A DNA stretch of 64,000 bases. Origin: Candidatus Nanopelagicales bacterium. GTDB lineage: Bacteria > Actinomycetota > Actinomycetes > S36-B12. Positions within the stretch are counted from its first letter, which is position 1; the number at the start of each line of letters is the position of its first letter. The DNA is taken from positions 9,199 through 73,198 of the forward strand of contig JBBATH010000009.1 of NCBI GenBank assembly GCA_040398845.1, written 5' to 3'. Of this stretch, positions 1 to 64,000 are shown piece after piece. The notes beneath the pieces were generated by a model that made no database searches, was not told where the DNA came from, and saw only the letters and a program-made list of their open reading frames with translations. Both the position numbers and the translations under genes were made by a program.

Positions 1-389
1 TCACCTGGGGCATCGTGGCAATCACCGGGCTCGTTGTGGTGCTAGGCGTCCTCGTCACCGGCTCCGGCCCCCACAGCGGTGATGCCCAGAGTGAGAATCG
101 TTTCAGCTTCGACCCGCGCACACTGTCGTGGCTTCACGCTGACGTCGTCCTGCTCTTCCTTGGACTTCTCGCGGCACTGCTCCTCGCACTGCGGCTCACT
201 GATGCCCCAGCACGATGCCGCCGCGCCGCGTGGATCCTCGCGGCAGTATCGGTGAGTCAAGGGGTCATCGGCTACCTGCAGTACTTCACCGGTCTACCTG
301 TCGTCGCGGTCATCGCACACGTGACCGGCGCGGTTTGCGTTTGGGCGGCCGTTCTCTTCCTGCCCTTCTCACAACGCACCCGAACTTAG
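1..389 (+). CDS. ctaA: heme A synthase (COX15/CtaA family), C-terminal part; 5' end lies outside the window
   Basis: The frame is open from the window edge to TAG at 387-389. The translation is TM-rich, with VTGSGPHSGD and a C-terminal His-containing helix (VIAHVTGAV) as in actinobacterial CtaA. ctaB lies about 2 kb away. Confidence 0.7.
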   Translation, partial: TWGIVAITGLVVVLGVLVTGSGPHSGDAQSENRFSFDPRTLSWLHADVVLLFLGLLAALLLALRLTDAPARCRRAAWILAAVSVSQGVIGYLQYFTGLPVVAVIAHVTGAVCVWAAVLFLPFSQRTRT

Positions 390-399
390 GCGAGCGGTA

Positions 400-1707
400 T
401 CAAGAGCGTCCGACCGTCACCGTTCGGGTGACGGAGTAGTCGGGATACCCGCCCGTCCGGTCTGCGCGCGCAGTGATCGCCAGTTTGACTGGATGGGTGC
501 CAATGGTTCGGATGGTGATTTTTCCACTGGGGCCGCGCTTAATCCGGAAATCTTGGGAGGCTCCACAACTAGAGTCCGCTGAGGTGACACTGATGCGCAA
601 GCGGTTACCTGCGTTAGTCATGCAGTCTCTCGGTAGCAGGACAGTCTCCACGCCGGCCGCGATCTTCGTCGGCAGGGTTCCGCAATTGATCGGCAACTGC
701 CTTGCCGAGGTATGCATCCGGCCGGTGGTGTTGTTGCCTTGGTAGTTCGTGAACCTCATGCGGCCGTCAGAACCTAGGGCGACTCCAAAGGGGTTGCTAC
801 TGGCACCGGTGTTGAATAACGTCGCGGCGCCTGACGGTGTGATGCGACCCATGACCTGTGTTCCTGCCGGCCCGCTGTTCCCACCGCCGAACCACATGTT
901 GCCGTCTGCACCTAGGGCTATGCCATTACTTCCTGCGGTGGCTGGATCACCGGGATATGGGTACTGGGTGATCTGCCCGCCAGTCGTGATGGCGCCGATC
1001 GCGTTGACTTCGCCCTGTGTGAACCACAGTCTCCCGTCGAGTCCGGATGCGATGATATTGGGAGAGGAACCCGGAGTGATCCCGGTGGAATACGTGGTGA
1101 CTTGGCCCGCCGGTGTGATGACGCCGATCGCGTTCGCCTTCAGTTGTGTGAACCACATGTTGCCGTCGGGTCCGAGAGCGATGCCGTAGGGGCCAGCCGT
1201 GGGCCCTAGGCCCGTCGGGTACTCGGTGATCAGCCCCGTCGGGGTGATGCTGCCGAGATTGCCAGTGTTGTAGAGCGTGAACCACATATTCCCGTCGGCG
1301 CCGAGTGCAATGCCTGCGGGTCGTGAGTTCGCTACGGGGAGCGGGTACTCCGTGACGACACCTTGGGCGGTGATCTTGGCAATTTGGTTGCCAACCGACT
1401 CGGTGAACCACATATTCCCCAATCCGTCAGCCGCGATCGACGACGGCCCGGATCCTGGAGTGATGCCCGTGGAGTACTCGGTAATGACCCCCGAGGTAGT
1501 GATCTTCGCGACGGCTCCGGTGTTGCCTAGGGTCTGAGTGTTCGGCTGCAGGGTGAACCACAGATCGCCATTTATGCCTACCGGCAGGCCCCCGGTGATC
1601 CACGACGGGTTGGATGAGGCGACAGGAAGTGGGTACTCCGCAATGAGACCGATTGACGGGCTCGCCCCGGCCGATGCACTGCCGGATACTGCAAGGACCG
1701 CCGCAAC
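400..1707 (-). CDS. secreted Vgb-like (virginiamycin B lyase family) seven-bladed beta-propeller protein with a C-terminal Cys-containing domain; the N-terminus is interrupted by an in-frame TGA (possible pseudogene)
   Basis: Seven repeats about 40 aa apart: DLWFT, NMWFTE, NMWFTL, NMWFTQ, RLWFTQ, NMWFGG, RMRFTN. The frame is open from 1707 to the TGA stop at 400-402. The first ATG/GTG/TTG in that stretch is the TTG at 1420-1422. Signal-peptide-like sequence continues in the same frame upstream of TGA 1708-1710. Confidence 0.7.
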   Translation of the reverse strand, partial: VAAVLAVSGSASAGASPSIGLIAEYPLPVASSNPSWITGGLPVGINGDLWFTLQPNTQTLGNTGAVAKITTSGVITEYSTGITPGSGPSSIAADGLGNMWFTESVGNQIAKITAQGVVTEYPLPVANSRPAGIALGADGNMWFTLYNTGNLGSITPTGLITEYPTGLGPTAGPYGIALGPDGNMWFTQLKANAIGVITPAGQVTTYSTGITPGSSPNIIASGLDGRLWFTQGEVNAIGAITTGGQITQYPYPGDPATAGSNGIALGADGNMWFGGGNSGPAGTQVMGRITPSGAATLFNTGASSNPFGVALGSDGRMRFTNYQGNNTTGRMHTSARQLPINCGTLPTKIAAGVETVLLPRDCMTNAGNRLRISVTSADSSCGASQDFRIKRGPSGKITIRTIGTHPVKLAITARADRTGGYPDYSVTRTVTVGRS

Positions 1708-1882
1708 TCAACCGGTGATGTACAACCTCGCACGCAAGGTCGATCGAGTCCGGGCTCGGCCAGTCTGGGCGCCACCAACGAGACCGATCATCAGGATTTT
1801 CATGATGAGAAATTTAGCAAGGCGCGCGAAGGTCCCCTGCAGGGGCAGTCCGTCGTAATCGCACCTTGGGTAACCGTGCCGC

Positions 1883-2149
1883 CTAGGCCTTGCAGTCAAT
1901 GTCGTGATCACCGGAACCGTAGACCAGACGAATGGTTCGTACCTCCCCGCCGACCCCCGTATCACTCGGCTTCCCATTTACCTTCAGGGCCTTGACGATC
2001 GCTACCGTGTCGCCGCCGGCCAGGGGATTGCCCACCGAGACCTTGATGACCGGCGCATCCGACAACCCGAATCCCGAGTCACCGACGGAGTCACCAGCAC
2101 CGGGCGACCAAGCGTGAGCACACAGTGAGCACGCTGGCATCCCGTTCAC
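1883..2149 (-). CDS. hypothetical small protein (88 aa), no family recognised
   Basis: The ORF has GC-rich third codon positions and lies between ctaB and the Vgb-like gene on the same strand. No motif was recognised. Confidence 0.25.
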   Translation of the reverse strand: MNGMPACSLCAHAWSPGAGDSVGDSGFGLSDAPVIKVSVGNPLAGGDTVAIVKALKVNGKPSDTGVGGEVRTIRLVYGSGDHDIDCKA

Positions 2150-2237
2150 TTGGTCAGCCTGGCGACTTCATGGAACCGTGCCCACGATCGACTCGATTGG
2201 GCGAGATGAACACATTCGCAGTGAATCGCTCCGATTT

Positions 2238-2272
2238 GCTTCATCTGCCCCAGAATCCGGGTCAGATGAAGC
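2238..2272 (-). terminator. stem-loop 7 nt downstream of ctaB (10-bp perfect stem GCTTCATCTG/CAGATGAAGC, extendable by CCC/GGG); no U-tract
   Basis: Pairing of 2238-2247 with 2263-2272 was checked base by base. It sits just after the ctaB stop at 2279-2281. The lack of a T-run makes intrinsic terminator function uncertain. Confidence 0.3.
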
Positions 2273-2278
2273 TGGGGG

Positions 2279-3193
2279 TTAATGGAGGAAGGGGTCGATT
2301 GCCACGGCTAGGAAGAGGAGCGAGAGGTAGGTGATCGACCAGTGAAATAGGCGCATGGCCGTGTCATTGATGTTCGAATCCTCGCGCTTGGCGGCGGCAC
2401 GGAGCCGGTACGCCATCACGATGAAGACGATGCCGACGACGAGTGCGGTCACGCCATAGACCCAGCCCATCGGGGCTATCCACACGAGAGACATTGACAC
2501 CGCCACCATCACCCACGAGTACCAGATGATGCTGGCGGTCACCTGCAGGTTGGTGCGCACGACCGGCAGCATGGGAACACCTGCGTTGGCGTAGTCGTCT
2601 CGGTACTTCATTGCCAGTGGCCAGTAATGTGGTGGCGTCCAGAAAAACACGATGAGAAACAGAACAACCGGAGTCAAGGATAACCCCCCAGTTACTGCGG
2701 ACCATGCGATGAGCACGGGCATGCAGCCGGCAGCACCGCCCCAGACGATGTTCTGCGAGGTTCGGCGCTTGAGGATCATGGTGTAGCCGAGGACGTACAT
2801 GAGGACGGCGGCGAGGGCCAGCGCCGCTGAAAGCCAGTTTGCCAGCCACGCGAGCACGATCGCGCTCAGCAGGCTGAGCACGAGTCCTTGGATGACACCG
2901 GCACGGACAGAAATTGAGCCGACGGCGGCCGGACGGGACTCAGTCCGATGCATGAGGGCGTCGATATCCCGGTCGTACACGCTGTTGAGGGTGTTTGCGC
3001 CACCGGCGGCCAGGGCGCCACCGAGCAGGACTGCAATGGTCATCGTCAGGCTCGGCAGGCCGTCTGCGGCGAGGAACATCGTCGGTATAGCGGTCACGAG
3101 GAGAAGCTCGATGATTCGGGGCTTCGTCAATGCAAGATGAGCCCGGAACTTTGACCCTCCGGGGACAGCGAGCGGGGCGGCTGCAAGCGTCAC
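2279..3193 (-). CDS. ctaB: protoheme IX farnesyltransferase (heme O synthase)
   Basis: UbiA-family polytopic protein with LALTKPRIIELLLVT, NxxYDRDID (NSVYDRDIDALM) and a second Asp-rich region (KYRDDYANAG). The ORF is open to 3322, but that start would overlap divergent tkt. GTG at 3191-3193 gives a normal-length protein. Confidence 0.9.
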   Translation of the reverse strand: MTLAAAPLAVPGGSKFRAHLALTKPRIIELLLVTAIPTMFLAADGLPSLTMTIAVLLGGALAAGGANTLNSVYDRDIDALMHRTESRPAAVGSISVRAGVIQGLVLSLLSAIVLAWLANWLSAALALAAVLMYVLGYTMILKRRTSQNIVWGGAAGCMPVLIAWSAVTGGLSLTPVVLFLIVFFWTPPHYWPLAMKYRDDYANAGVPMLPVVRTNLQVTASIIWYSWVMVAVSMSLVWIAPMGWVYGVTALVVGIVFIVMAYRLRAAAKREDSNINDTAMRLFHWSITYLSLLFLAVAIDPFLH

Positions 3194-3277
3194 GTAACGA
3201 GCGTAGTCAGATATCGTCCAATGAGCATCGTCGGTCCTCGAAGGGACAGCAAATCTGTAGGGCTCGTTGGCTAGGGT

Positions 3278-5362
3278 TTGACCATGACGCCGCCTGAAGC
3301 AATGGACTCCCAGACAGCCCACCTGGCCTGGACACAGACCGATGAATCAGCCGTGCGGCACCTTCGGGCCCTTGCGATGGACGCAGTTCAGAAGGTGGGA
3401 AACGGCCACCCCGGCACCGCCATGAGCCTCGCCACCGCGGCCTACCTGCTGTTCCAACGCGTCATGCGCCACGATCCGAGTGACCCCGGCTGGCTCGGCC
3501 GCGACCGGTTCGTCCTGTCCGCAGGCCATTCGAGCCTCACGCTGTACAGCGAGCTCTTCCTGTCCGGTTATGGCCTCACCATGAACGACCTCGAGTCCTT
3601 TCGGACCTGGGGCAGTCGCACGCCCGGACACCCAGAATTCGGCCACACTGCCGGCGTTGAAACGACTACTGGTCCTCTTGGGCAGGGTCTGGCGACGGCG
3701 GTCGGCATGGCCATGTCAGCTCGATACGAGCGCGGCCTATTCGACCCCCAGACCCCGGACGGCAACAGCCCCTTCGACCATCGAATCTGGGTGATCGCCT
3801 CCGACGGAGACCTCGAAGAAGGCGTGACCTCTGAGGCCTCATCCCTCGCTGGAACTCAGCGGCTCAACCGCCTCTGCGTCATCTGGGACGATAACCACAT
3901 CTCGATTGAAGGCGATACAGCAGTCGCATTCACCGAAGACGTCGTCGCGCGATACGCGGCCTACGGCTGGGCGACCCACAGTGTCGACCGGCTCCCCGAC
4001 GGTGACATCGACCGCGAGGGCCTCTTCGCCGCGCTCATGGCGGCGACCGACGAGCCTGACCGGCCCACTTTCATCCGGATGCGGACCACCATCGCCTGGC
4101 CGGCCCCCAACGCCCAGAACACCGCAAAGGCCCACGGCTCAGCATTGGGCGCCGCAGAGATTGCTGCGACGAAGACTGCGCTCGGCTTAGATCCGCAGGC
4201 TGCCTTTGCCTTCGATCCCAGGGTCCTGGCCGATGTGCGCTCAGCGCTTGCCTCGCGCGTGACGTCGAGTCGTTCCGCCTGGCAGGCTCAATTCGATGGG
4301 TGGCAGGCGAGCGAGCCGGAGCGGTCGCTGTTGCTCGACCGGCTCGTCTCCGGGGAGCTTCCGACCGGGTTCGATTCGGCGTTTCCGCGCTTTGACCTCG
4401 GTGGTTCAATGGCGACCCGCAAGGCCTCAGGCGAGGTCATCAACGCCGTTGCTGCCATCATGCCTGAGCTCTGGGGAGGCTCGGCCGACCTCGCGGAATC
4501 AAACAACACCACGATCGAAGGCGGGGGCAGTTTCCTGCCCGCCGAATCGACCCTGCCCGACGCCTCACCCTACGGACGCATCCTGCACTTCGGTATCCGC
4601 GAACACGCGATGGGTTCGATCATCAACGGCATCGCGCTCGACGGTCTCACTCGTCCGTTCGGCGGCACGTTCATGGTGTTTAGCGACTATATGCGCGGGG
4701 CGGTACGGCTCGCTGCGCTCATGCAACTGCCGAGCACCTTCGTATGGACCCATGACTCGATCGGCCTCGGTGAGGACGGTCCGACCCATCAGCCGGTGGA
4801 GCACCTTTGGTCGCTACGGGCTGTACCGGGCCTGAGCGTCGTACGACCCGCCGACGCGAATGAGACCTCCGCTGCCTGGCACGCCACCCTTTCTCGACGC
4901 ACTCCAGTCGGCCTCGTCCTCACCCGGCAGAACGTGCCGACCCTCGTCGCCGCCGGCGTCGCGCTCAACGGCGTTCGGCAGGGTGCCTACGTCCTGCTCG
5001 ATTCCCCAGACCCGCAGGTTCTCCTCCTTGCGACGGGTTCCGAGGTGCAGTTAGCCGTGGCCGCTCACGACCGTCTCAAGTCCGACGGCATCAGCAGTCG
5101 CGTCATCTCGATGCCTTGCCTCGAATGGTTCGATGAGCAAAACGACGCCTATCGCGATTCGGTGCTGCTCCCCTCAGTTCGGCCCCGGGTAGCGATCGAG
5201 GCTGGGAGCACCTTTGGGTGGTGGAAGTACGTCGGCGACCGCGGTCACGTCATCGGCATCGATCACTTCGGCGCCAGCGCCGACCAGCAGGTCCTGTTTG
5301 AGGAGTTCGGCATCACCGTCGACGCGGTCGTCGCGGCCGCCGTTACATCGATTCGCCCGTAG
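3278..5362 (+). CDS. tkt: transketolase
   Basis: 694 aa, with GNGHPGTAMSLA, GDGDLEEG-type ThDP motif (ASDGDLEEGVTSEA) and HDSIGLGEDGPTHQPVE. The start is TTG 3278 or ATG 3284. Confidence 0.97.
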   Translation: MTMTPPEAMDSQTAHLAWTQTDESAVRHLRALAMDAVQKVGNGHPGTAMSLATAAYLLFQRVMRHDPSDPGWLGRDRFVLSAGHSSLTLYSELFLSGYGLTMNDLESFRTWGSRTPGHPEFGHTAGVETTTGPLGQGLATAVGMAMSARYERGLFDPQTPDGNSPFDHRIWVIASDGDLEEGVTSEASSLAGTQRLNRLCVIWDDNHISIEGDTAVAFTEDVVARYAAYGWATHSVDRLPDGDIDREGLFAALMAATDEPDRPTFIRMRTTIAWPAPNAQNTAKAHGSALGAAEIAATKTALGLDPQAAFAFDPRVLADVRSALASRVTSSRSAWQAQFDGWQASEPERSLLLDRLVSGELPTGFDSAFPRFDLGGSMATRKASGEVINAVAAIMPELWGGSADLAESNNTTIEGGGSFLPAESTLPDASPYGRILHFGIREHAMGSIINGIALDGLTRPFGGTFMVFSDYMRGAVRLAALMQLPSTFVWTHDSIGLGEDGPTHQPVEHLWSLRAVPGLSVVRPADANETSAAWHATLSRRTPVGLVLTRQNVPTLVAAGVALNGVRQGAYVLLDSPDPQVLLLATGSEVQLAVAAHDRLKSDGISSRVISMPCLEWFDEQNDAYRDSVLLPSVRPRVAIEAGSTFGWWKYVGDRGHVIGIDHFGASADQQVLFEEFGITVDAVVAAAVTSIRP

Positions 5363-5386
5363 CACCAGGCCACGAGGGAGCAGCAC

Positions 5387-6499
5387 ATGACATCACGAGC
5401 ACCATTGGACGAGTTGACCGCCCTCGGCGTGTCTATCTGGCTAGATGATCTCGACCGCCATCGGATTGACTCCGGTGGGCTCGCCCAACTCGTCGACACT
5501 CGATGCGTGCGCGGGGTCACGACAAACCCATCGATCTTCGAAAAAGCCATCTCGGGTGGGTCTGCCGCCTACGCAGCCGACCTCGCGACCCTTTCGGCTG
5601 CTGGCGCCGATATCGACTCCGCCATTCGGCGCCTCACCACCGACGACGTCCGCGCCGCGTGCGATGTCCTTCATGAGGTCTGGGTCGCCAGCGGACACGT
5701 CGATGGTCGCGTATCAATCGAGGTCGACCCGAGGCTGGCCGACGATACCGAGGCCACCATCGCGCAGGCCCGATCCCTCTGGTCGACCGTCGACCGGCCC
5801 AACGCGCTCATCAAGATCCCCGCGACCAAGGCCGGTCTCCCCGCTATCGCCGCAACGATTGCCGCAGGCATCAGCGTCAATGTCACCCTCATCTTCGCGG
5901 TCGAGCGTTACCTCGAAGTGGTGAGCGCCTTCGAGGAGGGTCTGCAACAGGCCGCGGCCGCCGGACGAGATCTTGCCGCGATTCACTCGGTTGCGTCGTT
6001 CTTCGTGAGCCGCGTCGACGTGGAGGTCGACGCTCGACTTGACGCCCTTGGTACCGATGAGGCTGCCGTGCTGCGGGGCCGAGCTGCGATCGCGAACGCC
6101 CGTCTGGCCTGGGCCGCCCACATTGCATCACTCGCTACGCCAGCATGGCTCACTCTGGCCGATCAGGGTGCACACCCGCAGCGGCCACTTTGGGCATCGA
6201 CCGGTGTCAAGGATCCTGCGTACCTTGACACCCGATACGTGATCGACCTCGCGGTCGACGGCTGTGTCAACACTGTGCCTGAGCCGACCCTCGAGGCTGT
6301 TGCAGACCATGGCCTGTTCTTGGGCGACACCGTTACCGGCACGGCCATCGAGTCTGCAGCCGTCTGGCAGGACCTTGCTCGCCTCGGAATCAACGAATCT
6401 GAGGTCTGCGAGAAGCTTGAAACCGAGGGGGTCGCGAAGTTCATCGACTCCTGGGAGTCGCTCAGGTCAACGGTCGGCCGAGTCCTGGATGCGACATGA
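5387..6499 (+). CDS. tal: transaldolase (long actinobacterial type)
   Basis: 370 aa, with GVSIWLDDL, GVTTNPSIF and LIKIPAT (Schiff-base Lys). ATGA overlap with zwf. Confidence 0.95.
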   Translation: MTSRAPLDELTALGVSIWLDDLDRHRIDSGGLAQLVDTRCVRGVTTNPSIFEKAISGGSAAYAADLATLSAAGADIDSAIRRLTTDDVRAACDVLHEVWVASGHVDGRVSIEVDPRLADDTEATIAQARSLWSTVDRPNALIKIPATKAGLPAIAATIAAGISVNVTLIFAVERYLEVVSAFEEGLQQAAAAGRDLAAIHSVASFFVSRVDVEVDARLDALGTDEAAVLRGRAAIANARLAWAAHIASLATPAWLTLADQGAHPQRPLWASTGVKDPAYLDTRYVIDLAVDGCVNTVPEPTLEAVADHGLFLGDTVTGTAIESAAVWQDLARLGINESEVCEKLETEGVAKFIDSWESLRSTVGRVLDAT

Positions 6500-8016
6500 C
6501 GAATCCACTTCGCGATCCGCTCGATCGCCGGCTGCCCCGAGTGGCAGGTCCGTGCGGCGTCGTGTTGTTCGGCGTCACTGGCGATCTCGCTCGCAAGAAG
6601 GTCATGCCCGCAATCTACGACCTCGCCAACCGCGGGCTCCTGCCTCCGGGTTTCGCCCTCGTGGGGTTTGCCCGGCGCGACTGGGCGGACGAGGACTTCG
6701 CCCAAATTGTTCATGATGCTGTACGCGAGCACTCACGGACCCCGTTCAGCGAAGACACGTGGCGGCAACTTTCCGAAGGAATCCGTTTCGTCTCTGGTGA
6801 CCTTGCGGATCCTGCACCATATGAGGAATTGAGCAGGGTTGTCGCTGACCTCGATCTCACACGCGGAACGAACGGCAACCACGCCTTCTACCTGTCGATC
6901 CCGCCGGGCCTTTTCCCCGTCGTGCTTGAGCATCTGAAAACCTCCGGCCTCGCGAAGAGCGCACCGGGCGCCTGGCGACGTGTCGTCATCGAGAAGCCCT
7001 TCGGCCACGATCTCGCGAGTGCCGAAGAGCTCAATCGAGTTGTCGGCGACGTCTTCCCGTCCGGCTCGGTGTTCCGCATCGACCACTACCTCGGCAAGGA
7101 GACGGTCCAGAACATCTTGGCGGTGAGATTCGCGAACGCCATGTACGAGCCAATCTGGAACAGCAACTACGTTGACAACGTCCAGATCACGATGGCAGAG
7201 GACATCGGTATCGGCGGTCGTGCCGGCTACTACGACGGCATCGGCGCAGCCCGTGACGTCATGCAAAACCACCTCCTCCAACTACTCGCCCTCACCGCCA
7301 TGGAGGAGCCACTCTCCTTCTCCCCCGACGACGTCAGGGCCGAGAAGGAGAAGGTGCTCCGCGCAGTCCGGCTTCCCAAGGACATCGAGCGGCATTCCTC
7401 TCGCGGGCAGTATTCCGCTGGATGGCAGGGTGGCATCCCAGTCAAGGGTTATCTCGAGGAGGACGGCATATCCCCGGAGTCGACCACCGAGACATTTGCA
7501 GCGCTGCGCCTCGATGTCGACAACCGCCGTTGGGCTGGCGTGCCGTTCTACCTGCGCACCGGCAAGAGGCTCGGCCGCCGGGTCACCGAGGTTGCGGTCG
7601 TGTTCAAGCGCGCACCGCACCTGCCGTTTGAATCCACGGCAGTTGAGGAACTCGGCAACAATGCCTTCGTGTTCCGGATCCAGCCGGATGAGGGCATTAC
7701 CGTGCGTTTCGGCTCCAAGGTGCCAAACACCTCTTCCATCGAGGTACGTGACGTCACGATGGATTTCCAATACGGGGAGTCATTTGTCGACTCAAGTCCA
7801 GAGGCCTACGAGCGACTCATCCTTGACGTACTCCTCGGCGATCCTCCGCTTTTCCCGCGCCATGAGGAGGTCGAGCTCGGATGGCGGATCCTGGACCCGG
7901 TGCTCGAGCGGTGGAGTGAGCAGGGCCAGCCAGATCAGTACGTCTCGGGTGGATGGGGGCCGCACTCGCAGTACGACATGGTAAGTCTCGATGGAAAGGT
8001 CTGGAGGCGACCATGA
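6496..8016 (+). CDS. zwf: glucose-6-phosphate 1-dehydrogenase
   Basis: 506 aa, with VLFGVTGDLARKK (NADP site), RIDHYLGKE (active-site motif) and DVMQNHLLQLL. Confidence 0.97.
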   Translation: MTNPLRDPLDRRLPRVAGPCGVVLFGVTGDLARKKVMPAIYDLANRGLLPPGFALVGFARRDWADEDFAQIVHDAVREHSRTPFSEDTWRQLSEGIRFVSGDLADPAPYEELSRVVADLDLTRGTNGNHAFYLSIPPGLFPVVLEHLKTSGLAKSAPGAWRRVVIEKPFGHDLASAEELNRVVGDVFPSGSVFRIDHYLGKETVQNILAVRFANAMYEPIWNSNYVDNVQITMAEDIGIGGRAGYYDGIGAARDVMQNHLLQLLALTAMEEPLSFSPDDVRAEKEKVLRAVRLPKDIERHSSRGQYSAGWQGGIPVKGYLEEDGISPESTTETFAALRLDVDNRRWAGVPFYLRTGKRLGRRVTEVAVVFKRAPHLPFESTAVEELGNNAFVFRIQPDEGITVRFGSKVPNTSSIEVRDVTMDFQYGESFVDSSPEAYERLILDVLLGDPPLFPRHEEVELGWRILDPVLERWSEQGQPDQYVSGGWGPHSQYDMVSLDGKVWRRP

Positions 8017-8915
8017 TTCGGCTTGAAGACACGAGCGGCGGTGCGGTTTCAGCGGCCATCGCTGCGGAGCGTCATCGGATGGGCTCACCGACCACCGGCA
8101 TGGTGCTCACCCTCCTCATCATGGCCGACGAGGACACCCAGTCCGATGCGACCTCGGCCGCGGTCACCGCCGCACGTCAGCATCCGATGAGGATCGTGAC
8201 CCTCATCCCCCGCCCAGAGGGCAAGATCACCCGACTTGACGCCGAGATCATGGTGGGCGGCGATGCGGGCCCGGGCGAGGTCGCGGTGCTGCGTCTTCGT
8301 GGACAACTTGCCGAGCATGCAAACTCCGTGGCAGTCCCCTTGCTGCTCCCTGACACTCCCATCGTGGCCTACTGGCCAGGTGTCGCTCCCGCGGTGCCGT
8401 CCGATGATCTCATCGGGCGCCATGCACAACGGCGCATCACCGACACCGCGGCGGCTGCTGATCCGGTGAGCGAACTCCAGACGCGCAGCTTGGGCTATGT
8501 TCCCGGAGACACGGACCTCGCTTGGGCTCGCATCACGCCGTGGCGCTCTGTCCTCGCCTCACTCTTTGATCAGGAGGTTGCAGAGGTGTCTGGGATCATG
8601 GTGAGTGGTGAGCGCTCGAACCCTTGCGTCCCGCTGATCGCGGCCTGGCTCGGAGCGGCTCTCGCAACACCCGTGGAGATTCGACTCGACGAGGGCCCCG
8701 GTCTCACATCGGTCGAGCTCACCACCCCATTGGGTCTGATGACCATCCACCGCTCCGACGGTCGGGTGGCGACCCTGAGCCGGCCCGGAGTTCCCGACTC
8801 CACCGTTGCCCTGGCACGACGTGACCTGGCCGCCCTCTTGAGCGAGGAACTACGCAGACTGGATCCGGACGACTGCTACGCACACACGCTCGCCGGGCTC
8901 GGAATCACCCGGTGA
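8013..8915 (+). CDS. opcA: glucose-6-phosphate dehydrogenase assembly protein OpcA
   Basis: It lies directly after zwf with an ATGA overlap at 8013-8016. Length is about 300 aa, and the position between zwf and pgl is the conserved actinobacterial one. The ORF-track start at 7953 overlaps zwf and is less likely. Confidence 0.85.
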   Translation: MIRLEDTSGGAVSAAIAAERHRMGSPTTGMVLTLLIMADEDTQSDATSAAVTAARQHPMRIVTLIPRPEGKITRLDAEIMVGGDAGPGEVAVLRLRGQLAEHANSVAVPLLLPDTPIVAYWPGVAPAVPSDDLIGRHAQRRITDTAAAADPVSELQTRSLGYVPGDTDLAWARITPWRSVLASLFDQEVAEVSGIMVSGERSNPCVPLIAAWLGAALATPVEIRLDEGPGLTSVELTTPLGLMTIHRSDGRVATLSRPGVPDSTVALARRDLAALLSEELRRLDPDDCYAHTLAGLGITR

Positions 8916-9685
8916 CCCATCGGGAGGTGGTCCGTCATCAGGATGCCCGAACCCTTGCCCTATCGGTGGCAGAGATGCTCACGTCACGTATCGTCGAGCG
9001 GCAGGCTGACATGGGTTTCGCTCGAATCGTTCTCACCGGCGGCGGAATCGGAACAGCGGTTCTCGCCGCCGTCCGTGAGACCGGCCGCGATAACGTCGAT
9101 TGGGCTCGAGTCGAATTCTGGTGGGGCGACGAGCGGTATCTCCCCTCCGGAGATCCAAATCGAAACGATACCGCTGCTCGAGCAGCCCTCCTTGATCATG
9201 TCGGTGTCGACCAGCAGCATGTTCATTCGATTGAGGGTCCTGACCTCATGGCGAGCCCGGAGCAAGCCGCGGAGCACTACGCCGATCTCCTCAACGCGCA
9301 TGCCGCGGCAGCGGACCACCGTGATGTTCCTCCCTTCGATGTGGTGCTGCTCGGCGTTGGCCCTGACGGACATGTGGCGAGTCTGTTCCCTCAGCAAACA
9401 TCGCTGCGTGTGACTGATCGATCAACCGCCGCCGTGCACGGTTCGCCGAAGCCTCCGCCAACCCGGGTCACCCTCACCTTTCCAGCCATCAATGCGGCGA
9501 GCGAGGTTTGGGTTCTCGCGAGCGGGACCGAAAAGGCGGAAGCGGTGCGCCTTGCACTAGAGCCAGCGACAGACCCACGTCAGGTGCCTGCGGCTGGGGT
9601 CTCGGGTCGCGACCGCACCCTCTTCCTCATCGATGAGGAAGCAGCAGCGGAGCTACCGCTTGATCTCAGGCAACCGATGTCCTGA
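8912..9685 (+). CDS. pgl: 6-phosphogluconolactonase
   Basis: 257 aa, with LTGGGIG, WWGDERYLP and LLGVGPDGHVASLFP motifs. GTGA overlap with opcA. Confidence 0.93.
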   Translation: MTHREVVRHQDARTLALSVAEMLTSRIVERQADMGFARIVLTGGGIGTAVLAAVRETGRDNVDWARVEFWWGDERYLPSGDPNRNDTAARAALLDHVGVDQQHVHSIEGPDLMASPEQAAEHYADLLNAHAAAADHRDVPPFDVVLLGVGPDGHVASLFPQQTSLRVTDRSTAAVHGSPKPPPTRVTLTFPAINAASEVWVLASGTEKAEAVRLALEPATDPRQVPAAGVSGRDRTLFLIDEEAAAELPLDLRQPMS

Positions 9686-9696
9686 TCCCCGACACA

Positions 9697-10332
9697 TCAT
9701 GACCGCGCAACCTCCCGCATCTGTTCGATCGTGGCGCACAGCGCGACCATCCCCAACTCGAACCCTGATTCGTCAATGTGTTTGCGCGGGCTACTCCGCA
9801 GTGCTCGCCCGATCGCGGGGAAATCGACGTCATAGGACTGCGCCGAGCCGACGAAGCCAGCACTGAACGGCTCGACAGCGGAGCCCAGCACCAGATAGTC
9901 GAGGAGTGCCATGACCGGCATGATCGACGGTGCCGGCACCCCGACTCGCACGAGAAAAGCCGCGATAGGTTCATAAATCGCGAGCGCGTAATCCTCGTTG
10001 ATCGCCCGTGACACTATAAAAGTTGCGGCAACATGATGGACGCGATGGCAGTTGAGGTAACTCCTCGCCATGGTGCGCAGGTCCGATAGATCCTCGCTGG
10101 CCGCAAGCACACTCGTGTCGATATCGGCGTTGATGCGTCGATGAACAAGGGTGATCACGTCGTCAATCCCGCTTACGTGCGCGTACAGCGACGGCGCTTG
10201 AATGCCGAGTCGTGCAGCGAGAACGCGCATCGTGAACGCAGATTCACTCTTGGACTCGTCGAGAATTGCGAGCGCAGCCTCGCCGATGAGTTCGCGCGTG
10301 ACCCCGGGTCGAGCAGTTGTTTTCAGCAACAT
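9697..10332 (-). CDS. TetR/AcrR family transcriptional regulator
   Basis: 211 aa with an N-terminal HTH (FTMRVLAARLGIQAPSLYAHV) and a helical C-terminal ligand domain. It is divergent from the pot-like operon. Confidence 0.88.
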   Translation of the reverse strand: MLLKTTARPGVTRELIGEAALAILDESKSESAFTMRVLAARLGIQAPSLYAHVSGIDDVITLVHRRINADIDTSVLAASEDLSDLRTMARSYLNCHRVHHVAATFIVSRAINEDYALAIYEPIAAFLVRVGVPAPSIMPVMALLDYLVLGSAVEPFSAGFVGSAQSYDVDFPAIGRALRSSPRKHIDESGFELGMVALCATIEQMREVARS

Positions 10333-10388
10333 GCTCGGCTGACCCCTCTTTCATGTTACGACTTGGTAAAAGATCTTCCGCCCCCTTC

Positions 10389-10401
10389 CTAACGTCGTTA
10401 G
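10389..10401. promoter_or_regulatory. candidate TetR operator: perfect 6-1-6 palindrome CTAACG-T-CGTTAG
   Basis: Read directly from the sequence. It lies in the 114-nt divergent region between the TetR gene and potA, about 45 nt upstream of the likely potA start. Confidence 0.45.
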
Positions 10402-10419
10402 TCTCCGTGACACGCTCGC

Positions 10420-11517
10420 TTGACGTCAACCCTTTCGGAGGAACCCTTGGACGCTTCGGCTCCAGCGCTCAGCGTGCGGGACGTTACGAAGACATTCCAA
10501 ACGCCAGAGGGTGGCCAGATCCACGCTCTCGATTCAGTGAGTCTGGACATCGCTGACGGATCCTTCATGGTGCTCCTAGGTCCCTCCGGCTGCGGCAAAA
10601 CCACCCTGCTGCGCTGCATAGCCGGCCTCGAGTCCCCGGACTCCGGACGGATTGACCTTCGGGGGCAACGCATCGACGACATGCCCGTTTGGCGTCGGCG
10701 GGTGAACACGGTCTTTCAGTCATACGCCCTGTTCCCCCATATGACCGTGGCCCAGAACATCGCCTTTGGCCTGCAGATGGACAAGGTGCCGGGCGACATC
10801 ATTAAGCGCAAGGTCAACGAATCCCTCGACATGGTGCACCTGTCCGGCCTTGGCTCGCGTAAACCCTCTCAGCTCTCAGGCGGTCAGCAACAGCGAGTGG
10901 CTCTCGCGAGGGCCCTCGCTAAGGAACCAGAGGTCCTTCTTCTTGACGAGCCACTTTCCGCACTGGACCTTAAATTGCGCCGTGGCATGCAGTCAGAGCT
11001 CAAGCGTCTCCAGCGCGAGACGTCGATCACCTTCGTCCTTGTCACCCATGATCAAGACGAGGCGATGGCGATGGGCGACCAGGTTGCCGTGTTCAACACG
11101 GGCCGGATCGTGCAGGTCGGCGAGCCTCGCGGGGTATATCTACGCCCATGCAGCCGTTTCGTTGCCGACTTCATCGGTGAGGCAAATGTCCTCACCGGTG
11201 CCCTCGATACCTACGGTCTGGTCATTGAGTCCGTGGGCTTTGTTCCACGCGACCGGTTGGTGCCTGACACACAGGCCGCCCTCGGCCAGGTTCACGTAGC
11301 CGTGCGGCCGGAGAACGTCTCACTCCAGATCGATCCAGTTGGGTCGGCCAAGGTCACAGATGTGTCGTACGTCGGTGGCGATATGAGGGTCGAGGCGCTT
11401 GCCGCGACGGCAAGCATCGTCTCTCGGGTGCCATCGCAAGGTGTCCAGCCACCGCGTATTGGCGACCTCGTCAGCGTCAGTTTCACCGAGGGTTCACTCA
11501 CCGTGGTGGCCGACTGA
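10420..11517 (+). CDS. potA: ABC transporter ATP-binding protein, PotA (spermidine/putrescine importer) type with C-terminal TOBE-like domain
   Basis: Walker A GPSGCGKTT, signature LSGGQQQRVALARAL, Walker B LLLDEPLSALD. A more likely start is TTG 10447, preceded by GGAGG at 10436-10440. Confidence 0.92.
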   Translation: MTSTLSEEPLDASAPALSVRDVTKTFQTPEGGQIHALDSVSLDIADGSFMVLLGPSGCGKTTLLRCIAGLESPDSGRIDLRGQRIDDMPVWRRRVNTVFQSYALFPHMTVAQNIAFGLQMDKVPGDIIKRKVNESLDMVHLSGLGSRKPSQLSGGQQQRVALARALAKEPEVLLLDEPLSALDLKLRRGMQSELKRLQRETSITFVLVTHDQDEAMAMGDQVAVFNTGRIVQVGEPRGVYLRPCSRFVADFIGEANVLTGALDTYGLVIESVGFVPRDRLVPDTQAALGQVHVAVRPENVSLQIDPVGSAKVTDVSYVGGDMRVEALAATASIVSRVPSQGVQPPRIGDLVSVSFTEGSLTVVAD

Positions 11518-12461
11518 TGAAGGCACCGTGGTCCCCCACGGCTCGGCAGCGACATCAAGCCGGGCAGGGTTCCTGGTGGAGCGGACTTCCCGGCGTCGTG
11601 TACCTCATCGCGCTGGTGTTCCTTCCCCTTGTCATCATTTTCATCTACTCCTTCCTCAGTCGTGCGAAACTCGGAGTCGGGGTCAAGTGGGAGTTCAGCC
11701 TCACGCCGTACACCGAATTGCTGTACAGCGAGTCCCTCTCAGGAGGCCGGTCCTTTGACCCGACCTACCTCCAAATCATCGCGAACTCCTTCTGGTACGC
11801 AATCATCACGAGCGCCGTCTGCCTCGTTCTCTCAATCCCGATTGCGCTGTGGCTCGCGACCCGCCCGCCCGAGCGCCGAACCGCCCTTGTCTTCGCCGTA
11901 ACGATCCCCTTCTGGACGAGCCTGCTCATCCGCACCTACTCGTTCATCATCATCCTGAACGACAACGGACCGATCAACGGACTCCTCAAGGGCATTGGCA
12001 TCATTGACGAGCCCATCGCGATGCTGTACACCCCGTTCGCCACAGTCGTCGGGCTCGTCTACACGTTCCTTCCGTTCATGATCCTGCCGATCTACGCCAG
12101 TGCAGAACGATTCGACTTCCGCTTGGCCGAAGCCGCCTACGACCTCGGCGCAGCAAAGTGGACCGTCCTGCGCCGCGTCGTTCTCCCGAGCATCAGACCC
12201 GGGATCATCGCCGGTATGGTCCTTGTCTTCATCCCCGCGCTCGGCTCGTACCTCGCTCCTGAACTCCTTGGCGGTGGCAAGACCTCGATGATCGCCAACG
12301 TCATCGCGGCCCAGTTCGGAGCCTCCCGCAACTGGCCATTCGGTGCAGCCCTTTCCGTGCTCCTCCTCGTCATCACCCTGCTTGTGCTCATCACCTTTGC
12401 CGTCGTTGCAAAGCGCGCGAGTCGGGCAGCTGGCCGAGGTGGATGGGAAGCCCTCATATGA
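11517..12461 (+). CDS. potB: ABC transporter permease, PotB type
   Basis: Six-TM BPD-transport protein with an EAA-like loop (AEAAYDLGAAKWTVLRRVVLP). TGATG junction with potA. Confidence 0.9.
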   Translation: MKAPWSPTARQRHQAGQGSWWSGLPGVVYLIALVFLPLVIIFIYSFLSRAKLGVGVKWEFSLTPYTELLYSESLSGGRSFDPTYLQIIANSFWYAIITSAVCLVLSIPIALWLATRPPERRTALVFAVTIPFWTSLLIRTYSFIIILNDNGPINGLLKGIGIIDEPIAMLYTPFATVVGLVYTFLPFMILPIYASAERFDFRLAEAAYDLGAAKWTVLRRVVLPSIRPGIIAGMVLVFIPALGSYLAPELLGGGKTSMIANVIAAQFGASRNWPFGAALSVLLLVITLLVLITFAVVAKRASRAAGRGGWEALI

Positions 12462-13285
12462 CGACAGACAGCAAGCGGACTAGGGGCCGTAGAGGAGGAG
12501 GCGTCGGCCTCGGACTGCGGGACTTCCCGACCTTCAAGGCCGTCTCCTACCTCGTGTTCGTGTTCCTGTATCTCCCATTGATTTTCGTCGTCGCATACTC
12601 GTTCAACTCGAACCGAGTCGTGAGCGTGTGGCGCGGATTTACCTTCTCCTGGTATTCAGAGGTGCTCGGCAACGACGACATCCAGCGTGCGCTCTTCAAC
12701 TCGCTGAGAATCGGCGTCGTCGCCACCATTGTCTCCGTGGTGCTCGCCACTGGCCTCGCGATCGGCTTGCTCACGATGGCTCGGGCCGGTCGAACCTTCG
12801 CATGGACACTTATCGGCGCGCCACTCATCATCCCCGAGATCGTGTTCGCCATCGGCACGCTCGCCCTATTTGTCCAAAGTCGCATACCGCTCGGGGTCAA
12901 CGCCATCACCCTGGCCCACATCGCTTTCTGCGTTCCGTTCGCACTCCTCCCCATCAGAGCCCGGCTCCGCGGCGTCGACCCTGCCGTCTACGAGGCAGCC
13001 GCGGATCTCGGCGCAGGCGAGTTCACGATCTTCCGGCGCATGACGTTGCCGCTCCTCGCACCGGGCATCATTGCCGGTGCCCTCCTCGCCTTCATCATCA
13101 GCCTCGACGACTTCATCGTGTCGTACTTCCTCGCCGGCCCCGGCGGTACCACCCTGCCCGTCTACATCTTCGGGATGATCCGCAACGCCGTTACCCCCGG
13201 GGTCAATGCACTGTCCACCCTCATGCTCATCGCGAGCATCCTCATTGTTTCACTGTCCTATCTGTTGGCCCGAAAAAGGAGATGA
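12443..13285 (+). CDS. potC: ABC transporter permease, PotC type
   Basis: EAA loop YEAAADLGAGEFTIFRRMTLP. An alternative start at ATG 12458 forms an ATGA overlap with the potB stop. Confidence 0.9.
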   Translation: MGSPHMTTDSKRTRGRRGGGVGLGLRDFPTFKAVSYLVFVFLYLPLIFVVAYSFNSNRVVSVWRGFTFSWYSEVLGNDDIQRALFNSLRIGVVATIVSVVLATGLAIGLLTMARAGRTFAWTLIGAPLIIPEIVFAIGTLALFVQSRIPLGVNAITLAHIAFCVPFALLPIRARLRGVDPAVYEAAADLGAGEFTIFRRMTLPLLAPGIIAGALLAFIISLDDFIVSYFLAGPGGTTLPVYIFGMIRNAVTPGVNALSTLMLIASILIVSLSYLLARKRR

Positions 13286-13288
13286 GAA

Positions 13289-14443
13289 ATGATCAAAAAG
13301 AAGACACGACGCGGATTCGCCGCAGCGGTCGCGCTCAGCGCCGCCAGCGTCATGATCCTGGCCGGATGCGGAGGAGAGGCCACCCCGGCCGGTGCCGGCG
13401 CGACCGAGACCGCTGCACCGGCAGCAAGTGAGGCGGCTACGTCAGCTCCCGCTTCTGACTTCCCGACCGCAAACGGAGGTGAACTGAACCTCTACAACTG
13501 GACTGACTACATCTCACCTGAGGTGCTCAAGCGCTTCGAGACCGAGACAGGCATCAAGGTCAACCTCGACAACTTCGACTCAAACGAGACCCTGCTTGCC
13601 AAGCTCCAGGCCGGTGGCGCCAACTACGACGTCATCGTCCCGAGTGACTACATGGTCGCCCAGATGATCGAACTCGGCTTGCTCGAGCAGGTGAATCCCG
13701 CGTCATTCCCCAATGGTCAGAACATCAAGCCAGCGTTCCTTGACGTCTACTTCGATCAGGGACGCGGGTACACGGCGCCGTACATGTACGGCACCACGGG
13801 CATCGCCTACGACCCGAGCAAGACCGGCGGGCCAGTCACGAGTTGGGCAGACTTCTTCTCACCCGACAGCCCTGCCACTGGAAAGATCGGCACCCTCAAC
13901 GATCAGGTCGAGGTCATCCACGCGGCCCTGCGTGCGGTCGGCTCCCAGCCCTGCTCAATCGATAAGGCCGACTATGTCAAGGTCGAGAGCCTGCTCGCGG
14001 GCTGGAAGCCAGGCGTTGCAGTCATCAACTCAGACGGAGTCATCGGTCGCATGGCCAGCGGCGAACAGTCAATGCACATGATGTGGAACGGTGCCTTCCA
14101 CCGCGCCAAGGCCGACAACGCTGGACTCGAATACGCGTTCCCGTCCGAGGGTCTCAACCTCTGGCAGGACAACTTCGCGGTGCCGGTAGGAGCCCAGAAC
14201 GTCGACAACGCGAAGATCTTCATCAACTGGATGATGGATCCCGCAAACATCGGCGAGGCAACCAACTTCGTCGGCTACGACAACGGCATCACGGGTTCGG
14301 ACGCTTTCATGGATGCGGATATCGCCGGTGACCCAGCCGTCGTCATGTCGGCGGAAAACGCCGCACTTGCGAAGCCGACCCCGGGTTGCTCCGTTGAGGC
14401 CATCGACCTGTACGACCAGGTCTGGACCACCTTCAAGAAGTAG
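13289..14443 (+). CDS. potD: extracellular solute-binding lipoprotein, PotD/PotF family
   Basis: Signal peptide with lipobox LAGCGG. NLYNWTDYI is the start typical of PotD/PotF proteins. RBS AAAGGAG lies upstream. Confidence 0.88.
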   Translation: MIKKKTRRGFAAAVALSAASVMILAGCGGEATPAGAGATETAAPAASEAATSAPASDFPTANGGELNLYNWTDYISPEVLKRFETETGIKVNLDNFDSNETLLAKLQAGGANYDVIVPSDYMVAQMIELGLLEQVNPASFPNGQNIKPAFLDVYFDQGRGYTAPYMYGTTGIAYDPSKTGGPVTSWADFFSPDSPATGKIGTLNDQVEVIHAALRAVGSQPCSIDKADYVKVESLLAGWKPGVAVINSDGVIGRMASGEQSMHMMWNGAFHRAKADNAGLEYAFPSEGLNLWQDNFAVPVGAQNVDNAKIFINWMMDPANIGEATNFVGYDNGITGSDAFMDADIAGDPAVVMSAENAALAKPTPGCSVEAIDLYDQVWTTFKK

Positions 14444-14565
14444 TCCATTCACTGAGCTCACCCGGCTCGGGTGGCGCCGCGGCTCAATCGCGATGCCACC
14501 CGAGCGCGGGGGAAACGACATCATCACGACAACCATCGGCATGTTGCCAACAAGATCGGAGCACT

Positions 14566-16203
14566 GTGAGCACGCCCAGCCTTGGAAAGGTCACCCGCAT
14601 CGAGAACGCCGTCGTCTGGACAGGTCGGCAGATCCCCGGCACCGCTGACTACGCAGTCACCGATGCCATCGCCTTTGTGGGCGACAGTGTCCTCGCGCTC
14701 GGCCAAGCGGCACGCTCGATGGCGGCCGACCACATCATCGATGCGCAGGGCGGATTCATCTGCCACGCCTTCGGCGACGGCCATGTGCACTCAATCTTTG
14801 GTGGCCTCGAACAGCAGTTCGCGCCGGTTCGTGGCCATGAGAATCCGCAGGGAATCGCGAGGGCCGTCGGCGAGTGGGCTCGCGCACATCCCGAGGTCCC
14901 ATGGATCAGGGGTGAGGGCTTCGACCACACGCTGGCGCCCAGCGGCATCTTCCACGCCACCTGGCTCGATGCAGAGGTTCCCGACCGTCCCGTCGTGCTT
15001 CGGGCCACCGACTACCACACCGTTTGGGTGAACAGCACCGCCCTGCGGCTCGCAGGCTACGCGCGCGGAGTTGCACAGCCGCACGACGGGGAAATAGTTT
15101 GCGACGAGGTCGGCGACCCGACGGGCACCCTGCGCGAGTGGGGTGCGTGGCGTCCGGTCTACGACCTCATGCCCGAGGTACCCCTCGACATGCGGATGGC
15201 CGCCATCGAGCACGCTGCTCGCTCATTCGCAGCGTCAGGCCTCGCTTGGGTTCAGGATGCCTGGGTTGAGCGCGCCGATGTCAACACGTGGATCGAAGCT
15301 TCCACGCGTGGTCTCCTCACCTTCCGCGCCGATCTCGCACTCTGGGCCGATCCCAATTCCTGGCGTGATCAACTCGCCGGGTTCTCAGAGGACCGCGCAC
15401 GGATCGCCGCCCACGGCTCCCCCGCGCTGTCGGCCAACACGGTCAAATTCTTTGCCGATGGCGTCATCGAATCAGGTACGGGCGCGCTCCTTGAGCCCTA
15501 CTGCGACTGCCCCCACTCCAAGGGCATGCCGAACTGGGATCCCGCCGAACTTGCCCTAGCGGTCACGGCCATCGACGCTCTCGGATTCAATGCTCACATT
15601 CACGCAATCGGAGACGGCGCCGCGCGGATGGCACTCGATGGCATTGAGGCCGCGATCATCGCCAACGGTCCGCGGGATCGTCGCCCCGTCATTGTTCATC
15701 TCCAACTCGTCGATGATGCAGACCTGCCTAGATTCGCGGCCCTCGGTGTTGTCGCCAACTTCGAGCCCTACTGGGCGAAGTTTGACTCCTGGCAGACGGA
15801 GTTGACGGCCCCAAGACTTGGTGAATTGCGCACGAGCCGGCAATACCTCATGAAGAGTCTCGTGGATTCGGGCGCGACCGTCTCGTTTGGCAGCGATTGG
15901 CCGGTGACCACCTATGCTCCGCTGGCCGGCATCCAGGTCGCGGTCAACCGTCGTATGTCAGCCGATCCGGTTGATGAACCGTGGCTCCCAGGTGAGCGCG
16001 TGAACGTCGAGCAAGCCCTTGCTGCCTACACCTCAGGGGTCGGCTGGCAGACCGCCCAGCAAGACGAAGGGCTGCTCCGCCCTGGCGGACGTGCCGATGT
16101 GGTGTGGCTCGCGAAGGATCCTCGCACTGTCGATCCGATGGCAATCGAGGAGATCGCAATTCTGGGCACCTGGTCGTCCGGTGTGCGGGTCCACGGGGGT
16201 TAG
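14566..16203 (+). CDS. metal-dependent amidohydrolase, YtcJ / Amidohydro_3 family
   Basis: 545 aa, with an HxH metal motif (GDGHVHS), later His motifs (NAHIHAIGDGA, VIVHLQLV) and a C-terminal Asp (FGSDWPV). GTG start preceded by GGAG. Confidence 0.85.
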   Translation: MSTPSLGKVTRIENAVVWTGRQIPGTADYAVTDAIAFVGDSVLALGQAARSMAADHIIDAQGGFICHAFGDGHVHSIFGGLEQQFAPVRGHENPQGIARAVGEWARAHPEVPWIRGEGFDHTLAPSGIFHATWLDAEVPDRPVVLRATDYHTVWVNSTALRLAGYARGVAQPHDGEIVCDEVGDPTGTLREWGAWRPVYDLMPEVPLDMRMAAIEHAARSFAASGLAWVQDAWVERADVNTWIEASTRGLLTFRADLALWADPNSWRDQLAGFSEDRARIAAHGSPALSANTVKFFADGVIESGTGALLEPYCDCPHSKGMPNWDPAELALAVTAIDALGFNAHIHAIGDGAARMALDGIEAAIIANGPRDRRPVIVHLQLVDDADLPRFAALGVVANFEPYWAKFDSWQTELTAPRLGELRTSRQYLMKSLVDSGATVSFGSDWPVTTYAPLAGIQVAVNRRMSADPVDEPWLPGERVNVEQALAAYTSGVGWQTAQQDEGLLRPGGRADVVWLAKDPRTVDPMAIEEIAILGTWSSGVRVHGG

Positions 16204-16205
16204 GA

Positions 16206-16955
16206 ATGGCCCTCACCCCGGGCGAGGCTGATCGACTACTCCTGTACACCCAGGGGCTGCTCGCCCGTGAGCGGCACACCCGCGGACTGCTCCTCAACGT
16301 CCCCGAGTCGACTGCGATCATCGCGAATGCTGTCTGCGAGGCCGCTCGTGACGGCATGGATCTCGCGACTGCGCGCGAGACCGGACGTAGCGTTCTCAGC
16401 GCGACAGATGTGCTTCCGGGAGTTGTTGAGATCGTCACGGACGTCTCGGTTGAGGCAAGGTTCGACGACGGCACTCGACTCGTTGTCGTTCGGGACCCGT
16501 TCCGAACAGCACACGATGATGTACCGGCCGAGGTCGAATCGGCGGCCTTCCCATCGACCGGTGCCATTCGAATCGAAAACTGCGCCCTCACCTCGATCGG
16601 TCTCACTTCACACATCCACCTAGCCGAGGTCAACCCGCGACTTCGCCTCGACCGAGGGGTGGCCTATGGCCACCGACTCGCGATCCCGAGCGGCGACACC
16701 ATCTGGATAGCACCGGGCGAGACCATCGAGATTGGAATCCAGCCGATCGCTGGGGCAAGGGTCGTCATCGGTAACACCGGTGTCGTCGATGGCTCGCTTG
16801 ACGATCCCGAGTTGCGCCGAAGGGCGCTCGACATACTGCGCTCCTGCGGATACCTCGATACCGAAACGCAGTCGGCACCCGGATCCCAGGATGGTCTCCC
16901 CCCGGCGGATGATGCCGTGAGGGTGCTCATGGAACGTCGGCAGGTGAACCAGTGA
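16206..16955 (+). CDS. ureAB: urease-like fused gamma-beta subunit (UreAB)
   Basis: The N-terminus, MALTPGEADRLLLYTQGLLARERHTRGLLLNVPESTAII...EARFDDGTRLVVVRDP, aligns with UreA. The second half, SHIHLAEVNPRLRLDRGVAYGHRLAIPSGDTIWIAPGE, aligns with UreB. ATG 16206 lies 2 nt after the amidohydrolase stop. The track start at 16104 overlaps that gene. Confidence 0.88.
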   Translation: MALTPGEADRLLLYTQGLLARERHTRGLLLNVPESTAIIANAVCEAARDGMDLATARETGRSVLSATDVLPGVVEIVTDVSVEARFDDGTRLVVVRDPFRTAHDDVPAEVESAAFPSTGAIRIENCALTSIGLTSHIHLAEVNPRLRLDRGVAYGHRLAIPSGDTIWIAPGETIEIGIQPIAGARVVIGNTGVVDGSLDDPELRRRALDILRSCGYLDTETQSAPGSQDGLPPADDAVRVLMERRQVNQ

Positions 16956-18622
16956 CCGCTCACCCTCGACCATACGGGCCTATCCATGGTGACGTCGTCG
17001 CCCTTGGTGACACCGGGCTGCGGCTGAGGATTACTCGTCGGGTCGATGACGAGCATGACGAGTTTCGAGTCGGTTTCGCGAAGTCTGGCCGTGATGGCAT
17101 CGGACTTCGAGGGGCCACGACGGCCGACTCCTGCGACCTTGTCATCACGAATGTGATTGTCCTAGATCCGGTCGACGGGGTGCAGGTCGCGAGCATCGGG
17201 ATTCGCCAGGGCCGCATATGCGGGATTGGCCGCGCCGGAAATCCCGATACGAGCGATAGCGTCGATCTCATCGTTGGGACAAGCACCGTGGTTATCGATG
17301 GAGACGGACTCATTGCGACTCCTGGTGGCATCGATACCCATGTGCACAGCCTGAGTCCGCGTGTCTTCAATGCAGAAATTTCATCCGGAATCACGACGGT
17401 GATAGGCCAGGAGGCCGGACCGATGTGGGGGGTTGGACTCGGTTCACGCTGGGTCATTGACCGCGCACTGCGGGCAATGGACGCCTTCCCGGTGAACATT
17501 GGACTCCTCGGTCGTGGCTCATCCTCGAACCCGCAGTCAATCCGCGAATCACTCCACGCCCATGCCTGTGGTCTCAAAGTGCACGAGGACACCGGAGCGA
17601 CCCTGCACACCATTGACACCGCCCTTCGCATGGCGGATGAAGCCGATGTTCAGGTTGCGCTCCACACCGATGGCCTGAACGAAACCCTTTCGGTGGCCGA
17701 CACCATCGCTGTTGTCGGTGGCCGAGCAATCCACGCCTTTCACGTCGAAGGATGCGGAGGCGGCCATGCACCTGACGTCCTGCGTCTCGCCGGGCACGAC
17801 AACATCCTTACTTCCTCCACGAACCCGACGCTCCCCTACGGGCTGAATGCTGTGGAAGAGCATCTCGACATGATCATGTTCTGCCATGGAATGGATGCGG
17901 ACCGGGCGAGCGACGTGCGCATCGCACGAGCCCGAGTGCGCGCTGCGACTATGGCCGCCGAAAGTCGCCTGCATGACCGAGGGGTCATCCACATGACCTC
18001 CTCGGATGCTCAAGGTATGGGGCGAGCTGGTGAGACCTGGTGGCGGACCTTCGCTCTCGCCGGGGTGGTCGCCGCCGCCGATCCGGCGCGAGCCGAGCGC
18101 TCAGAGACTGACGACGACAACGAAAGAATCCTGCGCTATCTGGCGAAGATCACCGTCAATCCGGCAATCGTCCATGGCATCGTCCATGAGGTTGGCAGGC
18201 TCGCACCCGGGTTCCTCGCCGACATAGCCCTGTGGAGGCCCGAGATGTTCGCGGCCAAGCCCTGGCTCGTCCTTAAGGGCGGTTTCCCTGCGTGGGGGGT
18301 GACCGGAGACCCGAATGCGAGCATCGACTCCGCTCAGCCGCTCATCCTCGCCGAGCAGTTCGGCGCGATTGGTGCGGCGCCCAGCGACCTTTCATTCCTG
18401 ATTTCCAATGTCGAAGCGATGGCACACGGACATGCTCCAATACCGCGACGAGTCGTCGCGACTTCAGGCTGCCGGACTGTCCGTTCCCGCGACCTTGTCC
18501 GGCACAGTCCACCTGGCGAGGTGCGGGTATCCCCTCAGGGGGACGAGGTCACGTGGAACGGCGAAGCCCTCACCCTTGATCCAGTCCGACACGTGCCGCT
18601 CTCGCGCCTGCACTTCTGGTAG
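16952..18622 (+). CDS. ureC: urease-like alpha (catalytic) subunit
   Basis: 556 aa, with GGIDTHVH, GLKVHEDTG, VALHTDGLNE, HAFHVEGCGGGHAPD, STNPTLPY, EEHLDMIMFCHGMD and TSSDAQGMGRAGE. Collinear with canonical UreC. GTGA overlap with ureAB. Confidence 0.9.
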   Translation: MTAHPRPYGPIHGDVVALGDTGLRLRITRRVDDEHDEFRVGFAKSGRDGIGLRGATTADSCDLVITNVIVLDPVDGVQVASIGIRQGRICGIGRAGNPDTSDSVDLIVGTSTVVIDGDGLIATPGGIDTHVHSLSPRVFNAEISSGITTVIGQEAGPMWGVGLGSRWVIDRALRAMDAFPVNIGLLGRGSSSNPQSIRESLHAHACGLKVHEDTGATLHTIDTALRMADEADVQVALHTDGLNETLSVADTIAVVGGRAIHAFHVEGCGGGHAPDVLRLAGHDNILTSSTNPTLPYGLNAVEEHLDMIMFCHGMDADRASDVRIARARVRAATMAAESRLHDRGVIHMTSSDAQGMGRAGETWWRTFALAGVVAAADPARAERSETDDDNERILRYLAKITVNPAIVHGIVHEVGRLAPGFLADIALWRPEMFAAKPWLVLKGGFPAWGVTGDPNASIDSAQPLILAEQFGAIGAAPSDLSFLISNVEAMAHGHAPIPRRVVATSGCRTVRSRDLVRHSPPGEVRVSPQGDEVTWNGEALTLDPVRHVPLSRLHFW

Positions 18623-18642
18623 TTTGCCCCACCGTGGCCGGT

Positions 18643-18972
18643 TCAGAAGCGGATCTTCTCCAGAGCCTCAGCGAGGATGGCGGCGCCGTCCTCGTCCGAC
18701 CGGCGTTCCTTCACGTAGGCGAGATGGGTCTTGTAGGGCTCCACCTTCTGGGGTGAGGGGGGATTGGCCTGATCAGGTCCAGAGGGCAGTCCGCACCGCG
18801 GGCAGTCCCACTCATCTGGGACGACAGCATCGGACGCGAAACTTGGCTTGGACTCGTGTCCCCTAGAGCACCAATATGAGACCCAGATACGGGGGGCGGC
18901 GTCGCCGCGCTCCGCCTCCCCCATCGGCCCAGCCCCAACACGGCTGCCACGAATGGCACTGCCTCCGGCCAT
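18643..18972 (-). CDS. rbpA: RNA polymerase-binding protein RbpA
   Basis: 109 aa, with IRGSRVG at the N-terminus, a Zn-ribbon-like region (WCSRGHE...CPRCG) and the C-terminal sigma-interaction helix YKTHLAYVKERRSDEDG. This family is Actinobacteria-specific. Confidence 0.92.
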   Translation of the reverse strand: MAGGSAIRGSRVGAGPMGEAERGDAAPRIWVSYWCSRGHESKPSFASDAVVPDEWDCPRCGLPSGPDQANPPSPQKVEPYKTHLAYVKERRSDEDGAAILAEALEKIRF

Positions 18973-19020
18973 GGATGAATCCCTTCGAAACGATCAGTGG
19001 TGCGCGGGTACCTTGCGAAC

Positions 19021-19269
19021 TCAGGTGGCGGTGCGGACAAGCAGACCGACGGCAACGATGCTGGCGGCCCAGACGAGGCCGAGTCCAACGGTAAGGCGAT
19101 CGAGGTTTCGTTCGGCGACCGATGAACCGCCAACCGAGGACGAAACGCCGCCCCCGAAGAGGTCTGACAGTCCCCCGCCCTTACCACGGTGCAGCAGGAT
19201 GAGGACGACGAGCAGGGTGCTCGTGATGACAAGGATCACGGCGAGGACGATGGTGAGGATCTGGACCAT
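19021..19269 (-). CDS. secG: preprotein translocase subunit SecG
   Basis: 82 aa, two TM helices flanking a Gly-rich loop (HRGKGGGLSDLFGGG). Conserved position downstream of tpiA. Confidence 0.9.
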   Translation of the reverse strand: MVQILTIVLAVILVITSTLLVVLILLHRGKGGGLSDLFGGGVSSSVGGSSVAERNLDRLTVGLGLVWAASIVAVGLLVRTAT

Positions 19270-19290
19270 TGGGTAAGGATACGGGTCTGG

Positions 19291-20106
19291 TCAGCCGGCG
19301 AGTTCCGCCGGGTGCATTCGGAATCGCACGATCCCGACGAACTCATCCGGATCTAGGCTCGCACCCCCGACCAGAGCACCGTCGACATCAGCCTTCGCCA
19401 TGATTCCCGCCACGTTGGACGCCTTCACCGAACCGCCGTAGAGCACGCGGACCTGTTGAGCCGTTCCAGCGCCCCAAACATCGCCTACGCGGCCCCTGAT
19501 GGCCGCACAGACCTCTTGGGCATCATCAGGGGTCGCGACCTCGCCGGTACCAATGGCCCATACCGGTTCATACGCCACGACGAGGTCGGCGACCTGCTCA
19601 CCGGTAAGGCCCGCCAGCGATGCGTCAAGCTGCTCGAGCACGTGGGCAACATGAGTTCCAGTCTTGCGGATGTCGAGTCCCTCACCGACGCAGACGATCG
19701 GAACGATCCGAGCGCCGATGGCCGCCCGCGCCTTCGCATTCACGACGGCATCGCTTTCGGCATGATACTGACGACGCTCACTGTGGCCCACGGTCACGAA
19801 CGTGCATCCAAGCTTGGCAAGCATGCTCGCGGCGATCTCGCCGGTATAGGCCCCTGACGCGTACTGCGACACGTCCTGCGCGCCGTAGAGCAATTCGTAC
19901 TTATCACCCTCAATAAGGGTCTGCACGGAACGGATATCAGTGAATGGTGGCAGTACCGCGACCTCAACGGCCGCAAAATCGGACTCGTTGAGCGCGAACG
20001 CCAACTTCTGAACCAGAGCGATCGCCTCGAAGTGGTTGAGATTCATCTTCCAGTTGCCGGCCATGAGCGGCTTGCGTTCCAGAGTCTTTCTGTCTGGGCT
20101 TGCCAT
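19291..20106 (-). CDS. tpiA: triose-phosphate isomerase
   Basis: AGNWKMN, VGHSERR and [10 protein letters not shown] motifs. Confidence 0.97.
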
Positions 20107-20109
20107 GAA

Positions 20110-21315
20110 TCAGGGCTCCTTGAGAATGTCGAGGCCAGGAAGGGTCTTCCCTTCGAGGAATTCAAGGCTGGCGCCGCCACCGGTGCTGATGTGACTGAAA
20201 TCGGCTTCATTGAGCCCGAGTAGCCGGATGGCAGCGGCCGAGTCGCCGCCACCGACGACGGTCATGGCATTCGATGCGGCGAGTGCCTCGGCAACTGCCC
20301 TCGTACCAGCCGCGAACGGCGCCATCTCAAAGACCCCCATTGGGCCATTCCAGACAACGGTGGCCGCCTCGGCAATCCGCTTGGCGAACAGTTCGGTGGT
20401 CTTCGGTCCGATGTCTAGGCCTCGCCAACCTGCGGGAATGGCGTCGGCAGGGACAACCTGCGTGGCAGCATCGGCCGCGAACGCATCCGCAATCACCACA
20501 TCGACTGGTACGAGGAGATCAACCCCGCTCGCACGCGCCTGCTCGATGAAACCCTTCACCGTGTCGATCTGATCGGGCTCGAGGAGGGAATCCCCGACCG
20601 GATGGCCTGCTGCCGCAAGGAAGGTGAATGCCATGCCCCCGCCAATGAGGAGGCAGTCCACCCTGCCGATGAGATTGCCGATGACGCCGAGCTTGTCACT
20701 CACCTTCGAACCGCCGAGGATGACGACATAGGGCCGGGCCGGGCCGGCGAGCAACTGCGCGAACACGGTTGCTTCCGTGTGGACGAGGCGGCCCGCTGCG
20801 CACGGGAGGAGCCGGGCGATATCGGTCACGGAAGCCTGCTCGCGGTGCACGACGCCGAAGCCATCAGAAACAAACAGGTCCGAGAGGCTGGCCAACTCGG
20901 CAGCGAGCGCGGCCCGTTCTTGAGGATCCTTGCTTGTCTCCCGTGCGTCAAACCTGATGTTCTCGAACAACACGACTTCGCCGGGCTCCATCGCCGCGAC
21001 CAGAGCTCGAGACTGCGGCCCGGTGATGTCAGTGCCAAATCCGACCGGTATTCCCAGGAGCTCACCGAGCCGCACAGCGACCGGGCCCAGGCTCAACTCG
21101 CCGGAGGGACCACCCTTCGGGCGGCCAAGGTGGCTGACAATGACGACCTTGGCCCCCGCTTGCCTCAGGTGGGTGATGGTGGGGAGGCTCGCACGGATCC
21201 GACCATCGTCGGTAATGACACGGGTCCCATCGGCGCCCCCTGAGAGCGGAACGTTGAAGTCGGACCGCACAAGGACGGTCCGCCCGGCAACCCCAAGGTC
21301 GTCGAGTGACTTCAC
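20110..21315 (-). CDS. pgk: phosphoglycerate kinase
   Basis: 401 aa, with [19 protein letters not shown] and [12 protein letters not shown]. Confidence 0.97.
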
Positions 21316-21324
21316 GCCGGTGCC

Positions 21325-23392
<2,068 letters not shown>

Positions 23393-23402
<10 letters not shown>

Positions 23403-24403
23403 AGGAGTTCATCCTGCCACCTGCCAAGCACGGAACCGAATGACACGGCAAGTCTGCCGGGGTCGTGCTCGCCGCAGCGATCACTCCCGGGGTATCCCAC
23501 CGACGCCAGTTCCAGACGCGCACCCATGTCGGCGCATGTCTGTCGAAGAGCCGCTTCGTCATCGACGTTCGCTGGATCGGCCACGACGACATCGAGCCGA
23601 AGATCAGGAACATGTCGCTTCATGAAGTGCAGGTGGTCATCAAGCGACGCCCCTGACGTCTCCGTGTCACTCCCCGGGTCGAGGTTCAGCACGAGCAGTT
23701 TGAGCGCCGGGCTTTCGCGGATCGCGGCGATCTGCGCAGGGATGAGCAGGTGTGGCATGACCGAGGTGAACCACGATCCCGGTCCAAGAATGATCGCATC
23801 AGCCACACTGAGGGCCGCGAGCGCATCCGGGCACGGTTCAGGTGCAGCCGGTTCCAACCGGATTCCCAACACATCCCCGGTCGTCGTCGCCACGGCTGCC
23901 TGACCCTGCACGACGGAGACGACATCAGGTTCAGCCGGATCGTGCCCACGGACATCGGCAACAATCGACACCGGCGTCACGCTGCACGGGAGGACCCGGC
24001 CCTGCGCCTCAAGGAGGGCTGCCACCCAGTCGAGTCCGGTAACCGCATCGTGGGTCTCCTCCCACAGGGCGGTGATGAGGAGGTTCCCGAGGGAGTGCCC
24101 TGCCAGGTCGCCGTTGCCGCCGAAGCGATGCTGGATCACCTGCCTCCAGGTTCGACCCCACGTGTCGTCGCCGCACAAGGCCGCTAGCGCCATCCGCAGG
24201 TCGCCCGGTGGGAGGCCGCCAAATTCAGCGCGCAACCGCCCGCTGGACCCGCCATCATCGGCAACGCCAACGATTGCGGTGATCTGATCGGTCACCCGCC
24301 GCAACGCCTTGAGTGTTGCCGCTAGGCCATGACCCCCGCCTAGGGCAACGACTCGTGGCCCGCTCCCCTGCCCGTCAAGACGCAGGCCAGAACCCCGAAT
24401 CAC
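23393..24403 (-). CDS. yvcK: gluconeogenesis factor YvcK / CofD-like (UPF0052) protein
   Basis: [18 protein letters not shown]...[18 protein letters not shown] 24401-24403 forms a GTGA overlap with the rapZ stop. The upstream ORF extension to 24511 overlaps rapZ. Confidence 0.9.
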
Positions 24404-25281
24404 TCCCGGCCCAGATCGCGGTGCATGACGAGGGTTTCCATGCAACCGAGTCGCAGTCGAGCGCCGAGTTCCTCGGCCATCGCCACACTTCGGTGCTTTC
24501 CGCCGGTGCATCCGACCGCGATCGTGACGTAGCGCTTGCCCTCATCGAGATATCCGGGTGTGACAAGAGCGATCTGCGCGGCAAAAATCTCGAGGAACCG
24601 CTCGGCAGCATCGGCCGCGAGCACTGTCGACGAGACGGCGACGTCCCGTCCAGTGAGCGGGCGCAACTCCGGGTTCCAGTGGGGATTCGGGAGAAACCGG
24701 ACGTCGGCGACCATGTCAGCGTCGACAGGAATGCCGTACTTGAACCCGAACGACATGACGGTCGCATGGAGCGCCCGTGGGTCATCTCCGGCGAATGCGG
24801 CCTCCACCTTGCGGCGCAGGTCGTGAACATTGAGGGTCGAAGTGTCGATGACGACATCAGCATTGGCACGAAGGTCGCCAAGGATGGCGCGCTCAGATTG
24901 CAACCCGTCGACGATGCGATTGGAGCCCTGAAGTGGGTGGGGCCGCCGAGAACTCTCGAACCTCCGCACGAGGACGTCGTCCGATGACTCGAGAAAGAGG
25001 GTTCGGACGCCGATACCGACCGCGGGCAGGGCTGCGAGCGCCTGACTCAGGTGCGTGAAAAACGACTTGCCTCGCACGTCGACGACGACAGCCATTTTGG
25101 TGATGTCATCGGACGCCCGGGCCAGTTGCACCGCTTGCTGCAGGAGGGACGGCGGCAGGTTGTCAATGACAAACCACCCGAGATCTTCAAGCGCCCGCGC
25201 GGCGGTCGAACGGCCGGCCCCCGACATGCCGGTGACAAGAGCGACCTCAAGATCGACCCCGGTCAAAGCATTCGTGCTCAC
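24400..25281 (-). CDS. rapZ: RNase adapter protein RapZ (P-loop ATPase YvcJ)
   Basis: VTGMSGAGRSTAARALEDLGWFVIDNLP, and C-terminal CTGGKHRSV. Confidence 0.93.
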   Translation of the reverse strand: MSTNALTGVDLEVALVTGMSGAGRSTAARALEDLGWFVIDNLPPSLLQQAVQLARASDDITKMAVVVDVRGKSFFTHLSQALAALPAVGIGVRTLFLESSDDVLVRRFESSRRPHPLQGSNRIVDGLQSERAILGDLRANADVVIDTSTLNVHDLRRKVEAAFAGDDPRALHATVMSFGFKYGIPVDADMVADVRFLPNPHWNPELRPLTGRDVAVSSTVLAADAAERFLEIFAAQIALVTPGYLDEGKRYVTIAVGCTGGKHRSVAMAEELGARLRLGCMETLVMHRDLGRE

Positions 25282-27203
25282 GCGGATCCCTCCCGTGGAT
25301 TGAGCGACGAGTGAATTGTGGCACCAAGCGCAGGCCCGATGCCCTCCACCACCAAGAGTTCATCTACCGTCGCCAGAGCAACCTTCTTGGCACTGCCAAA
25401 ATGCTTGACGAGCGCCTTGGCACGCTTGGGACCAAGACCGGGGATTGCGTCAAGGGCGCTCGTGGTGGCCCGCTGGCCCCGACGCTTGCGATGGAGGCCG
25501 ATGGCACTTCGGTGGGCCTCGTCGCGAATCCGCTGCAGCAGGTAGAGCCCCTCACTCGTTCGAGGCAGGATCACCGGATCCGGGTCGTCTGGCAGCCACA
25601 CCTCTTCGAGTCGCTTCGCGAGACCGATGACCGGAACGTCGGTGACTCCCGCCGCCATGAGGGCGTCCTGCGCTGCACGCACCTGGGGCTGGCCGCCATC
25701 GATGACGAGCAAGCCGGGCGCGTAGGCGAATGCCCGTCGCTCCACGCGGGCCGCCGCTACGTCACCAACCTGACTTGTGGAATCAGACGTCCCCCCATCA
25801 GCCTCTCGCCTAGCGAAGCGGCGCTGGACAACCTCCGCCACGGCCCCGGTGTCGTCGGCCGTAACGGTCCTGATGATGAACGAGCGGTAATCACGCTTCT
25901 TCGGCAGACCGTCCTCGAAGACGACGAGTGATGCCACCGTGTCTTGGCCCTGGAGCGTCGAGATGTCGATGCACTCGATCCGAAGAGGTGCATCGGGAAG
26001 GTCAAGCGCTTCTTGGAGTTCTTGCAGTGCTTTGCTCCGCGTCGTGAGATCGGTCGATCGCTTGAGCTTGTGCTGGGCGAGCGACTGGGTGGCATTGAGG
26101 AGGGCCGTTTCCATGAGACTGCGCTTGTCTCCACGTTGCGGCACCCGCACATCAACCTTCGACCCGCGCACCTCCGACAGCCAGTCAGACCAGGCTGAGC
26201 CGGATTCCGGATCGCATGACACGAGGACCTCACGGGGGATGTCGAGGTCGACTCCGTCGACATAGATCCGCTGGAGAATGCGCTCGAGGTAGCCGGAACT
26301 TGGTAGATCCTCCGACTTCTCGAGGATAAATCCACGTTCACCCCGGATACGCCCGCCACGCACATGGAATATCTGGGCGGACGCCTCAAGTGGATCCTCG
26401 ACCATTGCGACCACATCGGCGTCGGTGCTGTCGGTGAAGACGACGGCATTGCGCTCCAAGGCACGCCTGAGTACGCCAATCCGGTCGCGTAGGCGCCCGG
26501 CCTCCTCGTAGGCCTGTGATTCGGACGCGGACTGCATTTTCCGCTCGAGATCGCGAACGAATCGATCCGACTGGCCGGCCATGAAGGTGCAGAAGTCATC
26601 CACGAGGGAGCGATGCTCCTGCGCCGTGACCCGTCCGACGCAGGGGGCGCTGCACTTATCGATATATCCGAGAAGGCACGGACGCCCGATCCCCTGCGCC
26701 CGTCGAAACACGCCGTCGCGACAGGACCGGATCGGAAACACCTTGAGCAACTCATCGACCGTGCCGCGAATAGCCCAGGCGTGGGCGTACGGCCCGAAGT
26801 ACCGAGTACCCTTTCGCTTCGCCTCACGGACAACTGAAACGCGCGGGATCTCATCGCCAATGGTGACCGCGAGGTGCGGGTAGGTCTTGTCATCGCGAAA
26901 CCTGACGTTGAACCTCGGGTCGTACTCCTTGATCCACGCATACTCAAGCGTGAGAGCTTCGACCTCGTTGCCGACGACCACCCAGTCCACGTCAACTGCG
27001 GTGCCGACCATCGATGCCGTGCGTGGGTGCATCCCCGCAGGATCTTGGAAATAGCTCGTGAGGCGAGAACGCAGATTCCGGGCCTTGCCAACGTAAATCA
27101 CCTGACCGCGCACGTCTCGAAAGCGGTAGACGCCCGGGTTCGTCGGGATGGTGCCTGTGGCGGGGCGTAGGGGGGATTTCGGTGAGGACGCGGCTGCGGT
27201 CAC
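25278..27203 (-). CDS. uvrC: excinuclease ABC subunit C
   Basis: GIY-YIG N-terminus (PGVYRFRD...VIYVGKARNLRSRL), UVR domain and a C-terminal (HhH)2 domain (IPGLGPKRAKALVKHFGS). Confidence 0.97.
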   Translation of the reverse strand: MTAAASSPKSPLRPATGTIPTNPGVYRFRDVRGQVIYVGKARNLRSRLTSYFQDPAGMHPRTASMVGTAVDVDWVVVGNEVEALTLEYAWIKEYDPRFNVRFRDDKTYPHLAVTIGDEIPRVSVVREAKRKGTRYFGPYAHAWAIRGTVDELLKVFPIRSCRDGVFRRAQGIGRPCLLGYIDKCSAPCVGRVTAQEHRSLVDDFCTFMAGQSDRFVRDLERKMQSASESQAYEEAGRLRDRIGVLRRALERNAVVFTDSTDADVVAMVEDPLEASAQIFHVRGGRIRGERGFILEKSEDLPSSGYLERILQRIYVDGVDLDIPREVLVSCDPESGSAWSDWLSEVRGSKVDVRVPQRGDKRSLMETALLNATQSLAQHKLKRSTDLTTRSKALQELQEALDLPDAPLRIECIDISTLQGQDTVASLVVFEDGLPKKRDYRSFIIRTVTADDTGAVAEVVQRRFARREADGGTSDSTSQVGDVAAARVERRAFAYAPGLLVIDGGQPQVRAAQDALMAAGVTDVPVIGLAKRLEEVWLPDDPDPVILPRTSEGLYLLQRIRDEAHRSAIGLHRKRRGQRATTSALDAIPGLGPKRAKALVKHFGSAKKVALATVDELLVVEGIGPALGATIHSSLNPREGSA

Positions 27204-27206
27204 GAG

Positions 27207-27629
27207 TCAGGGAAGAACGACGTTGTCACCCTGCACTGTCACGATCGCCGAGGTGAGGCCCTCGGTCGCCGGCCCCTGCAGCACCGCACCGTCAACCGCG
27301 GAGAACCGTGAACCGTGACACGGGCAAATGATCTCGTTTTCCACGACCTCGGACACTAGGCAGCCTTGATGCGGGCACACTGCGGTGAATGCCTTGATCG
27401 AGCCCTCGTTCGGCTGGGTGACCACGACTGCGACCTCTTCATTGACGAAGCCACCCCCTACCGGTACTTCACCGAGCGAGGCGATGACGACTCCCTGGCC
27501 ATCGGGCGCGGGGCCGGTTACTGCCGAGGCCTCTGCTGCCCCGGTTTCCGATCCCCCTCCGCAGGCGGCAAGCACGCCGCCGACCGCGATGACACCACTG
27601 ACCTGAAGGACTGTACGACGTTCAACCAT
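27207..27629 (-). CDS. Rieske [2Fe-2S] domain lipoprotein with twin-arginine signal
   Basis: Tat-like ERRTVLQ, lipobox LAACGG, and Rieske ligands CPHQGC ... CPCHGSRF. Confidence 0.85.
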   Translation of the reverse strand: MVERRTVLQVSGVIAVGGVLAACGGGSETGAAEASAVTGPAPDGQGVVIASLGEVPVGGGFVNEEVAVVVTQPNEGSIKAFTAVCPHQGCLVSEVVENEIICPCHGSRFSAVDGAVLQGPATEGLTSAIVTVQGDNVVLP

Positions 27630-27654
27630 GATTAACTCCCTTCGATGACTTAGG

Positions 27655-30585
27655 CTAATTCACTACGGTTCGTGATGCGCGAGCGGCCTTGGCCGGAGCC
27701 TTGGCCCGAGCTTTACCCGGGGCCTTGCCCGGGGCCTTGACCGGGGCCTGCGCGGTCAGCATGCCCGCGAGGAATTCGCCGGTGTAACTTCCGGGGGTGC
27801 CGGCAATCTGCTCAGGGGTTCCGGCCCCGACGACGAATCCTCCACCCGACCCACCCTCGGGCCCCATGTCGATGACCCAATCCGCAGTCTTGATGACATC
27901 GAGGTTGTGCTCGATGACAAGGACGGTGTTGCCCTTATCAACGAGTGAATGGAGTACCCCGAGAAGCTTGCGGATGTCCTCGAAGTGGAGCCCAGTCGTC
28001 GGCTCATCGAGCACGTAGATGGTGCGTCCGGTCGAGCGCTTCTGCAGTTCCGCAGCCAGCTTCACGCGCTGAGCCTCGCCACCTGAAAGGGTCGGCGCCG
28101 ACTGGCCCATCCGCACATAACCGAGGCCGACGTCGACGAGGGTCGCGAGGTGGCGGGCAATCGGTGGCACCGCGGCAAAGAACTCGAGGGCTTCCTCGAT
28201 CGGCATGTCGAGCGCTTCAGCGATTGTCTTCCCCTTGAAGCGCACCTCGAGGGTCTCCCGGTTGTAGCGCTTGCCGAGGCAGACTTCGCAGGGCACGTAA
28301 ACGTCGGGGAGGAAGTTCATTTCTATCTTCAGGGTGCCGTCGCCCGAGCAGGACTCGCAGCGGCCGCCCTTCACGTTGAAGGAGAACCGTCCCTGGAGAT
28401 AGCCGCGCACCTTGGCCTCGGGAGTCTCTGCGAAGAGTTTGCGAATGTGGTCGAAGACACCGGTGTAGGTCGCGGGGTTGCTTCGTGGAGTCCGCCCAAT
28501 TGGGCTTTGATCGACATGGACAACCTTGTCGACGTGCTCGAGGCCATCAACGCGCTTATGTCGGCCGGGAACGATGCGGGCGCCATTGAGGTCTCGGGCG
28601 AGGACGTTATAGAGGACGTCATTCACGAGGGTTGACTTCCCGGAACCGCTGACCCCCGTCACCGCAACGAGGCAGCCGAGCGGGAATGACACAGTGACGT
28701 CGCGCAAGTTGTGCTCGCGCGCGTTGTGGACCGTGATCTCGCGATCCTGCCGAGGCCGCCGGGTCGTTGGAATCTCGATTGACCTTCTCCCGGTGAGGTA
28801 CTGGCCGGTGATGGAGTCCGGGTGATTGAGGAGGTCGTCAACCGGACCGCTCACGACGATGTGGCCGCCGTGCTCTCCCGCGCCGGGGCCGATGTCAACA
28901 ACCCAGTCGGCGACTCGAATGGTGTCCTCATCATGTTCGACGACGATAAGGGTGTTGCCAAGGTCGCGTAGCCGAATGAGGGTCTCGATGAGTCGGCGAT
29001 TATCGCGCTGATGCAGCCCGATGCTCGGCTCGTCGAGGACGTAGAGCACGCCGACGAGCCCCGAGCCGATCTGCGTGGCGAGCCGGATCCGCTGTGCCTC
29101 CCCGCCCGCGAGGGTGGCCGACGGCCGATCGAGGGACAGGTAATGCAGGCCGACATCGACGAGGAACTGCAGTCGCTCATTCACCTCCTTGAGGACCCGG
29201 CTCGCGATCACCGCATCACGGCTCGACAGCGTGAGTCCACCGAGCATGGTGGCAAGTTCGCCGATGGGCAGGGCTGAGATCTCGGCGATCGAGTGACCCG
29301 AAACGGTCACTGCCAAGGTGAGCGGCTTGAGCCTTGTGCCACCGCAGCCATGGCAGGGCACCTCTCGCATGAAGCCCTCGAACTTCTCGCGGACGGCGTC
29401 ACTCTCCGACTCCGAGTGCCGCCGTTCGATGTAGGGGATGACTCCCTCGTAGGTGGTCGTATATGACCGCGTGCGTCCGTAGCGGTTCTTGTACCGCACA
29501 AGCACCTCGGTCGGAAAGCCGAAGAGGATCGCCTTGCGAGCCTTCGCCGGCAGATCCGCCCACCGGGTATTCATGTCAATCCCAAGGTCCTCGCATAGTG
29601 CCTCGAGCAGCCTGCCGAAGTAATCCGATACGTTTCCACCCGCCCATGGCGCAATGACGCCCTCGTTCAAGGTGAGATCGGGATTCGGGGTGACGAGTTC
29701 CTCATCGACCTCTCGGCGGGTGCCAAGGCCGGTACACACCGGACAGGCACCGAATGGCGAATTGAACGAGAACGATCGCGGCTCAAGTTCCTCGAAGGAA
29801 AGCCCATCCTTGATGCACGCGAGGTGCTCGCTGAAGACGCGCTCCCGGTTCGAGTCGCTCTCATCGAGGTCGACGAAATCTAGGACGACAAGTCCACTGC
29901 TGAGCTTCAGCGCCGTCTCAACGGAATCGGTGAGCCGGCGGCGCGCGTCGGGTTTCACCGCGAGACGATCGACCACCACTTCGATCGTATGCTTCTCCTG
30001 CTTCTTCAGCGTTGGAACCTCGTCGAGGCCAACCACCGTTCCATCAACGCGGACCCGCGAGTAGCCCTGAGTCTGCAACTGGCGGAACAACTCGCCGTAC
30101 TCCCCCTTACGCTCGCGCACCACCGGCGCGAGAACCTGGAACCTTGAATCAGCAGGCAGATCGAGGACCTGGTCGACGATCTGCTGCGGGGTCTGGCGGG
30201 CGATAACCGCGCCGCACTCGGGGCAGTGAGGCACGCCGATACGCGCGTACAGGAGCCTGAGGTAGTCATACACCTCTGTGATCGTGCCGACGGTCGAGCG
30301 CGGATTGCGTGACGTCGACTTCTGGTCGATCGACACTGCGGGCGACAGACCCTCGATGAAGTCGACGTCAGGCTTGTCCATCTGGCCGAGGAACTGGCGT
30401 GCATAGGCCGACAGACTCTCGACATATCGGCGCTGGCCCTCGGCAAAGATGGTGTCGAAGGCTAGGCTTGACTTCCCCGAACCAGATAGCCCGGTGAATA
30501 CGATGAGTGCATCCCGCGGTAGGTCAAGGGAGACATCCTTAAGATTGTGCTCACGAGCACCTCGTACGACGAGCCGGTCTCCCAC
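27655..30585 (-). CDS. uvrA: excinuclease ABC subunit A
   Basis: 976 aa with two ABC modules ([20 protein letters not shown]; LSGGEAQR twice) and zinc-finger Cys clusters. The Ala/Lys/Pro-rich C-terminal tail is typical of actinobacteria. Confidence 0.98.
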
Positions 30586-30629
30586 GAGACTTCCTTCCTA
30601 ATGATTCCCCACGTTGAGAGAACAGTGCA

Positions 30630-31283
30630 ATGTATACCGGCATCGTGACAGTCGCTGGTCCTGCCGACGTTCGTGAACTCCCCATGCTCATCATCAGCAA
30701 GCTGGCCGTTGGGCCCTATGACAACAATGCCTATCTCCTTCGGTGCCGGGAGACGGGGTCCTCGGTGCTCATCGACGCCGCTGCAGAGCCCGAGCGGCTG
30801 CTCGTGCTCTGCGGTGAGACTCCCCCGGATCTCGTCGTGACGACGCATGCACATGCAGATCACTGGCAGGCCCTCGCCGAGATCGTGGAGGCAACCGGTG
30901 CGCGTACCGCAGCCGGTGTCAACGATGCGCCGGATATCCCGGTCCCCACCGAGGTCGGCGTGATCGATGGTGACGTCATCGGATTCGGACGGATCGAGCT
31001 CACCGCGATCGAACTCGTTGGCCACACTCCCGGATCCATCGCCCTGCTATACAACGATCCGCAGGGACCACCGCACCTCTTCACCGGAGATTGCCTGTTT
31101 CCAGGCGGACTCGGCAACACCAAGGGTGATGCAGATCGGTTTGCCTCACTCCTTTCCGACGTCTCCGAAAAGATCTTTGACCGACTGCCGGACGAGACCT
31201 GGGTGTACCCGGGCCACGGCCATGACACGACCCTAGGAGCCGAGCGTCCGCACCTCGAAGAGTGGCGCGAACGGGGTTGGTAA
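30630..31283 (+). CDS. MBL-fold metallo-hydrolase (glyoxalase II-like)
   Basis: THAHADHW metal motif, later GHTPGS and a C-terminal PGHG. It occupies the conserved neighbour position to uvrA in actinobacteria. Confidence 0.85.
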   Translation: MYTGIVTVAGPADVRELPMLIISKLAVGPYDNNAYLLRCRETGSSVLIDAAAEPERLLVLCGETPPDLVVTTHAHADHWQALAEIVEATGARTAAGVNDAPDIPVPTEVGVIDGDVIGFGRIELTAIELVGHTPGSIALLYNDPQGPPHLFTGDCLFPGGLGNTKGDADRFASLLSDVSEKIFDRLPDETWVYPGHGHDTTLGAERPHLEEWRERGW

Positions 31284-31289
31284 GCACCC

Positions 31290-31781
31290 TCAAGAGGATG
31301 CGTCAACGATCCCTGCGGCAAACGCCCAGAGGTCGTAGTCATCGAGCGTGATCCCTGGGATTCCGCTCACCTCAAGCGCGCAGGCGATCTGGGTGCGGTG
31401 CTCGGTGGAGTGGTAGCAGGCTTGCGCGAGGACGATCGACCGCAGCGCCGATCTAGGTCCGTCCTCGTCTTCGAAATGAACTTCCTCGTCGGCCTTTGCT
31501 GCTTCCGTGAGCAGAGCGTCATTCAGGGCACGCAGGCGCTGGCGTAGCGCATCGAGGTCCGCTGGGTTCCTCGGCAGTACGAGATCAGTCCATGGCATCC
31601 CTGTCAGGCAAAAGCAAAACCACTCAGCGCTCCCGACGATGTGGCGTGCAAGGTGCGCCACGGTCCAGTCCTTCGGTCCGTAGGTGACGTCGAGTGCCCC
31701 GTAGGGGAGGGCCGAGAGCTGCTCGAAGAGCAGGTCATCGGCCCACCGCAGATGACGGAGCGCTGTCGTCATTTCGACCAT
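31290..31781 (-). CDS. DinB family protein
   Basis: Four-helix DinB pattern (HLRWADDLLFEQL, VAHLARHIVGS, CYHSTEHRTQI His triad). The start is taken at ATG 31779-31781, just after the terC stop. The ORF is open to 31832. Confidence 0.75.
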   Translation of the reverse strand: MVEMTTALRHLRWADDLLFEQLSALPYGALDVTYGPKDWTVAHLARHIVGSAEWFCFCLTGMPWTDLVLPRNPADLDALRQRLRALNDALLTEAAKADEEVHFEDEDGPRSALRSIVLAQACYHSTEHRTQIACALEVSGIPGITLDDYDLWAFAAGIVDASS

Positions 31782-31785
31782 TCGC

Positions 31786-32775
31786 TCACCGTTCCGCTGA
31801 ATCCTCATGCCCGCCCGTGAGTCGTCCCGCATGCGCGGTTGCCGTCGGATCCTTGCGGACCTTCAGCCACGATGCGATGACCACGACGACGAGCACAACG
31901 GCGATGACACCGAGTGATACCTCCGTCGAGATCTTCGGCACGCTTGGGAACTGCTCGTGGAAGAACGTGAGGACAAGCTTGACGCCGATGAAGACAAGGA
32001 TGATTGCGAGGCCCGTTGAGAGGTAGACGAGTTTGTCGAGCAATCCCTTGAGAAGGAAGTACAACGCCCGCAGGCCGAGCAGCGCGAATGCGTTCGCGGT
32101 GAAGACGAGGTAAGGGTCCTGCGTGACGCCAAATGTCGCCGGTATCGAATCGAGTGCGAAGAGAAGGTCGGTGGCACCGATCGAGATCATGACAAGCAGG
32201 AGCGGGGTCGCCACCCGACGTGCGTCAACTCTGGTGAACATTCGCGTGCCGTCGTACTCGTCCGTGAACGGAACTCGGGCCCTGACACGTCGAATGATGA
32301 AGTTGTCCATCGGGTCGGGATCTTCATTGCGGTGGCGGGCGAGCTGGATCCCGGTCCAGATAAGGATCGCTCCAAAGATCACGAAGGTGAAAGCGAATGC
32401 CGAAATGGCTGCCGCGCCGATCGCGATGAAGATCGCGCGGAAGACGAGAGCGAGCACAACACCGAAGAGCAGCACTCGCTGGTGAAGTGCGGATGGAACA
32501 GCGAATTGCGCAAGGATGATGATGAAGACGAACAGGTTGTCGACGCTCAGCGACTTCTCGACGAGGTACGCCGCGAAGTACTCGGTCCCGACCGCGTTCC
32601 CCTGCCACACAATAAGCGCGATACCGAAAGCGATGGCGACGCCGACGTAGAACACTGACCAGAGTGCAGCCTCGCGGAACTTCACTTCATGAGGCTTGCG
32701 GCTCACCATCACGAAATCGAGGGCGATAAGCAGGAGAATACCCACGACCGTTACGGCCCACAGGGTGATTGACAA
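31786..32775 (-). CDS. TerC family integral membrane protein (paralog 2)
   Basis: Polytopic protein with the TerC signature [15 protein letters not shown] and a second half with [34 protein letters not shown] start 1 nt after the paralog-1 stop. Confidence 0.88.
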   Translation of the reverse strand: MSITLWAVTVVGILLLIALDFVMVSRKPHEVKFREAALWSVFYVGVAIAFGIALIVWQGNAVGTEYFAAYLVEKSLSVDNLFVFIIILAQFAVPSALHQRVLLFGVVLALVFRAIFIAIGAAAISAFAFTFVIFGAILIWTGIQLARHRNEDPDPMDNFIIRRVRARVPFTDEYDGTRMFTRVDARRVATPLLLVMISIGATDLLFALDSIPATFGVTQDPYLVFTANAFALLGLRALYFLLKGLLDKLVYLSTGLAIILVFIGVKLVLTFFHEQFPSVPKISTEVSLGVIAVVLVVVVIASWLKVRKDPTATAHAGRLTGGHEDSAER

Positions 32776-32776
32776 T

Positions 32777-33727
32777 TTAGGACTCCTTCGTTGAACGTGC
32801 TGATGCGTAACTCAAAATGATGGTGATGGCGAGCACCGTGACGATCACGGCGAGGGACATCCAGACCGGGATAACGGGTACCGGTAGCGCTGTCGTCTCG
32901 TGGATCGCCTGCAGGATCAGCTTGAATCCGATGAATCCGAGGATGATCGCGAGTCCCTTGCCGAGGTGCTTCAGGCTACCGAGCAGGCCCTTGAGTAGGA
33001 AGAAGAGTTGGCGTAGGCCCATGAGTGCGAAGGCATTCGCGGTGAACACAATGTAGGCCTCGCTGGTAATCCCGAAGACCGCCGGGATGCTGTCGAGGGC
33101 GAAGAGAAGATCAGTAGTACCAATCGCGAGCATGACAAGCGCCATCGGCGTGAGCATCCGATGGCCCGCGACGACCGCTGTCAGCCTCGTCCCATTGAAC
33201 TCGGTCGATGTCGGGAACCGCCTCGCCACGAAACGGACAAGGCCATTGCCCCCCGAGTCAGGCTCGGCATCTTCCTTGGCAAGCCAAACCTTCCATGCGG
33301 TGAAGAGAAGGAAGGCCCCGAACAGGTAGAAGATGCCGGAGAACCGCGCGATCAGCTCCGCACCGACGACGATGAGGATGCCGCGCAGGATGAGGGCGAT
33401 AACGATGCCGACGAGGAGCACGCGATGCTGATAGGCGGCAGGCACCGCGAACGAGGTCATGATGACGAGGAAGACAAACAGGTTGTCGACGCTCAGGGAG
33501 TACTCGGTGAGGTAGCCGGCGATGAACTCTCCCGAGTAGGCGATACCGAAATACCAGCCGATGAACACGGCAAACAGCGCTGCGAGCCCAACGTAGAAGA
33601 TGACCCACCGGGTCGCCTCCTTGGGACCGAAGGGGTGTGGACGCCGGTCGACGATCACCAGGTCGAGTGTGATGACCCCGATGATTCCGATGAGCGTTAC
33701 CGCCCACAACCATGCCGGAACGTTCAC
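32777..33727 (-). CDS. TerC family integral membrane protein (paralog 1)
   Basis: [15 protein letters not shown] and [31 protein letters not shown]. The GTG start forms a GTGA overlap with the uvrB stop (33724-33727). Confidence 0.88.
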
Positions 33728-35784
33728 GACCCCTGACCTTCCCTCATGCCCCGTAGTTCTCGCTTGAGGTCGCCCACCTCATCGCGTAGTCGGGCAGCAA
33801 GCTCGAACTGCAGTTCGCTGGCTGCATGATGCATCTGAGCGGTGAGGTCATCGATGAGTGTCACGAGTTCATCCTGTGCCTTTGGTCTGCGCCGATGAGA
33901 ACCGTCGGCCGCAGCCGTCTCCTGCATGAGCGCGGCGGTATCGGCATCCTCCCGCGCAAGGAGGTCGGTGATGTCGGCGATCTTCTTCCGAAGCGGTTGC
34001 GGGTCGACCCCGTGCGCAACGTTATAGGCAACCTGCTTGGCACGGCGCCTCGTTGTCTCGTCAATTGCCCGCTCCATCGAGGGAGTGATCTTGTCGGCGT
34101 ACATGTGCACCTGGCCAGACACATTGCGCGCCGCGCGGCCAATTGTCTGGATAAGCGAGGTCTCCGAGCGAAGGAAGCCCTCTTTGTCGGCATCGAGGAT
34201 CGCAACGAGCGACACCTCAGGGAGATCAAGGCCCTCCCTGAGCAGGTTGATGCCGACGAGGACGTCGAATACGCCCATACGGAGTTCTCGCAGCAGTTCA
34301 ACACGCCGAAGGGTGTCGACCTCTGAATGGAGGTACTGCACCCGTATCCCATTCTCGAGGAGGTAGTCAGTGAGGTCCTCAGCCATTCGCTTCGTGAGCG
34401 TCGTGACGAGGACACGCTCGTTCCGTGCTGCCCTCTGCTTGATCTCGTCCATGAGATCGTCAATTTGCCCCTTGGAAGGCTTGACGATGATTTCAGGATC
34501 CACGAGACCCGTTGGCCGAATCACCTGCTCGACGAACTCGCCCCCGACCCGGCCAAGCTCATATGGACCCGGCGTGGCCGACAGGTACATCGTCTGGCCC
34601 ACCCGCTCCACGAACTCGTCCCAGCGCAGTGGCCGGTTATCCATCGCACTTGGAAGCCGAAATCCGTGATCGACAAGCGTGCGCTTGCGACTCATGTCGC
34701 CCTCGTACATTGCGCCGATCTGTGGCACCGTTACATGAGACTCGTCGATCACGAGGAGGAAGTCCTCTGGGAAGTAGTCGATGAGGCAGTTTGGGGCGCT
34801 CCCCTGCTCACGGCCGTCGATATGCCGTGAGTAGTTCTCAATACCTGCGCAGGATCCCACCTGTCTCATCATCTCGATGTCGTACGTGGTCCGCATCCGC
34901 AACCGTTGCGCCTCGAGCAACTTGCCTTGGGTCTCAAACTCGGCAAGCCGCTGCTCAAGTTCGGCCTCGATGCCTGCAACCGCCCGATCCATCCGCTCCG
35001 GACCAGCCACATAGTGCGTCGCCGGAAAGATGTATATCTCCTTGTCTTCGGTGAGGATCTCCCCGGTTACCGGGTGCAGCGACATGAGTCGCTCGATCTC
35101 GTCTCCGAACATCTCGATCCGGATGGGGTGCTCCTCGTACACCGGGAACACCTCCACGGTGTCGCCGCGCACCCGGAAGGTCCCGCGCTGAAAGCTGATG
35201 TCGTTCCGGGTGTACTGAATATCGACGAACCTTCGAAGGAGCACATCACGCTCGATCGACTCTCCGATTCTGAGCCGGACCATCCGATCGACATACTCCT
35301 GGGGCGTGCCGAGGCCATAGATCGCCGACACGCTCGCCACGACGATGACGTCGCGCCTCGTCAGCAGGCTGTTCGTCGCAGAGTGACGCAGTCGCTCAAC
35401 CTCCTCGTTGATCGACGAGTCCTTCTCGATGAAGGTGTCGCTCTGCGGGATGTAGGCCTCGGGCTGGTAGTAGTCGTAATACGAGACGAAATACTCGACT
35501 GCATTGTTGGGGAGAAGTTCCTTGAACTCCGAGGTCAACTGTGCGGCAAGGGTCTTGTTCGGTGCCATGACAAGGGTCGGCCGCTGCAGTTCCTCGACAA
35601 GCCACGCCGTTGTAGCGCTCTTGCCGGTGCCGGTCGCGCCAAGTAGGACGGTGTCTTGTTCGCCGGCCCGGATGCGCTTGGCGAGGGCAGCGATAGCCGC
35701 CGGTTGGTCACCGGACGGCTCGAAGGGAGCTTTGACCTCGAAGGGGGCGACCCGTCGTTGAAGGTCGGTCACCGGCCTCGTCAT
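33724..35784 (-). CDS. uvrB: excinuclease ABC subunit B
   Basis: 686 aa, with GATGTGKS Walker A, DESH box (VIDESHVT), helicase motifs and a C-terminal UVR domain ([14 protein letters not shown]). Confidence 0.98.
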
Positions 35785-35788
35785 GTCA

Positions 35789-36379
35789 TCACACTACGGC
35801 CTGAAGCTCATCCCAGATTCCACGCACCTGTCGCTCCGTGGCACGCAAGGAGCCCGAGTTGTCGATGACGAAGTCCGCCTCGGTCACCCGTAGCGAACGG
35901 GACACCTGCACCCCCATGCGCCGCCGCACATCCTCCTCGTCCAAGCCGCGTCCGACAGCACGCTTGACCTGTAGCGCCTCGGGAACGTCAACGACAACAA
36001 CCACATCGACCAATTGCGCCTGATCAGTCTCCAAGAGCAATGGCATGTCGTAGAGCACGACACCCGATGAAGCAGCAGCCGCCAGCCTGCGCTCGCTCTC
36101 GACCCTGATAAGGGGGTGCATGATCGCGTTGAGCCGCTCCGTCGCGGTCCGATCCTGAAAGGCAATGTTCGCGAGTTCACTGCGTCGAAGTGAGCCGTCA
36201 GGGGCGATGATCCCCTCTCCGAACTCGTCGACGAGTGCGTGCAGCGCGGGCTGGCCCGGTTCGACGAGTTCACGCGAGATCGCATCGGCGTCGATCACGA
36301 CAGCTCCGAGTGTGGCGAACATTTCGGCGACCGTCGACTTGCCGGAGCCGATACCGCCGGTGAGACCGATTTTCATCAC
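35789..36379 (-). CDS. coaE: dephospho-CoA kinase
   Basis: [17 protein letters not shown]-loop, 196 aa, conserved position between rpsA and uvrB. Confidence 0.93.
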
Positions 36380-36405
36380 CGCCTCACCCTACCGACCCCG
36401 TAAAC

Positions 36406-36450
36406 GCACGCAGGCGGCCACCGACCCAAAGTCGGCGCCCGCCTGCGTGC
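36406..36450 (-). terminator. compound stem-loop downstream of rpsA (12-bp perfect outer stem plus 5-bp inner stem)
   Basis: GCACGCAGGCGG (36406-36417) pairs perfectly with CCGCCTGCGTGC (36439-36450). The inner stem is CCGAC/GTCGG. On the minus strand it is followed by GTTTAC. Confidence 0.55.
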
Positions 36451-36466
36451 TGCGACTCTTCGGGGA

Positions 36467-37924
36467 CTAGTCCCCGGCAAGCTTGTCGCGAAGTGCCTGA
36501 AGTGCTTCGTCCGAGGCCAAAGCTCCCTCGCCATCATTCGACTCACTCGAGTAAGACGACACGTTCTCGCCCGACTCCAGTGCGGCCGCCTGATCTGCGC
36601 TGCGCGCCTCGTCGATTTGCTTGCGATGGGCCTCCCAGCGCGAGTGAGCCTCGGAGTACTCCTTCTCCCACTGCGCACGCTGGTCCTCGAAATCGGCCTT
36701 CCACTCGCCAGTCTCAGGGTCGAAGCCCTCCGGACCGACGTAGCCGCCAGCCTCATCGAATGCTGGCGCCATGCCGTAGAGGTACGGATCGAACTCCTCG
36801 ACCGCCTGTGCATCGGAGGAGTCGTTTGCCTGCTTGAGCGAAAGCGAGATGCGCCGGCGCTCGAGGTCAATATCGATCACCTTGACGAAGATGTCGTCAT
36901 TGACCTGAACGATCTGCTCCGGAAGCTCAATGTGACGCTCGGCCAACTCCGAGATGTGGACGAGGCCTTCGATGCCCTCGTCGACGCGCACGAAGGCGCC
37001 AAACGGCACGAGCTTGGTGACCTTGCCGGGAACGACCTGACTGATCGCGTGCGTCCGAGCGAAGTGCTGCCACGGATCCTCCTGCGTCGCCTTGAGCGAC
37101 AATGACACTCGCTCGCGGTCCATGTCGACGTCGAGCACCTCGACGGTGACCTCCTGGCCCACCTCGACCACCTCGGACGGGTGATCGATGTGCTTCCACG
37201 AGAGCTCAGAAACGTGGACGAGGCCGTCGACGCCACCGAGGTCGACGAAGGCCCCGAAGTTAACGATGGACGAGACGACGCCGGTGCGGATCTGCCCCTT
37301 CTGAAGCTGCTTGAGGAAGGTGTTGCGCACCTCGCTCTGGGTCTGCTCGAGCCAAGCGCGACGCGAGAGCACGACGTTGTTCCGGTTCTTGTCGAGCTCA
37401 ATGATCTTCGCCTCGAGCACCTTGCCGACATACGGCTGCAGGTCGCGGACCCGGCGCATCTCGACAAGGGATGCCGGGAGGAAGCCGCGCAGACCGATGT
37501 CGATGATGAGACCACCCTTCACGACCTCAATGACCATGCCTTCGACGACGCCGTCCTCGTCCTTGACCTTCTCGATCGTGCCCCACGCACGCTCGTACTG
37601 GGCGCGCTTTTTAGACAGGATCAGCCGGCCTTCCTTGTCCTCCTTCTGAAGGACGAGGGCCTCAACGTGGTCACCCACGGAGACAACCTGGCTGGGATCG
37701 ACATCATGCTTGATCGACAGTTCGCGAGAGGGGATGACACCCTCGGTCTTGTAACCGATGTCGAGGAGGACCTCGTCGCGGTCAACCTTGACGATGATGC
37801 CTTCGACGATGTCGCCGTCATTGAAGAACTTGATGGTCGCATCGATTGCGGCGAGGAAGTCTTCCTCTGAGCCGATGTCGTTGATGGCGACCTGAGCGGG
37901 GATTGCGCGAGTGATTACGGTCAT
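36467..37924 (-). CDS. rpsA: 30S ribosomal protein S1
   Basis: 485 aa with four S1 OB-fold repeats (for example GDIVEGIIVKVD, GVVEGMVIEVVKGGLIIDI, GQIRTGVVSSIVNFGAFVDL, VVPGKVTKLVPFGAFVRV) and an acidic C-terminal tail. Confidence 0.97.
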   Translation of the reverse strand: MTVITRAIPAQVAINDIGSEEDFLAAIDATIKFFNDGDIVEGIIVKVDRDEVLLDIGYKTEGVIPSRELSIKHDVDPSQVVSVGDHVEALVLQKEDKEGRLILSKKRAQYERAWGTIEKVKDEDGVVEGMVIEVVKGGLIIDIGLRGFLPASLVEMRRVRDLQPYVGKVLEAKIIELDKNRNNVVLSRRAWLEQTQSEVRNTFLKQLQKGQIRTGVVSSIVNFGAFVDLGGVDGLVHVSELSWKHIDHPSEVVEVGQEVTVEVLDVDMDRERVSLSLKATQEDPWQHFARTHAISQVVPGKVTKLVPFGAFVRVDEGIEGLVHISELAERHIELPEQIVQVNDDIFVKVIDIDLERRRISLSLKQANDSSDAQAVEEFDPYLYGMAPAFDEAGGYVGPEGFDPETGEWKADFEDQRAQWEKEYSEAHSRWEAHRKQIDEARSADQAAALESGENVSSYSSESNDGEGALASDEALQALRDKLAGD

Positions 37925-38067
37925 TGAGTAGGGAATCCGATGGATAGAAGGAGTGCTCCGCGGGCGCGCAGCCTCCCAAGACTACGCCCATGCCCCACGC
38001 CCGGTCATCTCGGGTGAGCCGGGTCCCACGCCGCCTCCGACTTCGACCCGTCATTGCTTGTCGCCTT

Positions 38068-40713
38068 CTAGTGAGCGGCCTCATGCCACGACGATCCGAG
38101 ACCCACCGATACATCAAGGGGGACCGTGAGGTCGCCTGCACTCGCCATCGCTGATCGCACGAGCGTCTCGACCCGATCCGCCTCGCCTGTAGCCACCTCG
38201 AGCACGAGCTCATCATGAACCTGCAGGAGAATCCGGCTGCGAAGGCCGGCCGCCCGGATACCCTCCTCGACACCGAGCATGGCGATCTTCATGATGTCCG
38301 CTGCCGTGCCTTGGATCGGCGCATTGAGTGCCATGCGCTCGGCCATTTCGCGACGCTGGCGGTTATCACTGTTGAGGTCGGGTAGGTACCTGCGACGTCC
38401 GAACATGGTCTGCGTGTAGCCGGTGCCTCGTGCCTCCACCACGACCTTGGCCAAGTAGTCGCGGACCCCGCCGAATCGTGTGAAGTACTCCTCCATGAGG
38501 AGCCTCGCCTCCTCCGGCGAGATACCGAGTTGCTGCGACAGGCCATACGCAGACAGGCCATAGGCAAGGCCGTATGACATCGCCTTAATCCGGCGGCGCA
38601 TCTCGGCATCGACAGCAGCGGCCGGCACACCAAAGACTTGGCTCGCGACGGTCGTGTGGAGGTCCTCGCCGCTCTGGAATGCGGCGATGAGCCCAGCATC
38701 TGCTGAAGCATGCGCCATGATCCGCATTTCGATCTGACTGTAATCGGCCGTCATGAGCGACTCGAATCCCTCGCCCACGATGAAGCAGGCTCTAATGCGC
38801 CGACCCTCGTCGGTGCGCACCGGAATGTTCTGCAGGTTCGGGTCGGCGCTCGAGAGTCGTCCGGTTGCAGCGACGGTCTGATTGAACGTCGTGTGGATTC
38901 GATGGGTAACGTCCGCGAGCGGCACGAGACCTTCAACCGTCTGTCGCAGCTTTGATCTGTCGCGCCACAGGAGAAGCTGTTCGAGCAACGGATCCCTGGT
39001 CTGGGCGAAGAGCGACTGGAGCGCATCGGCATCGGTCGTGTATCCGGTCTTGATCTTTTTCGTCTTCGGCAGTCCGCGCTCATTGAAGAGGATCTCCTGG
39101 AGCTGCTTCGGCGAACCGAGGTTGAACGGGCGGCCCACGAGCTCGTGGGCCATCTCCTCCGCCTGCCGCATCGACTCACCGAACTCCGCTGATAGGCCGC
39201 GGAGGCCCGCCATATCCACGGCGATCCCATCGTGCTCCATCTGGGCGAGGAGTCCAGTGAGGGGAATCTCCATGTCGACGAGCAGGGACCCGACGCCCTC
39301 CGCATCGATGACCGCGCCAAGGGCACCGACGAGCTCGCTGATCGCCAGCGCCTGCTGGGCCAGATCCTGGTGGGCGACCTCCGACCCCTCGTCGAAGGTC
39401 AGCTGATCCGCCACGGACTCGACTGTGAGGGAGCGGTGGAGTACCCGGTGCACGACATCGGGGAGCGCATATGAGCGCTGCTCTGGCGCCGCGAGATAGG
39501 CCGCAAGCGCGGTGTCCATGACGAGTCCCTCGATGGTCCCACCAGCCGCAATCACCGCGAGGGCGGGGCCCTTGACGTCGTGCCCCTGCTTGGGAATGTC
39601 AGGGTTCGCTAGCCACCCAAGGAGGGCTGCGGCGGACAGCGGCTCGTCGCACTCGATGACGCCCGCCACGCCGAGGCCATCGATGATGCAGGCGGCATCT
39701 AGCTCCCCAGTCCCCCGGCCCCATCTACCAGCGAAGGCGATTGAGCAGGGATTATTCAGTGAGTCCAACCACCCGGCCACTTTGGCGGGCTCGATCACCG
39801 GCGCCTCGAGTCGTGGGGTCTCGACAATGGGCGGAGCACCACCAAGGTCCTGAGCCAGCAGTCGCTCCCGCAGGGCGCGGAACTGCAGGGTGTCGAAGAG
39901 CTGGTCGACCGCGGGGATATCCCAGGGACCTCGGACGCATTCACGCAGGTCAACTTCGATGGGCACATCGGCCCTCAGCTGGGTCAGGCGCCGGTTCGTC
40001 ATCACCTGATCAAGGCAGGCGCGCAGGGCTTCACCGGCCTTGCCCTTCACCTCACCGACGCGATCGATAAGTCCGTCGAGGGATCCATATTCCTGAATCC
40101 ACTTCGCGGCAGTCTTCTCCCCAACTCCAGGGATACCAGGCAGGTTGTCGCTGGGATCGCCGCGGAGTGCTGCGTAGTCCGGGTACTGCGTCGGGGTTAA
40201 CCCGTAGCGTTCCTCGACTGATTCTGGTGTCATGCGCGCGAGATCGGACACGCCCTTTTTCGGGTATAGGACGGTCACGTTCCCAGTCACGAGCTGGAAT
40301 GCGTCGCGATCACCGGTGACGATGAGGACGTCGGTGCCGGCCTCGGTCGCCTGTCGGGTGAGCGTCGCGATGATGTCGTCCGCCTCAAATCCGTCGAACG
40401 AGACCGACCTGATGCCCAGGGCCTTGAGGACTTCCTCGATGAGCGCCACCTGCCCCTTGAATTCATCGGGCGATGATGACCTGTTGGCCTTGTACTCCGG
40501 GAACTCTTGGCTGCGGAACGTCTTTCGGGACACGTCGAAGGCGACCACGATCTGGTCGGGTTGCTCGTCACGGAGCACGTTGATGAGCATCGACGTGAAG
40601 CCGTACACAGCATTTGTGGGCTGACCCGTGGTGGTGGAAAAATTCGCGACCGGCAGGGCAAAGAAGGCCCGGTATGCGAGGGAATGTCCATCGAGGAGCA
40701 GTACACGGGTCAC
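38068..40713 (-). CDS. polA: DNA polymerase I
   Basis: 881 aa, with a 5'-nuclease N-terminus (LLLDGHSLAYRAFFAL) and polymerase motifs DYSQIEMRIMAH, RRIKAMSYGLAYG and QVHDELVLEV. Confidence 0.98.
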   Translation of the reverse strand: MTRVLLLDGHSLAYRAFFALPVANFSTTTGQPTNAVYGFTSMLINVLRDEQPDQIVVAFDVSRKTFRSQEFPEYKANRSSSPDEFKGQVALIEEVLKALGIRSVSFDGFEADDIIATLTRQATEAGTDVLIVTGDRDAFQLVTGNVTVLYPKKGVSDLARMTPESVEERYGLTPTQYPDYAALRGDPSDNLPGIPGVGEKTAAKWIQEYGSLDGLIDRVGEVKGKAGEALRACLDQVMTNRRLTQLRADVPIEVDLRECVRGPWDIPAVDQLFDTLQFRALRERLLAQDLGGAPPIVETPRLEAPVIEPAKVAGWLDSLNNPCSIAFAGRWGRGTGELDAACIIDGLGVAGVIECDEPLSAAALLGWLANPDIPKQGHDVKGPALAVIAAGGTIEGLVMDTALAAYLAAPEQRSYALPDVVHRVLHRSLTVESVADQLTFDEGSEVAHQDLAQQALAISELVGALGAVIDAEGVGSLLVDMEIPLTGLLAQMEHDGIAVDMAGLRGLSAEFGESMRQAEEMAHELVGRPFNLGSPKQLQEILFNERGLPKTKKIKTGYTTDADALQSLFAQTRDPLLEQLLLWRDRSKLRQTVEGLVPLADVTHRIHTTFNQTVAATGRLSSADPNLQNIPVRTDEGRRIRACFIVGEGFESLMTADYSQIEMRIMAHASADAGLIAAFQSGEDLHTTVASQVFGVPAAAVDAEMRRRIKAMSYGLAYGLSAYGLSQQLGISPEEARLLMEEYFTRFGGVRDYLAKVVVEARGTGYTQTMFGRRRYLPDLNSDNRQRREMAERMALNAPIQGTAADIMKIAMLGVEEGIRAAGLRSRILLQVHDELVLEVATGEADRVETLVRSAMASAGDLTVPLDVSVGLGSSWHEAAH

Positions 40714-40781
40714 TCCGCGATCCTAGGGCGCGCCCCGCAGCGGCATTCGAACCGCGCTCTCACCTCGCCTAGAGTGGGCCG

Positions 40782-41207
40782 ATGGCCAACGACACGGTGG
40801 AACAGTTCAATGCTGCAAGTGCCGGAGGCCTCGCACAGCGCATGGGGATCGTCGTCACCGCCGCCGAGCAAGGTCGGGTGGAGGCGACCATGCCTGTCGA
40901 GGGGAATACGCAGCCCTACGGCCTGCTGCACGGCGGTGCGAGCGCCGCACTGGCCGAGACCATCGGATCGATTGCGGGCGCAATCCACGCGGGCCCTAGC
41001 CGAATGATCGTCGGCGTTGACCTCTCATGCACCCATCACCGGGCGGTTCGGAGCGGAATGGTGACCGGCATCGCCACCGCACTGCATGAGGGAGGGACCG
41101 TGGCGACCTACGCAATCCGTATTGCTGACGAGGACGATCGACTCGTGTGCACGGCGCGCCTGACCTGCCTCGTACGCCCCCTTCCGGCCAAAAAAACTGG
41201 CCAGTAA
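40782..41207 (+). CDS. PaaI/YbdB-type hotdog-fold thioesterase
   Basis: 141 aa, with GLLHGGASAALAETIGS characteristic of the PaaI family. Confidence 0.8.
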   Translation: MANDTVEQFNAASAGGLAQRMGIVVTAAEQGRVEATMPVEGNTQPYGLLHGGASAALAETIGSIAGAIHAGPSRMIVGVDLSCTHHRAVRSGMVTGIATALHEGGTVATYAIRIADEDDRLVCTARLTCLVRPLPAKKTGQ

Positions 41208-41376
41208 CATCGTTGCCGCACCTCCATCGTCGATTCTGGTTATGCTGCCGAAATCTTCGAATGAACGCGCGATGAACGATGTCCATGAGCACGAATGCTG
41301 TGAGGAGGGGTCTGTGCCAGGAGGCTTCCAGTTGATGACTGGATCCAAGAGCGAGGGCGGCGGGATGAGGAGTCCG

Positions 41377-42681
41377 ATGGCGACCGGCAAGGTTGCTCGC
41401 CGGCCGGGCTATCGCCGCGTCGTAGCCTTCGCCCTCGCGCTCTTCGCCGGGTTGCTCATGGCGATCGCCCCCGCGATCGCCGCCGACACCGGGCTCAAGG
41501 GCACGGTTAAGGATCCCACGAGTGGTGCCGGCATCGCCGGGGTCGTCATCACCTCCGAGGGCGATGGCTTCACCGAATCGGCAACGACCGGTGCCGACGG
41601 CAAGTGGGCGATCGCGCTGCCTGGCGAGGGCACCTACACGGTGACACTGGACACGACAAGCCTTCCCTCTGGTCTGGGCCTCGCAAACCCAGAGCGCGGG
41701 ACTACATCGATCGATGCCTACTCGGGACAGGTCAAGACAATCCTTTTCCCGCTCGGCGACGGCTCAGCCCCCGCCCCGGGGTCCGAGGCCGCGTCCAAGT
41801 GGAGTCAGATCCCGCAACTCACCGTTGACGGGATCATCTTCGGCATCGTGATCGCCCTCGCCGCAGTCGGGCTCAGCCTGGTCTTCGGAACCACCAAGCT
41901 CACGAACTTCGCCCATGGCGAGCTCATCGCACTCGGCGCACTCCTCACGTTCTTCTTCAGTTCGATCGTGGGTCTCCCCCTAGTGATCGCGATCGTCGTT
42001 GCCGTTCTAGCTTCGGCGTTCATCGGTGGGTGGGTGCAGAACCGGGTACTGTGGAAGCAGTTGAGGATGCGAGGAACCGGCCTTATCGCAGCGCTCGTGG
42101 TCTCGATCGGCCTCGGGTTCTTCATTCGCTACTTCTTCCTGTTCGTGTTCGGCGGTCAAACACGGCAGTTCGACGAGTTCGCCGGCCAGGCCGGCATCGA
42201 AATAGGCCCGGTCCTCATCACTCCGAAGGACCTCATCGCCAGCTTCGTCGGCGTCATCCTCATCGGTCTCACCACCTACTGGCTGCTGCGCACGAAAGCA
42301 GGCAAGGCCACGCGTGCCGTCGCGGACAATCCCGCGCTCGCGTCGGCTTCCGGGATCGAGGTTGAGAAGGTGATCTCAACTGTGTGGATCCTCGGCGCGG
42401 GGCTGGCCGCCTTCTCCGGTGTCATGATCGGACTTCAGTCCGGCGTGAGCTGGTACATGGGGTTCCAAGTGCTCCTCCTCGTCTTCGCCGGGACAGTTCT
42501 CGGCGGACTCGGCACCGCATTTGGTGCCATCATCGGGTCCCTGATTGTCGGCGTGCTCATTCAACTGTCGACCCTCGTCATCCCGACCGAGCTCAAATAT
42601 GTCGGCGCGCTCGTCGTGCTGATTCTCATCCTCCTCATCCGACCAGAGGGCATCCTCGGTCGGCGTGAGCGGATCGGCTAA
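41377..42681 (+). CDS. livH: branched-chain amino acid (HAAT family) ABC permease LivH with an N-terminal signal peptide and Ig-like (carboxypeptidase-regulatory-like) domain
   Basis: The C-terminal ~290 aa form a LivH-type permease (LTNFAHGE..., TRAVADNPALASASGI). The N-terminal ~140 aa hold a signal sequence (VVAFALALFAGLLMAIAPAIAA) plus GTVKDPTSGAGIAGVVITSEG...TGADGKWAIALPGEGTYTVTLD. The start is taken at ATG 41377, preceded by GAGGAG. The ORF is open to 41242. Confidence 0.85.
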   Translation: MATGKVARRPGYRRVVAFALALFAGLLMAIAPAIAADTGLKGTVKDPTSGAGIAGVVITSEGDGFTESATTGADGKWAIALPGEGTYTVTLDTTSLPSGLGLANPERGTTSIDAYSGQVKTILFPLGDGSAPAPGSEAASKWSQIPQLTVDGIIFGIVIALAAVGLSLVFGTTKLTNFAHGELIALGALLTFFFSSIVGLPLVIAIVVAVLASAFIGGWVQNRVLWKQLRMRGTGLIAALVVSIGLGFFIRYFFLFVFGGQTRQFDEFAGQAGIEIGPVLITPKDLIASFVGVILIGLTTYWLLRTKAGKATRAVADNPALASASGIEVEKVISTVWILGAGLAAFSGVMIGLQSGVSWYMGFQVLLLVFAGTVLGGLGTAFGAIIGSLIVGVLIQLSTLVIPTELKYVGALVVLILILLIRPEGILGRRERIG

Positions 42682-42691
42682 GGGGCGAGAC

Positions 42692-43684
42692 ATGGATTGG
42701 CTCACTGTTTTCCAGAATTCACTCACACAGATGATCGGCGTCTCCGCCATCATCTACTGCCTTGCCGCACTGGGCCTGAACATCCAGTTCGGATATACGG
42801 GACTGCTGAACTTCGGGCAGGCCGGGTTCGCCGCCATCGGCGCCTACGCGATCGCGGTAACGGTCGCAACCCTCGGCTGGCCGCTGTGGCTCGCCCTGTT
42901 CTTCGGCATTCTCGGCGCCATCATCTTCGCACTCCTCCTCGGCATACCCACGCTGCGACTGCGAGCCGACTACCTCGCCATCGTGACGATCGCAGCGGCG
43001 GAGATCATCCGGCAGGTCGCGCGTGCGGTCTCGCTCAATGACTACTTCGGCGGATCGGACGGCATCTCTGGAAAGTACGCCGCCGACTGGTACGCACTCA
43101 ATCCCCTTCCGGTCGGTATCGACACTGCACTCATCCGCTTCAGCCGCAATGATCTATGGGTTGTCATCAACGGCTGGACCCTCGTCGCCGTCATCGTCCT
43201 CATCACCTGGCTGCTGATGCGCTCGCCATGGGGCCGGGTACTGAAGTCGATCCGAGAGGATGAGGACGCCGTTCGCAGCCTCGGCAAGAATGTTTACCTT
43301 TACAAGATGCAGGCGCTTACGCTCGGGGGCGTGATTGGCGCCTTCGCCGGCGTCATCTTCGCTGTCGCTGCGCAGTCGGTTCAACCAGACAACTACTCGA
43401 CGACCCTCACCTTCTTCGCCTACGCGGTACTCATCCTCGGCGGTGCAGCCCGAGTCTTCGGTCCGGTGGTCGGCTCAATGATCTTCTGGTTCCTCCTCGT
43501 GTTCGTCGGCCAAGCTCTCAACAATGCTGTCAAGGCCGGCTACATCTCCAGCAGCATCCTGCGGCCAGACCAAGTTGGCCAGATTCAGTTCATGCTTGTC
43601 GGATTGGGGCTGATGGCCCTGATGATCTACCGGCCACAAGGCATCTTCGGAGACGAGAAGGAGTTGGCTCTCGATGAGCGATAG
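42692..43684 (+). CDS. livM: branched-chain amino acid ABC permease LivM
   Basis: Polytopic protein with LNIQFGYTGLLNFGQAGFAAIGAY and SIREDEDAVRSLG motifs. ATG 42692 is preceded by AAGGGG. The ORF is open to 42665. Confidence 0.88.
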   Translation: MDWLTVFQNSLTQMIGVSAIIYCLAALGLNIQFGYTGLLNFGQAGFAAIGAYAIAVTVATLGWPLWLALFFGILGAIIFALLLGIPTLRLRADYLAIVTIAAAEIIRQVARAVSLNDYFGGSDGISGKYAADWYALNPLPVGIDTALIRFSRNDLWVVINGWTLVAVIVLITWLLMRSPWGRVLKSIREDEDAVRSLGKNVYLYKMQALTLGGVIGAFAGVIFAVAAQSVQPDNYSTTLTFFAYAVLILGGAARVFGPVVGSMIFWFLLVFVGQALNNAVKAGYISSSILRPDQVGQIQFMLVGLGLMALMIYRPQGIFGDEKELALDER

Positions 43685-44600
43685 TCCAGCAGCACCATCT
43701 CGCACAAAGGCGTCGAGCGTGAAGGCCGCCCTCGCGGGCGTCTCCCCAGTGCCAGGTGCCCCCAAGCCAGACGCCATCTTCATCGGTGACTCGATCACCC
43801 GATCCTTCGGCGGTCTCGCAGCGGTCGATGTAAGCCACCTCGAGGTCCAGCGCGGATCCATCACCGCGCTCATTGGCCCGAACGGGGCGGGCAAGACCAC
43901 CTTCTTCAACGTCATCACCGGCTTCGACCCGCCGAATACTGGCACCTGGTCCTTCGAGGGATCCTCACTGGCCGGAACACCCGCCTACAAGGTCGCCCGC
44001 GAAGGAATGATCAGGACCTTTCAGCTCACGAAGGTCCTCAACAAGCTCACCGTCCTTGAGAATATGCGGCTAGGCGCGCAGGGCCAGAGTGGCGAGGGCC
44101 TTTTCCGCGCTCTCATTCCCGCACTTTGGCGAAAGCAGGAAGACGAGATCACCGCGCGCGCACTTGGCATGCTTGAGCAGTTCAATCTCATCCACGTCAA
44201 GGATGAATTCGCTGGGTCTCTATCAGGCGGTCAGCGCAAGCTGCTGGAAATGGCCCGCGCCATGATGTCGAATCCATCGATGCTCATGCTCGATGAGCCC
44301 ATGGCCGGAGTCAACCCAGCGCTCACCCAGTCACTTCTCGAGCACATCAAGGAGTTGCGCGAGACCGGTATCACGATCTTCTTCGTCGAGCATGACATGG
44401 ACATGGTTCGTGACATCAGTGACTGGGTCATTGTGATGGCCCAAGGCTCCATCATCGCCGAGGGGCCACCGTCTGACGTCATGCGCAACCCCGCGGTGAT
44501 CGACGCCTACCTCGGTGACCATCACGATGTTGCCCTGACAGAATCCGGCGAGTCGCTGACTGACTCGAATGTTTCCCCGACCAAGAGTGAGGAATCATGA
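43674..44600 (+). CDS. livG: branched-chain amino acid ABC ATP-binding protein LivG
   Basis: GPNGAGKTT, LSGGQRKLLEMARAM, LMLDEPMAGV. It has N- and C-terminal low-complexity extensions. Confidence 0.9.
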   Translation: MSDSPAAPSRTKASSVKAALAGVSPVPGAPKPDAIFIGDSITRSFGGLAAVDVSHLEVQRGSITALIGPNGAGKTTFFNVITGFDPPNTGTWSFEGSSLAGTPAYKVAREGMIRTFQLTKVLNKLTVLENMRLGAQGQSGEGLFRALIPALWRKQEDEITARALGMLEQFNLIHVKDEFAGSLSGGQRKLLEMARAMMSNPSMLMLDEPMAGVNPALTQSLLEHIKELRETGITIFFVEHDMDMVRDISDWVIVMAQGSIIAEGPPSDVMRNPAVIDAYLGDHHDVALTESGESLTDSNVSPTKSEES

Positions 44601-45388
44601 GCGAGCAGGCGGCGTCCAGCGGAGCGGTCACCCCCAACCAGCCGCATACTGAGGTTCCCCCCCACGCGGTGCCACTCCTCAACGCCATTGATGTCGAAGC
44701 GGGCTACTTTCCTGGAGTGAACATCCTCAACGGCATGACCCTGCACGCGCAGGAAGGTGAACTGGTCGGGATCATCGGCCCGAACGGTGCCGGCAAGTCG
44801 ACCTTCCTCAAGGCTGTCTTCGGCCTGGTTGGAGTTCGGTCGGGCACCATGGCACTGCACGGCCACGACATCACCGGCCTGCGTGCTGATGAACTCGTGC
44901 GCCGGGGTGTGGGCTTCGTGCCCCAGACAAACAACGTGTTCCCCTCGCTCACCATCGAAGAAAACCTCCAGATGGGCGTATATCAAGAGCCAAAGAAGTT
45001 CCCGGAGCGCTTCGAGATGGTGACGTCCCTCTTCCCCATGCTCGGCGAGCGACGCAAGCAGCGGGCAGGATCACTGTCGGGCGGCGAGCGTCAAATGGTC
45101 GCAATGTCGAGGGCGCTCATGATGAGCCCTAGCTTGCTTCTCCTTGATGAACCCAGTGCTGGCCTGTCCCCCGCGCTGCAAGACGAGGTGTTCTTGCGCG
45201 TCAAGGAGATCAACGCCACCGGTGTCACGATCGTCATGGTCGAGCAGAACGCTAGGCGCTGCCTGCAGATCGTTGATCGAGGGTACGTTCTTGATCAAGG
45301 GCGCAATGCCTATGAGGGCACCGGGCGTGAGCTTGCGAATGACCCGAAGGTGATCGAACTCTATCTGGGCTCACTTTCACAGGCCTAA
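44597..45388 (+). CDS. livF: branched-chain amino acid ABC ATP-binding protein LivF
   Basis: GPNGAGKST, LSGGERQMVAMSRAL, LLLDEPSAGL. ATGA overlap with livG. Confidence 0.9.
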   Translation: MSEQAASSGAVTPNQPHTEVPPHAVPLLNAIDVEAGYFPGVNILNGMTLHAQEGELVGIIGPNGAGKSTFLKAVFGLVGVRSGTMALHGHDITGLRADELVRRGVGFVPQTNNVFPSLTIEENLQMGVYQEPKKFPERFEMVTSLFPMLGERRKQRAGSLSGGERQMVAMSRALMMSPSLLLLDEPSAGLSPALQDEVFLRVKEINATGVTIVMVEQNARRCLQIVDRGYVLDQGRNAYEGTGRELANDPKVIELYLGSLSQA

Positions 45389-45417
45389 GCATCCCTGCGC
45401 CAGACGCGCACTTAGCA

Positions 45418-45453
45418 GGGCCCCCATCTCCGCTTGCGAGATCGGGGCCCTTT
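45418..45453 (+). terminator. intrinsic terminator after livF
   Basis: GGGCCCCCATCTC / GAGATCGGGGCCC form a 13-bp stem with one C-C mismatch and a 7-nt loop, followed by TTT. It lies 30 nt after the livF stop. Confidence 0.65.
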
Positions 45454-45492
45454 GCGGCCTATTGGCCTTGACGTTGGCGTGACCAATGAAAC

Positions 45493-45530
45493 GAGCGTGG
45501 GCCGATCCCCTTCGGGATCGACCCACGCTC
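45493..45530 (-). terminator. intrinsic terminator after the Liv-type binding-protein gene
   Basis: 17-bp stem with one mismatch (GAGCGTGGGCCGATCCC / GGGATCGACCCACGCTC) and loop CTTC. On the minus strand it is followed by GTTTCATT. It lies 38 nt after the stop at 45568. Confidence 0.65.
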
Positions 45531-45567
45531 ATAACTCACGAGTTCACACTCGCGGACGAGTCCAACC

Positions 45568-46872
45568 TCAGGAGGTGGGAACCGTTCCGGTCACGAACTC
45601 ATCGAGCCTCGGCACGTACTTGTCATTTGCCTCGTACTCGTAGACACCCATTGTGGCAATGCTGGGGTCACCATTGTCAGCGAACTCAACCGGGCCGGAA
45701 ACACCCTCGTAGTTGAAGTCGGTGCCCGCATCGAGGAGCGCCTTGCATGACGCGAAGTCGGCGCAGTTCTCGCCATCCTTCGAGACACTCTGAAGCGCGG
45801 CAGCGATTGCGGTGCCGTCGCAGGACTGCGCGACCTCCATGCCAAGGGCAATGAGGTTGACAGCGTCGTAGGCCTCAGGTGCGTACGAGAAGTCAGTCAG
45901 ATCCGGGTTCACGGTAAGCAACTCGCCCTGGAACTGCGAGGTCGCCGCAGCGCCCGGAAGGGTGCCCTTCGTTCCGACCATGATGCCCTTGGGCAGCTCG
46001 GCGAACGCCTGCTGTGAAAGGTTGCCATCAACTAGGTACAGCGGAACTGTGTCCGGACCGATGCCCTGCTTGATGAGCTCCTGGACGATCTTCACCGACT
46101 CCTCGAAACCGATGACCGCGATCGCACCGGGCTTGCTCGCCTTGAGCTTGCCGACCTCGGCACTGAACTCGGCGGCCTGCGGGTTGTAGATGACCTTCTC
46201 GGTCACTGTGCCGCCACCTGCGGTGAAGTTGGCCTCAAGTGCATCGGCCAGGCCGGTGCCATAGGAGTCGTCCATCGCGAGGATGCCGGCCTGCTCGACG
46301 CCCGCATCGAGCATGAGGGATCCGAGCACCGCGCCCTGGAACAGATCCGACGGTGCGGTGCGGAAGTACAGACCGTTGTCGGCGTAATCGGAGAGGGTCG
46401 GCGAGGTGTTCGCCGGCGAGAAGTGGATGACGCCCGCGCCGGTGATCTTGTCGATGACCGTGAGCGAAACACCCGAGGATGCCGCACCAATGATCGCGGA
46501 AACGCCAGCGGCGATGTGGCTGTCAGCGGTCTGCGATGCGATGTCGGTGCTGGTATCGCCTGAGTCACCCGTGAGGTTCTCGAGCGGACTGCCGAGGACG
46601 CCGCCGGCAGCGTTGATCTGGGCAACTGCAAGATCGACGCCCGCGAATTCGGGTGGGCCGAGGAACGCAAGGTTGCCCGTCTGCGGCAGCATCGTGCCGA
46701 TCTTGCAGGCTGCCGTGACTGCTGCCTCGCTGGCTGCGGCGCTCGGCGCCGCACTGCTTGCAGCCGGTGCTGCACTCGATGCCGCTGTCTCGCTGCTGCC
46801 ACCGCATGCGGCGAGCGTGAGCGAAAGAGCACCGAGCACGGCGGCCGACTTAAGGACCGTAGTGCGCTTCAT
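45568..46872 (-). CDS. Leu/Ile/Val-binding-protein family (type I periplasmic binding fold) ABC substrate-binding lipoprotein
   Basis: Signal peptide with lipobox LAACGG followed by an Ala/Ser-rich linker. The body resembles LivJ/K-type binding proteins (KIGTMLPQTGNLAFLG...). ATG 46870-46872 is preceded by AAGGAGAA. The ORF is open to 46890. Confidence 0.85.
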   Translation of the reverse strand: MKRTTVLKSAAVLGALSLTLAACGGSSETAASSAAPAASSAAPSAAASEAAVTAACKIGTMLPQTGNLAFLGPPEFAGVDLAVAQINAAGGVLGSPLENLTGDSGDTSTDIASQTADSHIAAGVSAIIGAASSGVSLTVIDKITGAGVIHFSPANTSPTLSDYADNGLYFRTAPSDLFQGAVLGSLMLDAGVEQAGILAMDDSYGTGLADALEANFTAGGGTVTEKVIYNPQAAEFSAEVGKLKASKPGAIAVIGFEESVKIVQELIKQGIGPDTVPLYLVDGNLSQQAFAELPKGIMVGTKGTLPGAAATSQFQGELLTVNPDLTDFSYAPEAYDAVNLIALGMEVAQSCDGTAIAAALQSVSKDGENCADFASCKALLDAGTDFNYEGVSGPVEFADNGDPSIATMGVYEYEANDKYVPRLDEFVTGTVPTS

Positions 46873-47006
46873 GTTTCTCCTTGGATACATGTCAACGACA
46901 ACTCTTGTCGTCGCGGTGGCACGATTCTATGACGGGTTCGGCTACCGAGGGGTAGCCGCGGAGCGTTTCGGTGCCCCTTCGTAACCGATCCGTTATAAAC
47001 AACGAG

Positions 47007-47612
47007 TTACTCCTGCGATTTTGCGTTCGCGACCACCCGCGAGGCCTCTTCAGCAAGCGTGATGCGCGCGTCCATTGCCTGCCGCCGCAGCAGGGTGAAT
47101 GCCTCAGCCTCGGTGAGACCGAGGGCGCGTTGCATGAGGGTCTTAGCGACGTCGACCGTCTCACGGGCCCCAACTCGCTCGCTCAGGTCACCCACCTGCT
47201 CCGCTAGATCGCGCATCTGCAGCCATCGCGCCCGGGCCATCTCGACAGCGGGGCCGAGATCAGACCCAGAGCATGGCTTGACGACGTATCCCATGACACC
47301 TACCTCAGCGGCTCGTAGCACCGTGTCACGCTGGCTGAAGGCAGTGAGCATCACAACTGCCGCGATTCCACCGTCAACGATTTCCTCTGCGGCCGAAAGA
47401 CCATCCCGCACCGGCATCGCGACATCGAGCAGGACCACGTCAGGGCGCAACTCCTTTGCAAGGTCCACGGCCCGCTGCCCGTTGCCGGCTTGGCCCACCA
47501 CCTGGTAACCAAGTTCCTCGAGCATCTCCACGAGGTCAAGGCGAATAAGTGCCTCATCCTCAGCCACGACCACCCTGATTACCTCGCGATCGATCTCCGC
47601 CTTGTTCACCAT
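47007..47612 (-). CDS. pdtaR: ANTAR-domain response regulator (PdtaR type)
   Basis: Receiver domain (VVVAEDEALIRLDLVEML..., PDVVLLDVAMP) plus a C-terminal ANTAR helix bundle (VDVAKTLMQRALGLTEAEAFTLLRRQAMDARITL). The start ATG 47610-47612 was verified. The upstream extension was rejected. Confidence 0.9.
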   Translation of the reverse strand: MVNKAEIDREVIRVVVAEDEALIRLDLVEMLEELGYQVVGQAGNGQRAVDLAKELRPDVVLLDVAMPVRDGLSAAEEIVDGGIAAVVMLTAFSQRDTVLRAAEVGVMGYVVKPCSGSDLGPAVEMARARWLQMRDLAEQVGDLSERVGARETVDVAKTLMQRALGLTEAEAFTLLRRQAMDARITLAEEASRVVANAKSQE

Positions 47613-47692
47613 GACGCCAGCGTAGTTTGGAGGCTGCGCCCCACAGGCCGCTCGACTGCCCCGCCCGCAGGCGCCACTACGCTTTACCCTGT

Positions 47693-47766
47693 GCCCCGGT
47701 ACCCCAACCGGCAGAGGGAGCCGACTCAAACTCGGTCCAGTGTGAGTTCAAATCTCACCCGGGGCA
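47693..47766 (+). tRNA. tRNA with anticodon CAA (Leu) but class-I architecture (5-nt variable region); function or pseudogene status uncertain
   Basis: Manual cloverleaf: acceptor GCCCCGG/CCGGGGC; U8; D-arm CCC..AACCGGCAGA..GGG with GG; anticodon stem GCCGA/TCGGT; loop CTCAAAC; variable CCAGT; T-arm GTGAG-TTCAAAT-CTCAC; discriminator A. No CCA is encoded. Confidence 0.6.
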
Positions 47767-47803
47767 CACCTGCCCGTGTGATGTGCGTCCGTAGGCTGCA
47801 CGG

Positions 47804-48625
47804 ATGGATTCCTTTGAGATCAACCTCAGCAACTGGAATGAGCGAGTTCCGCTGCATGCGGCTTCGCTCGAGTACGGTCTCGACCGATTCCGCGGTGATC
47901 CCGGACATCTCAGCGACGTCGTGCGGTTCGATCGTGACCGTTTGGGCTCACTGCAGGGGCAACGCGTCGCTCACCTGCAGTGCCACATCGGTACCGACAC
48001 GGTGTCGCTAGCCCGACTCGGTGCCGCGCATGTCTCCGGGCTCGACTTCTCCCCTCCCGCAGTCGCGGTGGCGCGGCAGCTCGCCCTTGACCTTCAGCTC
48101 CCAGTCAATATCGTCGAAGCCGATGTCTATTGCGCGCCGGAGGCTCTCGGACGTGGGGTATTCGACGTCGTCTACACCGGTATCGGTGCACTGTGCTGGC
48201 TTCCCGATATCGACCGGTGGGCGAACGTGGTGTCCGATCTGCTCGCGCCCGGCGGCCGGCTGTTCCTGCGAGAAGGACATCCGGTGCTGTGGTCGCTGGA
48301 CTACGAGGCGCACGATTCACTCGTCATCGGGCATCCGTATTTCGAGACCGCCGAGCCGATCATCGACGTGGAGGACTCCACCTATGTCGAGACAGACTCA
48401 CGATTGCAGAACACCGTGACCCATAGTTGGAATCACGGCCTCGCCGAGGTCATCACGGCGGTCATGAACCACGGACTGACACTGACCGGGCTCGACGAAC
48501 ACATGAGCGTGCCATGGGCAGCGCTCCCTGAGCAGATGGTCCCCACCTCGGGCGGCGAATGGGTGTTGAAGGATCGGCCAGACCGGCTCCCGCTCACCTA
48601 CACCCTTCAAGCCTCAAAGGGCTGA
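47804..48625 (+). CDS. class I SAM-dependent methyltransferase
   Basis: 273 aa, with motif I-like HLQCHIGTDTVSLARLGA and an acidic post-I residue (SGLDFS). Confidence 0.8.
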   Translation: MDSFEINLSNWNERVPLHAASLEYGLDRFRGDPGHLSDVVRFDRDRLGSLQGQRVAHLQCHIGTDTVSLARLGAAHVSGLDFSPPAVAVARQLALDLQLPVNIVEADVYCAPEALGRGVFDVVYTGIGALCWLPDIDRWANVVSDLLAPGGRLFLREGHPVLWSLDYEAHDSLVIGHPYFETAEPIIDVEDSTYVETDSRLQNTVTHSWNHGLAEVITAVMNHGLTLTGLDEHMSVPWAALPEQMVPTSGGEWVLKDRPDRLPLTYTLQASKG

Positions 48626-49059
48626 GGTCGCGCGGCCTCGATTCCAAGCCGAGCCTTCACGTCCGATAGTCGACCGAGCAGGCCGTTAACGAACGTCGCA
48701 GACTCCTCGGTCGAGAGATCCTGGGCCAGCGTGACCGCCTCGGAAATCGCCACTGCATCGGGAATGTCATCACGCCACAGAACTTCGTAGCAGGCCATTC
48801 GCAGGATCGACCGATCAACGGCAGGCATCCGGGTGAGGGTCCACCCCATGGCGTAGGTACCGAGGAGCTCATCGATGCGCTCCCGATGGATCTGCACCCC
48901 CTCGACCAGTTCGCTCACATAGGCGTTGAGCGCAGGATCACCTGACTCGAGCCTGCGGTCCACCTGCGAAGTGAGAACATCACTCGCAGACGTACCGCGC
49001 ATGTCCGATTCGTACAGGACGTCAAGCGCGCGCTTGCGGGCCTTGCTTCGAGCAGACAT
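48607..49059 (-). CDS. nusB: transcription antitermination factor NusB
   Basis: 150 aa: RSKARKRALDVLYESDMRG..., AVDRSILRMACYEVLW, ISEAVTLA. Confidence 0.93.
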   Translation of the reverse strand: MSARSKARKRALDVLYESDMRGTSASDVLTSQVDRRLESGDPALNAYVSELVEGVQIHRERIDELLGTYAMGWTLTRMPAVDRSILRMACYEVLWRDDIPDAVAISEAVTLAQDLSTEESATFVNGLLGRLSDVKARLGIEAARPQPFEA

Positions 49060-49072
49060 TCGACGAGTACGA

Positions 49073-49636
49073 CTAGTCGTTCACGCGGCCGAGGTAGGAC
49101 CCGTCACGAGTGTCGACCTTCACCTTCGTGTTCGACTCCAGAAAGAGTGGGACCTGGATCTCGGCGCCGGTCTCTAGGGTTGCGGGCTTCGTACCACCTG
49201 TGGAGCGATCGCCCTGCAGACCGGGCTCGGTGTACGTGAGCATCAACTCGACTGATGCTGGGAGATCAACGATGATCGGCGTCCCCTCATGAACCGAGAT
49301 GTTCGCGACCTGATTCTCGAGCAGGTACTTCGATGCATCCCCGACCACCGAATTCGGGACCTGGAACTGCTCGAAATTCGTGGTGTCCATGAATACCCAG
49401 TCATCACCGTCACGGTAGAGGTACTGCATGTCGCGGCGATCGACCGTTGCCGTCTCGACCTTGACGCCAGCATTGAATGTGCGGTCAACGACCTTCCCGG
49501 AGAGGACATTCTTTAGTTTCGTCCTGACGAACGCCCCGCCCTTCCCTGGCTTCACGTGCTGGAAATCGATGACCGACCAAAGTTGGCCATCGATATTGAG
49601 CACAATCCCGTTCTTCAGATCATTGGAAGTCGCCAC
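49073..49636 (-). CDS. efp: elongation factor P
   Basis: 187 aa: [35 protein letters not shown] (the conserved loop). Confidence 0.97.
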
Positions 49637-49689
49637 GTTGCCATCTCCTGTATCTCGTCTGTTCTTCCGGCCAGGGCCGACAATCTGTG

Positions 49690-50787
49690 CTAACCCACGG
49701 TCCTTAGGCCACGATGAGCAGCGGTGAGGACGCGCACGCCGCCCGGTTCCACCACGACGGTGTCCTCGATGCGCACTCCCCCGCGACAGGGAAGGTAAAT
49801 CCCAGGCTCAAGGGTGAACGGCGTACCGCTCCGAAGCCTACCGACACTGCGAGGCCCGATCATGGGCGCCTCGTGGATGTCGAGGCCGACTCCATGGCCG
49901 AGGCCGTGCCCAAAGAATTCGCCGAATCCTGCGTCTGCAATGAGCCCGCGTGCCGCGCCGTCAATGACGGCCCATTCGGTGCCAACGACCGCCGTATCCA
50001 AGGCCGCCTGCTGGCTTCGCTCGACACAGTCGTAGATCTCGGCCTGCCAGTCCGCCGGAGTGCTGCCCACGACAACTGTGCGTGTCATGTCAGCGTGATA
50101 CCCCTCGACTCGGGCCCCCGCATCCACGACGACGAAATCGCCGTAGGCAAGAGGTCGCAACGTGGGCTGATGGTGCGGGATCGCCGAGTGCTCGCCAGCC
50201 CCGACGATCGTCTCGAAGGCGCGGTCGTCAGCGCCGAGTTCGCCAAATATCTGCTCAAGGCGGCGCGCTGCGCGAATTTCGGTCCACCCGGCCTGCAATT
50301 CATCGAAGAGCACCATCATCGACTCAGCAGTGATTGCGCAGGCCCGCTCGAGACTTGCGATCTCCGCCTCGTCCTTCACGATGCGTTGGCCTTCAACGAT
50401 GCCAGTTGTAGGAGTAAACTCACGCATCAGTGTTCGCACAAGGTCATGAGCCTCGATACTCATCGTGTCCTCGATGAGCAACCGGGTGACGCCGTGTTGC
50501 GCGAGGCCGCCGACGAGTCCGGGCACGCTGGCACGGTCGAGGATCAGCGGGAGGTCGGGCGCCTCGGCGCCCACCTGAATCGTGTAGCGACTATCGGTGG
50601 CGATGACGTCGTCGGCTGAATCGCTCGCGCTCACGTACAGCGCTGCATTGCTGCCGCTAAATCCCGAGAGGTACCTGATATTCGTGAGTGAGGTGACGAG
50701 CATGCCATCGGCATGATGCTCGCTCAGGATCTCGCGGAGCCGTATTCGGCGCGCAGCCCCCAGAGTTTCAGTGCCTGCGACAGTCAT
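49690..50787 (-). CDS. M24-family Xaa-Pro aminopeptidase/dipeptidase
   Basis: Creatinase-like N-domain plus a pita-bread domain with [34 protein letters not shown] and GVRIED metal ligands. ATG 50785-50787 forms an ATGA overlap with the aroQ stop. The extension to 51114 was rejected. Confidence 0.9.
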
Positions 50788-51215
50788 GTTTGGCGCGCCA
50801 GCGCCTCGAGAGCCAAGACATATGAGGTGGCTCCGAACCCGGCGATCGTGCCGGTCGCCAGCCCGGATACGACGGACGTGTGCCGAAACTCCTCCCGGGC
50901 TAGCGGATTCGACAGATGTACCTCGATGAGTGGAGCGGTAAGCATGGCGCAGGCGTCGCGCAGGGCGTATGAGTAGTGAGTAAACGCAGCGGGGTTCAAG
51001 ATGACGGGGATCTCTCCGTCGGCAGCCTCGTGAAGCCAACCGATGAGCTCTGCCTCGTCGTTCGTCTGGCGCACCTGAACGCGAAAGCCGAGCTCCCCCG
51101 CTGTCGCCACACACAGATCCGCGAGTTGTGCAAAGGTCATGCTCCCGTAGATCTCCGGCTCCCGAGTACCGAGGCGGTTGAGATTGGGACCGTTGAGCAC
51201 GTACACCTCATGCAT
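50784..51215 (-). CDS. aroQ: type II 3-dehydroquinate dehydratase
   Basis: 143 aa: VLNGPNLNRLGTREPEIYG, NPAAFTHYSYALRDA, EVHLSN. Confidence 0.96.
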   Translation of the reverse strand: MHEVYVLNGPNLNRLGTREPEIYGSMTFAQLADLCVATAGELGFRVQVRQTNDEAELIGWLHEAADGEIPVILNPAAFTHYSYALRDACAMLTAPLIEVHLSNPLAREEFRHTSVVSGLATGTIAGFGATSYVLALEALARQT

Positions 51216-51245
51216 GACGCCAGCCTATTCGGGGGACAGACGCAC

Positions 51246-52355
51246 CTAGCAGCTGATCGCCTCGTATGCCCGCACGAGGAGTTCCGAGTCCGGTCCCTCC
51301 CAGGTCACGGGCGAGCCGATTCCCTCGAGGACCACGAAGCGCAGGAGCGACCCCCGTGCCTTCTTGTCGACCTGCATCGCCTCGAGGAGTTCGGCCCATC
51401 TGCCCGCCGGATAGCCCGTCGGTAGGCCGAGCAGCGTGAGGATCTCGAGGTGCTCATCCGCGGCAGCATCGCTTAGGCGCCCGCCGACACGAGCCAGTTC
51501 CGCAACGTACCGAAGACCGACACTCACGGCGGCCCCATGTCGCCACCGATACCGCTCGACCCGCTCGACCGCATGGCCGAACGTATGGCCGTAGTTGAGT
51601 ACCTCCCGACCGAGTGCTCGACTCGATCCGGTGGCTGATTCCTCACGGAAATCGGCGCTCACGACCGCGGCCTTCACCGCAACCGCACGTCGTACAAGAT
51701 CAGCGATGAGATCGCCTCGAGGGTCGATGCAGGCGTCAACACCGCGCCGGACGTCGTCGAGGATGGTCGGGTCAGAGGTGAACCCCACCTTCACAACCTC
51801 TGCCATGCCGGCAACGAGATCCTCACGTGGCAGAGTCAGGAGCGTATCGAGATCGCACAAGACACCGGACGGGCTGTGGAATGCCCCAACGAGGTTCTTT
51901 CCTGCGGCCGTGTTGATGCCGGTCTTTCCTCCGACTGCAGCATCGACCATGCCTAAGAGCGAGGTCGGAACGTGCACGACGCGGATGCCCCGGAGCCACG
52001 TGGCTGCAACGAACCCGGCGAGGTCAGTGGTCGCGCCCCCGCCGACCCCGACCACCACATCGCTCCGGGTGAAACCAGCCGAGCCAAGCCTGTCCCAGCA
52101 TGTGGCGAGGACCGTGGCGGTCTTTGCGTCCTCCGCCTCAGGTACGTCGATCATCGTCACGCTAAAGCCGTGATCAGCGAGGCTTGCCCGCAGACTCTCG
52201 GCCAGTGTCCTGAGCCTGTCCGGGTGAATGATCGCGACTCGGGTAGCTCCGTGGACGAGCATCGGCAGTTCGTCGAGGAGCCCACGGCCGATGACGACAT
52301 CGTAGGTACCTTCGGCGACAACTGTGATTCGGCTGAGTTCAGACATCTGCGGCAT
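51246..52355 (-). CDS. aroB: 3-dehydroquinate synthase
   Basis: 369 aa: GGGATTDLAGFVAATWLRGI, DAAVGGKTGIN, LNYGHTFGHAVE. Confidence 0.96.
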   Translation of the reverse strand: MPQMSELSRITVVAEGTYDVVIGRGLLDELPMLVHGATRVAIIHPDRLRTLAESLRASLADHGFSVTMIDVPEAEDAKTATVLATCWDRLGSAGFTRSDVVVGVGGGATTDLAGFVAATWLRGIRVVHVPTSLLGMVDAAVGGKTGINTAAGKNLVGAFHSPSGVLCDLDTLLTLPREDLVAGMAEVVKVGFTSDPTILDDVRRGVDACIDPRGDLIADLVRRAVAVKAAVVSADFREESATGSSRALGREVLNYGHTFGHAVERVERYRWRHGAAVSVGLRYVAELARVGGRLSDAAADEHLEILTLLGLPTGYPAGRWAELLEAMQVDKKARGSLLRFVVLEGIGSPVTWEGPDSELLVRAYEAISC

Positions 52356-52932
52356 CCTCTACGGCCTGAGTATCCTCGGCGCGATCGGCCGGAGCGGTCG
52401 CTAGCGCCAGCACATCAGTAATGACCTCCCGAAGCTTGCGATCCGATGTGTCGACGACCGCGGAACTCACCTCGTCGTAGAGCGGCGTGCGCTCATCAAG
52501 CAGGTTGGAGAGCTTCGTTCGCACATTGCCGAGGAGCAGAGGTCTGGCCGTATTCATCCCGACTCGAGTGGCCGCCTCAGACATGCTCACCCGCAGCCAC
52601 ACGACACGATGCCGAGACAGCCGAGATCGAGTTGCCGCACTCAGCACCGCTCCCCCACCGAGGGCGACCACTCCACGCTGGCTCAAAAGGGCCGAAGCGA
52701 CCGCCTCCTCCTCGCGACGCCGAAACTCAGGCTCGCCTAGGGTCACGAAGATGTCCGAGACGGACATCGCGGACGATGCTTCGATGAGAAGGTCGGTGTC
52801 GACGAACGGCACACCGAGTTGCTCTGCAACCCGGCGGCCGACGGTCGACTTACCGGCTCCCGGCGCACCGACAAGAACGACTAATGGACGCCCGGCGTGG
52901 GGGCCTTCATCCGGGTTCATCCCATCCCCCAT
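52339..52932 (-). CDS. aroK: shikimate kinase
   Basis: P-loop LVGAPGAGKSTVGR, and VVALGGGAV. Confidence 0.93.
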   Translation of the reverse strand: MGDGMNPDEGPHAGRPLVVLVGAPGAGKSTVGRRVAEQLGVPFVDTDLLIEASSAMSVSDIFVTLGEPEFRRREEEAVASALLSQRGVVALGGGAVLSAATRSRLSRHRVVWLRVSMSEAATRVGMNTARPLLLGNVRTKLSNLLDERTPLYDEVSSAVVDTSDRKLREVITDVLALATAPADRAEDTQAVEDAADV

Positions 52933-54122
52933 CAGCGGATCGTCATGTTGTCTCGGTAGCCACGGAGATTTCTCGCCGTCTCAGCAACCGTGTCACCTCC
53001 GAACTTCTCGAGGACAGCCTCTGCAAGGGTGAGGAGCACCATCGCTTCCGCAACAACTCCTGCGGCTGGCACCGCGCACACATCGGAGCGCTGGTTGATC
53101 GCCGGCGCCTCTTCGCCGGTCGACACATCGACCGTTCGGAGGGCTCGCGGAATCGTGGAGATCGGCTTCATGGCGGCGCGGACGCGAAGCACTTCACCGG
53201 TCGACATACCGCCCTCGGTCCCCCCTGATTTGCCCGATGTGCGCTGGAGTCCATCAGGTCCGGTAACGATCTCATCCTGAGCCAAAGACCCGCGAACCGA
53301 CGCGAGGGCGAATCCATCGCCGATTTCAACACCCTTGATCGCTTGGATCCCCATGAGTGCTCCAGCGAGCCTGGAGTCCAGCCGACGATCCCAGTGCACA
53401 TGACTCCCGAGACCGGGGGGCAGTCCATATGCGACGACCTCGACGACGCCACCGAGGGTGTCACCGTCGCGGTGCGCGGCACTAATCTCTTCCATGATTG
53501 CTGCGGAGGTGGTCGGATCGATGCAACGCACCGGGTCCTCGTCAATTCGATCGAAGTCACCGGCCGCCGGGATCATCCCCGCCGGGAGACTCACGCCGCC
53601 GATCCCAACCACGTGGCTCAGCACTTCAATCCCTGCCGCCTGCCGGAGGAAGGCGCGAGCCACGGCACCGAGTGCCACCCGAGCTGCCGTCTCGCGAGCA
53701 CTGGCCCGCTCCAGGATTGGCCGAGCATCACTCCATTCGTACTTCTGCATTCCGGCGAGGTCCGCGTGACCCGGTCGAGGCCGCGTTAACGGTGCGTTGC
53801 GGGCGAGTGCTTCAAGCTCAGCGGGGTCCACCGGATCTGCCGCCATGACGACCGACCACTTGGACCATTCGGAGTTGCCCACCTCGATGGCGACAGGGCC
53901 TCCGAGGGTCTCTCCATGGCGGATGCCGCCGATAATGCGAATCTCGTCTCGCTCGAACTTCATTCGAGCGCCGCGTCCCGATCCAAGACGTCGCCGCGCG
54001 AGATCGACACCGATCTCTGTCGTGGTGATCTCGATGTGTGCAGGCAACCCCTCCGCAATCGCGACGAGAGCCGGTCCGTGCGATTCACCCGCGGTTAGCC
54101 AACGCACCATGCCGAACATCAT
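52932..54122 (-). CDS. aroC: chorismate synthase
   Basis: [15 protein letters not shown]-terminal signature, PGHADLAG and [13 protein letters not shown]. The true start may be the ATG at 54108-54110 ([12 protein letters not shown]). Confidence 0.96.
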
Positions 54123-54123
54123 C

Positions 54124-54588
54124 TCAGACTGCAGCGATCACCGCGCAGACGAGGACGCCGAGGAGCATGCAGGGTCCGAAGGGAATGGCTGTCGACCACG
54201 TTCCACGGCGCCTGATCATGACGAACAGCGCGAATAGGGCCCCAAGAGCGAAGCCGAGAAGGGTGCCCCAGTACACCCATTCCCAGCCCAACCAGCCAAG
54301 GAAGAGCCCCGTGACGAATCCAAGTTTCACATCACCCATCCCCAGCCCGGACGGGACAAGGAGGGCCAGGGCAAGCAGCGCCGCGATGCACAACACGCCC
54401 GATACCAACGCCCGAACAAACCGACCCGGCTCCGAACTAAGGGTGGCCGACCCGGCGAAGAAGGTGGTCGACAGGATCGCGAGAAGGAGCACATCTCGAT
54501 TCGGCAGCCGGTGTTCGGCAATGTCGACGACGCACAGCCGGGCACCAATAACGACCAGGGACAGCCAAGCAAGAACCTCGAGGACCAC
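54124..54588 (-). CDS. A24-family prepilin (type IV leader) peptidase, peptidase domain only
   Basis: 154 aa polytopic protein with both catalytic Asp motifs ([11 protein letters not shown] and GMGDVKLG). Confidence 0.8.
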
Positions 54589-54627
54589 GGAGCGACCATA
54601 TGCGCCGAGGAGCCTCGATGTCTTCGA

Positions 54628-55434
54628 TCAATTCGTGCCTGTGGACAACGCTGGTAGGGCCGCAGCCATCGCCTCGAATGGCGCCGGCTGTCCCGTCATC
54701 AATTCAACCTGCCGAACCGCTTGCCAGAGGAGCATGTCCCGACCACTCGTCACCCGATCGCTCGGCCACGCCGCAACCAGAGGAGTCGGCCAAGGGTGGT
54801 ACGAGGCATCAAGGAGCGTCCCCGGGGCGCCATCCGCACACCTGGCCCAGGGCTCCGCTGCCGATCCCGGCAAGGTGCTGATCACGATGTCGGTGCGGAG
54901 GACTTCAGGGCACGGCACGAACGACTCGGCGCGGCTGCTGAGCCCGAACTGCCCAGCGAGTCGAACGAGATCGTCAGCGGCCTCCGGGCGCCTCGCCACG
55001 ATGAGAACTTCGCTCACCCCGAGTTCGGCGAGCGCAGCAATCGCACTGCGGGCAGTTGCGCCTGCGCCGAGGATGGTGGCTTGGCGGGGAGCAGAAATGC
55101 CTCGCTCGGTGAGGCTTTGAACGATCCCGAAAACGTCGGTGTTGGTACCGCGCCACCCACGAGAGTCAGGGAGAACCGTGTTCACCGACGTGATGAGGCC
55201 AGCCACCTCATCCACGGTCTCTAGAAGTGGGATCACCGCGGCCTTCAACGGCATCGTGAGCGAGAGCCCAGCCCAGCACCCATCAAGCTCTGCGAGGAAC
55301 GAGGGCAACTCGTCCTCGTCGACCTCATAGGAGTCATAGGTCCAATCGAGCTGCAGCACCGCGTAGGCAGCGCGGTGCAGAGCGGGCGACAGGCTATGGG
55401 TTATCGGTGACCCGAGAACTCCCGCACGCTTCAC
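54628..55434 (-). CDS. aroE: shikimate dehydrogenase
   Basis: VLGSPITHSLSP, GLSLTMPLK, GTNTD, ILGAGATARSA. Confidence 0.93.
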   Translation of the reverse strand: MKRAGVLGSPITHSLSPALHRAAYAVLQLDWTYDSYEVDEDELPSFLAELDGCWAGLSLTMPLKAAVIPLLETVDEVAGLITSVNTVLPDSRGWRGTNTDVFGIVQSLTERGISAPRQATILGAGATARSAIAALAELGVSEVLIVARRPEAADDLVRLAGQFGLSSRAESFVPCPEVLRTDIVISTLPGSAAEPWARCADGAPGTLLDASYHPWPTPLVAAWPSDRVTSGRDMLLWQAVRQVELMTGQPAPFEAMAAALPALSTGTN

Positions 55435-55440
55435 CGTCCC

Positions 55441-56538
55441 TCAGCCCTTGCCCTTGTCGGCGAGGAACTGCTGGAACTGTGCCTTGTACTCCAGGAACTT
55501 CTCATAGCTCTTTGTGAACTTCGTTTCCTTGGTGTCCGGGTTCACGGCGACGAAGTACAGCCAATTCCCAGGAGCGGGAGACAGCGCGGCCTCTATTGCG
55601 GCCTCGCCCGGGGAGTTGATCGGCGTCGGAGGCAGCCCAGTGTTCTCGTAGGTGTTGTACGGAGAATCGGTAGCGAGTTGTTCGGCGTCGAGGCTGATCT
55701 CATCGATATCAAGGGCGTATGAGACCGTCGAATCGAACTGCAGCGGCATGCCTGCTTCAAGCCTGTTGTAAATGACTCGAGCCACCTTTGCGAAGTCACT
55801 TGGCACGCCCTCCGCCTGCACGAGAGACGCGATGATAAGGGCCTCATAGGGCGTGATCCCAAGTTCATCAGCTCGATCCTCAAGTCCGATGTCGGTGCTC
55901 GCCTGATTGAATCGGGTGACGAGGGTGGCAAGCATCGTCTCGGCATCCTCATCACCCGCAACCTCGTAAGTCGCTGGAAAGAGGAATCCTTCAGCGTTGT
56001 CCTCGGCCCAGTCTGGCAGGCCGAGCGCGTTGGGCTTCTCGAGCGCAGCGGCCATCGACCTCTTGGTGATGTCCGTGGCCGCTGCGATTGCGTCGACGGA
56101 TTCGCCAATGCGAAGACCCTCAGGAAGCACTACTCGGCTCTCCGCCCGTGAGATGGGGTCCAGCATCAGCTGTAGTGCCTCGCGGCCGCTCATCTGCAAA
56201 CGCATGGTGTAGCGACCCGGACCGAGGCTCGCCGCCCGATCGTCCACTGCGGCTGCGGCAACGAATGCGTCTGCGCTTTTCACGACATCCGCGCCCTGCA
56301 GCGTCCGGGCGATTTTCGTAAGCGATTCACCGCGATTTACGGTGATGACAACCTCGCCGCTGCCGGCACCGGGGTAGTCATCGACCTCGAGGCTCGCACT
56401 GGCCCAGCGATACAGGGCGAACGCGAGAAGCGCGAAGGCCATGACGAGCACGACGGCAACGATTCGACGCGCAACGCTTCCGCGATGGCGTGAAGGCGGA
56501 AGATCCGCCGATGTCATGAACGTCTCGAGCTGACTCAT
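55441..56538 (-). CDS. mltG: endolytic murein transglycosylase MltG (YceG-like)
   Basis: N-terminal TM anchor. The YceG domain has LIIASLVQAE, SPYNTYENTGLPPTPINSPG and YFVA. Confidence 0.9.
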   Translation of the reverse strand: MSQLETFMTSADLPPSRHRGSVARRIVAVVLVMAFALLAFALYRWASASLEVDDYPGAGSGEVVITVNRGESLTKIARTLQGADVVKSADAFVAAAAVDDRAASLGPGRYTMRLQMSGREALQLMLDPISRAESRVVLPEGLRIGESVDAIAAATDITKRSMAAALEKPNALGLPDWAEDNAEGFLFPATYEVAGDEDAETMLATLVTRFNQASTDIGLEDRADELGITPYEALIIASLVQAEGVPSDFAKVARVIYNRLEAGMPLQFDSTVSYALDIDEISLDAEQLATDSPYNTYENTGLPPTPINSPGEAAIEAALSPAPGNWLYFVAVNPDTKETKFTKSYEKFLEYKAQFQQFLADKGKG

Positions 56539-56963
56539 CGTGACCCCTTTGCTCGCTCAGTGTCTAGATCAGACTGGAGAAGAATAACCGCCGATGCGCT
56601 ATCGATAACGGATCTCGATGACTTGACCGAGCGGCCGGCCGCATGCAGGCCGCGCTGGGCCTGGACTGTGGTGAGCCGTTCATCGACCAATCTCACGGGC
56701 ACGGTGACGCCGGCAGATAAGGCGTGACTCCAATCGCGGGCGAGGCCGGCCGCGCGCCCCTCCGATCCGTCCATAGAAAGCGGGAGGCCGACGATTACCT
56801 CAATGGCCTCGTACTCGTCGACGAGCGCAGCCACGGCCACGATGGCTCGCTCATCCGCCGGAACCGCTTGCAGCGGAACCGCCAACAAACCCCCAGGATC
56901 ACTACGGGCGATGCCGATGCGAACGCTCCCAACATCGCATGCAAGGCGTACTCCGGATCGCAC
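56535..56963 (-). CDS. ruvX: Holliday junction resolvase-like protein RuvX (YqgF)
   Basis: 142 aa: LACDVGSVRIGIARSD, IVGLPLSMDG, VDERLTTV. Confidence 0.92.
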   Translation of the reverse strand: MRSGVRLACDVGSVRIGIARSDPGGLLAVPLQAVPADERAIVAVAALVDEYEAIEVIVGLPLSMDGSEGRAAGLARDWSHALSAGVTVPVRLVDERLTTVQAQRGLHAAGRSVKSSRSVIDSASAVILLQSDLDTERAKGSR

Positions 56964-56967
56964 GCAG

Positions 56968-59643
56968 TCAGGTCGCGAATCGCGCGAGGATCATCGACTC
57001 GACCGCTGCAAGAGCGGCGGTCACGCCTTCAGGGTGAGTTCCACCGCCTTGGGCGAGGTCATCCTTGCCACCTCCTCGTCCTTCGACGGATGGCAGGGCG
57101 ACCGCAAGAAGGCTACTTGCCGTCACTCCGAGGTCTATCGCCGTCTGACTTGAGGCCGCGATGATCGATGCCTTGCCATCAGCGATAGCCGCCCCAACAA
57201 GGACGACTGCGAGCTCCGGTCGACTTCGGCCCTTCGCCTTCATCACCATCTCGCGGAGATCAGCTGACGAGGTTCCCGCTGGTGCCTCAAATGCCCACAG
57301 CCGCACCGGCCCGATGTCCTTGCCCTCTCCGATGATGCCGTCCATACTTGCGATCAGTTGGGCGCTTCGCATCCTCACGAGATCGCGCTCGGCGTCCTTG
57401 AGGGAGGTGATGGTCCGCTCGATCCGCTCGACGAGCTCATCGCCCGGTGCCTTCACCAGCTCACTCAACCGATTCACGAGCACATGCTCCCGCGCGAGGA
57501 ATCGGTAGGCGTCAGCCCCTACGAGCGCTTCAACCCTTCGAACTCCTGCACCGATAGACCCCTCTGAGAGGAAGGTCACGACCCCAAGTTGGCCGGAGCG
57601 CTGGGCGTGCGTCCCCCCGCAGAGCTCGTGCGCCCAGTCGCCAACCGAAACCACGCGCACCTTGTCGCCGTACTTCTCACCGAAGAGCGCCATCGCGCCC
57701 ATCGCCCGCGCCTCGGCCTGACTCATCTGGTGCGCGGATACGACGAGGTCGTCCAGGAGAACCTCGTTCACCCGGGCCTCAACCTCCTGCAGGATTCCGG
57801 GGGCCACTGCGGTGGGGTTAGGGAAGTCGAACCTCAGCCGGCCGGGCGCGTTCTCCGAACCCATCTGGGTCGCGGTGTCGCCGAGACGCTCTCGAAAGGC
57901 ACGGTGGATCAGGTGGGTCGCAGTGTGCGCTCGCGAGATGGCGCGACGTCGCTGGATGTCGACCTCGGCCACAATTGACTCGCCAGCAGCGATCTCACCG
58001 TTCGTGACCTCACCGCAGTGGACGAACAGCCCAGGCACCGGGGACTGCACGTCGAAGACCTCGATGACCGCGCCTTGTCCCGTGAGGAGCCGGCCATGAT
58101 CACCGAGTTGGCCACCGGACTCGGCGTAGAACGGCGAGCGGTTCAAGATGATCTCGACATGCTCCCCCGCCTTCGCTGCCGGCACCGTCTCGCCATCCCG
58201 GACGAGCCCGATGACGAGCGCGTCGGTGGAAGACTCTTGGTAGCCCACGAATTCGGTGGTTCCGCCCACGGCAAGGATCTCTCGGTAAGCGGTCGTTGCG
58301 ACGACTCCCACCTTCCGCTCACGTGAATCAGCCTTGGCCCGCTCCCGCTGCTGCCCCATGAGGCGTCGGAACCCCTCCTCGTCAACGGAGAGCCCCTGCT
58401 CTGCCGCCATCTCCAAGGTCAGGTCGATGGGGAATCCATAGGTGTCGTGAAGCGCGAAGGCCTGATCGCTGGGCAGGCTCGTGCCGCCCCGGGATTTCAC
58501 CGTCTGCACCGCTGTGTCGAAGATCGTGGTCCCGGTACGCAGGGTCTGCAGGAACGCTGCCTCCTCGCCTTCGGCAATCTGGCGAACCCGATTCACCTCG
58601 TCATTGAGCTCCGGGTATTGAGGCGCCATGGTGAGTACCGTCGCCTCGACAAGTTCTCGCATCGTCGGCTCGCCAGCGCCAAGCAGCCGCATCATCCGAA
58701 TCGTGCGCCGCATGATGCGCCGGAGCACATAGCCGCGGCCCTCATTTCCGGGGAGCACGCCATCGCCGATGAGGAAGACACAGGTCCGAGCGTGATCAGC
58801 GACGATCCGCAGGGCGATGTCGTCCTTCTCAGTCCGGCCGTACACCGCTCCGGAGAGCTCGCATGCCCGATCGAGGATTCCGCGGGTCGTATCAATCTCG
58901 TAGATATTGTCGACGCCCTGAAGGAGCGCTGCCATTCGCTCAAGGCCCATTCCGGTGTCGATATTGCGCGCCGGAAGCGGCTGGCGGATATCGAAATCCT
59001 CTTTCGAGCGCACCGTAGAAAGCTCGTCCTGCATGAACACGAGATTCCAGACCTCGAGGTACCGATCCTCATCCTCGACCGGTCCGCCCTCGCGCCCATG
59101 CTCCGGCCCGCGGTCATAGTAGATCTCAGAGCACGGACCGCCGGGGCCCGGCACGCCCATCGACCAGTAGTTGTCCTTGGGCCCCCGGCGCTGGATGCGC
59201 TCGTAGGGCAGGCCCGCCGCATGGTGCCAAATCTCGATGGCCTCGTCATCGTCGTCATAGACGGTTGCCCAGAGTCGCTCCTCGGGAAACCCGTATCCGC
59301 CGGCGGCAACAGATTTCGTGAGGAGTTCCCAGGCGAACGGGATCGCTTCCTTCTTGAAATAGTCACCGAACGAGAAGTTCCCCGCCATCTGGAAGAAGGA
59401 CGCGTGTCGGGTTGTCTTGCCGACCTCCTCAATGTCGAGGGTGCGCACGACTTTCTGTACGCTCGTGGCTCGCGGATATGGCGGCGGCGCCTCGCCGAGG
59501 AAGTACGGCTTGAACGGGACCATGCCGGCATTGACGAACAACAGGGTCGGATCGTCCAGCAGAAGTGAAGCCGAGGGCACCACTTGGTGACCGCGATCGG
59601 CGAAGTAGCGCAAGAACCTACTGCGAATCTCAGCGGACTCCAT
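56968..59643 (-). CDS. alaS: alanine--tRNA ligase
   Basis: It starts [19 protein letters not shown] (ATG 59641-59643 verified), with FVNAGM, the GNFSFGDYFK class II core, the editing-domain HTATHL motif, and a C-terminal DHHA1 region. The 83-aa upstream ORF extension was rejected. Confidence 0.97.
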   Translation of the reverse strand: MESAEIRSRFLRYFADRGHQVVPSASLLLDDPTLLFVNAGMVPFKPYFLGEAPPPYPRATSVQKVVRTLDIEEVGKTTRHASFFQMAGNFSFGDYFKKEAIPFAWELLTKSVAAGGYGFPEERLWATVYDDDDEAIEIWHHAAGLPYERIQRRGPKDNYWSMGVPGPGGPCSEIYYDRGPEHGREGGPVEDEDRYLEVWNLVFMQDELSTVRSKEDFDIRQPLPARNIDTGMGLERMAALLQGVDNIYEIDTTRGILDRACELSGAVYGRTEKDDIALRIVADHARTCVFLIGDGVLPGNEGRGYVLRRIMRRTIRMMRLLGAGEPTMRELVEATVLTMAPQYPELNDEVNRVRQIAEGEEAAFLQTLRTGTTIFDTAVQTVKSRGGTSLPSDQAFALHDTYGFPIDLTLEMAAEQGLSVDEEGFRRLMGQQRERAKADSRERKVGVVATTAYREILAVGGTTEFVGYQESSTDALVIGLVRDGETVPAAKAGEHVEIILNRSPFYAESGGQLGDHGRLLTGQGAVIEVFDVQSPVPGLFVHCGEVTNGEIAAGESIVAEVDIQRRRAISRAHTATHLIHRAFRERLGDTATQMGSENAPGRLRFDFPNPTAVAPGILQEVEARVNEVLLDDLVVSAHQMSQAEARAMGAMALFGEKYGDKVRVVSVGDWAHELCGGTHAQRSGQLGVVTFLSEGSIGAGVRRVEALVGADAYRFLAREHVLVNRLSELVKAPGDELVERIERTITSLKDAERDLVRMRSAQLIASMDGIIGEGKDIGPVRLWAFEAPAGTSSADLREMVMKAKGRSRPELAVVLVGAAIADGKASIIAASSQTAIDLGVTASSLLAVALPSVEGRGGGKDDLAQGGGTHPEGVTAALAAVESMILARFAT

Positions 59644-59885
59644 CAGCGGGCGCTCCCGTTTCCTGGCCACGTGGGCGTAGCACGAGACGGATCGGCCGGC
59701 GCCGACGCACCTGCCTGACCAAGGAGCCCGCGCACGGTGGCCACGGTAGCGCTGGCCGAGCCGGCAATGTCCTGCGCCACAGCAAGGACGCCCCTGTCGC
59801 GGGCATCGGCTACCAAGTGGGCTCCGTTGCGGTAGACGTAGATCCCTCCGGCGGCGCCGACCGCCATCCAAAACAACCTGCTCAC
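59643..59885 (-). CDS. small membrane-anchored hypothetical protein (80 aa)
   Basis: One N-terminal TM segment ([15 protein letters not shown]) and an Ala/Gly-rich tail. It is translationally coupled on both sides (overlaps rarA by 4 nt and alaS by 1 nt). Confidence 0.55.
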
Positions 59886-61279
59886 GGTTCATTCTCCTGC
59901 GCTGAGGGGTCCGCCGCCGATTCCGACGGTGCTGGCAAGCCTAGCCGCTCACCCCTGCGGGCCCCGCCGAGTCGTTCTGCGATCTGGCCCCAAGCGGCCT
60001 CCGCGCCGTGCGAGGTTGGGCGGTAGTACACGGCGCCGGCGAGCACGTCAGGGAGGTACTGATGAGTGGCCACGCCACCGGGCACGTCATGGGGGTACAC
60101 GTAGCCCTTGCCATGCCCGAGGGACGCCGCCCCCTGGTAGTGGGCATCGCGCAGCCACGGGGGCACGGTTCCGACTCTGCCGCGACGCACGTCGGCCACT
60201 GCGGCGCTGATCGCGACGACAACAGCATTGGACTTCGGCGCGAGCGCCGCATGCAGGGTCGCGTGGGCCAGGATGATCTGAGCCTCCGGCATGCCGATCA
60301 GCGCCACGGCCTGCGCCGCCGCTACAGCGGTCTGAAGGACCGAGGGATCAGCCATCCCAATATCTTCGCTCGCCAGGATCATCAGCCTCCTCGCGACGAA
60401 CCGTGGATCCTCCCCTGCCTCCAGCATGCGGGCGAGATAGTGAATCGCGGCGTCGGGGTCACTCCCCCGTACGCTCTTGATGAACGCGCTCACGACGTCA
60501 TAGTGCTGGTCGCCGTCCTTGTCATAGCGGAGCGCTGCATGCTGGACAGCCCGTTCAATGTGCTCGACTTCAAGGAGTGGCCGGGCATCTCCGGCCTGAG
60601 ACCGGGTTCCTGCGGCAGCAGCCTCGAGGGCGGTTAATGCCCGGCGGGCGTCACCCATCGCGAGTTGAGCTAGGACGGCGACTGCGTCATCAGAGATCTG
60701 GACGCGACCACCGAGACCCCGTGGATCGACAACCGCTCTCCGGATGAGCGCTGCGACGTCAGCATCAGCGAGGGAGGTAAGCGTCACGACGACACTGCGA
60801 GATAGCAGCGGGGAGATCACCGAGAAGCTGGGATTCTCAGTCGTGGCCGCAATCAGCGTGACCCAACCGTTCTCCACCGCCGGAAGCAGTGCGTCCTGCT
60901 GGCTCTTCGAGAAGCGGTGCACCTCATCGATGAAGAGCACCGTGCCCCGTCCATGCATCGCGAGCTGGTCGCGTGCACTATCGATGACGCCTCGTACATC
61001 GCGAACGCCTGCGGTCACTGCAGAGAGCTCGGCAAATACTCGACCCGATGCCTTCGACACAAGTGACGCCAGCGTGGTCTTCCCGGTGCCAGGTGGTCCC
61101 CACAGAATCACCGAGATTGTAGAACCCTCACCCGCCGGCCGAAGCAGGTTACGCAGGGGCGATCCTTCGCCAAGGACCGATTCTTGACCAATGACCTCAT
61201 CAACACTGACCGGCCGCATGCGCACCGCAAGGGGCGCCGACGCTCGCAGGGGCGACAGTCCGTCATCGAAGAGCGTCAC
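59882..61279 (-). CDS. rarA: replication-associated recombination protein A (AAA+ ATPase RarA/MgsA)
   Basis: [33 protein letters not shown], and a C-terminal MgsA domain ([28 protein letters not shown]). Confidence 0.93.
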
Positions 61280-62508
61280 GTCCGCAGCCTAGGACGGTAC
61301 ACGGCAAACCCGACGCAGGTGATCCCAACCGCCCCCAATGCCAGCGCAACGGGCGCCATGCCTCGTCCGAGCAATACGCTCCACACCAAAATCCCTATGG
61401 GCGCCACTAGACATGCGGAAAGCAACATCGCGGCAAGGCTCTTCGAGACATCGTGGACCTCCTGCGCTTCGGATGCTGCCCCGAACGTGAGCGCGCGCGA
61501 TGCGAAGCGGCTGGCCCCGAACCCAATCCCCAATATCCCCTCGGCAACCAACTCGATTTCGTTCGACAGCGTTATCGAGGTCACAGCGAGGGCAAGCAGA
61601 ATCCCACCCGCCACCACCGATGCGAGTGCAGAGGACGCGATCAGCGTGCGCTTCACCCGAAGTCGCGACACCACAATTGGTGAGAGCAGTTCCCCGATCG
61701 CGATGCTTGCCAAGAGTAGGCCAGCCCCTTGCAGGAGTGGTTCCCTCCGGAGGGCCTGGGTCAAGGGAACCACGAGGGATGGCATGGGCGCGATGAACAG
61801 CGCCACACCGCATGCGAGGTACGTTGATCGGCGCAGCGCCGGGCTCTGCTTCAGGCTGGTGAGGATGTCACCCCACGGTGTAGGGGTTTGGAGTGGATCG
61901 GCAATCGAGAGTGCTGGACTGAGCCTCAGGGCCAAGAATACGAGTGGGACCCTGAGCAGCCCTGCTACGAGCAAGCCCAGCGCTTCAGTGTCGCTCGTGA
62001 TGAAGACTCCGCCGACCAAGGCACCGATCAATGCTGCCACGCCCTTGACCACGGTCATGCGGGCCATGACTTGCGACATATCGCCTGACGAGAGGTAGGC
62101 CTTGTACACCACGGGTGACAGAACAGCCGTGAATCCGATAAAGCCTCCGAGGACTGGGGCGGCCAAAAGCAAGACCTGGAGCGCAGGAACGCCGAGGACG
62201 ATCAGCAACGCGACGAGGATCCAGCACACAGAAAGCAGGGACGTGGCCCAGGCGTATGCCACGCGCGTACCCATGACTCGACACAGATGAGGGGCGTAGG
62301 GCATGGTCAATGCCCCAGCTACTAAGCCGATGGCAACGTAGATACCCGTGTAGATCGCACCCGAGTCGAAATCGCCCGCCGCCGTTGTGATCCCTGTGGC
62401 ACTGAGGAGGCTCACGGTGCTACCGGCAGTCGCGAGGCCGACACCAAGGACGAAGGCGGCCGCACCCCTGGAACCTCCGGCGCTGGCCGATCGATTCGCC
62501 GGAGTCAC
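61276..62508 (-). CDS. MFS transporter
   Basis: 410 aa with about 12 predicted TM segments and typical MFS loop charge distribution. No substrate inference is possible. Confidence 0.75.
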
Positions 62509-63311
62509 GACGTATCTTCCGTGACGCTGACCCTCGGCGCCAAGAGGCCGCTTCGATACTCACGCACCTCGGTGAATCCGATTGCCGCGTACAGGGCTCG
62601 ACCTGCTGCATTTGCAGCGTACATTTCCAAGATCGTCACCGGCGAGCCGTCGGAATCGGCCTCGACGACGAGGCGAGAGCACACCGCTCGCGCGTAACCC
62701 CTTCCGCGGAATTCTGGGTCGCAGCACACGCTTACGAGATGTGCCGCACCAGAGGATTCAACCTCCTGACCGGCAACCGCGAGGAGCCGTCCGTCTTTCT
62801 CAACACCAGCCCACCGGATGATGCTCGGGGTACCTGCGAAGATGTGGGCGGAGTCGGAGTGCTTCAGTAAGTCGTCGATTCTCGAGTCATCAAGGTCAAG
62901 GATCGTCGCCTGAGCAGCGAAACGCCGTGTCGCCCCCGTGATCCGATTTGCTGCGAGGGTCCAAAGACACCATTGGCTCGTTTCTGGCGCTCTGAACTCC
63001 TGCGGAAGTGACCCATACGCACTCGCGTGCACCGTCACCCCGTCGAGGGGATCGAGGCGATCAAGTACCCGCAGCAAGCCGGTCACTCGTTCTGCGTCGT
63101 CGCCGAGCACTGTCGCCCACCGCCCGGTTCGACCGCGCCTTCGCCCCGTCCACGCAACATGGTCGCCTTCCGTCACTGCCCCTTCGATGCTGAGGGGGTC
63201 AGCGCGCCATGTCACGAATGGGTCGTCGGGCCGAGCCTGCTGCAATTCACGAAGAAGCGCCGCATGATGAATCGTCACCCCTACCTCCGTGGATGACAGA
63301 CTAATCCCCAT
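62505..63311 (-). CDS. GNAT family N-acetyltransferase with an N-terminal uncharacterised domain
   Basis: The C-terminal half carries the acetyl-CoA motif A (VCCDPEFRGRGYARAV) and motif B (NAAGRALYAAIGF). Confidence 0.8.
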   Translation of the reverse strand: MGISLSSTEVGVTIHHAALLRELQQARPDDPFVTWRADPLSIEGAVTEGDHVAWTGRRRGRTGRWATVLGDDAERVTGLLRVLDRLDPLDGVTVHASAYGSLPQEFRAPETSQWCLWTLAANRITGATRRFAAQATILDLDDSRIDDLLKHSDSAHIFAGTPSIIRWAGVEKDGRLLAVAGQEVESSGAAHLVSVCCDPEFRGRGYARAVCSRLVVEADSDGSPVTILEMYAANAAGRALYAAIGFTEVREYRSGLLAPRVSVTEDTS

Positions 63312-63867
63312 TCGATTGTTCGCTGCGGCCCTTCAGGGCCTGATTCGCGGTACCGGAAACGATTCGAACCGCCACTGCGATGAAGGCGATGTCGAAACCC
63401 ATCTGCACCATTGCAACGGAGCGAGCCGGAATCGTCACAGGGGTGATATCACCGAAGCCGACGGTAGCGAGAACCGTCACCGTGAAGTAGAACGCCGAGA
63501 ACTGATCGAGGTTCTCTGAGAAGCTGACGGGCTCCGCGAGTGACATGGCGTAGTAGGTCACCGAGAAGAACGCGAGGAACATCGCGACGAGGAGCAGGAG
63601 TGCCTCGGTCGCCTGAATGCGAGGGAACTGTGCGCGATGGATACGGCGAAGCTGGAGCCTGAAATACCAGGCGAATGCCAGAAGCATCACGATGCCCATC
63701 GTGATGGGGATCCACAAGTTCAGGTGCGGATTGACGGGCACCAATCGCATCATGACAAATACGAATGCCAGACCAAAGAACATTCGTGCCAGCGACTCAA
63801 GAATGATCCTGACTTTCGCCCTTCGGGAGATGTCAAAGCCGGCTGATGCCTGTTCTGTCGTGTCCAC
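63301..63867 (-). CDS. potassium channel family protein (pore-loop, Ion_trans_2 type)
   Basis: 188 aa with TM helices flanking a pore helix and the selectivity filter TVGFGD (YFTVTVLATVGFGDITP). Confidence 0.85.
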   Translation of the reverse strand: MDTTEQASAGFDISRRAKVRIILESLARMFFGLAFVFVMMRLVPVNPHLNLWIPITMGIVMLLAFAWYFRLQLRRIHRAQFPRIQATEALLLLVAMFLAFFSVTYYAMSLAEPVSFSENLDQFSAFYFTVTVLATVGFGDITPVTIPARSVAMVQMGFDIAFIAVAVRIVSGTANQALKGRSEQSNGD

Positions 63868-64000
63868 GTTCGCTCCAGGTGACGAGGTTGGTGTGCTTCA
63901 CTCAATTCAACCGTACGAGCGAGGACATCGCCCGGGCCAGTTTCAGTCTTCGTTCGTCGGGGCCGGACGCCCATCGGGGTAGAAGGCCGCGGCCGCGGAC

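What the first reader, a model, noticed from the sequence alone, without database searches (positions are those of the whole stretch)
9697..18622. TetR-flanked operon joining a Pot-type importer, a YtcJ amidohydrolase and a fused urease-like enzyme
Seen in sequence: seven co-directional ORFs (10420-18622) are packed as one unit.
- Junctions: TGATG at 11515-11519, ATGA at 12458-12461, a 3-nt gap at 13286-13288, a 122-nt structured spacer, a 2-nt gap at 16204-16205, and GTGA at 16952-16955.
- A divergent TetR gene shares an intergenic region that holds a perfect palindrome.

Established knowledge:
- PotABCD importers carry polyamines.
- Amidohydro_3/YtcJ enzymes cleave C-N bonds of diverse amides (N-substituted formamide deformylase and D-aminoacylases belong to this superfamily branch).
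- Urease structural genes normally sit with ureD/E/F/G.

Inference: this looks like a ligand-inducible catabolic module. An imported nitrogen-rich amine derivative (ureido-, guanidino- or acyl-substituted) would be cleaved first by the amidohydrolase. Urea or a urea analogue would then be cleaved by the urease-like enzyme. I know of no characterised pathway with this gene combination.
Basis: partly seen in the sequence, partly recalled or inferred. Interest (0 to 1): 0.7.

Follow-up and report, generated by a model that had tools for sequence, protein, structure and literature searches.

The report
Polyamine importer, amidohydrolase, orphan urease-like operon
A freshwater actinobacterium carries a repressor-controlled gene block that joins a polyamine-type importer, an uncharacterised amidohydrolase and an unusual urease relative that never sits next to the usual nickel-loading helper genes, so it probably releases ammonia from a nitrogen-rich amine by chemistry not yet characterised.

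Summary

Comparative data add four points:
- **Conserved module.** TetR | PotABCD–YtcJ amidohydrolase (AH3)–UreAB–UreC recurs in many freshwater Nanopelagicales-like genomes, at two different chromosomal sites.
- **Operator.** CTAAC-N3-GTTAG occurs once in the window, once in each of 13 related TetR–potA intergenic regions, and in none of 160 other loci.
- **Spacer hairpin.** All 36 distinct potD–AH3 spacers hold a GC-rich hairpin without a U-tail. Most leave no room for a promoter, so it is more likely an mRNA stabiliser or attenuator than a unit boundary.
- **Distinct urease clade.** The urease pair belongs to a monophyletic ure(AB)C lineage, 43–51% identical to canonical UreC, which share at least 56% with each other. 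All metal and catalytic residues are invariant in 87 of 87 members, but pocket and flap positions are replaced. No ureD/E/F/G lies in 163 related loci.

Neighbours are often agmatine-deiminase-like genes, NCS1 permeases or Amidohydro_3 genes.

Most likely this is an inducible catabolic module for a substituted polyamine, ending in a urea or ureido hydrolase. Substrates remain inferred, and I found no published characterisation.

The parts
9697..10332 (-). TetR-family repressor gene (211 aa), divergent from the operon
   Evidence: NCBIfam gives a weak TetR hit. PDB 2G7G, a Rhodococcus TetR-family regulator, matches at 1e-17 over residues 11-204. The orthologue in L003 carries a TetR_C_1 hit.
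10356..10369 (.). Second conserved inverted repeat, TTAC-N6-GTAA, in the divergent promoter region; role unknown
   Evidence: Related TTACGA...GT(A/G)A motifs sit at the same relative place in most aligned intergenic regions. Not analysed further.
10389..10401 (.). Probable TetR operator, CTAACGTCGTTAG (core CTAAC-N3-GTTAG)
   Evidence: One copy in the window. One copy in each of 13 orthologous TetR-potA intergenic regions, although the surrounding sequence has diverged. Absent from the other 160 loci.
10447..11517 (+). PotA-like ABC ATPase (ABC_tran + TOBE_2); alternative start TTG 10420
   Evidence: Pfam 2.5e-38. NCBIfam PotA scores 358.5 bits, below the equivalog cut-off of 482. A conserved GGAGGA lies 4 nt before TTG 10447.
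11517..12461 (+). PotB-like permease
   Evidence: BPD_transp_1. NCBIfam PotB scores 231 bits against a cut-off of 348. Its start overlaps the potA stop (TGATG).
12458..13285 (+). PotC-like permease
   Evidence: BPD_transp_1. NCBIfam PotC scores 229 bits against a cut-off of 326. ATGA overlap with the previous gene.
13289..14443 (+). PotD/PotF/SpuE-like substrate-binding lipoprotein (lipobox LAGC)
   Evidence: SBP_bac_8, 4.1e-28. Best solved relatives are SpuE 3TTL (3e-56), PotD and PotF. The WTDY, WNG, WxD and GY motifs are kept in those alignments.
14461..14510 (+). GC-rich hairpin just after potD; probable 3' mRNA stabiliser or partial attenuator
   Evidence: Fold of the spacer gives -52.1 kcal/mol, z = -3.75. 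All 36 distinct orthologous spacers hold a hairpin (median 16 bp). Only 2 of 36 have a U-tail. The median distance to the next start is 12 nt. No Rfam match.
14566..16203 (+). YtcJ-type amidohydrolase (Amidohydro_3, 'AH3'), substrate unknown
   Evidence: Pfam 1.5e-81. HxH, K294, H344/H346, H378 and D444 are invariant in 14 orthologues. The closest structures are the uncharacterised 3ICJ and 3IGH.
16206..16955 (+). Fused urease gamma+beta subunit (UreAB)
   Evidence: Urease_gamma 3.4e-31 and Urease_beta 1.4e-17. NCBIfam 'bifunctional gamma/beta' scores 222 bits against a cut-off of 243. Alignment A2.
16952..18622 (+). Urease alpha-subunit homologue of the ure(AB)C clade
   Evidence: NCBIfam subfamily NF009686 scores 649 bits and passes. 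Equivalog TIGR01792 scores 558.8, below its cut-off of 680. It is 44-45% identical to canonical UreC. The catalytic residues are all kept while the pocket and flap are remodelled.

Best explanation
This is a TetR-repressed, ligand-inducible nitrogen-scavenging operon of a freshwater Nanopelagicales-like actinobacterium.

**Proposed mechanism**
1. The TetR protein binds CTAAC-N3-GTTAG between the divergent promoters until a ligand releases it.
2. A PotABCD-type ABC importer, with a lipoprotein binding protein of the PotD/PotF/SpuE kind, takes up a polyamine-like cation. Most likely this is a diamine carrying a guanidino, ureido or acyl group, such as agmatine, N-carbamoylputrescine or an acylated polyamine.
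3. The hairpin after potD keeps the binding-protein message abundant while letting some transcription run on.
4. Two binuclear-metal hydrolases then strip nitrogen from the substrate. One is the YtcJ-type amidohydrolase. The other is a two-gene urease homologue, fused UreAB plus UreC.
5. That homologue belongs to a separate actinobacterial ure(AB)C clade. It keeps the complete urease catalytic machinery but has a remodelled substrate pocket and flap, and is encoded away from ureDEFG.
6. It hydrolyses the urea or mono-substituted urea (N-carbamoyl amine) formed in the pathway to amine, CO2 and NH3.

**Shown:** gene identities, module conservation, operator conservation, hairpin conservation, clade separation, residue conservation and replacement, and absence of nearby accessory genes.

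**Inferred:** the ligand, the substrates, the order of the steps, the metal, and independence from accessory proteins.
For: **Gene families:**

**Module conservation**
- Of 55 species-level genomic loci with both flanks available, 19 have Pot+AH3+ure(AB)C, 10 have AH3+ure(AB)C, 2 have Pot+AH3 and 24 have neither Pot nor ure(AB)C next to AH3.
- The same order, with proteins only 56-83% identical, sits at a different chromosomal site in L003 (identities).
- A distant soil locus, L122, joins ure(AB)C, a Pot-type ABC system and an Amidohydro_3 gene in another arrangement. L144 and L163 pair ure(AB)C with distant Amidohydro_3 genes.

**Operator footprint:**

**Hairpin:** present in all 36 distinct spacers, with too little room for a promoter in most.

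**ure(AB)C clade**
- It is monophyletic with a long stem. Members are 43-51% identical to any canonical UreC, while canonical enzymes from Bacteria and Archaea share at least 56%.
- H134, H136, K217, H219, D221, H246, H272, H320, R336 and D360 (K. aerogenes numbering) are invariant in 87 of 87 members.
- Positions invariant in 7 canonical enzymes are replaced clade-wide: the GTxATTCTPG loop is replaced and 4 residues shorter, plus W222T/M/L/I, A276C, H321G/D/N/S, F332I/M/L, S361A and A363G.

**Accessory genes:** no UreD/E/F/G match in the window or in 163 loci, while UreG was found at 54-59% identity in the controls.

**Context pointing to guanidino or ureido amines**
- PAD_porph (agmatine-deiminase-like) genes lie next to ure(AB)C in 13 of 44 loci, in three different arrangements.
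- NCS1 permeases, class-III aminotransferases and a CN-hydrolase also recur.
- AH3 orthologues elsewhere sit beside acetylpolyamine-amidohydrolase-like and DMFase-like genes.
Against: - No biochemical or transcript data exist.
- The active-site core is so urease-like that plain urea remains a fully viable substrate.
- Accessory genes could lie elsewhere in the genome. Only 64 kb of this genome, and +/-10 kb of the relatives, were seen.
- The AH3-urease link is facultative: 27 of 70 AH3 loci lack the urease.
- The AH3-importer link is facultative too, so the three parts may serve overlapping but not identical pathways.
- The transporter proteins all score below the NCBIfam equivalog cut-offs for PotABCD, so the cargo is uncertain.
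- My statement that the replaced residues line the pocket rests on recalled urease structures, not on a distance calculation.
Confidence: 0.5

Rival explanations
1. This is an ordinary nickel urease. UreAB-UreC hydrolyses urea and is matured by UreDFG(E) encoded elsewhere in the genome. It sits beside a polyamine importer and an unrelated amidohydrolase only because all three are nitrogen-scavenging genes under common control.
For: - All Ni ligands, the carbamylated lysine and the catalytic His/Arg/Asp are invariant.
- NCBIfam subfamily 'urease subunit alpha' passes its cut-off.
- Streptomyces genomes with ure(AB)C also hold complete ureABCFGD clusters (PMC2492869, PMC5489568).
- Ni use in relatives is shown by Ni-SOD genes near the locus in L002 and L003.
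Against: - The equivalog model fails (558.8 against 680).
- The clade is more distant from all canonical ureases than bacterial and archaeal ureases are from each other.
- Canonically invariant pocket and flap residues are replaced clade-wide.
- There are 0 accessory genes in 163 loci.
- Agmatine-deiminase-like enzymes recur next door, and their product is a substituted urea, not urea.
- Members sit inside Streptomyces NRPS clusters.
Confidence: 0.3
2. There are two independent units. TetR controls only potABCD, the hairpin at 14461-14510 is a factor-independent terminator without a U-tail (a type described in actinobacteria), and AH3-ureAB-ureC is a separate operon that merely lies downstream.
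For: - A strong hairpin is conserved after potD in every locus.
- AH3-ure(AB)C occurs without pot genes in 10 of 55 loci, and pot-AH3 without the urease in 2.
- In the window, 60 nt remain between the hairpin and the AH3 start.
Against: - In most loci the hairpin ends 0-12 nt before the AH3 start, leaving no space for a promoter.
- The whole block, including tetR, has moved together between chromosomal sites.
- No promoter-like site lies in the spacer, though that scan uses an E. coli-type consensus.
Confidence: 0.15
3. The ure(AB)C pair is a decaying or non-catalytic remnant of a urease operon that lost its accessory genes.
For: No accessory genes are nearby. In L001 the AH3 and ureAB genes are fragmented.
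Against: - Open frames are intact and 87 of 87 members conserve every catalytic residue across 51-100% identity.
- Homologues are very abundant in metagenomes: 7442 hits at E <= 1e-30.
- Translational coupling to the neighbouring genes is tight.
Confidence: 0.03

Closest known systems
Canonical Ni-urease UreABC with UreDEFG (Klebsiella aerogenes, Sporosarcina pasteurii)
   Same: Same three domains (gamma, beta, alpha) and the same fold. All metal ligands, the carbamylated Lys, H219, D221, H320 and R336 are kept.
   Different: - Only 44-45% identical.
- Gamma and beta are fused.
- The conserved GTxATTCTPG loop is replaced by a loop 4 residues shorter.
- W222, A276, H321, F332, S361 and A363 are replaced.
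- No accessory genes lie in the locus.
Streptomyces ure(AB)C clusters without accessory genes (e.g. SCO5525/SCO5526)
   Same: Two-gene layout, with fused ureAB followed by ureC and no ureFGD adjacent (PMC2492869, PMC5489568). The Streptomyces plasmid copies fetched here group with the clade at 49-69% identity.
   Different: - The function of these clusters is not established in the papers found.
- The Streptomyces copies examined sit in NRPS clusters, not next to a Pot importer or an Amidohydro_3 gene.
- I did not retrieve SCO5526 itself.
Helicobacter mustelae UreA2B2 iron urease (PDB 3QGA)
   Same: A two-polypeptide urease with fused gamma-beta. From established knowledge, it is active without the Ni accessory proteins.
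   Different: It is no closer in sequence than other ureases (463 bits against 492 for Klebsiella). It comes from a different lineage, and the metal in the present clade is unknown.
PotABCD / PotFGHI / SpuDEFGH polyamine ABC importers
   Same: Same four components and gene order. The binding protein is closest to SpuE, PotD and PotF.
   Different: All four proteins score below the NCBIfam equivalog cut-offs. Cargo is unverified. The system is embedded with two hydrolases and a TetR regulator.
Agmatine deiminase / N-carbamoylputrescine amidohydrolase pathway (AguA/AguB)
   Same: AguA-like (PAD_porph) genes recur beside ure(AB)C in relatives, and a CN-hydrolase does so in some. The chemistry, guanidino to ureido to amine, would fit a urease-like second step.
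   Different: The window itself has no PAD or CN-hydrolase gene. The PAD-like proteins score below the AguA equivalog cut-off (266 against 382). A urease-family enzyme acting on N-carbamoylputrescine has not been described, to my knowledge.
YtcJ-type Amidohydro_3 enzymes (N-substituted formamide deformylase NfdA; Pyrococcus 3ICJ/3IGH)
   Same: Same Pfam family and fold, with the binuclear-centre residues kept.
   Different: Only 22-26% identical to the solved, uncharacterised members. No functional assignment can be transferred.

Membership tests
Urease (EC 3.5.1.5), canonical UreABC | Alpha subunit with the Urease_alpha N-domain plus an amidohydrolase barrel; gamma and beta subunits present | tested here: met
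   Pfam PF00449 + PF01979, PF00547 + PF00699.
Urease (EC 3.5.1.5), canonical UreABC | Ni ligands H134, H136, K217*, H246, H272 and D360, plus H219, D221, H320 and R336 | tested here: met
   Invariant in the window protein and in 87 of 87 clade members.
Urease (EC 3.5.1.5), canonical UreABC | Scores as an equivalog of characterised ureases | tested here: not met
   TIGR01792 scores 558.8 bits against a cut-off of 680, and the other UreC equivalog models also score below their cut-offs. Only the subfamily model NF009686 passes. Identity to canonical UreC is 44-45%, against at least 56% among canonical enzymes.
Urease (EC 3.5.1.5), canonical UreABC | Conserved pocket and flap residues (A167-loop GTxATTCTPG, W222, H321, F332, A363) | tested here: not met
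   Replaced clade-wide. Their location in the pocket is taken from recalled structures.
Urease (EC 3.5.1.5), canonical UreABC | Accessory genes ureD/F/G (and E) co-located | tested here: not met
   No tblastn match in the 64-kb window or in 163 related loci, while controls were positive. The rest of the genome was not seen.
Urease (EC 3.5.1.5), canonical UreABC | Hydrolyses urea; contains nickel | not testable with these tools
   Needs an enzyme assay and metal analysis.
PotABCD spermidine/putrescine importer | ATPase, two permeases and a binding protein in one operon | tested here: met
PotABCD spermidine/putrescine importer | Equivalog-level similarity to PotA/B/C/D | tested here: not met
   358 against 482; 231 against 348; 229 against 326; 167 against 582 bits.
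PotABCD spermidine/putrescine importer | Polyamine-binding aromatic and acidic residues in the binding protein | tested here: inconclusive
   The WTDY, WNG, WxD and GY motifs align with SpuE and PotD. Residue roles are taken from memory, and specificity cannot be read off.
TetR-family repressor with palindromic operator | TetR fold (N-terminal HTH plus ligand domain) | tested here: met
   PDB 2G7G at 1e-17 over 11-204, and TetR(D) weakly. Pfam itself gave no hit at 1e-3.
TetR-family repressor with palindromic operator | Conserved inverted repeat in the divergent promoter region | tested here: met
   CTAAC-N3-GTTAG is present in 14 of 14 such regions and absent from 160 other loci. Binding was not tested.
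Amidohydro_3 / YtcJ-like metal-dependent hydrolase | Pfam PF07969 over the full length, with metal-binding residues | tested here: met
   1.5e-81 over 57-543. H73, H75, K294, H344, H346, H378 and D444 are invariant. Fold match to 3ICJ and 3IGH.

The most novel reading that the evidence does not exclude
The ure(AB)C clade are not ureases in the strict sense. They would be self-assembling binuclear-metal hydrolases, independent of accessory proteins, that cleave mono-substituted ureas such as N-carbamoylputrescine. That would complete a so far undescribed route from guanidino- or ureido-polyamines to amine + CO2 + NH3. The first step would be done either by an agmatine-deiminase-like enzyme or, as in this window, by the YtcJ-type amidohydrolase. 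Through abundant Nanopelagicales-like bacteria, this route could be a sizeable sink for dissolved organic nitrogen in lakes.
Probability: 0.3. Interest if true: 0.8.

Novelty: new variant of a known kind. Interest (0 to 1): 0.6.

Why it matters
- **Enzymology.** Urease is the textbook nickel enzyme, and its need for UreDEFG is considered a hallmark. Here is a large, conserved and environmentally abundant sister clade (7442 database proteins at E <= 1e-30). It keeps the catalytic core, changes the pocket, and is never encoded beside accessory genes. That suggests either a different metal or assembly route, or a different substrate.
- **Annotation.** These genes are currently annotated simply as 'urease subunit alpha', so urea-use potential in freshwater and soil Actinomycetota may be misjudged in metagenomic nitrogen budgets.
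- **Testability.** The operon supplies a ready experimental handle: a matching importer, a regulator with a defined operator, and a partner amidohydrolase. Together these could be used to find the natural substrate.

Tried and rejected
- **Rfam.** A scan of 9500-19100 at E <= 1 gave nothing, so the spacer is not a known riboswitch or leader.
- **Promoter and terminator scan.** No enrichment, and no canonical U-tailed terminator in the operon.
- **AH3 function.** Sequence and fold searches against the PDB returned only uncharacterised Pyrococcus proteins and then generic amidohydrolases, so there is no functional transfer.
- **Neighbour census.** My own ORF calling plus clustering was noisy in high-GC contigs. 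It under-counted PAD genes (2 against 13 by tblastn), so the statistics rest on tblastn.
- **Recent horizontal transfer.** The module's GC content (0.60-0.64) matches its flanks.
- **Other genes in the window.** No canonical urease or accessory match anywhere in its 64 kb, and no PAD or CN-hydrolase match above the cut-offs applied.
- **Downstream Liv-type ABC system (41242-46890).** It scores below the Urt equivalog cut-offs, so it is not evidence for urea uptake.
- **Literature.** Searches on ure(AB)C, orphan or accessory-free ureases, urease with agmatine deiminase, and Nanopelagicales urease found no functional study.

Full report
**1. Observation**

- A divergent gene lies at 9697-10332 (-).
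- Seven co-directional genes run from 10420 (more likely 10447) to 18622.
- They are joined by TGATG (11515-11519), ATGA (12458-12461), a 3-nt gap, a 122-nt spacer, a 2-nt gap and GTGA (16952-16955).
- The palindrome CTAACGTCGTTAG is at 10389-10401.

Profile searches give these families:
- ABC ATPase with a TOBE domain
- two BPD_transp_1 permeases
- an SBP_bac_8 lipoprotein
- Amidohydro_3, at 1.5e-81
- fused Urease_gamma+Urease_beta
- Urease_alpha+Amidohydro_1

The divergent gene is a TetR-family protein, with PDB 2G7G at 1e-17.

The block lies between two core actinobacterial operons. Upstream are zwf-opcA-pgl. Downstream, on the other strand, are rbpA-secG-tpi-pgk-gap-whiA. GC content does not differ from the flanks.

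**2. Source and relatives**

Both the alpha subunit and the amidohydrolase have thousands of close homologues in freshwater metagenomes and in MAGs labelled Nanopelagicales, Actinomycetes or acSTL.

A scan of one genome per species with an alignment of the amidohydrolase (AH3) returned 80 loci. A metagenome scan with an alignment of the fused UreAB returned 80 more. I annotated these by tblastn with the window's proteins and with reference proteins.

**3. Is the combination conserved?**

Yes, as a module, but facultatively.
- Of 70 genomic AH3 loci with enough downstream sequence, 43 have ureAB-ureC directly downstream.
- Of 55 with both flanks, 19 have Pot+AH3+urease, 10 have AH3+urease, 2 have Pot+AH3 and 24 have neither Pot nor ure(AB)C next to AH3.

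The window's closest relatives (L004, L006-L010, L089-L091) keep the block between pgl and rbpA. More distant ones (L003/L024, L030, L039, L055 and others) have the same order, including tetR, between an acetyltransferase gene and pdtaS. Their proteins are 52-83% identical to the window's. At that second site some genomes have AH3 alone (L015, L018), so the urease pair is gained or lost next to AH3.

A distant soil contig (L122) combines ure(AB)C, a Pot-type ABC system and an Amidohydro_3 gene in a convergent layout. L144 and L163 pair ure(AB)C with Amidohydro_3 genes only 34-39% identical to the window's. Recurrence in different arrangements argues for a functional link.

**4. Regulation**

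Aligning the TetR-potA intergenic regions shows the flanks diverging while CCTAAC-N3-GTTAGTCT stays.
- CTAAC-N3-GTTAG occurs once in the 64-kb window.
- It occurs once in each of 13 related loci, always in that intergenic region.
- It is absent from the other 160 loci held.

This is a clear phylogenetic footprint of an operator. A second inverted repeat (TTAC-N6-GTAA, 10356-10369) is also semi-conserved and remains unexplained.

**5. The spacer**

The 122-nt spacer folds into a long GC-rich hairpin at 14461-14510 (-52.1 kcal/mol, z = -3.75). Across 36 distinct orthologous spacers:
- every one has such a hairpin (median 16 bp), although the sequences differ;
- it starts a median of 7 nt after the potD stop;
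- only 2 have a U-rich tail;
- it ends a median of 12 nt before the AH3 start, and 0-6 nt before it in many loci.

That leaves no room for an internal promoter in most loci. The element is therefore best read as a 3' stabiliser or partial attenuator that raises binding-protein mRNA, as is known for other ABC operons, rather than as a unit boundary. It matches no Rfam family. Transcript data are needed.

**6. The urease homologue**

I aligned 87 alpha subunits of this type with seven canonical UreC proteins from Klebsiella, E. coli, Thermus, Paracoccus, Acinetobacter, Rubrobacter and Natrinema.

The catalytic core is intact. Every metal ligand and catalytic residue is invariant in 87 of 87 members: K. 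aerogenes H134, H136, K217, H219, D221, H246, H272, H320, R336 and D360, plus G277 and M364.

Positions invariant in the canonical set are replaced across the clade:
- the GTxATTCTPG loop that holds A167 becomes G(V/P)Gxx(S/T), four residues shorter;
- G157Q, W222T/M/L/I, T249G, G254L, F255S and A276C;
- V318 and C319 become variable;
- H321G/D/N/S, F332I/M/L, E334R, S361A and A363G.

From recalled structures, several of these lie in the mobile flap or line the urea pocket. I could not measure distances.

Identity separates the groups:
- canonical against canonical, at least 56%;
- clade against best canonical, 43-51%;
- in a neighbour-joining tree the clade is monophyletic on a long stem.

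NCBIfam agrees. The subfamily model passes, while the equivalog model fails at 558.8 against 680.

**7. No accessory genes nearby**

tblastn with UreD, UreE, UreF and UreG found nothing in the window or in any of the 163 related loci, which together hold about 2 Mb of flanking DNA. It did find UreG at 54-59% identity in the Streptomyces and Rubrobacter controls.

Two papers note that Streptomyces ure(AB)C clusters lack accessory genes (PMC2492869, PMC5489568). I found no functional study. Whether the carriers have ureDFG elsewhere could not be checked.

**8. Context of the clade**

In 44 metagenome loci with usable flanks, ure(AB)C neighbours were as follows:
- PAD_porph (agmatine-deiminase-like) genes in 13
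- Amidohydro_3 genes in 13
- Pot-type genes in 10
- NCS1 permeases in 3

The PAD-like genes occur in three arrangements: directly upstream, directly downstream and divergent. A Pfam census of neighbours also found class-III aminotransferases, TetR regulators and an arginase-family gene.

L002 has NCS1 - TetR::CN-hydrolase - PAD-like - UreAB - UreC. Its PAD-like protein resembles AguA but scores below the equivalog cut-off, 266 against 382.

AH3 orthologues without the urease sit beside acetylpolyamine-amidohydrolase-like (Hist_deacetyl) and DMFase-beta-like genes and a Liv-type ABC system. Two Streptomyces plasmids carry clade members inside NRPS clusters.

The common theme is metabolism of guanidino-, ureido- or acyl-substituted amines.

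**9. Importer and AH3**

The binding protein is a lipoprotein closest to SpuE, PotD and PotF. It keeps the WTDY, WNG, WxD and GY motifs, which fits a polyamine-like cation. All four transporter proteins fall below the equivalog cut-offs.

AH3 keeps a binuclear-centre signature. An AlphaFold model (pLDDT 83) matches only the uncharacterised 3ICJ and 3IGH, and then generic amidohydrolases. Its substrate is open.

**10. Verdict**

The substrate, the order of steps and the metal remain inferred.

The main rival is an ordinary urease matured by genes elsewhere.

The most interesting part is the ure(AB)C clade itself. It is a distinct, abundant and uncharacterised sister lineage of urease.

Noticed in passing
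window 10356-10369: A second inverted repeat, TTAC-N6-GTAA, lies in the tetR-potA intergenic region. Related motifs sit at the same relative position in most orthologous regions. It could be a second operator or a promoter element.
   Followed up: partly
L084 1-11499 and L085 1-11510 (Streptomyces plasmids NZ_CP109401.1, NZ_CP109047.1): ure(AB)C-type genes, about 52% identical to the window's, sit inside an NRPS cluster. Its genes are an adenylation protein, a condensation protein, an APH-type phosphotransferase, a 528-aa protein with no Pfam hit, UreAB, UreC and a 2OG-Fe(II) oxygenase. A urease homologue in a biosynthetic cluster suggests a non-urea substrate.
   Followed up: partly
L045-L054 and L059, upstream of the AH3 match (e.g. 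L046 5016-8876, L059 1306-2412): AH3 orthologues without a urease are preceded by three things: a Hist_deacetyl (acetylpolyamine-amidohydrolase-like) gene, a 765-aa protein like the N,N-dimethylformamidase beta subunit, and Liv-type ABC permeases.
   Followed up: partly
L002 6664-8187: A single 507-aa ORF joins TetR_N/TetR_C_6 to a CN_hydrolase domain, directly upstream of the PAD-like gene and ure(AB)C. It is either a regulator-enzyme fusion or an assembly or frameshift artefact.
   Followed up: no
window 8912-9685 / 18643-18972, compared with L003 2240-13150: The same eight-gene block occupies two different chromosomal sites in related lineages: pgl|rbpA here, and acetyltransferase|pdtaS elsewhere. 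No mobile-element genes were noticed at the borders.
   Followed up: partly
window 18623-18642: Only 20 nt separate the stop of ureC from the stop of the convergent rbpA gene, and no terminator-like hairpin was called there.
   Followed up: no
window 41242-46890: A Liv/HAAT-type ABC transporter is present: two permeases, two ATPases and a convergent binding protein. It resembles Urt and Liv systems but scores below all equivalog cut-offs. A response regulator follows at 47007-47729.
   Followed up: partly
L001 7653-10004: In a 2.0-Mb MAG contig the AH3 and ureAB genes are split into fragments while ureC is intact. These are either pseudogenes or long-read frameshift errors.
   Followed up: no
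L004, L005, L008, L010, L066, L069 (record titles): Several freshwater MAG records that hold near-identical copies of this locus are titled 'Bifidobacterium breve' in the public record. This is evidently a mislabel, because the same sequences occur in Nanopelagicales MAGs.
   Followed up: no
window 16206-16955 (UreAB residues ~205-249): The fused gamma-beta protein has a C-terminal extension after a conserved CGYLD motif. It is present in the freshwater clade but truncated in the Streptomyces copies (alignment A2). Its role is unknown.
   Followed up: no

Follow-up and report, generated by a model that had tools for sequence, protein, structure and literature searches.

Introduction

Urease is a textbook metalloenzyme that needs a dedicated chaperone relay: in nickel ureases, UreD, UreE, UreF and UreG are required for the insertion of Ni. 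The iron urease UreA2B2 of Helicobacter mustelae and UreABC of Bacillus subtilis mature without dedicated accessory proteins, and both are true ureases with a canonical pocket. The gene of the alpha subunit, ureC, is widely used in metagenomes as a marker of urea use. Streptomyces genomes with ure(AB)C-only clusters are known to have, in addition, a complete urease cluster, which could act on them in trans.

The gene order of the ure(AB)C-only clusters (SCO5525-SCO5526 and S. avermitilis) was recorded in 2008 (PMC2492869). A full-text literature search returned only this note on gene order; it revealed no characterised accessory-less actinobacterial urease homologue and no urease-like N-carbamoylputrescine hydrolase.

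In the window studied here (the whole 64,000-nucleotide stretch of DNA that was analysed), a fused ureAB gene and ureC likewise stand without adjacent accessory genes, and by gene order they can be likened to SCO5525-SCO5526. Unlike the Streptomyces ure(AB)C-only genomes, the source genome has no second urease cluster.

Results

Organisation of the locus

The window holds one operon, composed of an importer, a YtcJ amidohydrolase and the urease-like hydrolase and probably controlled by a TetR-like regulator (Table 1). The ureAB and ureC genes overlap in the sequence GTGA, and the stop codon of the amidohydrolase gene (TAG, 16201-16203) lies 2 nt ahead of the ureAB ATG. Both urease-like genes are intact and translationally coupled to each other, and the amidohydrolase gene is in turn coupled to ureAB. 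The convergent rbpA gene lies 20 nt beyond the end of ureC, as first reported.

Table 1. Genes of the operon and its downstream neighbour
Feature	Position	Strand	Characteristics
TetR-like regulator, 211 aa	9697..10332	-	weak NCBIfam TetR match (30 bits), no Pfam match
PotA-like ATPase	10420-11517	+	ABC_tran and TOBE_2
ABC importer permease	11517-12461	+	BPD_transp_1
ABC importer permease	12443-13285	+	BPD_transp_1
PotD/PotF/SpuE-like substrate-binding lipoprotein, polyamine-type	13289..14443	+	SBP_bac_8
YtcJ/COG1574-type metal amidohydrolase (Amidohydro_3)	14566..16203	+	PF07969, 276 bits, full length
ureAB, fused urease gamma-beta subunit with clade-specific C-terminal tail	16206..16955	+	Pfam gamma and beta domains
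ureC, urease-alpha-like catalytic subunit	16952..18622	+	complete binuclear metal site, remodelled pocket
rbpA	18643-18972	-	convergent with ureC

Among solved structures, the binding protein matches best those that bind polyamines, putrescine and spermidine (E 3e-56 to 1e-41), and its scores lie under the PotD and PotF equivalog cut-offs. The YtcJ-type amidohydrolase (dN/dS about 0.04) has only uncharacterised hydrolases as solved relatives. In related loci the TetR-like regulator (52-90% identity) stays divergent from potA. In family f1 the importer keeps its synteny with the enzyme genes; families f7 and f48 have it in a rearranged order, and in f48 its link with Amidohydro_3 recurs.

The ureAB-ureC pair encodes a member of the urease family

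The fusion of the gamma and beta subunits and a tail of roughly 50 residues, both noticed in the first-pass annotation, were borne out by Pfam: Urease_gamma (PF00547) covers residues 1-98 of UreAB and Urease_beta (PF00699) residues 117-196, followed by a 53-residue tail (about 16794-16955). The tail carries a helix-like motif, LD.P...R..AL..L...GYL, which is kept throughout the clade described below and was not found in canonical fused gamma-beta subunits. UreC consists of the Urease_alpha N-domain and the Amidohydro_1 barrel (PF00449, PF01979).

With these domains and a full-length alignment to solved ureases (E 1e-146, about 45% identity), the protein belongs to the urease structural family. 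It shares with the canonical Ni-ureases (K. aerogenes 2KAU/1FWJ, S. pasteurii 4UBP) the gamma, beta and alpha domains, the fold family, the six ligands including the carbamylated Lys and the catalytic residues. UreC passes the cut-off of the NCBI subfamily model NF009686, which names it urease alpha (649 bits, cut-off 354), and falls under that of the urease-alpha equivalog TIGR01792 (558.8 bits, cut-off 680). UreAB scores 223 bits against NF009671 (gamma/beta), under the cut-off of 243. There is no specific kinship to H. mustelae UreA2B2: UreB2 (3QGA, chain 3qga_C) gave 463 bits, no closer than the other canonical ureases (467-493 bits; K. aerogenes 492, S. pasteurii 468).

As judged from dN/dS values of 0.05-0.08 for ureC and 0.16-0.25 for ureAB, the pair is under strong purifying selection.

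The metal site is complete, while the pocket differs from that of canonical ureases

Alignment to K. aerogenes UreC confirmed that the alpha subunit keeps the full ligand set proposed from its motifs. All six metal ligands are identical: His134 and His136 (DTHVH), Lys217 (GLKVHED), His246 (ALHTD), His272 (HAFHVEG) and Asp360 (SSDAQ). Equivalents of the catalytic His219 and Asp221 (both in GLKVHED), His320 (the His of the flap C-H) and Arg336 are also retained. The ligands and catalytic residues are conserved across the clade, the ligands also between orders, at 53-100% identity.

Two substitutions already pointed out near the active site, HEDWG to HEDTG and flap CHH to CHG, proved to be real. 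Beyond these, the Ala167 loop GGGTGPAAGTHATTCTPG is replaced in ureC by GQEAGPMWGVGLGS, with the deletion of 4 residues, and we observed changes of EGAGGG to EGCGGG, ALHSDT to ALHTDG and SDSQAM to SDAQGM. The canonical urea pocket (Ala167 loop ATTxTPG, HEDW, EGAGGG and flap CHH) is thus not found in this protein. The substitutions are not found in ordinary ureases: HEDW is present in 17 out of 17 full-loop canonical sequences aligned, and no canonical sequence in the alignments departs from the full loop or from HEDW. The substrate pocket is rebuilt and probably wider.

The substitutions define a deep actinobacterial clade

In our alignments the changes are not sporadic but define a deep actinobacterial clade, set apart from every canonical urease included. 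Its signature comprises the 4-residue deletion in the Ala167 loop with a new invariant Gln-Glu and Trp, the replacement of Trp222 by Thr, Met, Val or Leu, of Ala276 by Cys and of Ala363 by Gly, and a variable flap, in which both the Cys and the second His vary. Its members are spread over several families of the order and are also found in further orders of the class. Members at 53-57% identity with the same signature motifs are found in genomes of the class with 7-10 Mb and 71-73% G+C, which, judged by these two figures, are putatively Streptomyces-like.

The pair in the window shows the features of this clade, namely a fused gamma-beta and an alpha subunit without linked accessory genes, the signature motifs and the conserved gamma-beta tail, and its locus represents the form of the neighbourhood with a Pot importer and Amidohydro_3. 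Streptomyces-like members have an aguA-like gene downstream, whereas the importer and the YtcJ amidohydrolase lie upstream in the window. In the protein atlas and in cluster names the clade proteins are automatically labelled 'urease subunit alpha'.

Accessory genes are absent from the whole genome

The absence of UreD-, UreE-, UreF- and UreG-like genes, first noted for the 64 kb, extends to the whole source genome, which belongs to a freshwater actinobacterium (3.6 Mb, 97.5% complete). Profile searches of this genome gave no match for UreD and only sub-threshold noise for UreF and UreE; UreG was not found, the TIGR00101 ureG search returning nothing at E <= 1e-5, and the best cobW-family match reached 29 bits. 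A complete ureDEFG set elsewhere in the genome was likewise not detected. These results support the idea of an accessory-independent urease homologue. It is not a second urease, as had been suggested, because the genome contains this one UreC and no further urease homologue.

The same pattern is seen in a sample of 151 genomes of the order, 51 of which carry the variant UreC. UreG and UreD are absent from 47 of these 51, and wherever the two do occur they adjoin a canonical UreC (42-46% identity) that the genome has in addition to the variant. Three or four sampled genomes carry the variant together with a full canonical urease and UreDFG.

The urea transporter component UrtA was found in only three sampled genomes, two of them with the gene beside a canonical ureC, and in none of those with the variant UreC. 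The source genome has neither UrtA nor urea carboxylase. It does contain an agmatinase equivalog (an agmatinase-type ureohydrolase) in a second Pot-type cluster, which should release urea. Nickel is available in the cell, because a NiCoT-type transporter and a Ni superoxide dismutase are encoded in the genome; the suggestion of a non-Ni enzyme finds support neither way.

Two candidates for substitute maturation factors were rejected. Four genes downstream of ureC in one relative (G132) turned out to be lipoate and MOSC housekeeping genes. A MeaB GTPase, considered as a surrogate UreG, is confined to one sub-lineage, where it lies beside a thiolase, and does not serve as a general explanation.

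Gene neighbourhoods and distribution

Across the clade, the neighbours of ureAB-ureC are consistently of one of two kinds: an agmatine-deiminase-family gene, or a Pot-type importer together with a YtcJ-type amidohydrolase. The agmatine-deiminase-family gene is at most 7 kb away in 18 of the genomes sampled from the order, its placement varying from upstream overlapping or divergent to 2-6 kb off; in other orders, including the 7-10 Mb genomes, it is directly downstream of the pair. Families f10 and f20 have an equivalog-level AguA next to the pair. For most aguA-like genes that adjoin clade members the score is 265-300 bits, under the AguA equivalog cut-off of 381.8, so the substrate of these neighbours may not be agmatine.

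The source genome has no match to agmatine deiminase (PF04371), which is present in 38 of the 51 variant-carrying genomes. The YtcJ orthologue adjoins ureAB-ureC in 21 of the 51. Thirteen of the 51 have no AguA, and 12 of these, including the source genome, have the YtcJ orthologue in that position. The orthologue is not confined to loci with the urease-like pair and can have HDAC-type and dimethylformamidase-like genes as its neighbours instead. Class-III aminotransferase genes are also among the neighbours of YtcJ orthologues elsewhere, and some variant loci are flanked by NCS1 permeases.

AguA-family genes were present in 52 genomes: 38 had the variant UreC, 10 had a putrescine-carbamoyltransferase-like gene beside aguA instead, 1 had both and 4 had neither, counts that overstate the number of independent events because related genomes are not independent. 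Within one genus, the genes next to ureAB-ureC are ptc, a permease, aguA and carbamate kinase in one genome (G142) but only aguA and carbamate kinase in two others (G110 and G146).

No genome in the 151-genome sample reached the AguB equivalog cut-off. One AguB candidate, a CN-hydrolase with a 245-bit match, was rejected: it adjoins dihydropyrimidinase, which makes it a probable beta-ureidopropionase, and its occurrence does not depend on that of AguA. At one locus (G029), a CN-hydrolase gene lies between the TetR gene and the aguA-like gene and could itself carry out decarbamoylation.

Discussion

The enzyme described here differs from canonical Ni-ureases in its pocket (the Ala167-loop deletion, HEDT, EGCGGG and the variable Cys and second His of the flap), in its conserved gamma-beta tail and in a genomic background without UreD, UreE, UreF, UreG or a urea transporter. 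Among the possibilities raised in the first-pass annotation, a non-urea substrate is the best supported, on the basis of the pocket signature and of the gene neighbourhood and distribution. The observations that weigh most come from beyond 16206-18622: the YtcJ-type amidohydrolase coupled to ureAB, the Pot-type importer and the association of the clade with agmatine deiminase. We tentatively propose that the variant is a decarbamoylase which matures by itself and acts on N-carbamoyl-amines of the N-carbamoylputrescine type, a substrate that we infer from gene context.

The steps might follow one another in this order. The TetR-like regulator would control the operon, and the polyamine-type importer would bring in a compound. 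The urease-like enzyme would assemble its binuclear centre (carbamylated Lys, four His and one Asp) without UreD, UreE, UreF and UreG and would act on an N-substituted urea by attack on its carbonyl, the likeliest substrate being N-carbamoylputrescine or a closely similar compound. The chemistry would be that of urease, with a metal-bridging hydroxide attacking and the flap His as the general acid, and it would yield a free amine and carbamate, the latter decaying to CO2 and NH3. The adjacent agmatine-deiminase-family enzyme may supply the substrate in many relatives. In the source genome, which has no agmatine deiminase, the coupled YtcJ amidohydrolase would make or unmask a ureido-amine from the imported compound; this step is less defined because YtcJ orthologues are found, too, in loci that have no urease-like pair.

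The proposed step, carbamoyl removal downstream of agmatine deiminase, is the same as that of AguB (the CN-hydrolase N-carbamoylputrescine amidohydrolase) and putrescine carbamoyltransferase. Their folds and chemistry are unrelated to those of the variant enzyme, so the analogy is only functional. With some reserve, we consider it possible that the urease scaffold was repurposed in Actinobacteria as a third, fold-unrelated solution for N-carbamoylputrescine, that is, as an N-carbamoyl-amine decarbamoylase loading its own metal without GTPase chaperones, and that YtcJ is a new supplier of ureido substrate where agmatine deiminase is absent.

It is less probable that the protein is a genuine urea amidohydrolase which self-assembles its metal centre (Ni or other) without UreDEFG and recycles intracellular urea, for example from an agmatinase-type ureohydrolase. 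Urea may still be a substrate because every residue known to be needed for its hydrolysis is kept; the metal ligands, His219, Asp221, His320 and Arg336 are all present. The name given by NF009686 is in line with this, and ureases that do without dedicated helpers have precedents in B. subtilis (UreABC) and H. mustelae (UreA2B2). The genome encodes nickel uptake and use and no other urease homologue. A plain urease would also fill a metabolic gap, because agmatinase should release urea and there is no UrtA or urea carboxylase. However, the Ala167 substrate-contact loop is deleted and replaced, and four other pocket positions carry changes that are conserved in the clade and never seen in the canonical one; the score also remains under the urease-alpha equivalog cut-off. 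The co-occurrence of the variant with a full canonical urease and UreDFG argues for a different role. Moreover, UrtA was found in none of the sampled genomes carrying the variant, and the neighbours are agmatine-deiminase-family or YtcJ/Pot genes rather than urea-producing ureohydrolases.

Translational coupling to the YtcJ enzyme could also mean that the substrate is some other small amide, ureide or guanidine, which that amidohydrolase would make from a polyamine conjugate taken up by the importer. Candidates are N-carbamoyl or N-amidino amines of a different kind, guanidine as such and products of the formamide/acetamide type. The link with agmatine deiminase would then reflect a shared regulon and not consecutive steps. 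Consistent with this are the mostly sub-equivalog scores of the aguA-like neighbours, the NCS1 permeases at some loci and the company of YtcJ orthologues elsewhere (HDAC-type genes resembling acetylpolyamine amidohydrolases, dimethylformamidase-like and class-III aminotransferase genes). We consider this improbable, since putrescine carbamoyltransferase and the variant enzyme are an either/or choice in AguA-positive genomes, which points to N-carbamoylputrescine specifically, and since equivalog-level AguA adjoins the pair in two families.

That the protein is an inactive or non-catalytic relic, or else an ordinary Ni-urease for which chaperones not yet recognised (other G3E GTPases, for example) provide maturation in trans, would agree with the absence of helper genes, with a MeaB-type G3E GTPase two genes upstream of ureAB in some relatives and with a gene split in two pieces in several relatives, but it is very improbable given the strong purifying selection, the retention of every ligand across orders, the restriction of the MeaB neighbour to one sub-lineage and its absence from the window, and the weakness of the best cobW-family matches in the source genome.

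A large natural clade with the metal site of urease and no chaperone offers a direct comparison for why the relay is needed. If the substrate is indeed an N-carbamoyl-amine, as in the decarbamoylase proposed above, the clade would represent a new catalytic use of the urease fold and a missing enzyme in the scavenging of nitrogen from polyamines and agmatine by Actinobacteria. The clade is abundant in lake actinobacteria and occurs also in the putatively Streptomyces-like genomes of 7-10 Mb. Because it is distributed in this way and its members are automatically annotated as urease subunit alpha, conclusions on urea use drawn from ureC may be wrong, and many genes labelled 'urease' may be misnamed. 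Should the decarbamoylase reading be true, neither the ureC of the Streptomyces ure(AB)C-only clusters nor that of abundant freshwater actinobacteria would report urea use.

Operon structure

In the window, ureAB and ureC overlap by GTGA, and rbpA lies convergent to ureC, 20 nt downstream. From the importer genes to ureC, the run is free of terminator-like sites above chance. Because the polyamine-type ABC importer (Pot), the Amidohydro_3 metal amidohydrolase (YtcJ) and ureAB-ureC lie in one run, we describe the locus as an importer-amidohydrolase-urease-like operon, not as an isolated urease. Its sole sizeable gap is a 122-nt spacer between the binding-protein and amidohydrolase genes (14444-14565), which holds no terminator-like site above chance on the plus strand.

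Features of the importer-amidohydrolase-urease-like operon
Feature	Position in window	Strand	Remarks
TetR-like gene			weak assignment; upstream of, and divergent from, Pot-type importer genes
PotA-like ATPase, two permeases, polyamine-type binding lipoprotein	10420-14443		upstream of YtcJ gene
YtcJ/COG1574-type Amidohydro_3 gene	14566-16203	+	545 aa; stop 2 nt before ureAB start
ureAB	16206-16955	+	intact; fused urease gamma and beta domains, then 53-residue tail
ureC	16952-18622	+	intact; urease-alpha N-domain and amidohydrolase barrel

Active site and clade of the UreC variant

Aligned with K. aerogenes UreC (E 1e-146), the window UreC shows all metal ligands (His134, His136, Lys217, His246, His272 and Asp360) as well as His219, Asp221, the flap His320 and the Arg336 equivalent. 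The two substitutions named in the first-pass annotation, HEDWG to HEDTG and CHH to CHG, are real in this alignment, and the remodelling reaches further. The glycine-rich stretch and Ala167 loop change from GGGTGPAAGTHATTCTPG to GQEAGPMWGVGLGS, with four residues deleted; Ala276 is replaced by Cys, Ala363 by Gly and ALHSDT by ALHTDG. Established urease structures show the urea nitrogens in contact with Gly277 and with the carbonyls of Ala167 and Ala363, so we infer from homology that the UreC substitutions are pocket changes. The NCBI models agree with a urease-like, not equivalog, status: UreC passes the subfamily model NF009686 (649 bits) and stays below TIGR01792 (559 bits vs. a cut-off of 680), while the ureAB product falls below the gamma/beta model (223 vs. 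243 bits).

Over 47 related loci, a (near-)invariant signature consists of QE.GP.WGVG with the deletion and HED followed by T, M, V or L, accompanied by the motifs H(T/S)DGLNE, H(V/I)EGCGGGH and SDA.GMGR; the flap Cys and second flap His are variable. Every canonical urease aligned has the long loop and HEDW, which sets the substitutions apart from ordinary ureases. In a maximum-likelihood tree, canonical ureases form one clade and the short-loop homologues several deep lineages, one of which includes the window UreC. A helix-like motif in the gamma-beta tail is kept clade-wide in the variants and missing from canonical fused subunits. Against close relatives, dN/dS is 0.05-0.08 for ureC, 0.16-0.25 for ureAB and about 0.04 for the YtcJ amidohydrolase.

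In a 301-genome sample of the class, the variant clade occurs in about ten families beyond the window's order, including a genus (g67) with 7-10 Mb genomes of 71-73% G+C. The presence in these large, G+C-rich genomes would be consistent with the 'ure(AB)C only' clusters recorded in Streptomyces in 2008 (PMC2492869). Some variant ureC matches come in two pieces (G054:C4:505109-506769, also G126, G130, G021 and G057); frameshifting, pseudogene formation or misassembly may explain these, and gene loss may be under way in some lineages.

Maturation genes and urea transport

The absence of helper genes, claimed earlier for the 64 kb, extends to the whole genome holding the window (3.6 Mb, 58 contigs, 97.5% complete): neither UreD nor UreG was found there, and UreE and UreF gave matches at noise level only. 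The suggestion that this is a second urease was not upheld, since the genome-wide search gave a single UreC and no other urease. For the suggestion of a non-nickel enzyme, we found no support either way.

Variant UreC (53-100% identity) is present in 51 of the 151 genomes sampled from the order, and 47 of these 51 have neither UreG nor UreD. UreG and UreD are confined to six genomes of the sample, where they share a contig with canonical UreC (42-46% identity) except in one fragmented assembly, which has them on another contig. G051 carries a partial UreG at the edge of a contig. UrtA, a urea-transporter protein, was detected in three sampled genomes, in two of them beside canonical ureC, and in no variant-UreC genome of the order sample.

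Gene neighbourhoods

Two partners of ureAB-ureC recur: the YtcJ amidohydrolase, usually with a Pot-type importer, and an agmatine-deiminase-family (aguA-like) gene. In the window's family (f1) the YtcJ gene immediately precedes the pair, and in a family of another order (f48) it is convergent; the small genomes of f7 have it too, and there the importer lies downstream in the company of a C45 hydrolase and an FAD oxidoreductase. The YtcJ gene is adjacent in 12 of the 13 variant-UreC genomes without AguA, the window's own included.

Where relatives lack the urease-like pair, their YtcJ orthologue stands behind a dimethylformamidase-beta-like gene (L070:4552-9869; L068:3763-8785), and locus L070 adds an HDAC-type (acetylpolyamine-amidohydrolase-like) gene and a class-III aminotransferase. 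Such neighbours would fit action of YtcJ on N-acylated or N-carbamoylated amines. In a small-genome lineage (1.4-1.8 Mb), a 547-aa diol-dehydratase-reactivase-like ATPase (PF08841, PF18427) is encoded directly upstream of YtcJ, ureAB and ureC (L055:12070-13713, minus strand; also L054 and L057); as an ATP-driven neighbour of a chaperone-less metalloenzyme, it may be a candidate maturation factor. One sub-lineage (L051:6144-7103; L052:11212-12180) carries a thiolase and a MeaB-type G3E GTPase, a member of the UreG superfamily, just upstream of ureAB, with a 197-aa ORF without family match between these two genes and ureAB.

The aguA-like gene lies upstream with an overlap in G132, G074, G059 and G107, divergent in genus g26, 2-6 kb away in g20 and directly downstream in the large-genome lineage, f11, f20 and f54. 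The AguA equivalog cut-off (381.8 bits) is reached in f10 and f20 (553-561 bits); the other neighbours stay below it at 265-300 bits. Among the 52 sampled AguA-family-positive genomes, 38 carry variant UreC. Ten AguA-positive genomes, of genus g25, have a putrescine-carbamoyltransferase-like (ptc-like) gene beside aguA instead; both genes occur in G142, and neither occurs in four genomes (among them one incomplete genome, one with a broken aguA and one with a weak match). The AguB equivalog cut-off is reached by no sampled genome. A common 245-bit CN-hydrolase was rejected as AguB; it is probably beta-ureidopropionase, because a dihydropyrimidinase adjoins it in the window's genome.

Within g26, ptc, a permease, aguA and carbamate kinase are divergent from ureAB-ureC in G142, and only aguA and carbamate kinase remain in G110 and G146. 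The kinase of G110 is equivalog-level and follows aguA without a carbamoyltransferase; the full set is present in G142 (L064:10667-12787; L072:514-7129). This kinase might capture carbamate, which a urease-type reaction yields directly. The sampled genomes are related, and independent events are therefore far fewer than the counts; despite this kinship, the varied arrangements across orders argue for a functional link.

Proposed function

Agmatine deiminase produces N-carbamoylputrescine, a mono-substituted urea. We tentatively propose, at somewhat less than even odds, that the window enzyme is an N-carbamoyl-amine hydrolase, whose urease-type centre with a widened pocket would convert N-carbamoylputrescine to putrescine and carbamate. 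This would be the most economical account of the gene context, explaining both why the enzyme stands in for putrescine carbamoyltransferase and why three or four genomes carry it alongside canonical ureases. We speculate that an acidic and an aromatic residue, typical polyamine-binding features, have been added to the pocket. As the window holds no agmatine deiminase, the YtcJ enzyme is proposed to supply or unmask a ureido-amine from a compound imported by the Pot-type system.

A true urease needing no helpers is a less probable but serious alternative. The enzyme lacks none of the residues known to catalyse urea hydrolysis. Nickel can enter by a NiCoT-type transporter, and a Ni superoxide dismutase shows that the cell uses the metal. 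Neither a urea carboxylase nor another urease was found in the window's genome. The agmatinase equivalog in that genome's second Pot-type cluster and the CN-hydrolase adjoining the aguA-like gene in G029 also help to sustain this alternative. The agmatinase of the second cluster (L066, G000 contig 14, 72000-88000) scores 191 bits against an equivalog cut-off of 174 and is accompanied by an FAD oxidoreductase and an amidase-signature enzyme; with a nearby dihydropyrimidinase and CN-hydrolase, the cluster makes up a second guanidino/ureido nitrogen-scavenging gene set. In G029, the intact CN-hydrolase-family gene (~260 aa, L049:5375-6181) lies between TetR and the aguA-like gene, upstream of ureAB-ureC, with an NCS1 permease further upstream. 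It is unlikely that the substrate is another small amide or guanidine, and very improbable that the protein is inactive or matured in trans.

The urease-like feature is real and well conserved, and the hypothesis of N-carbamoyl-amine hydrolysis is fairly surprising.
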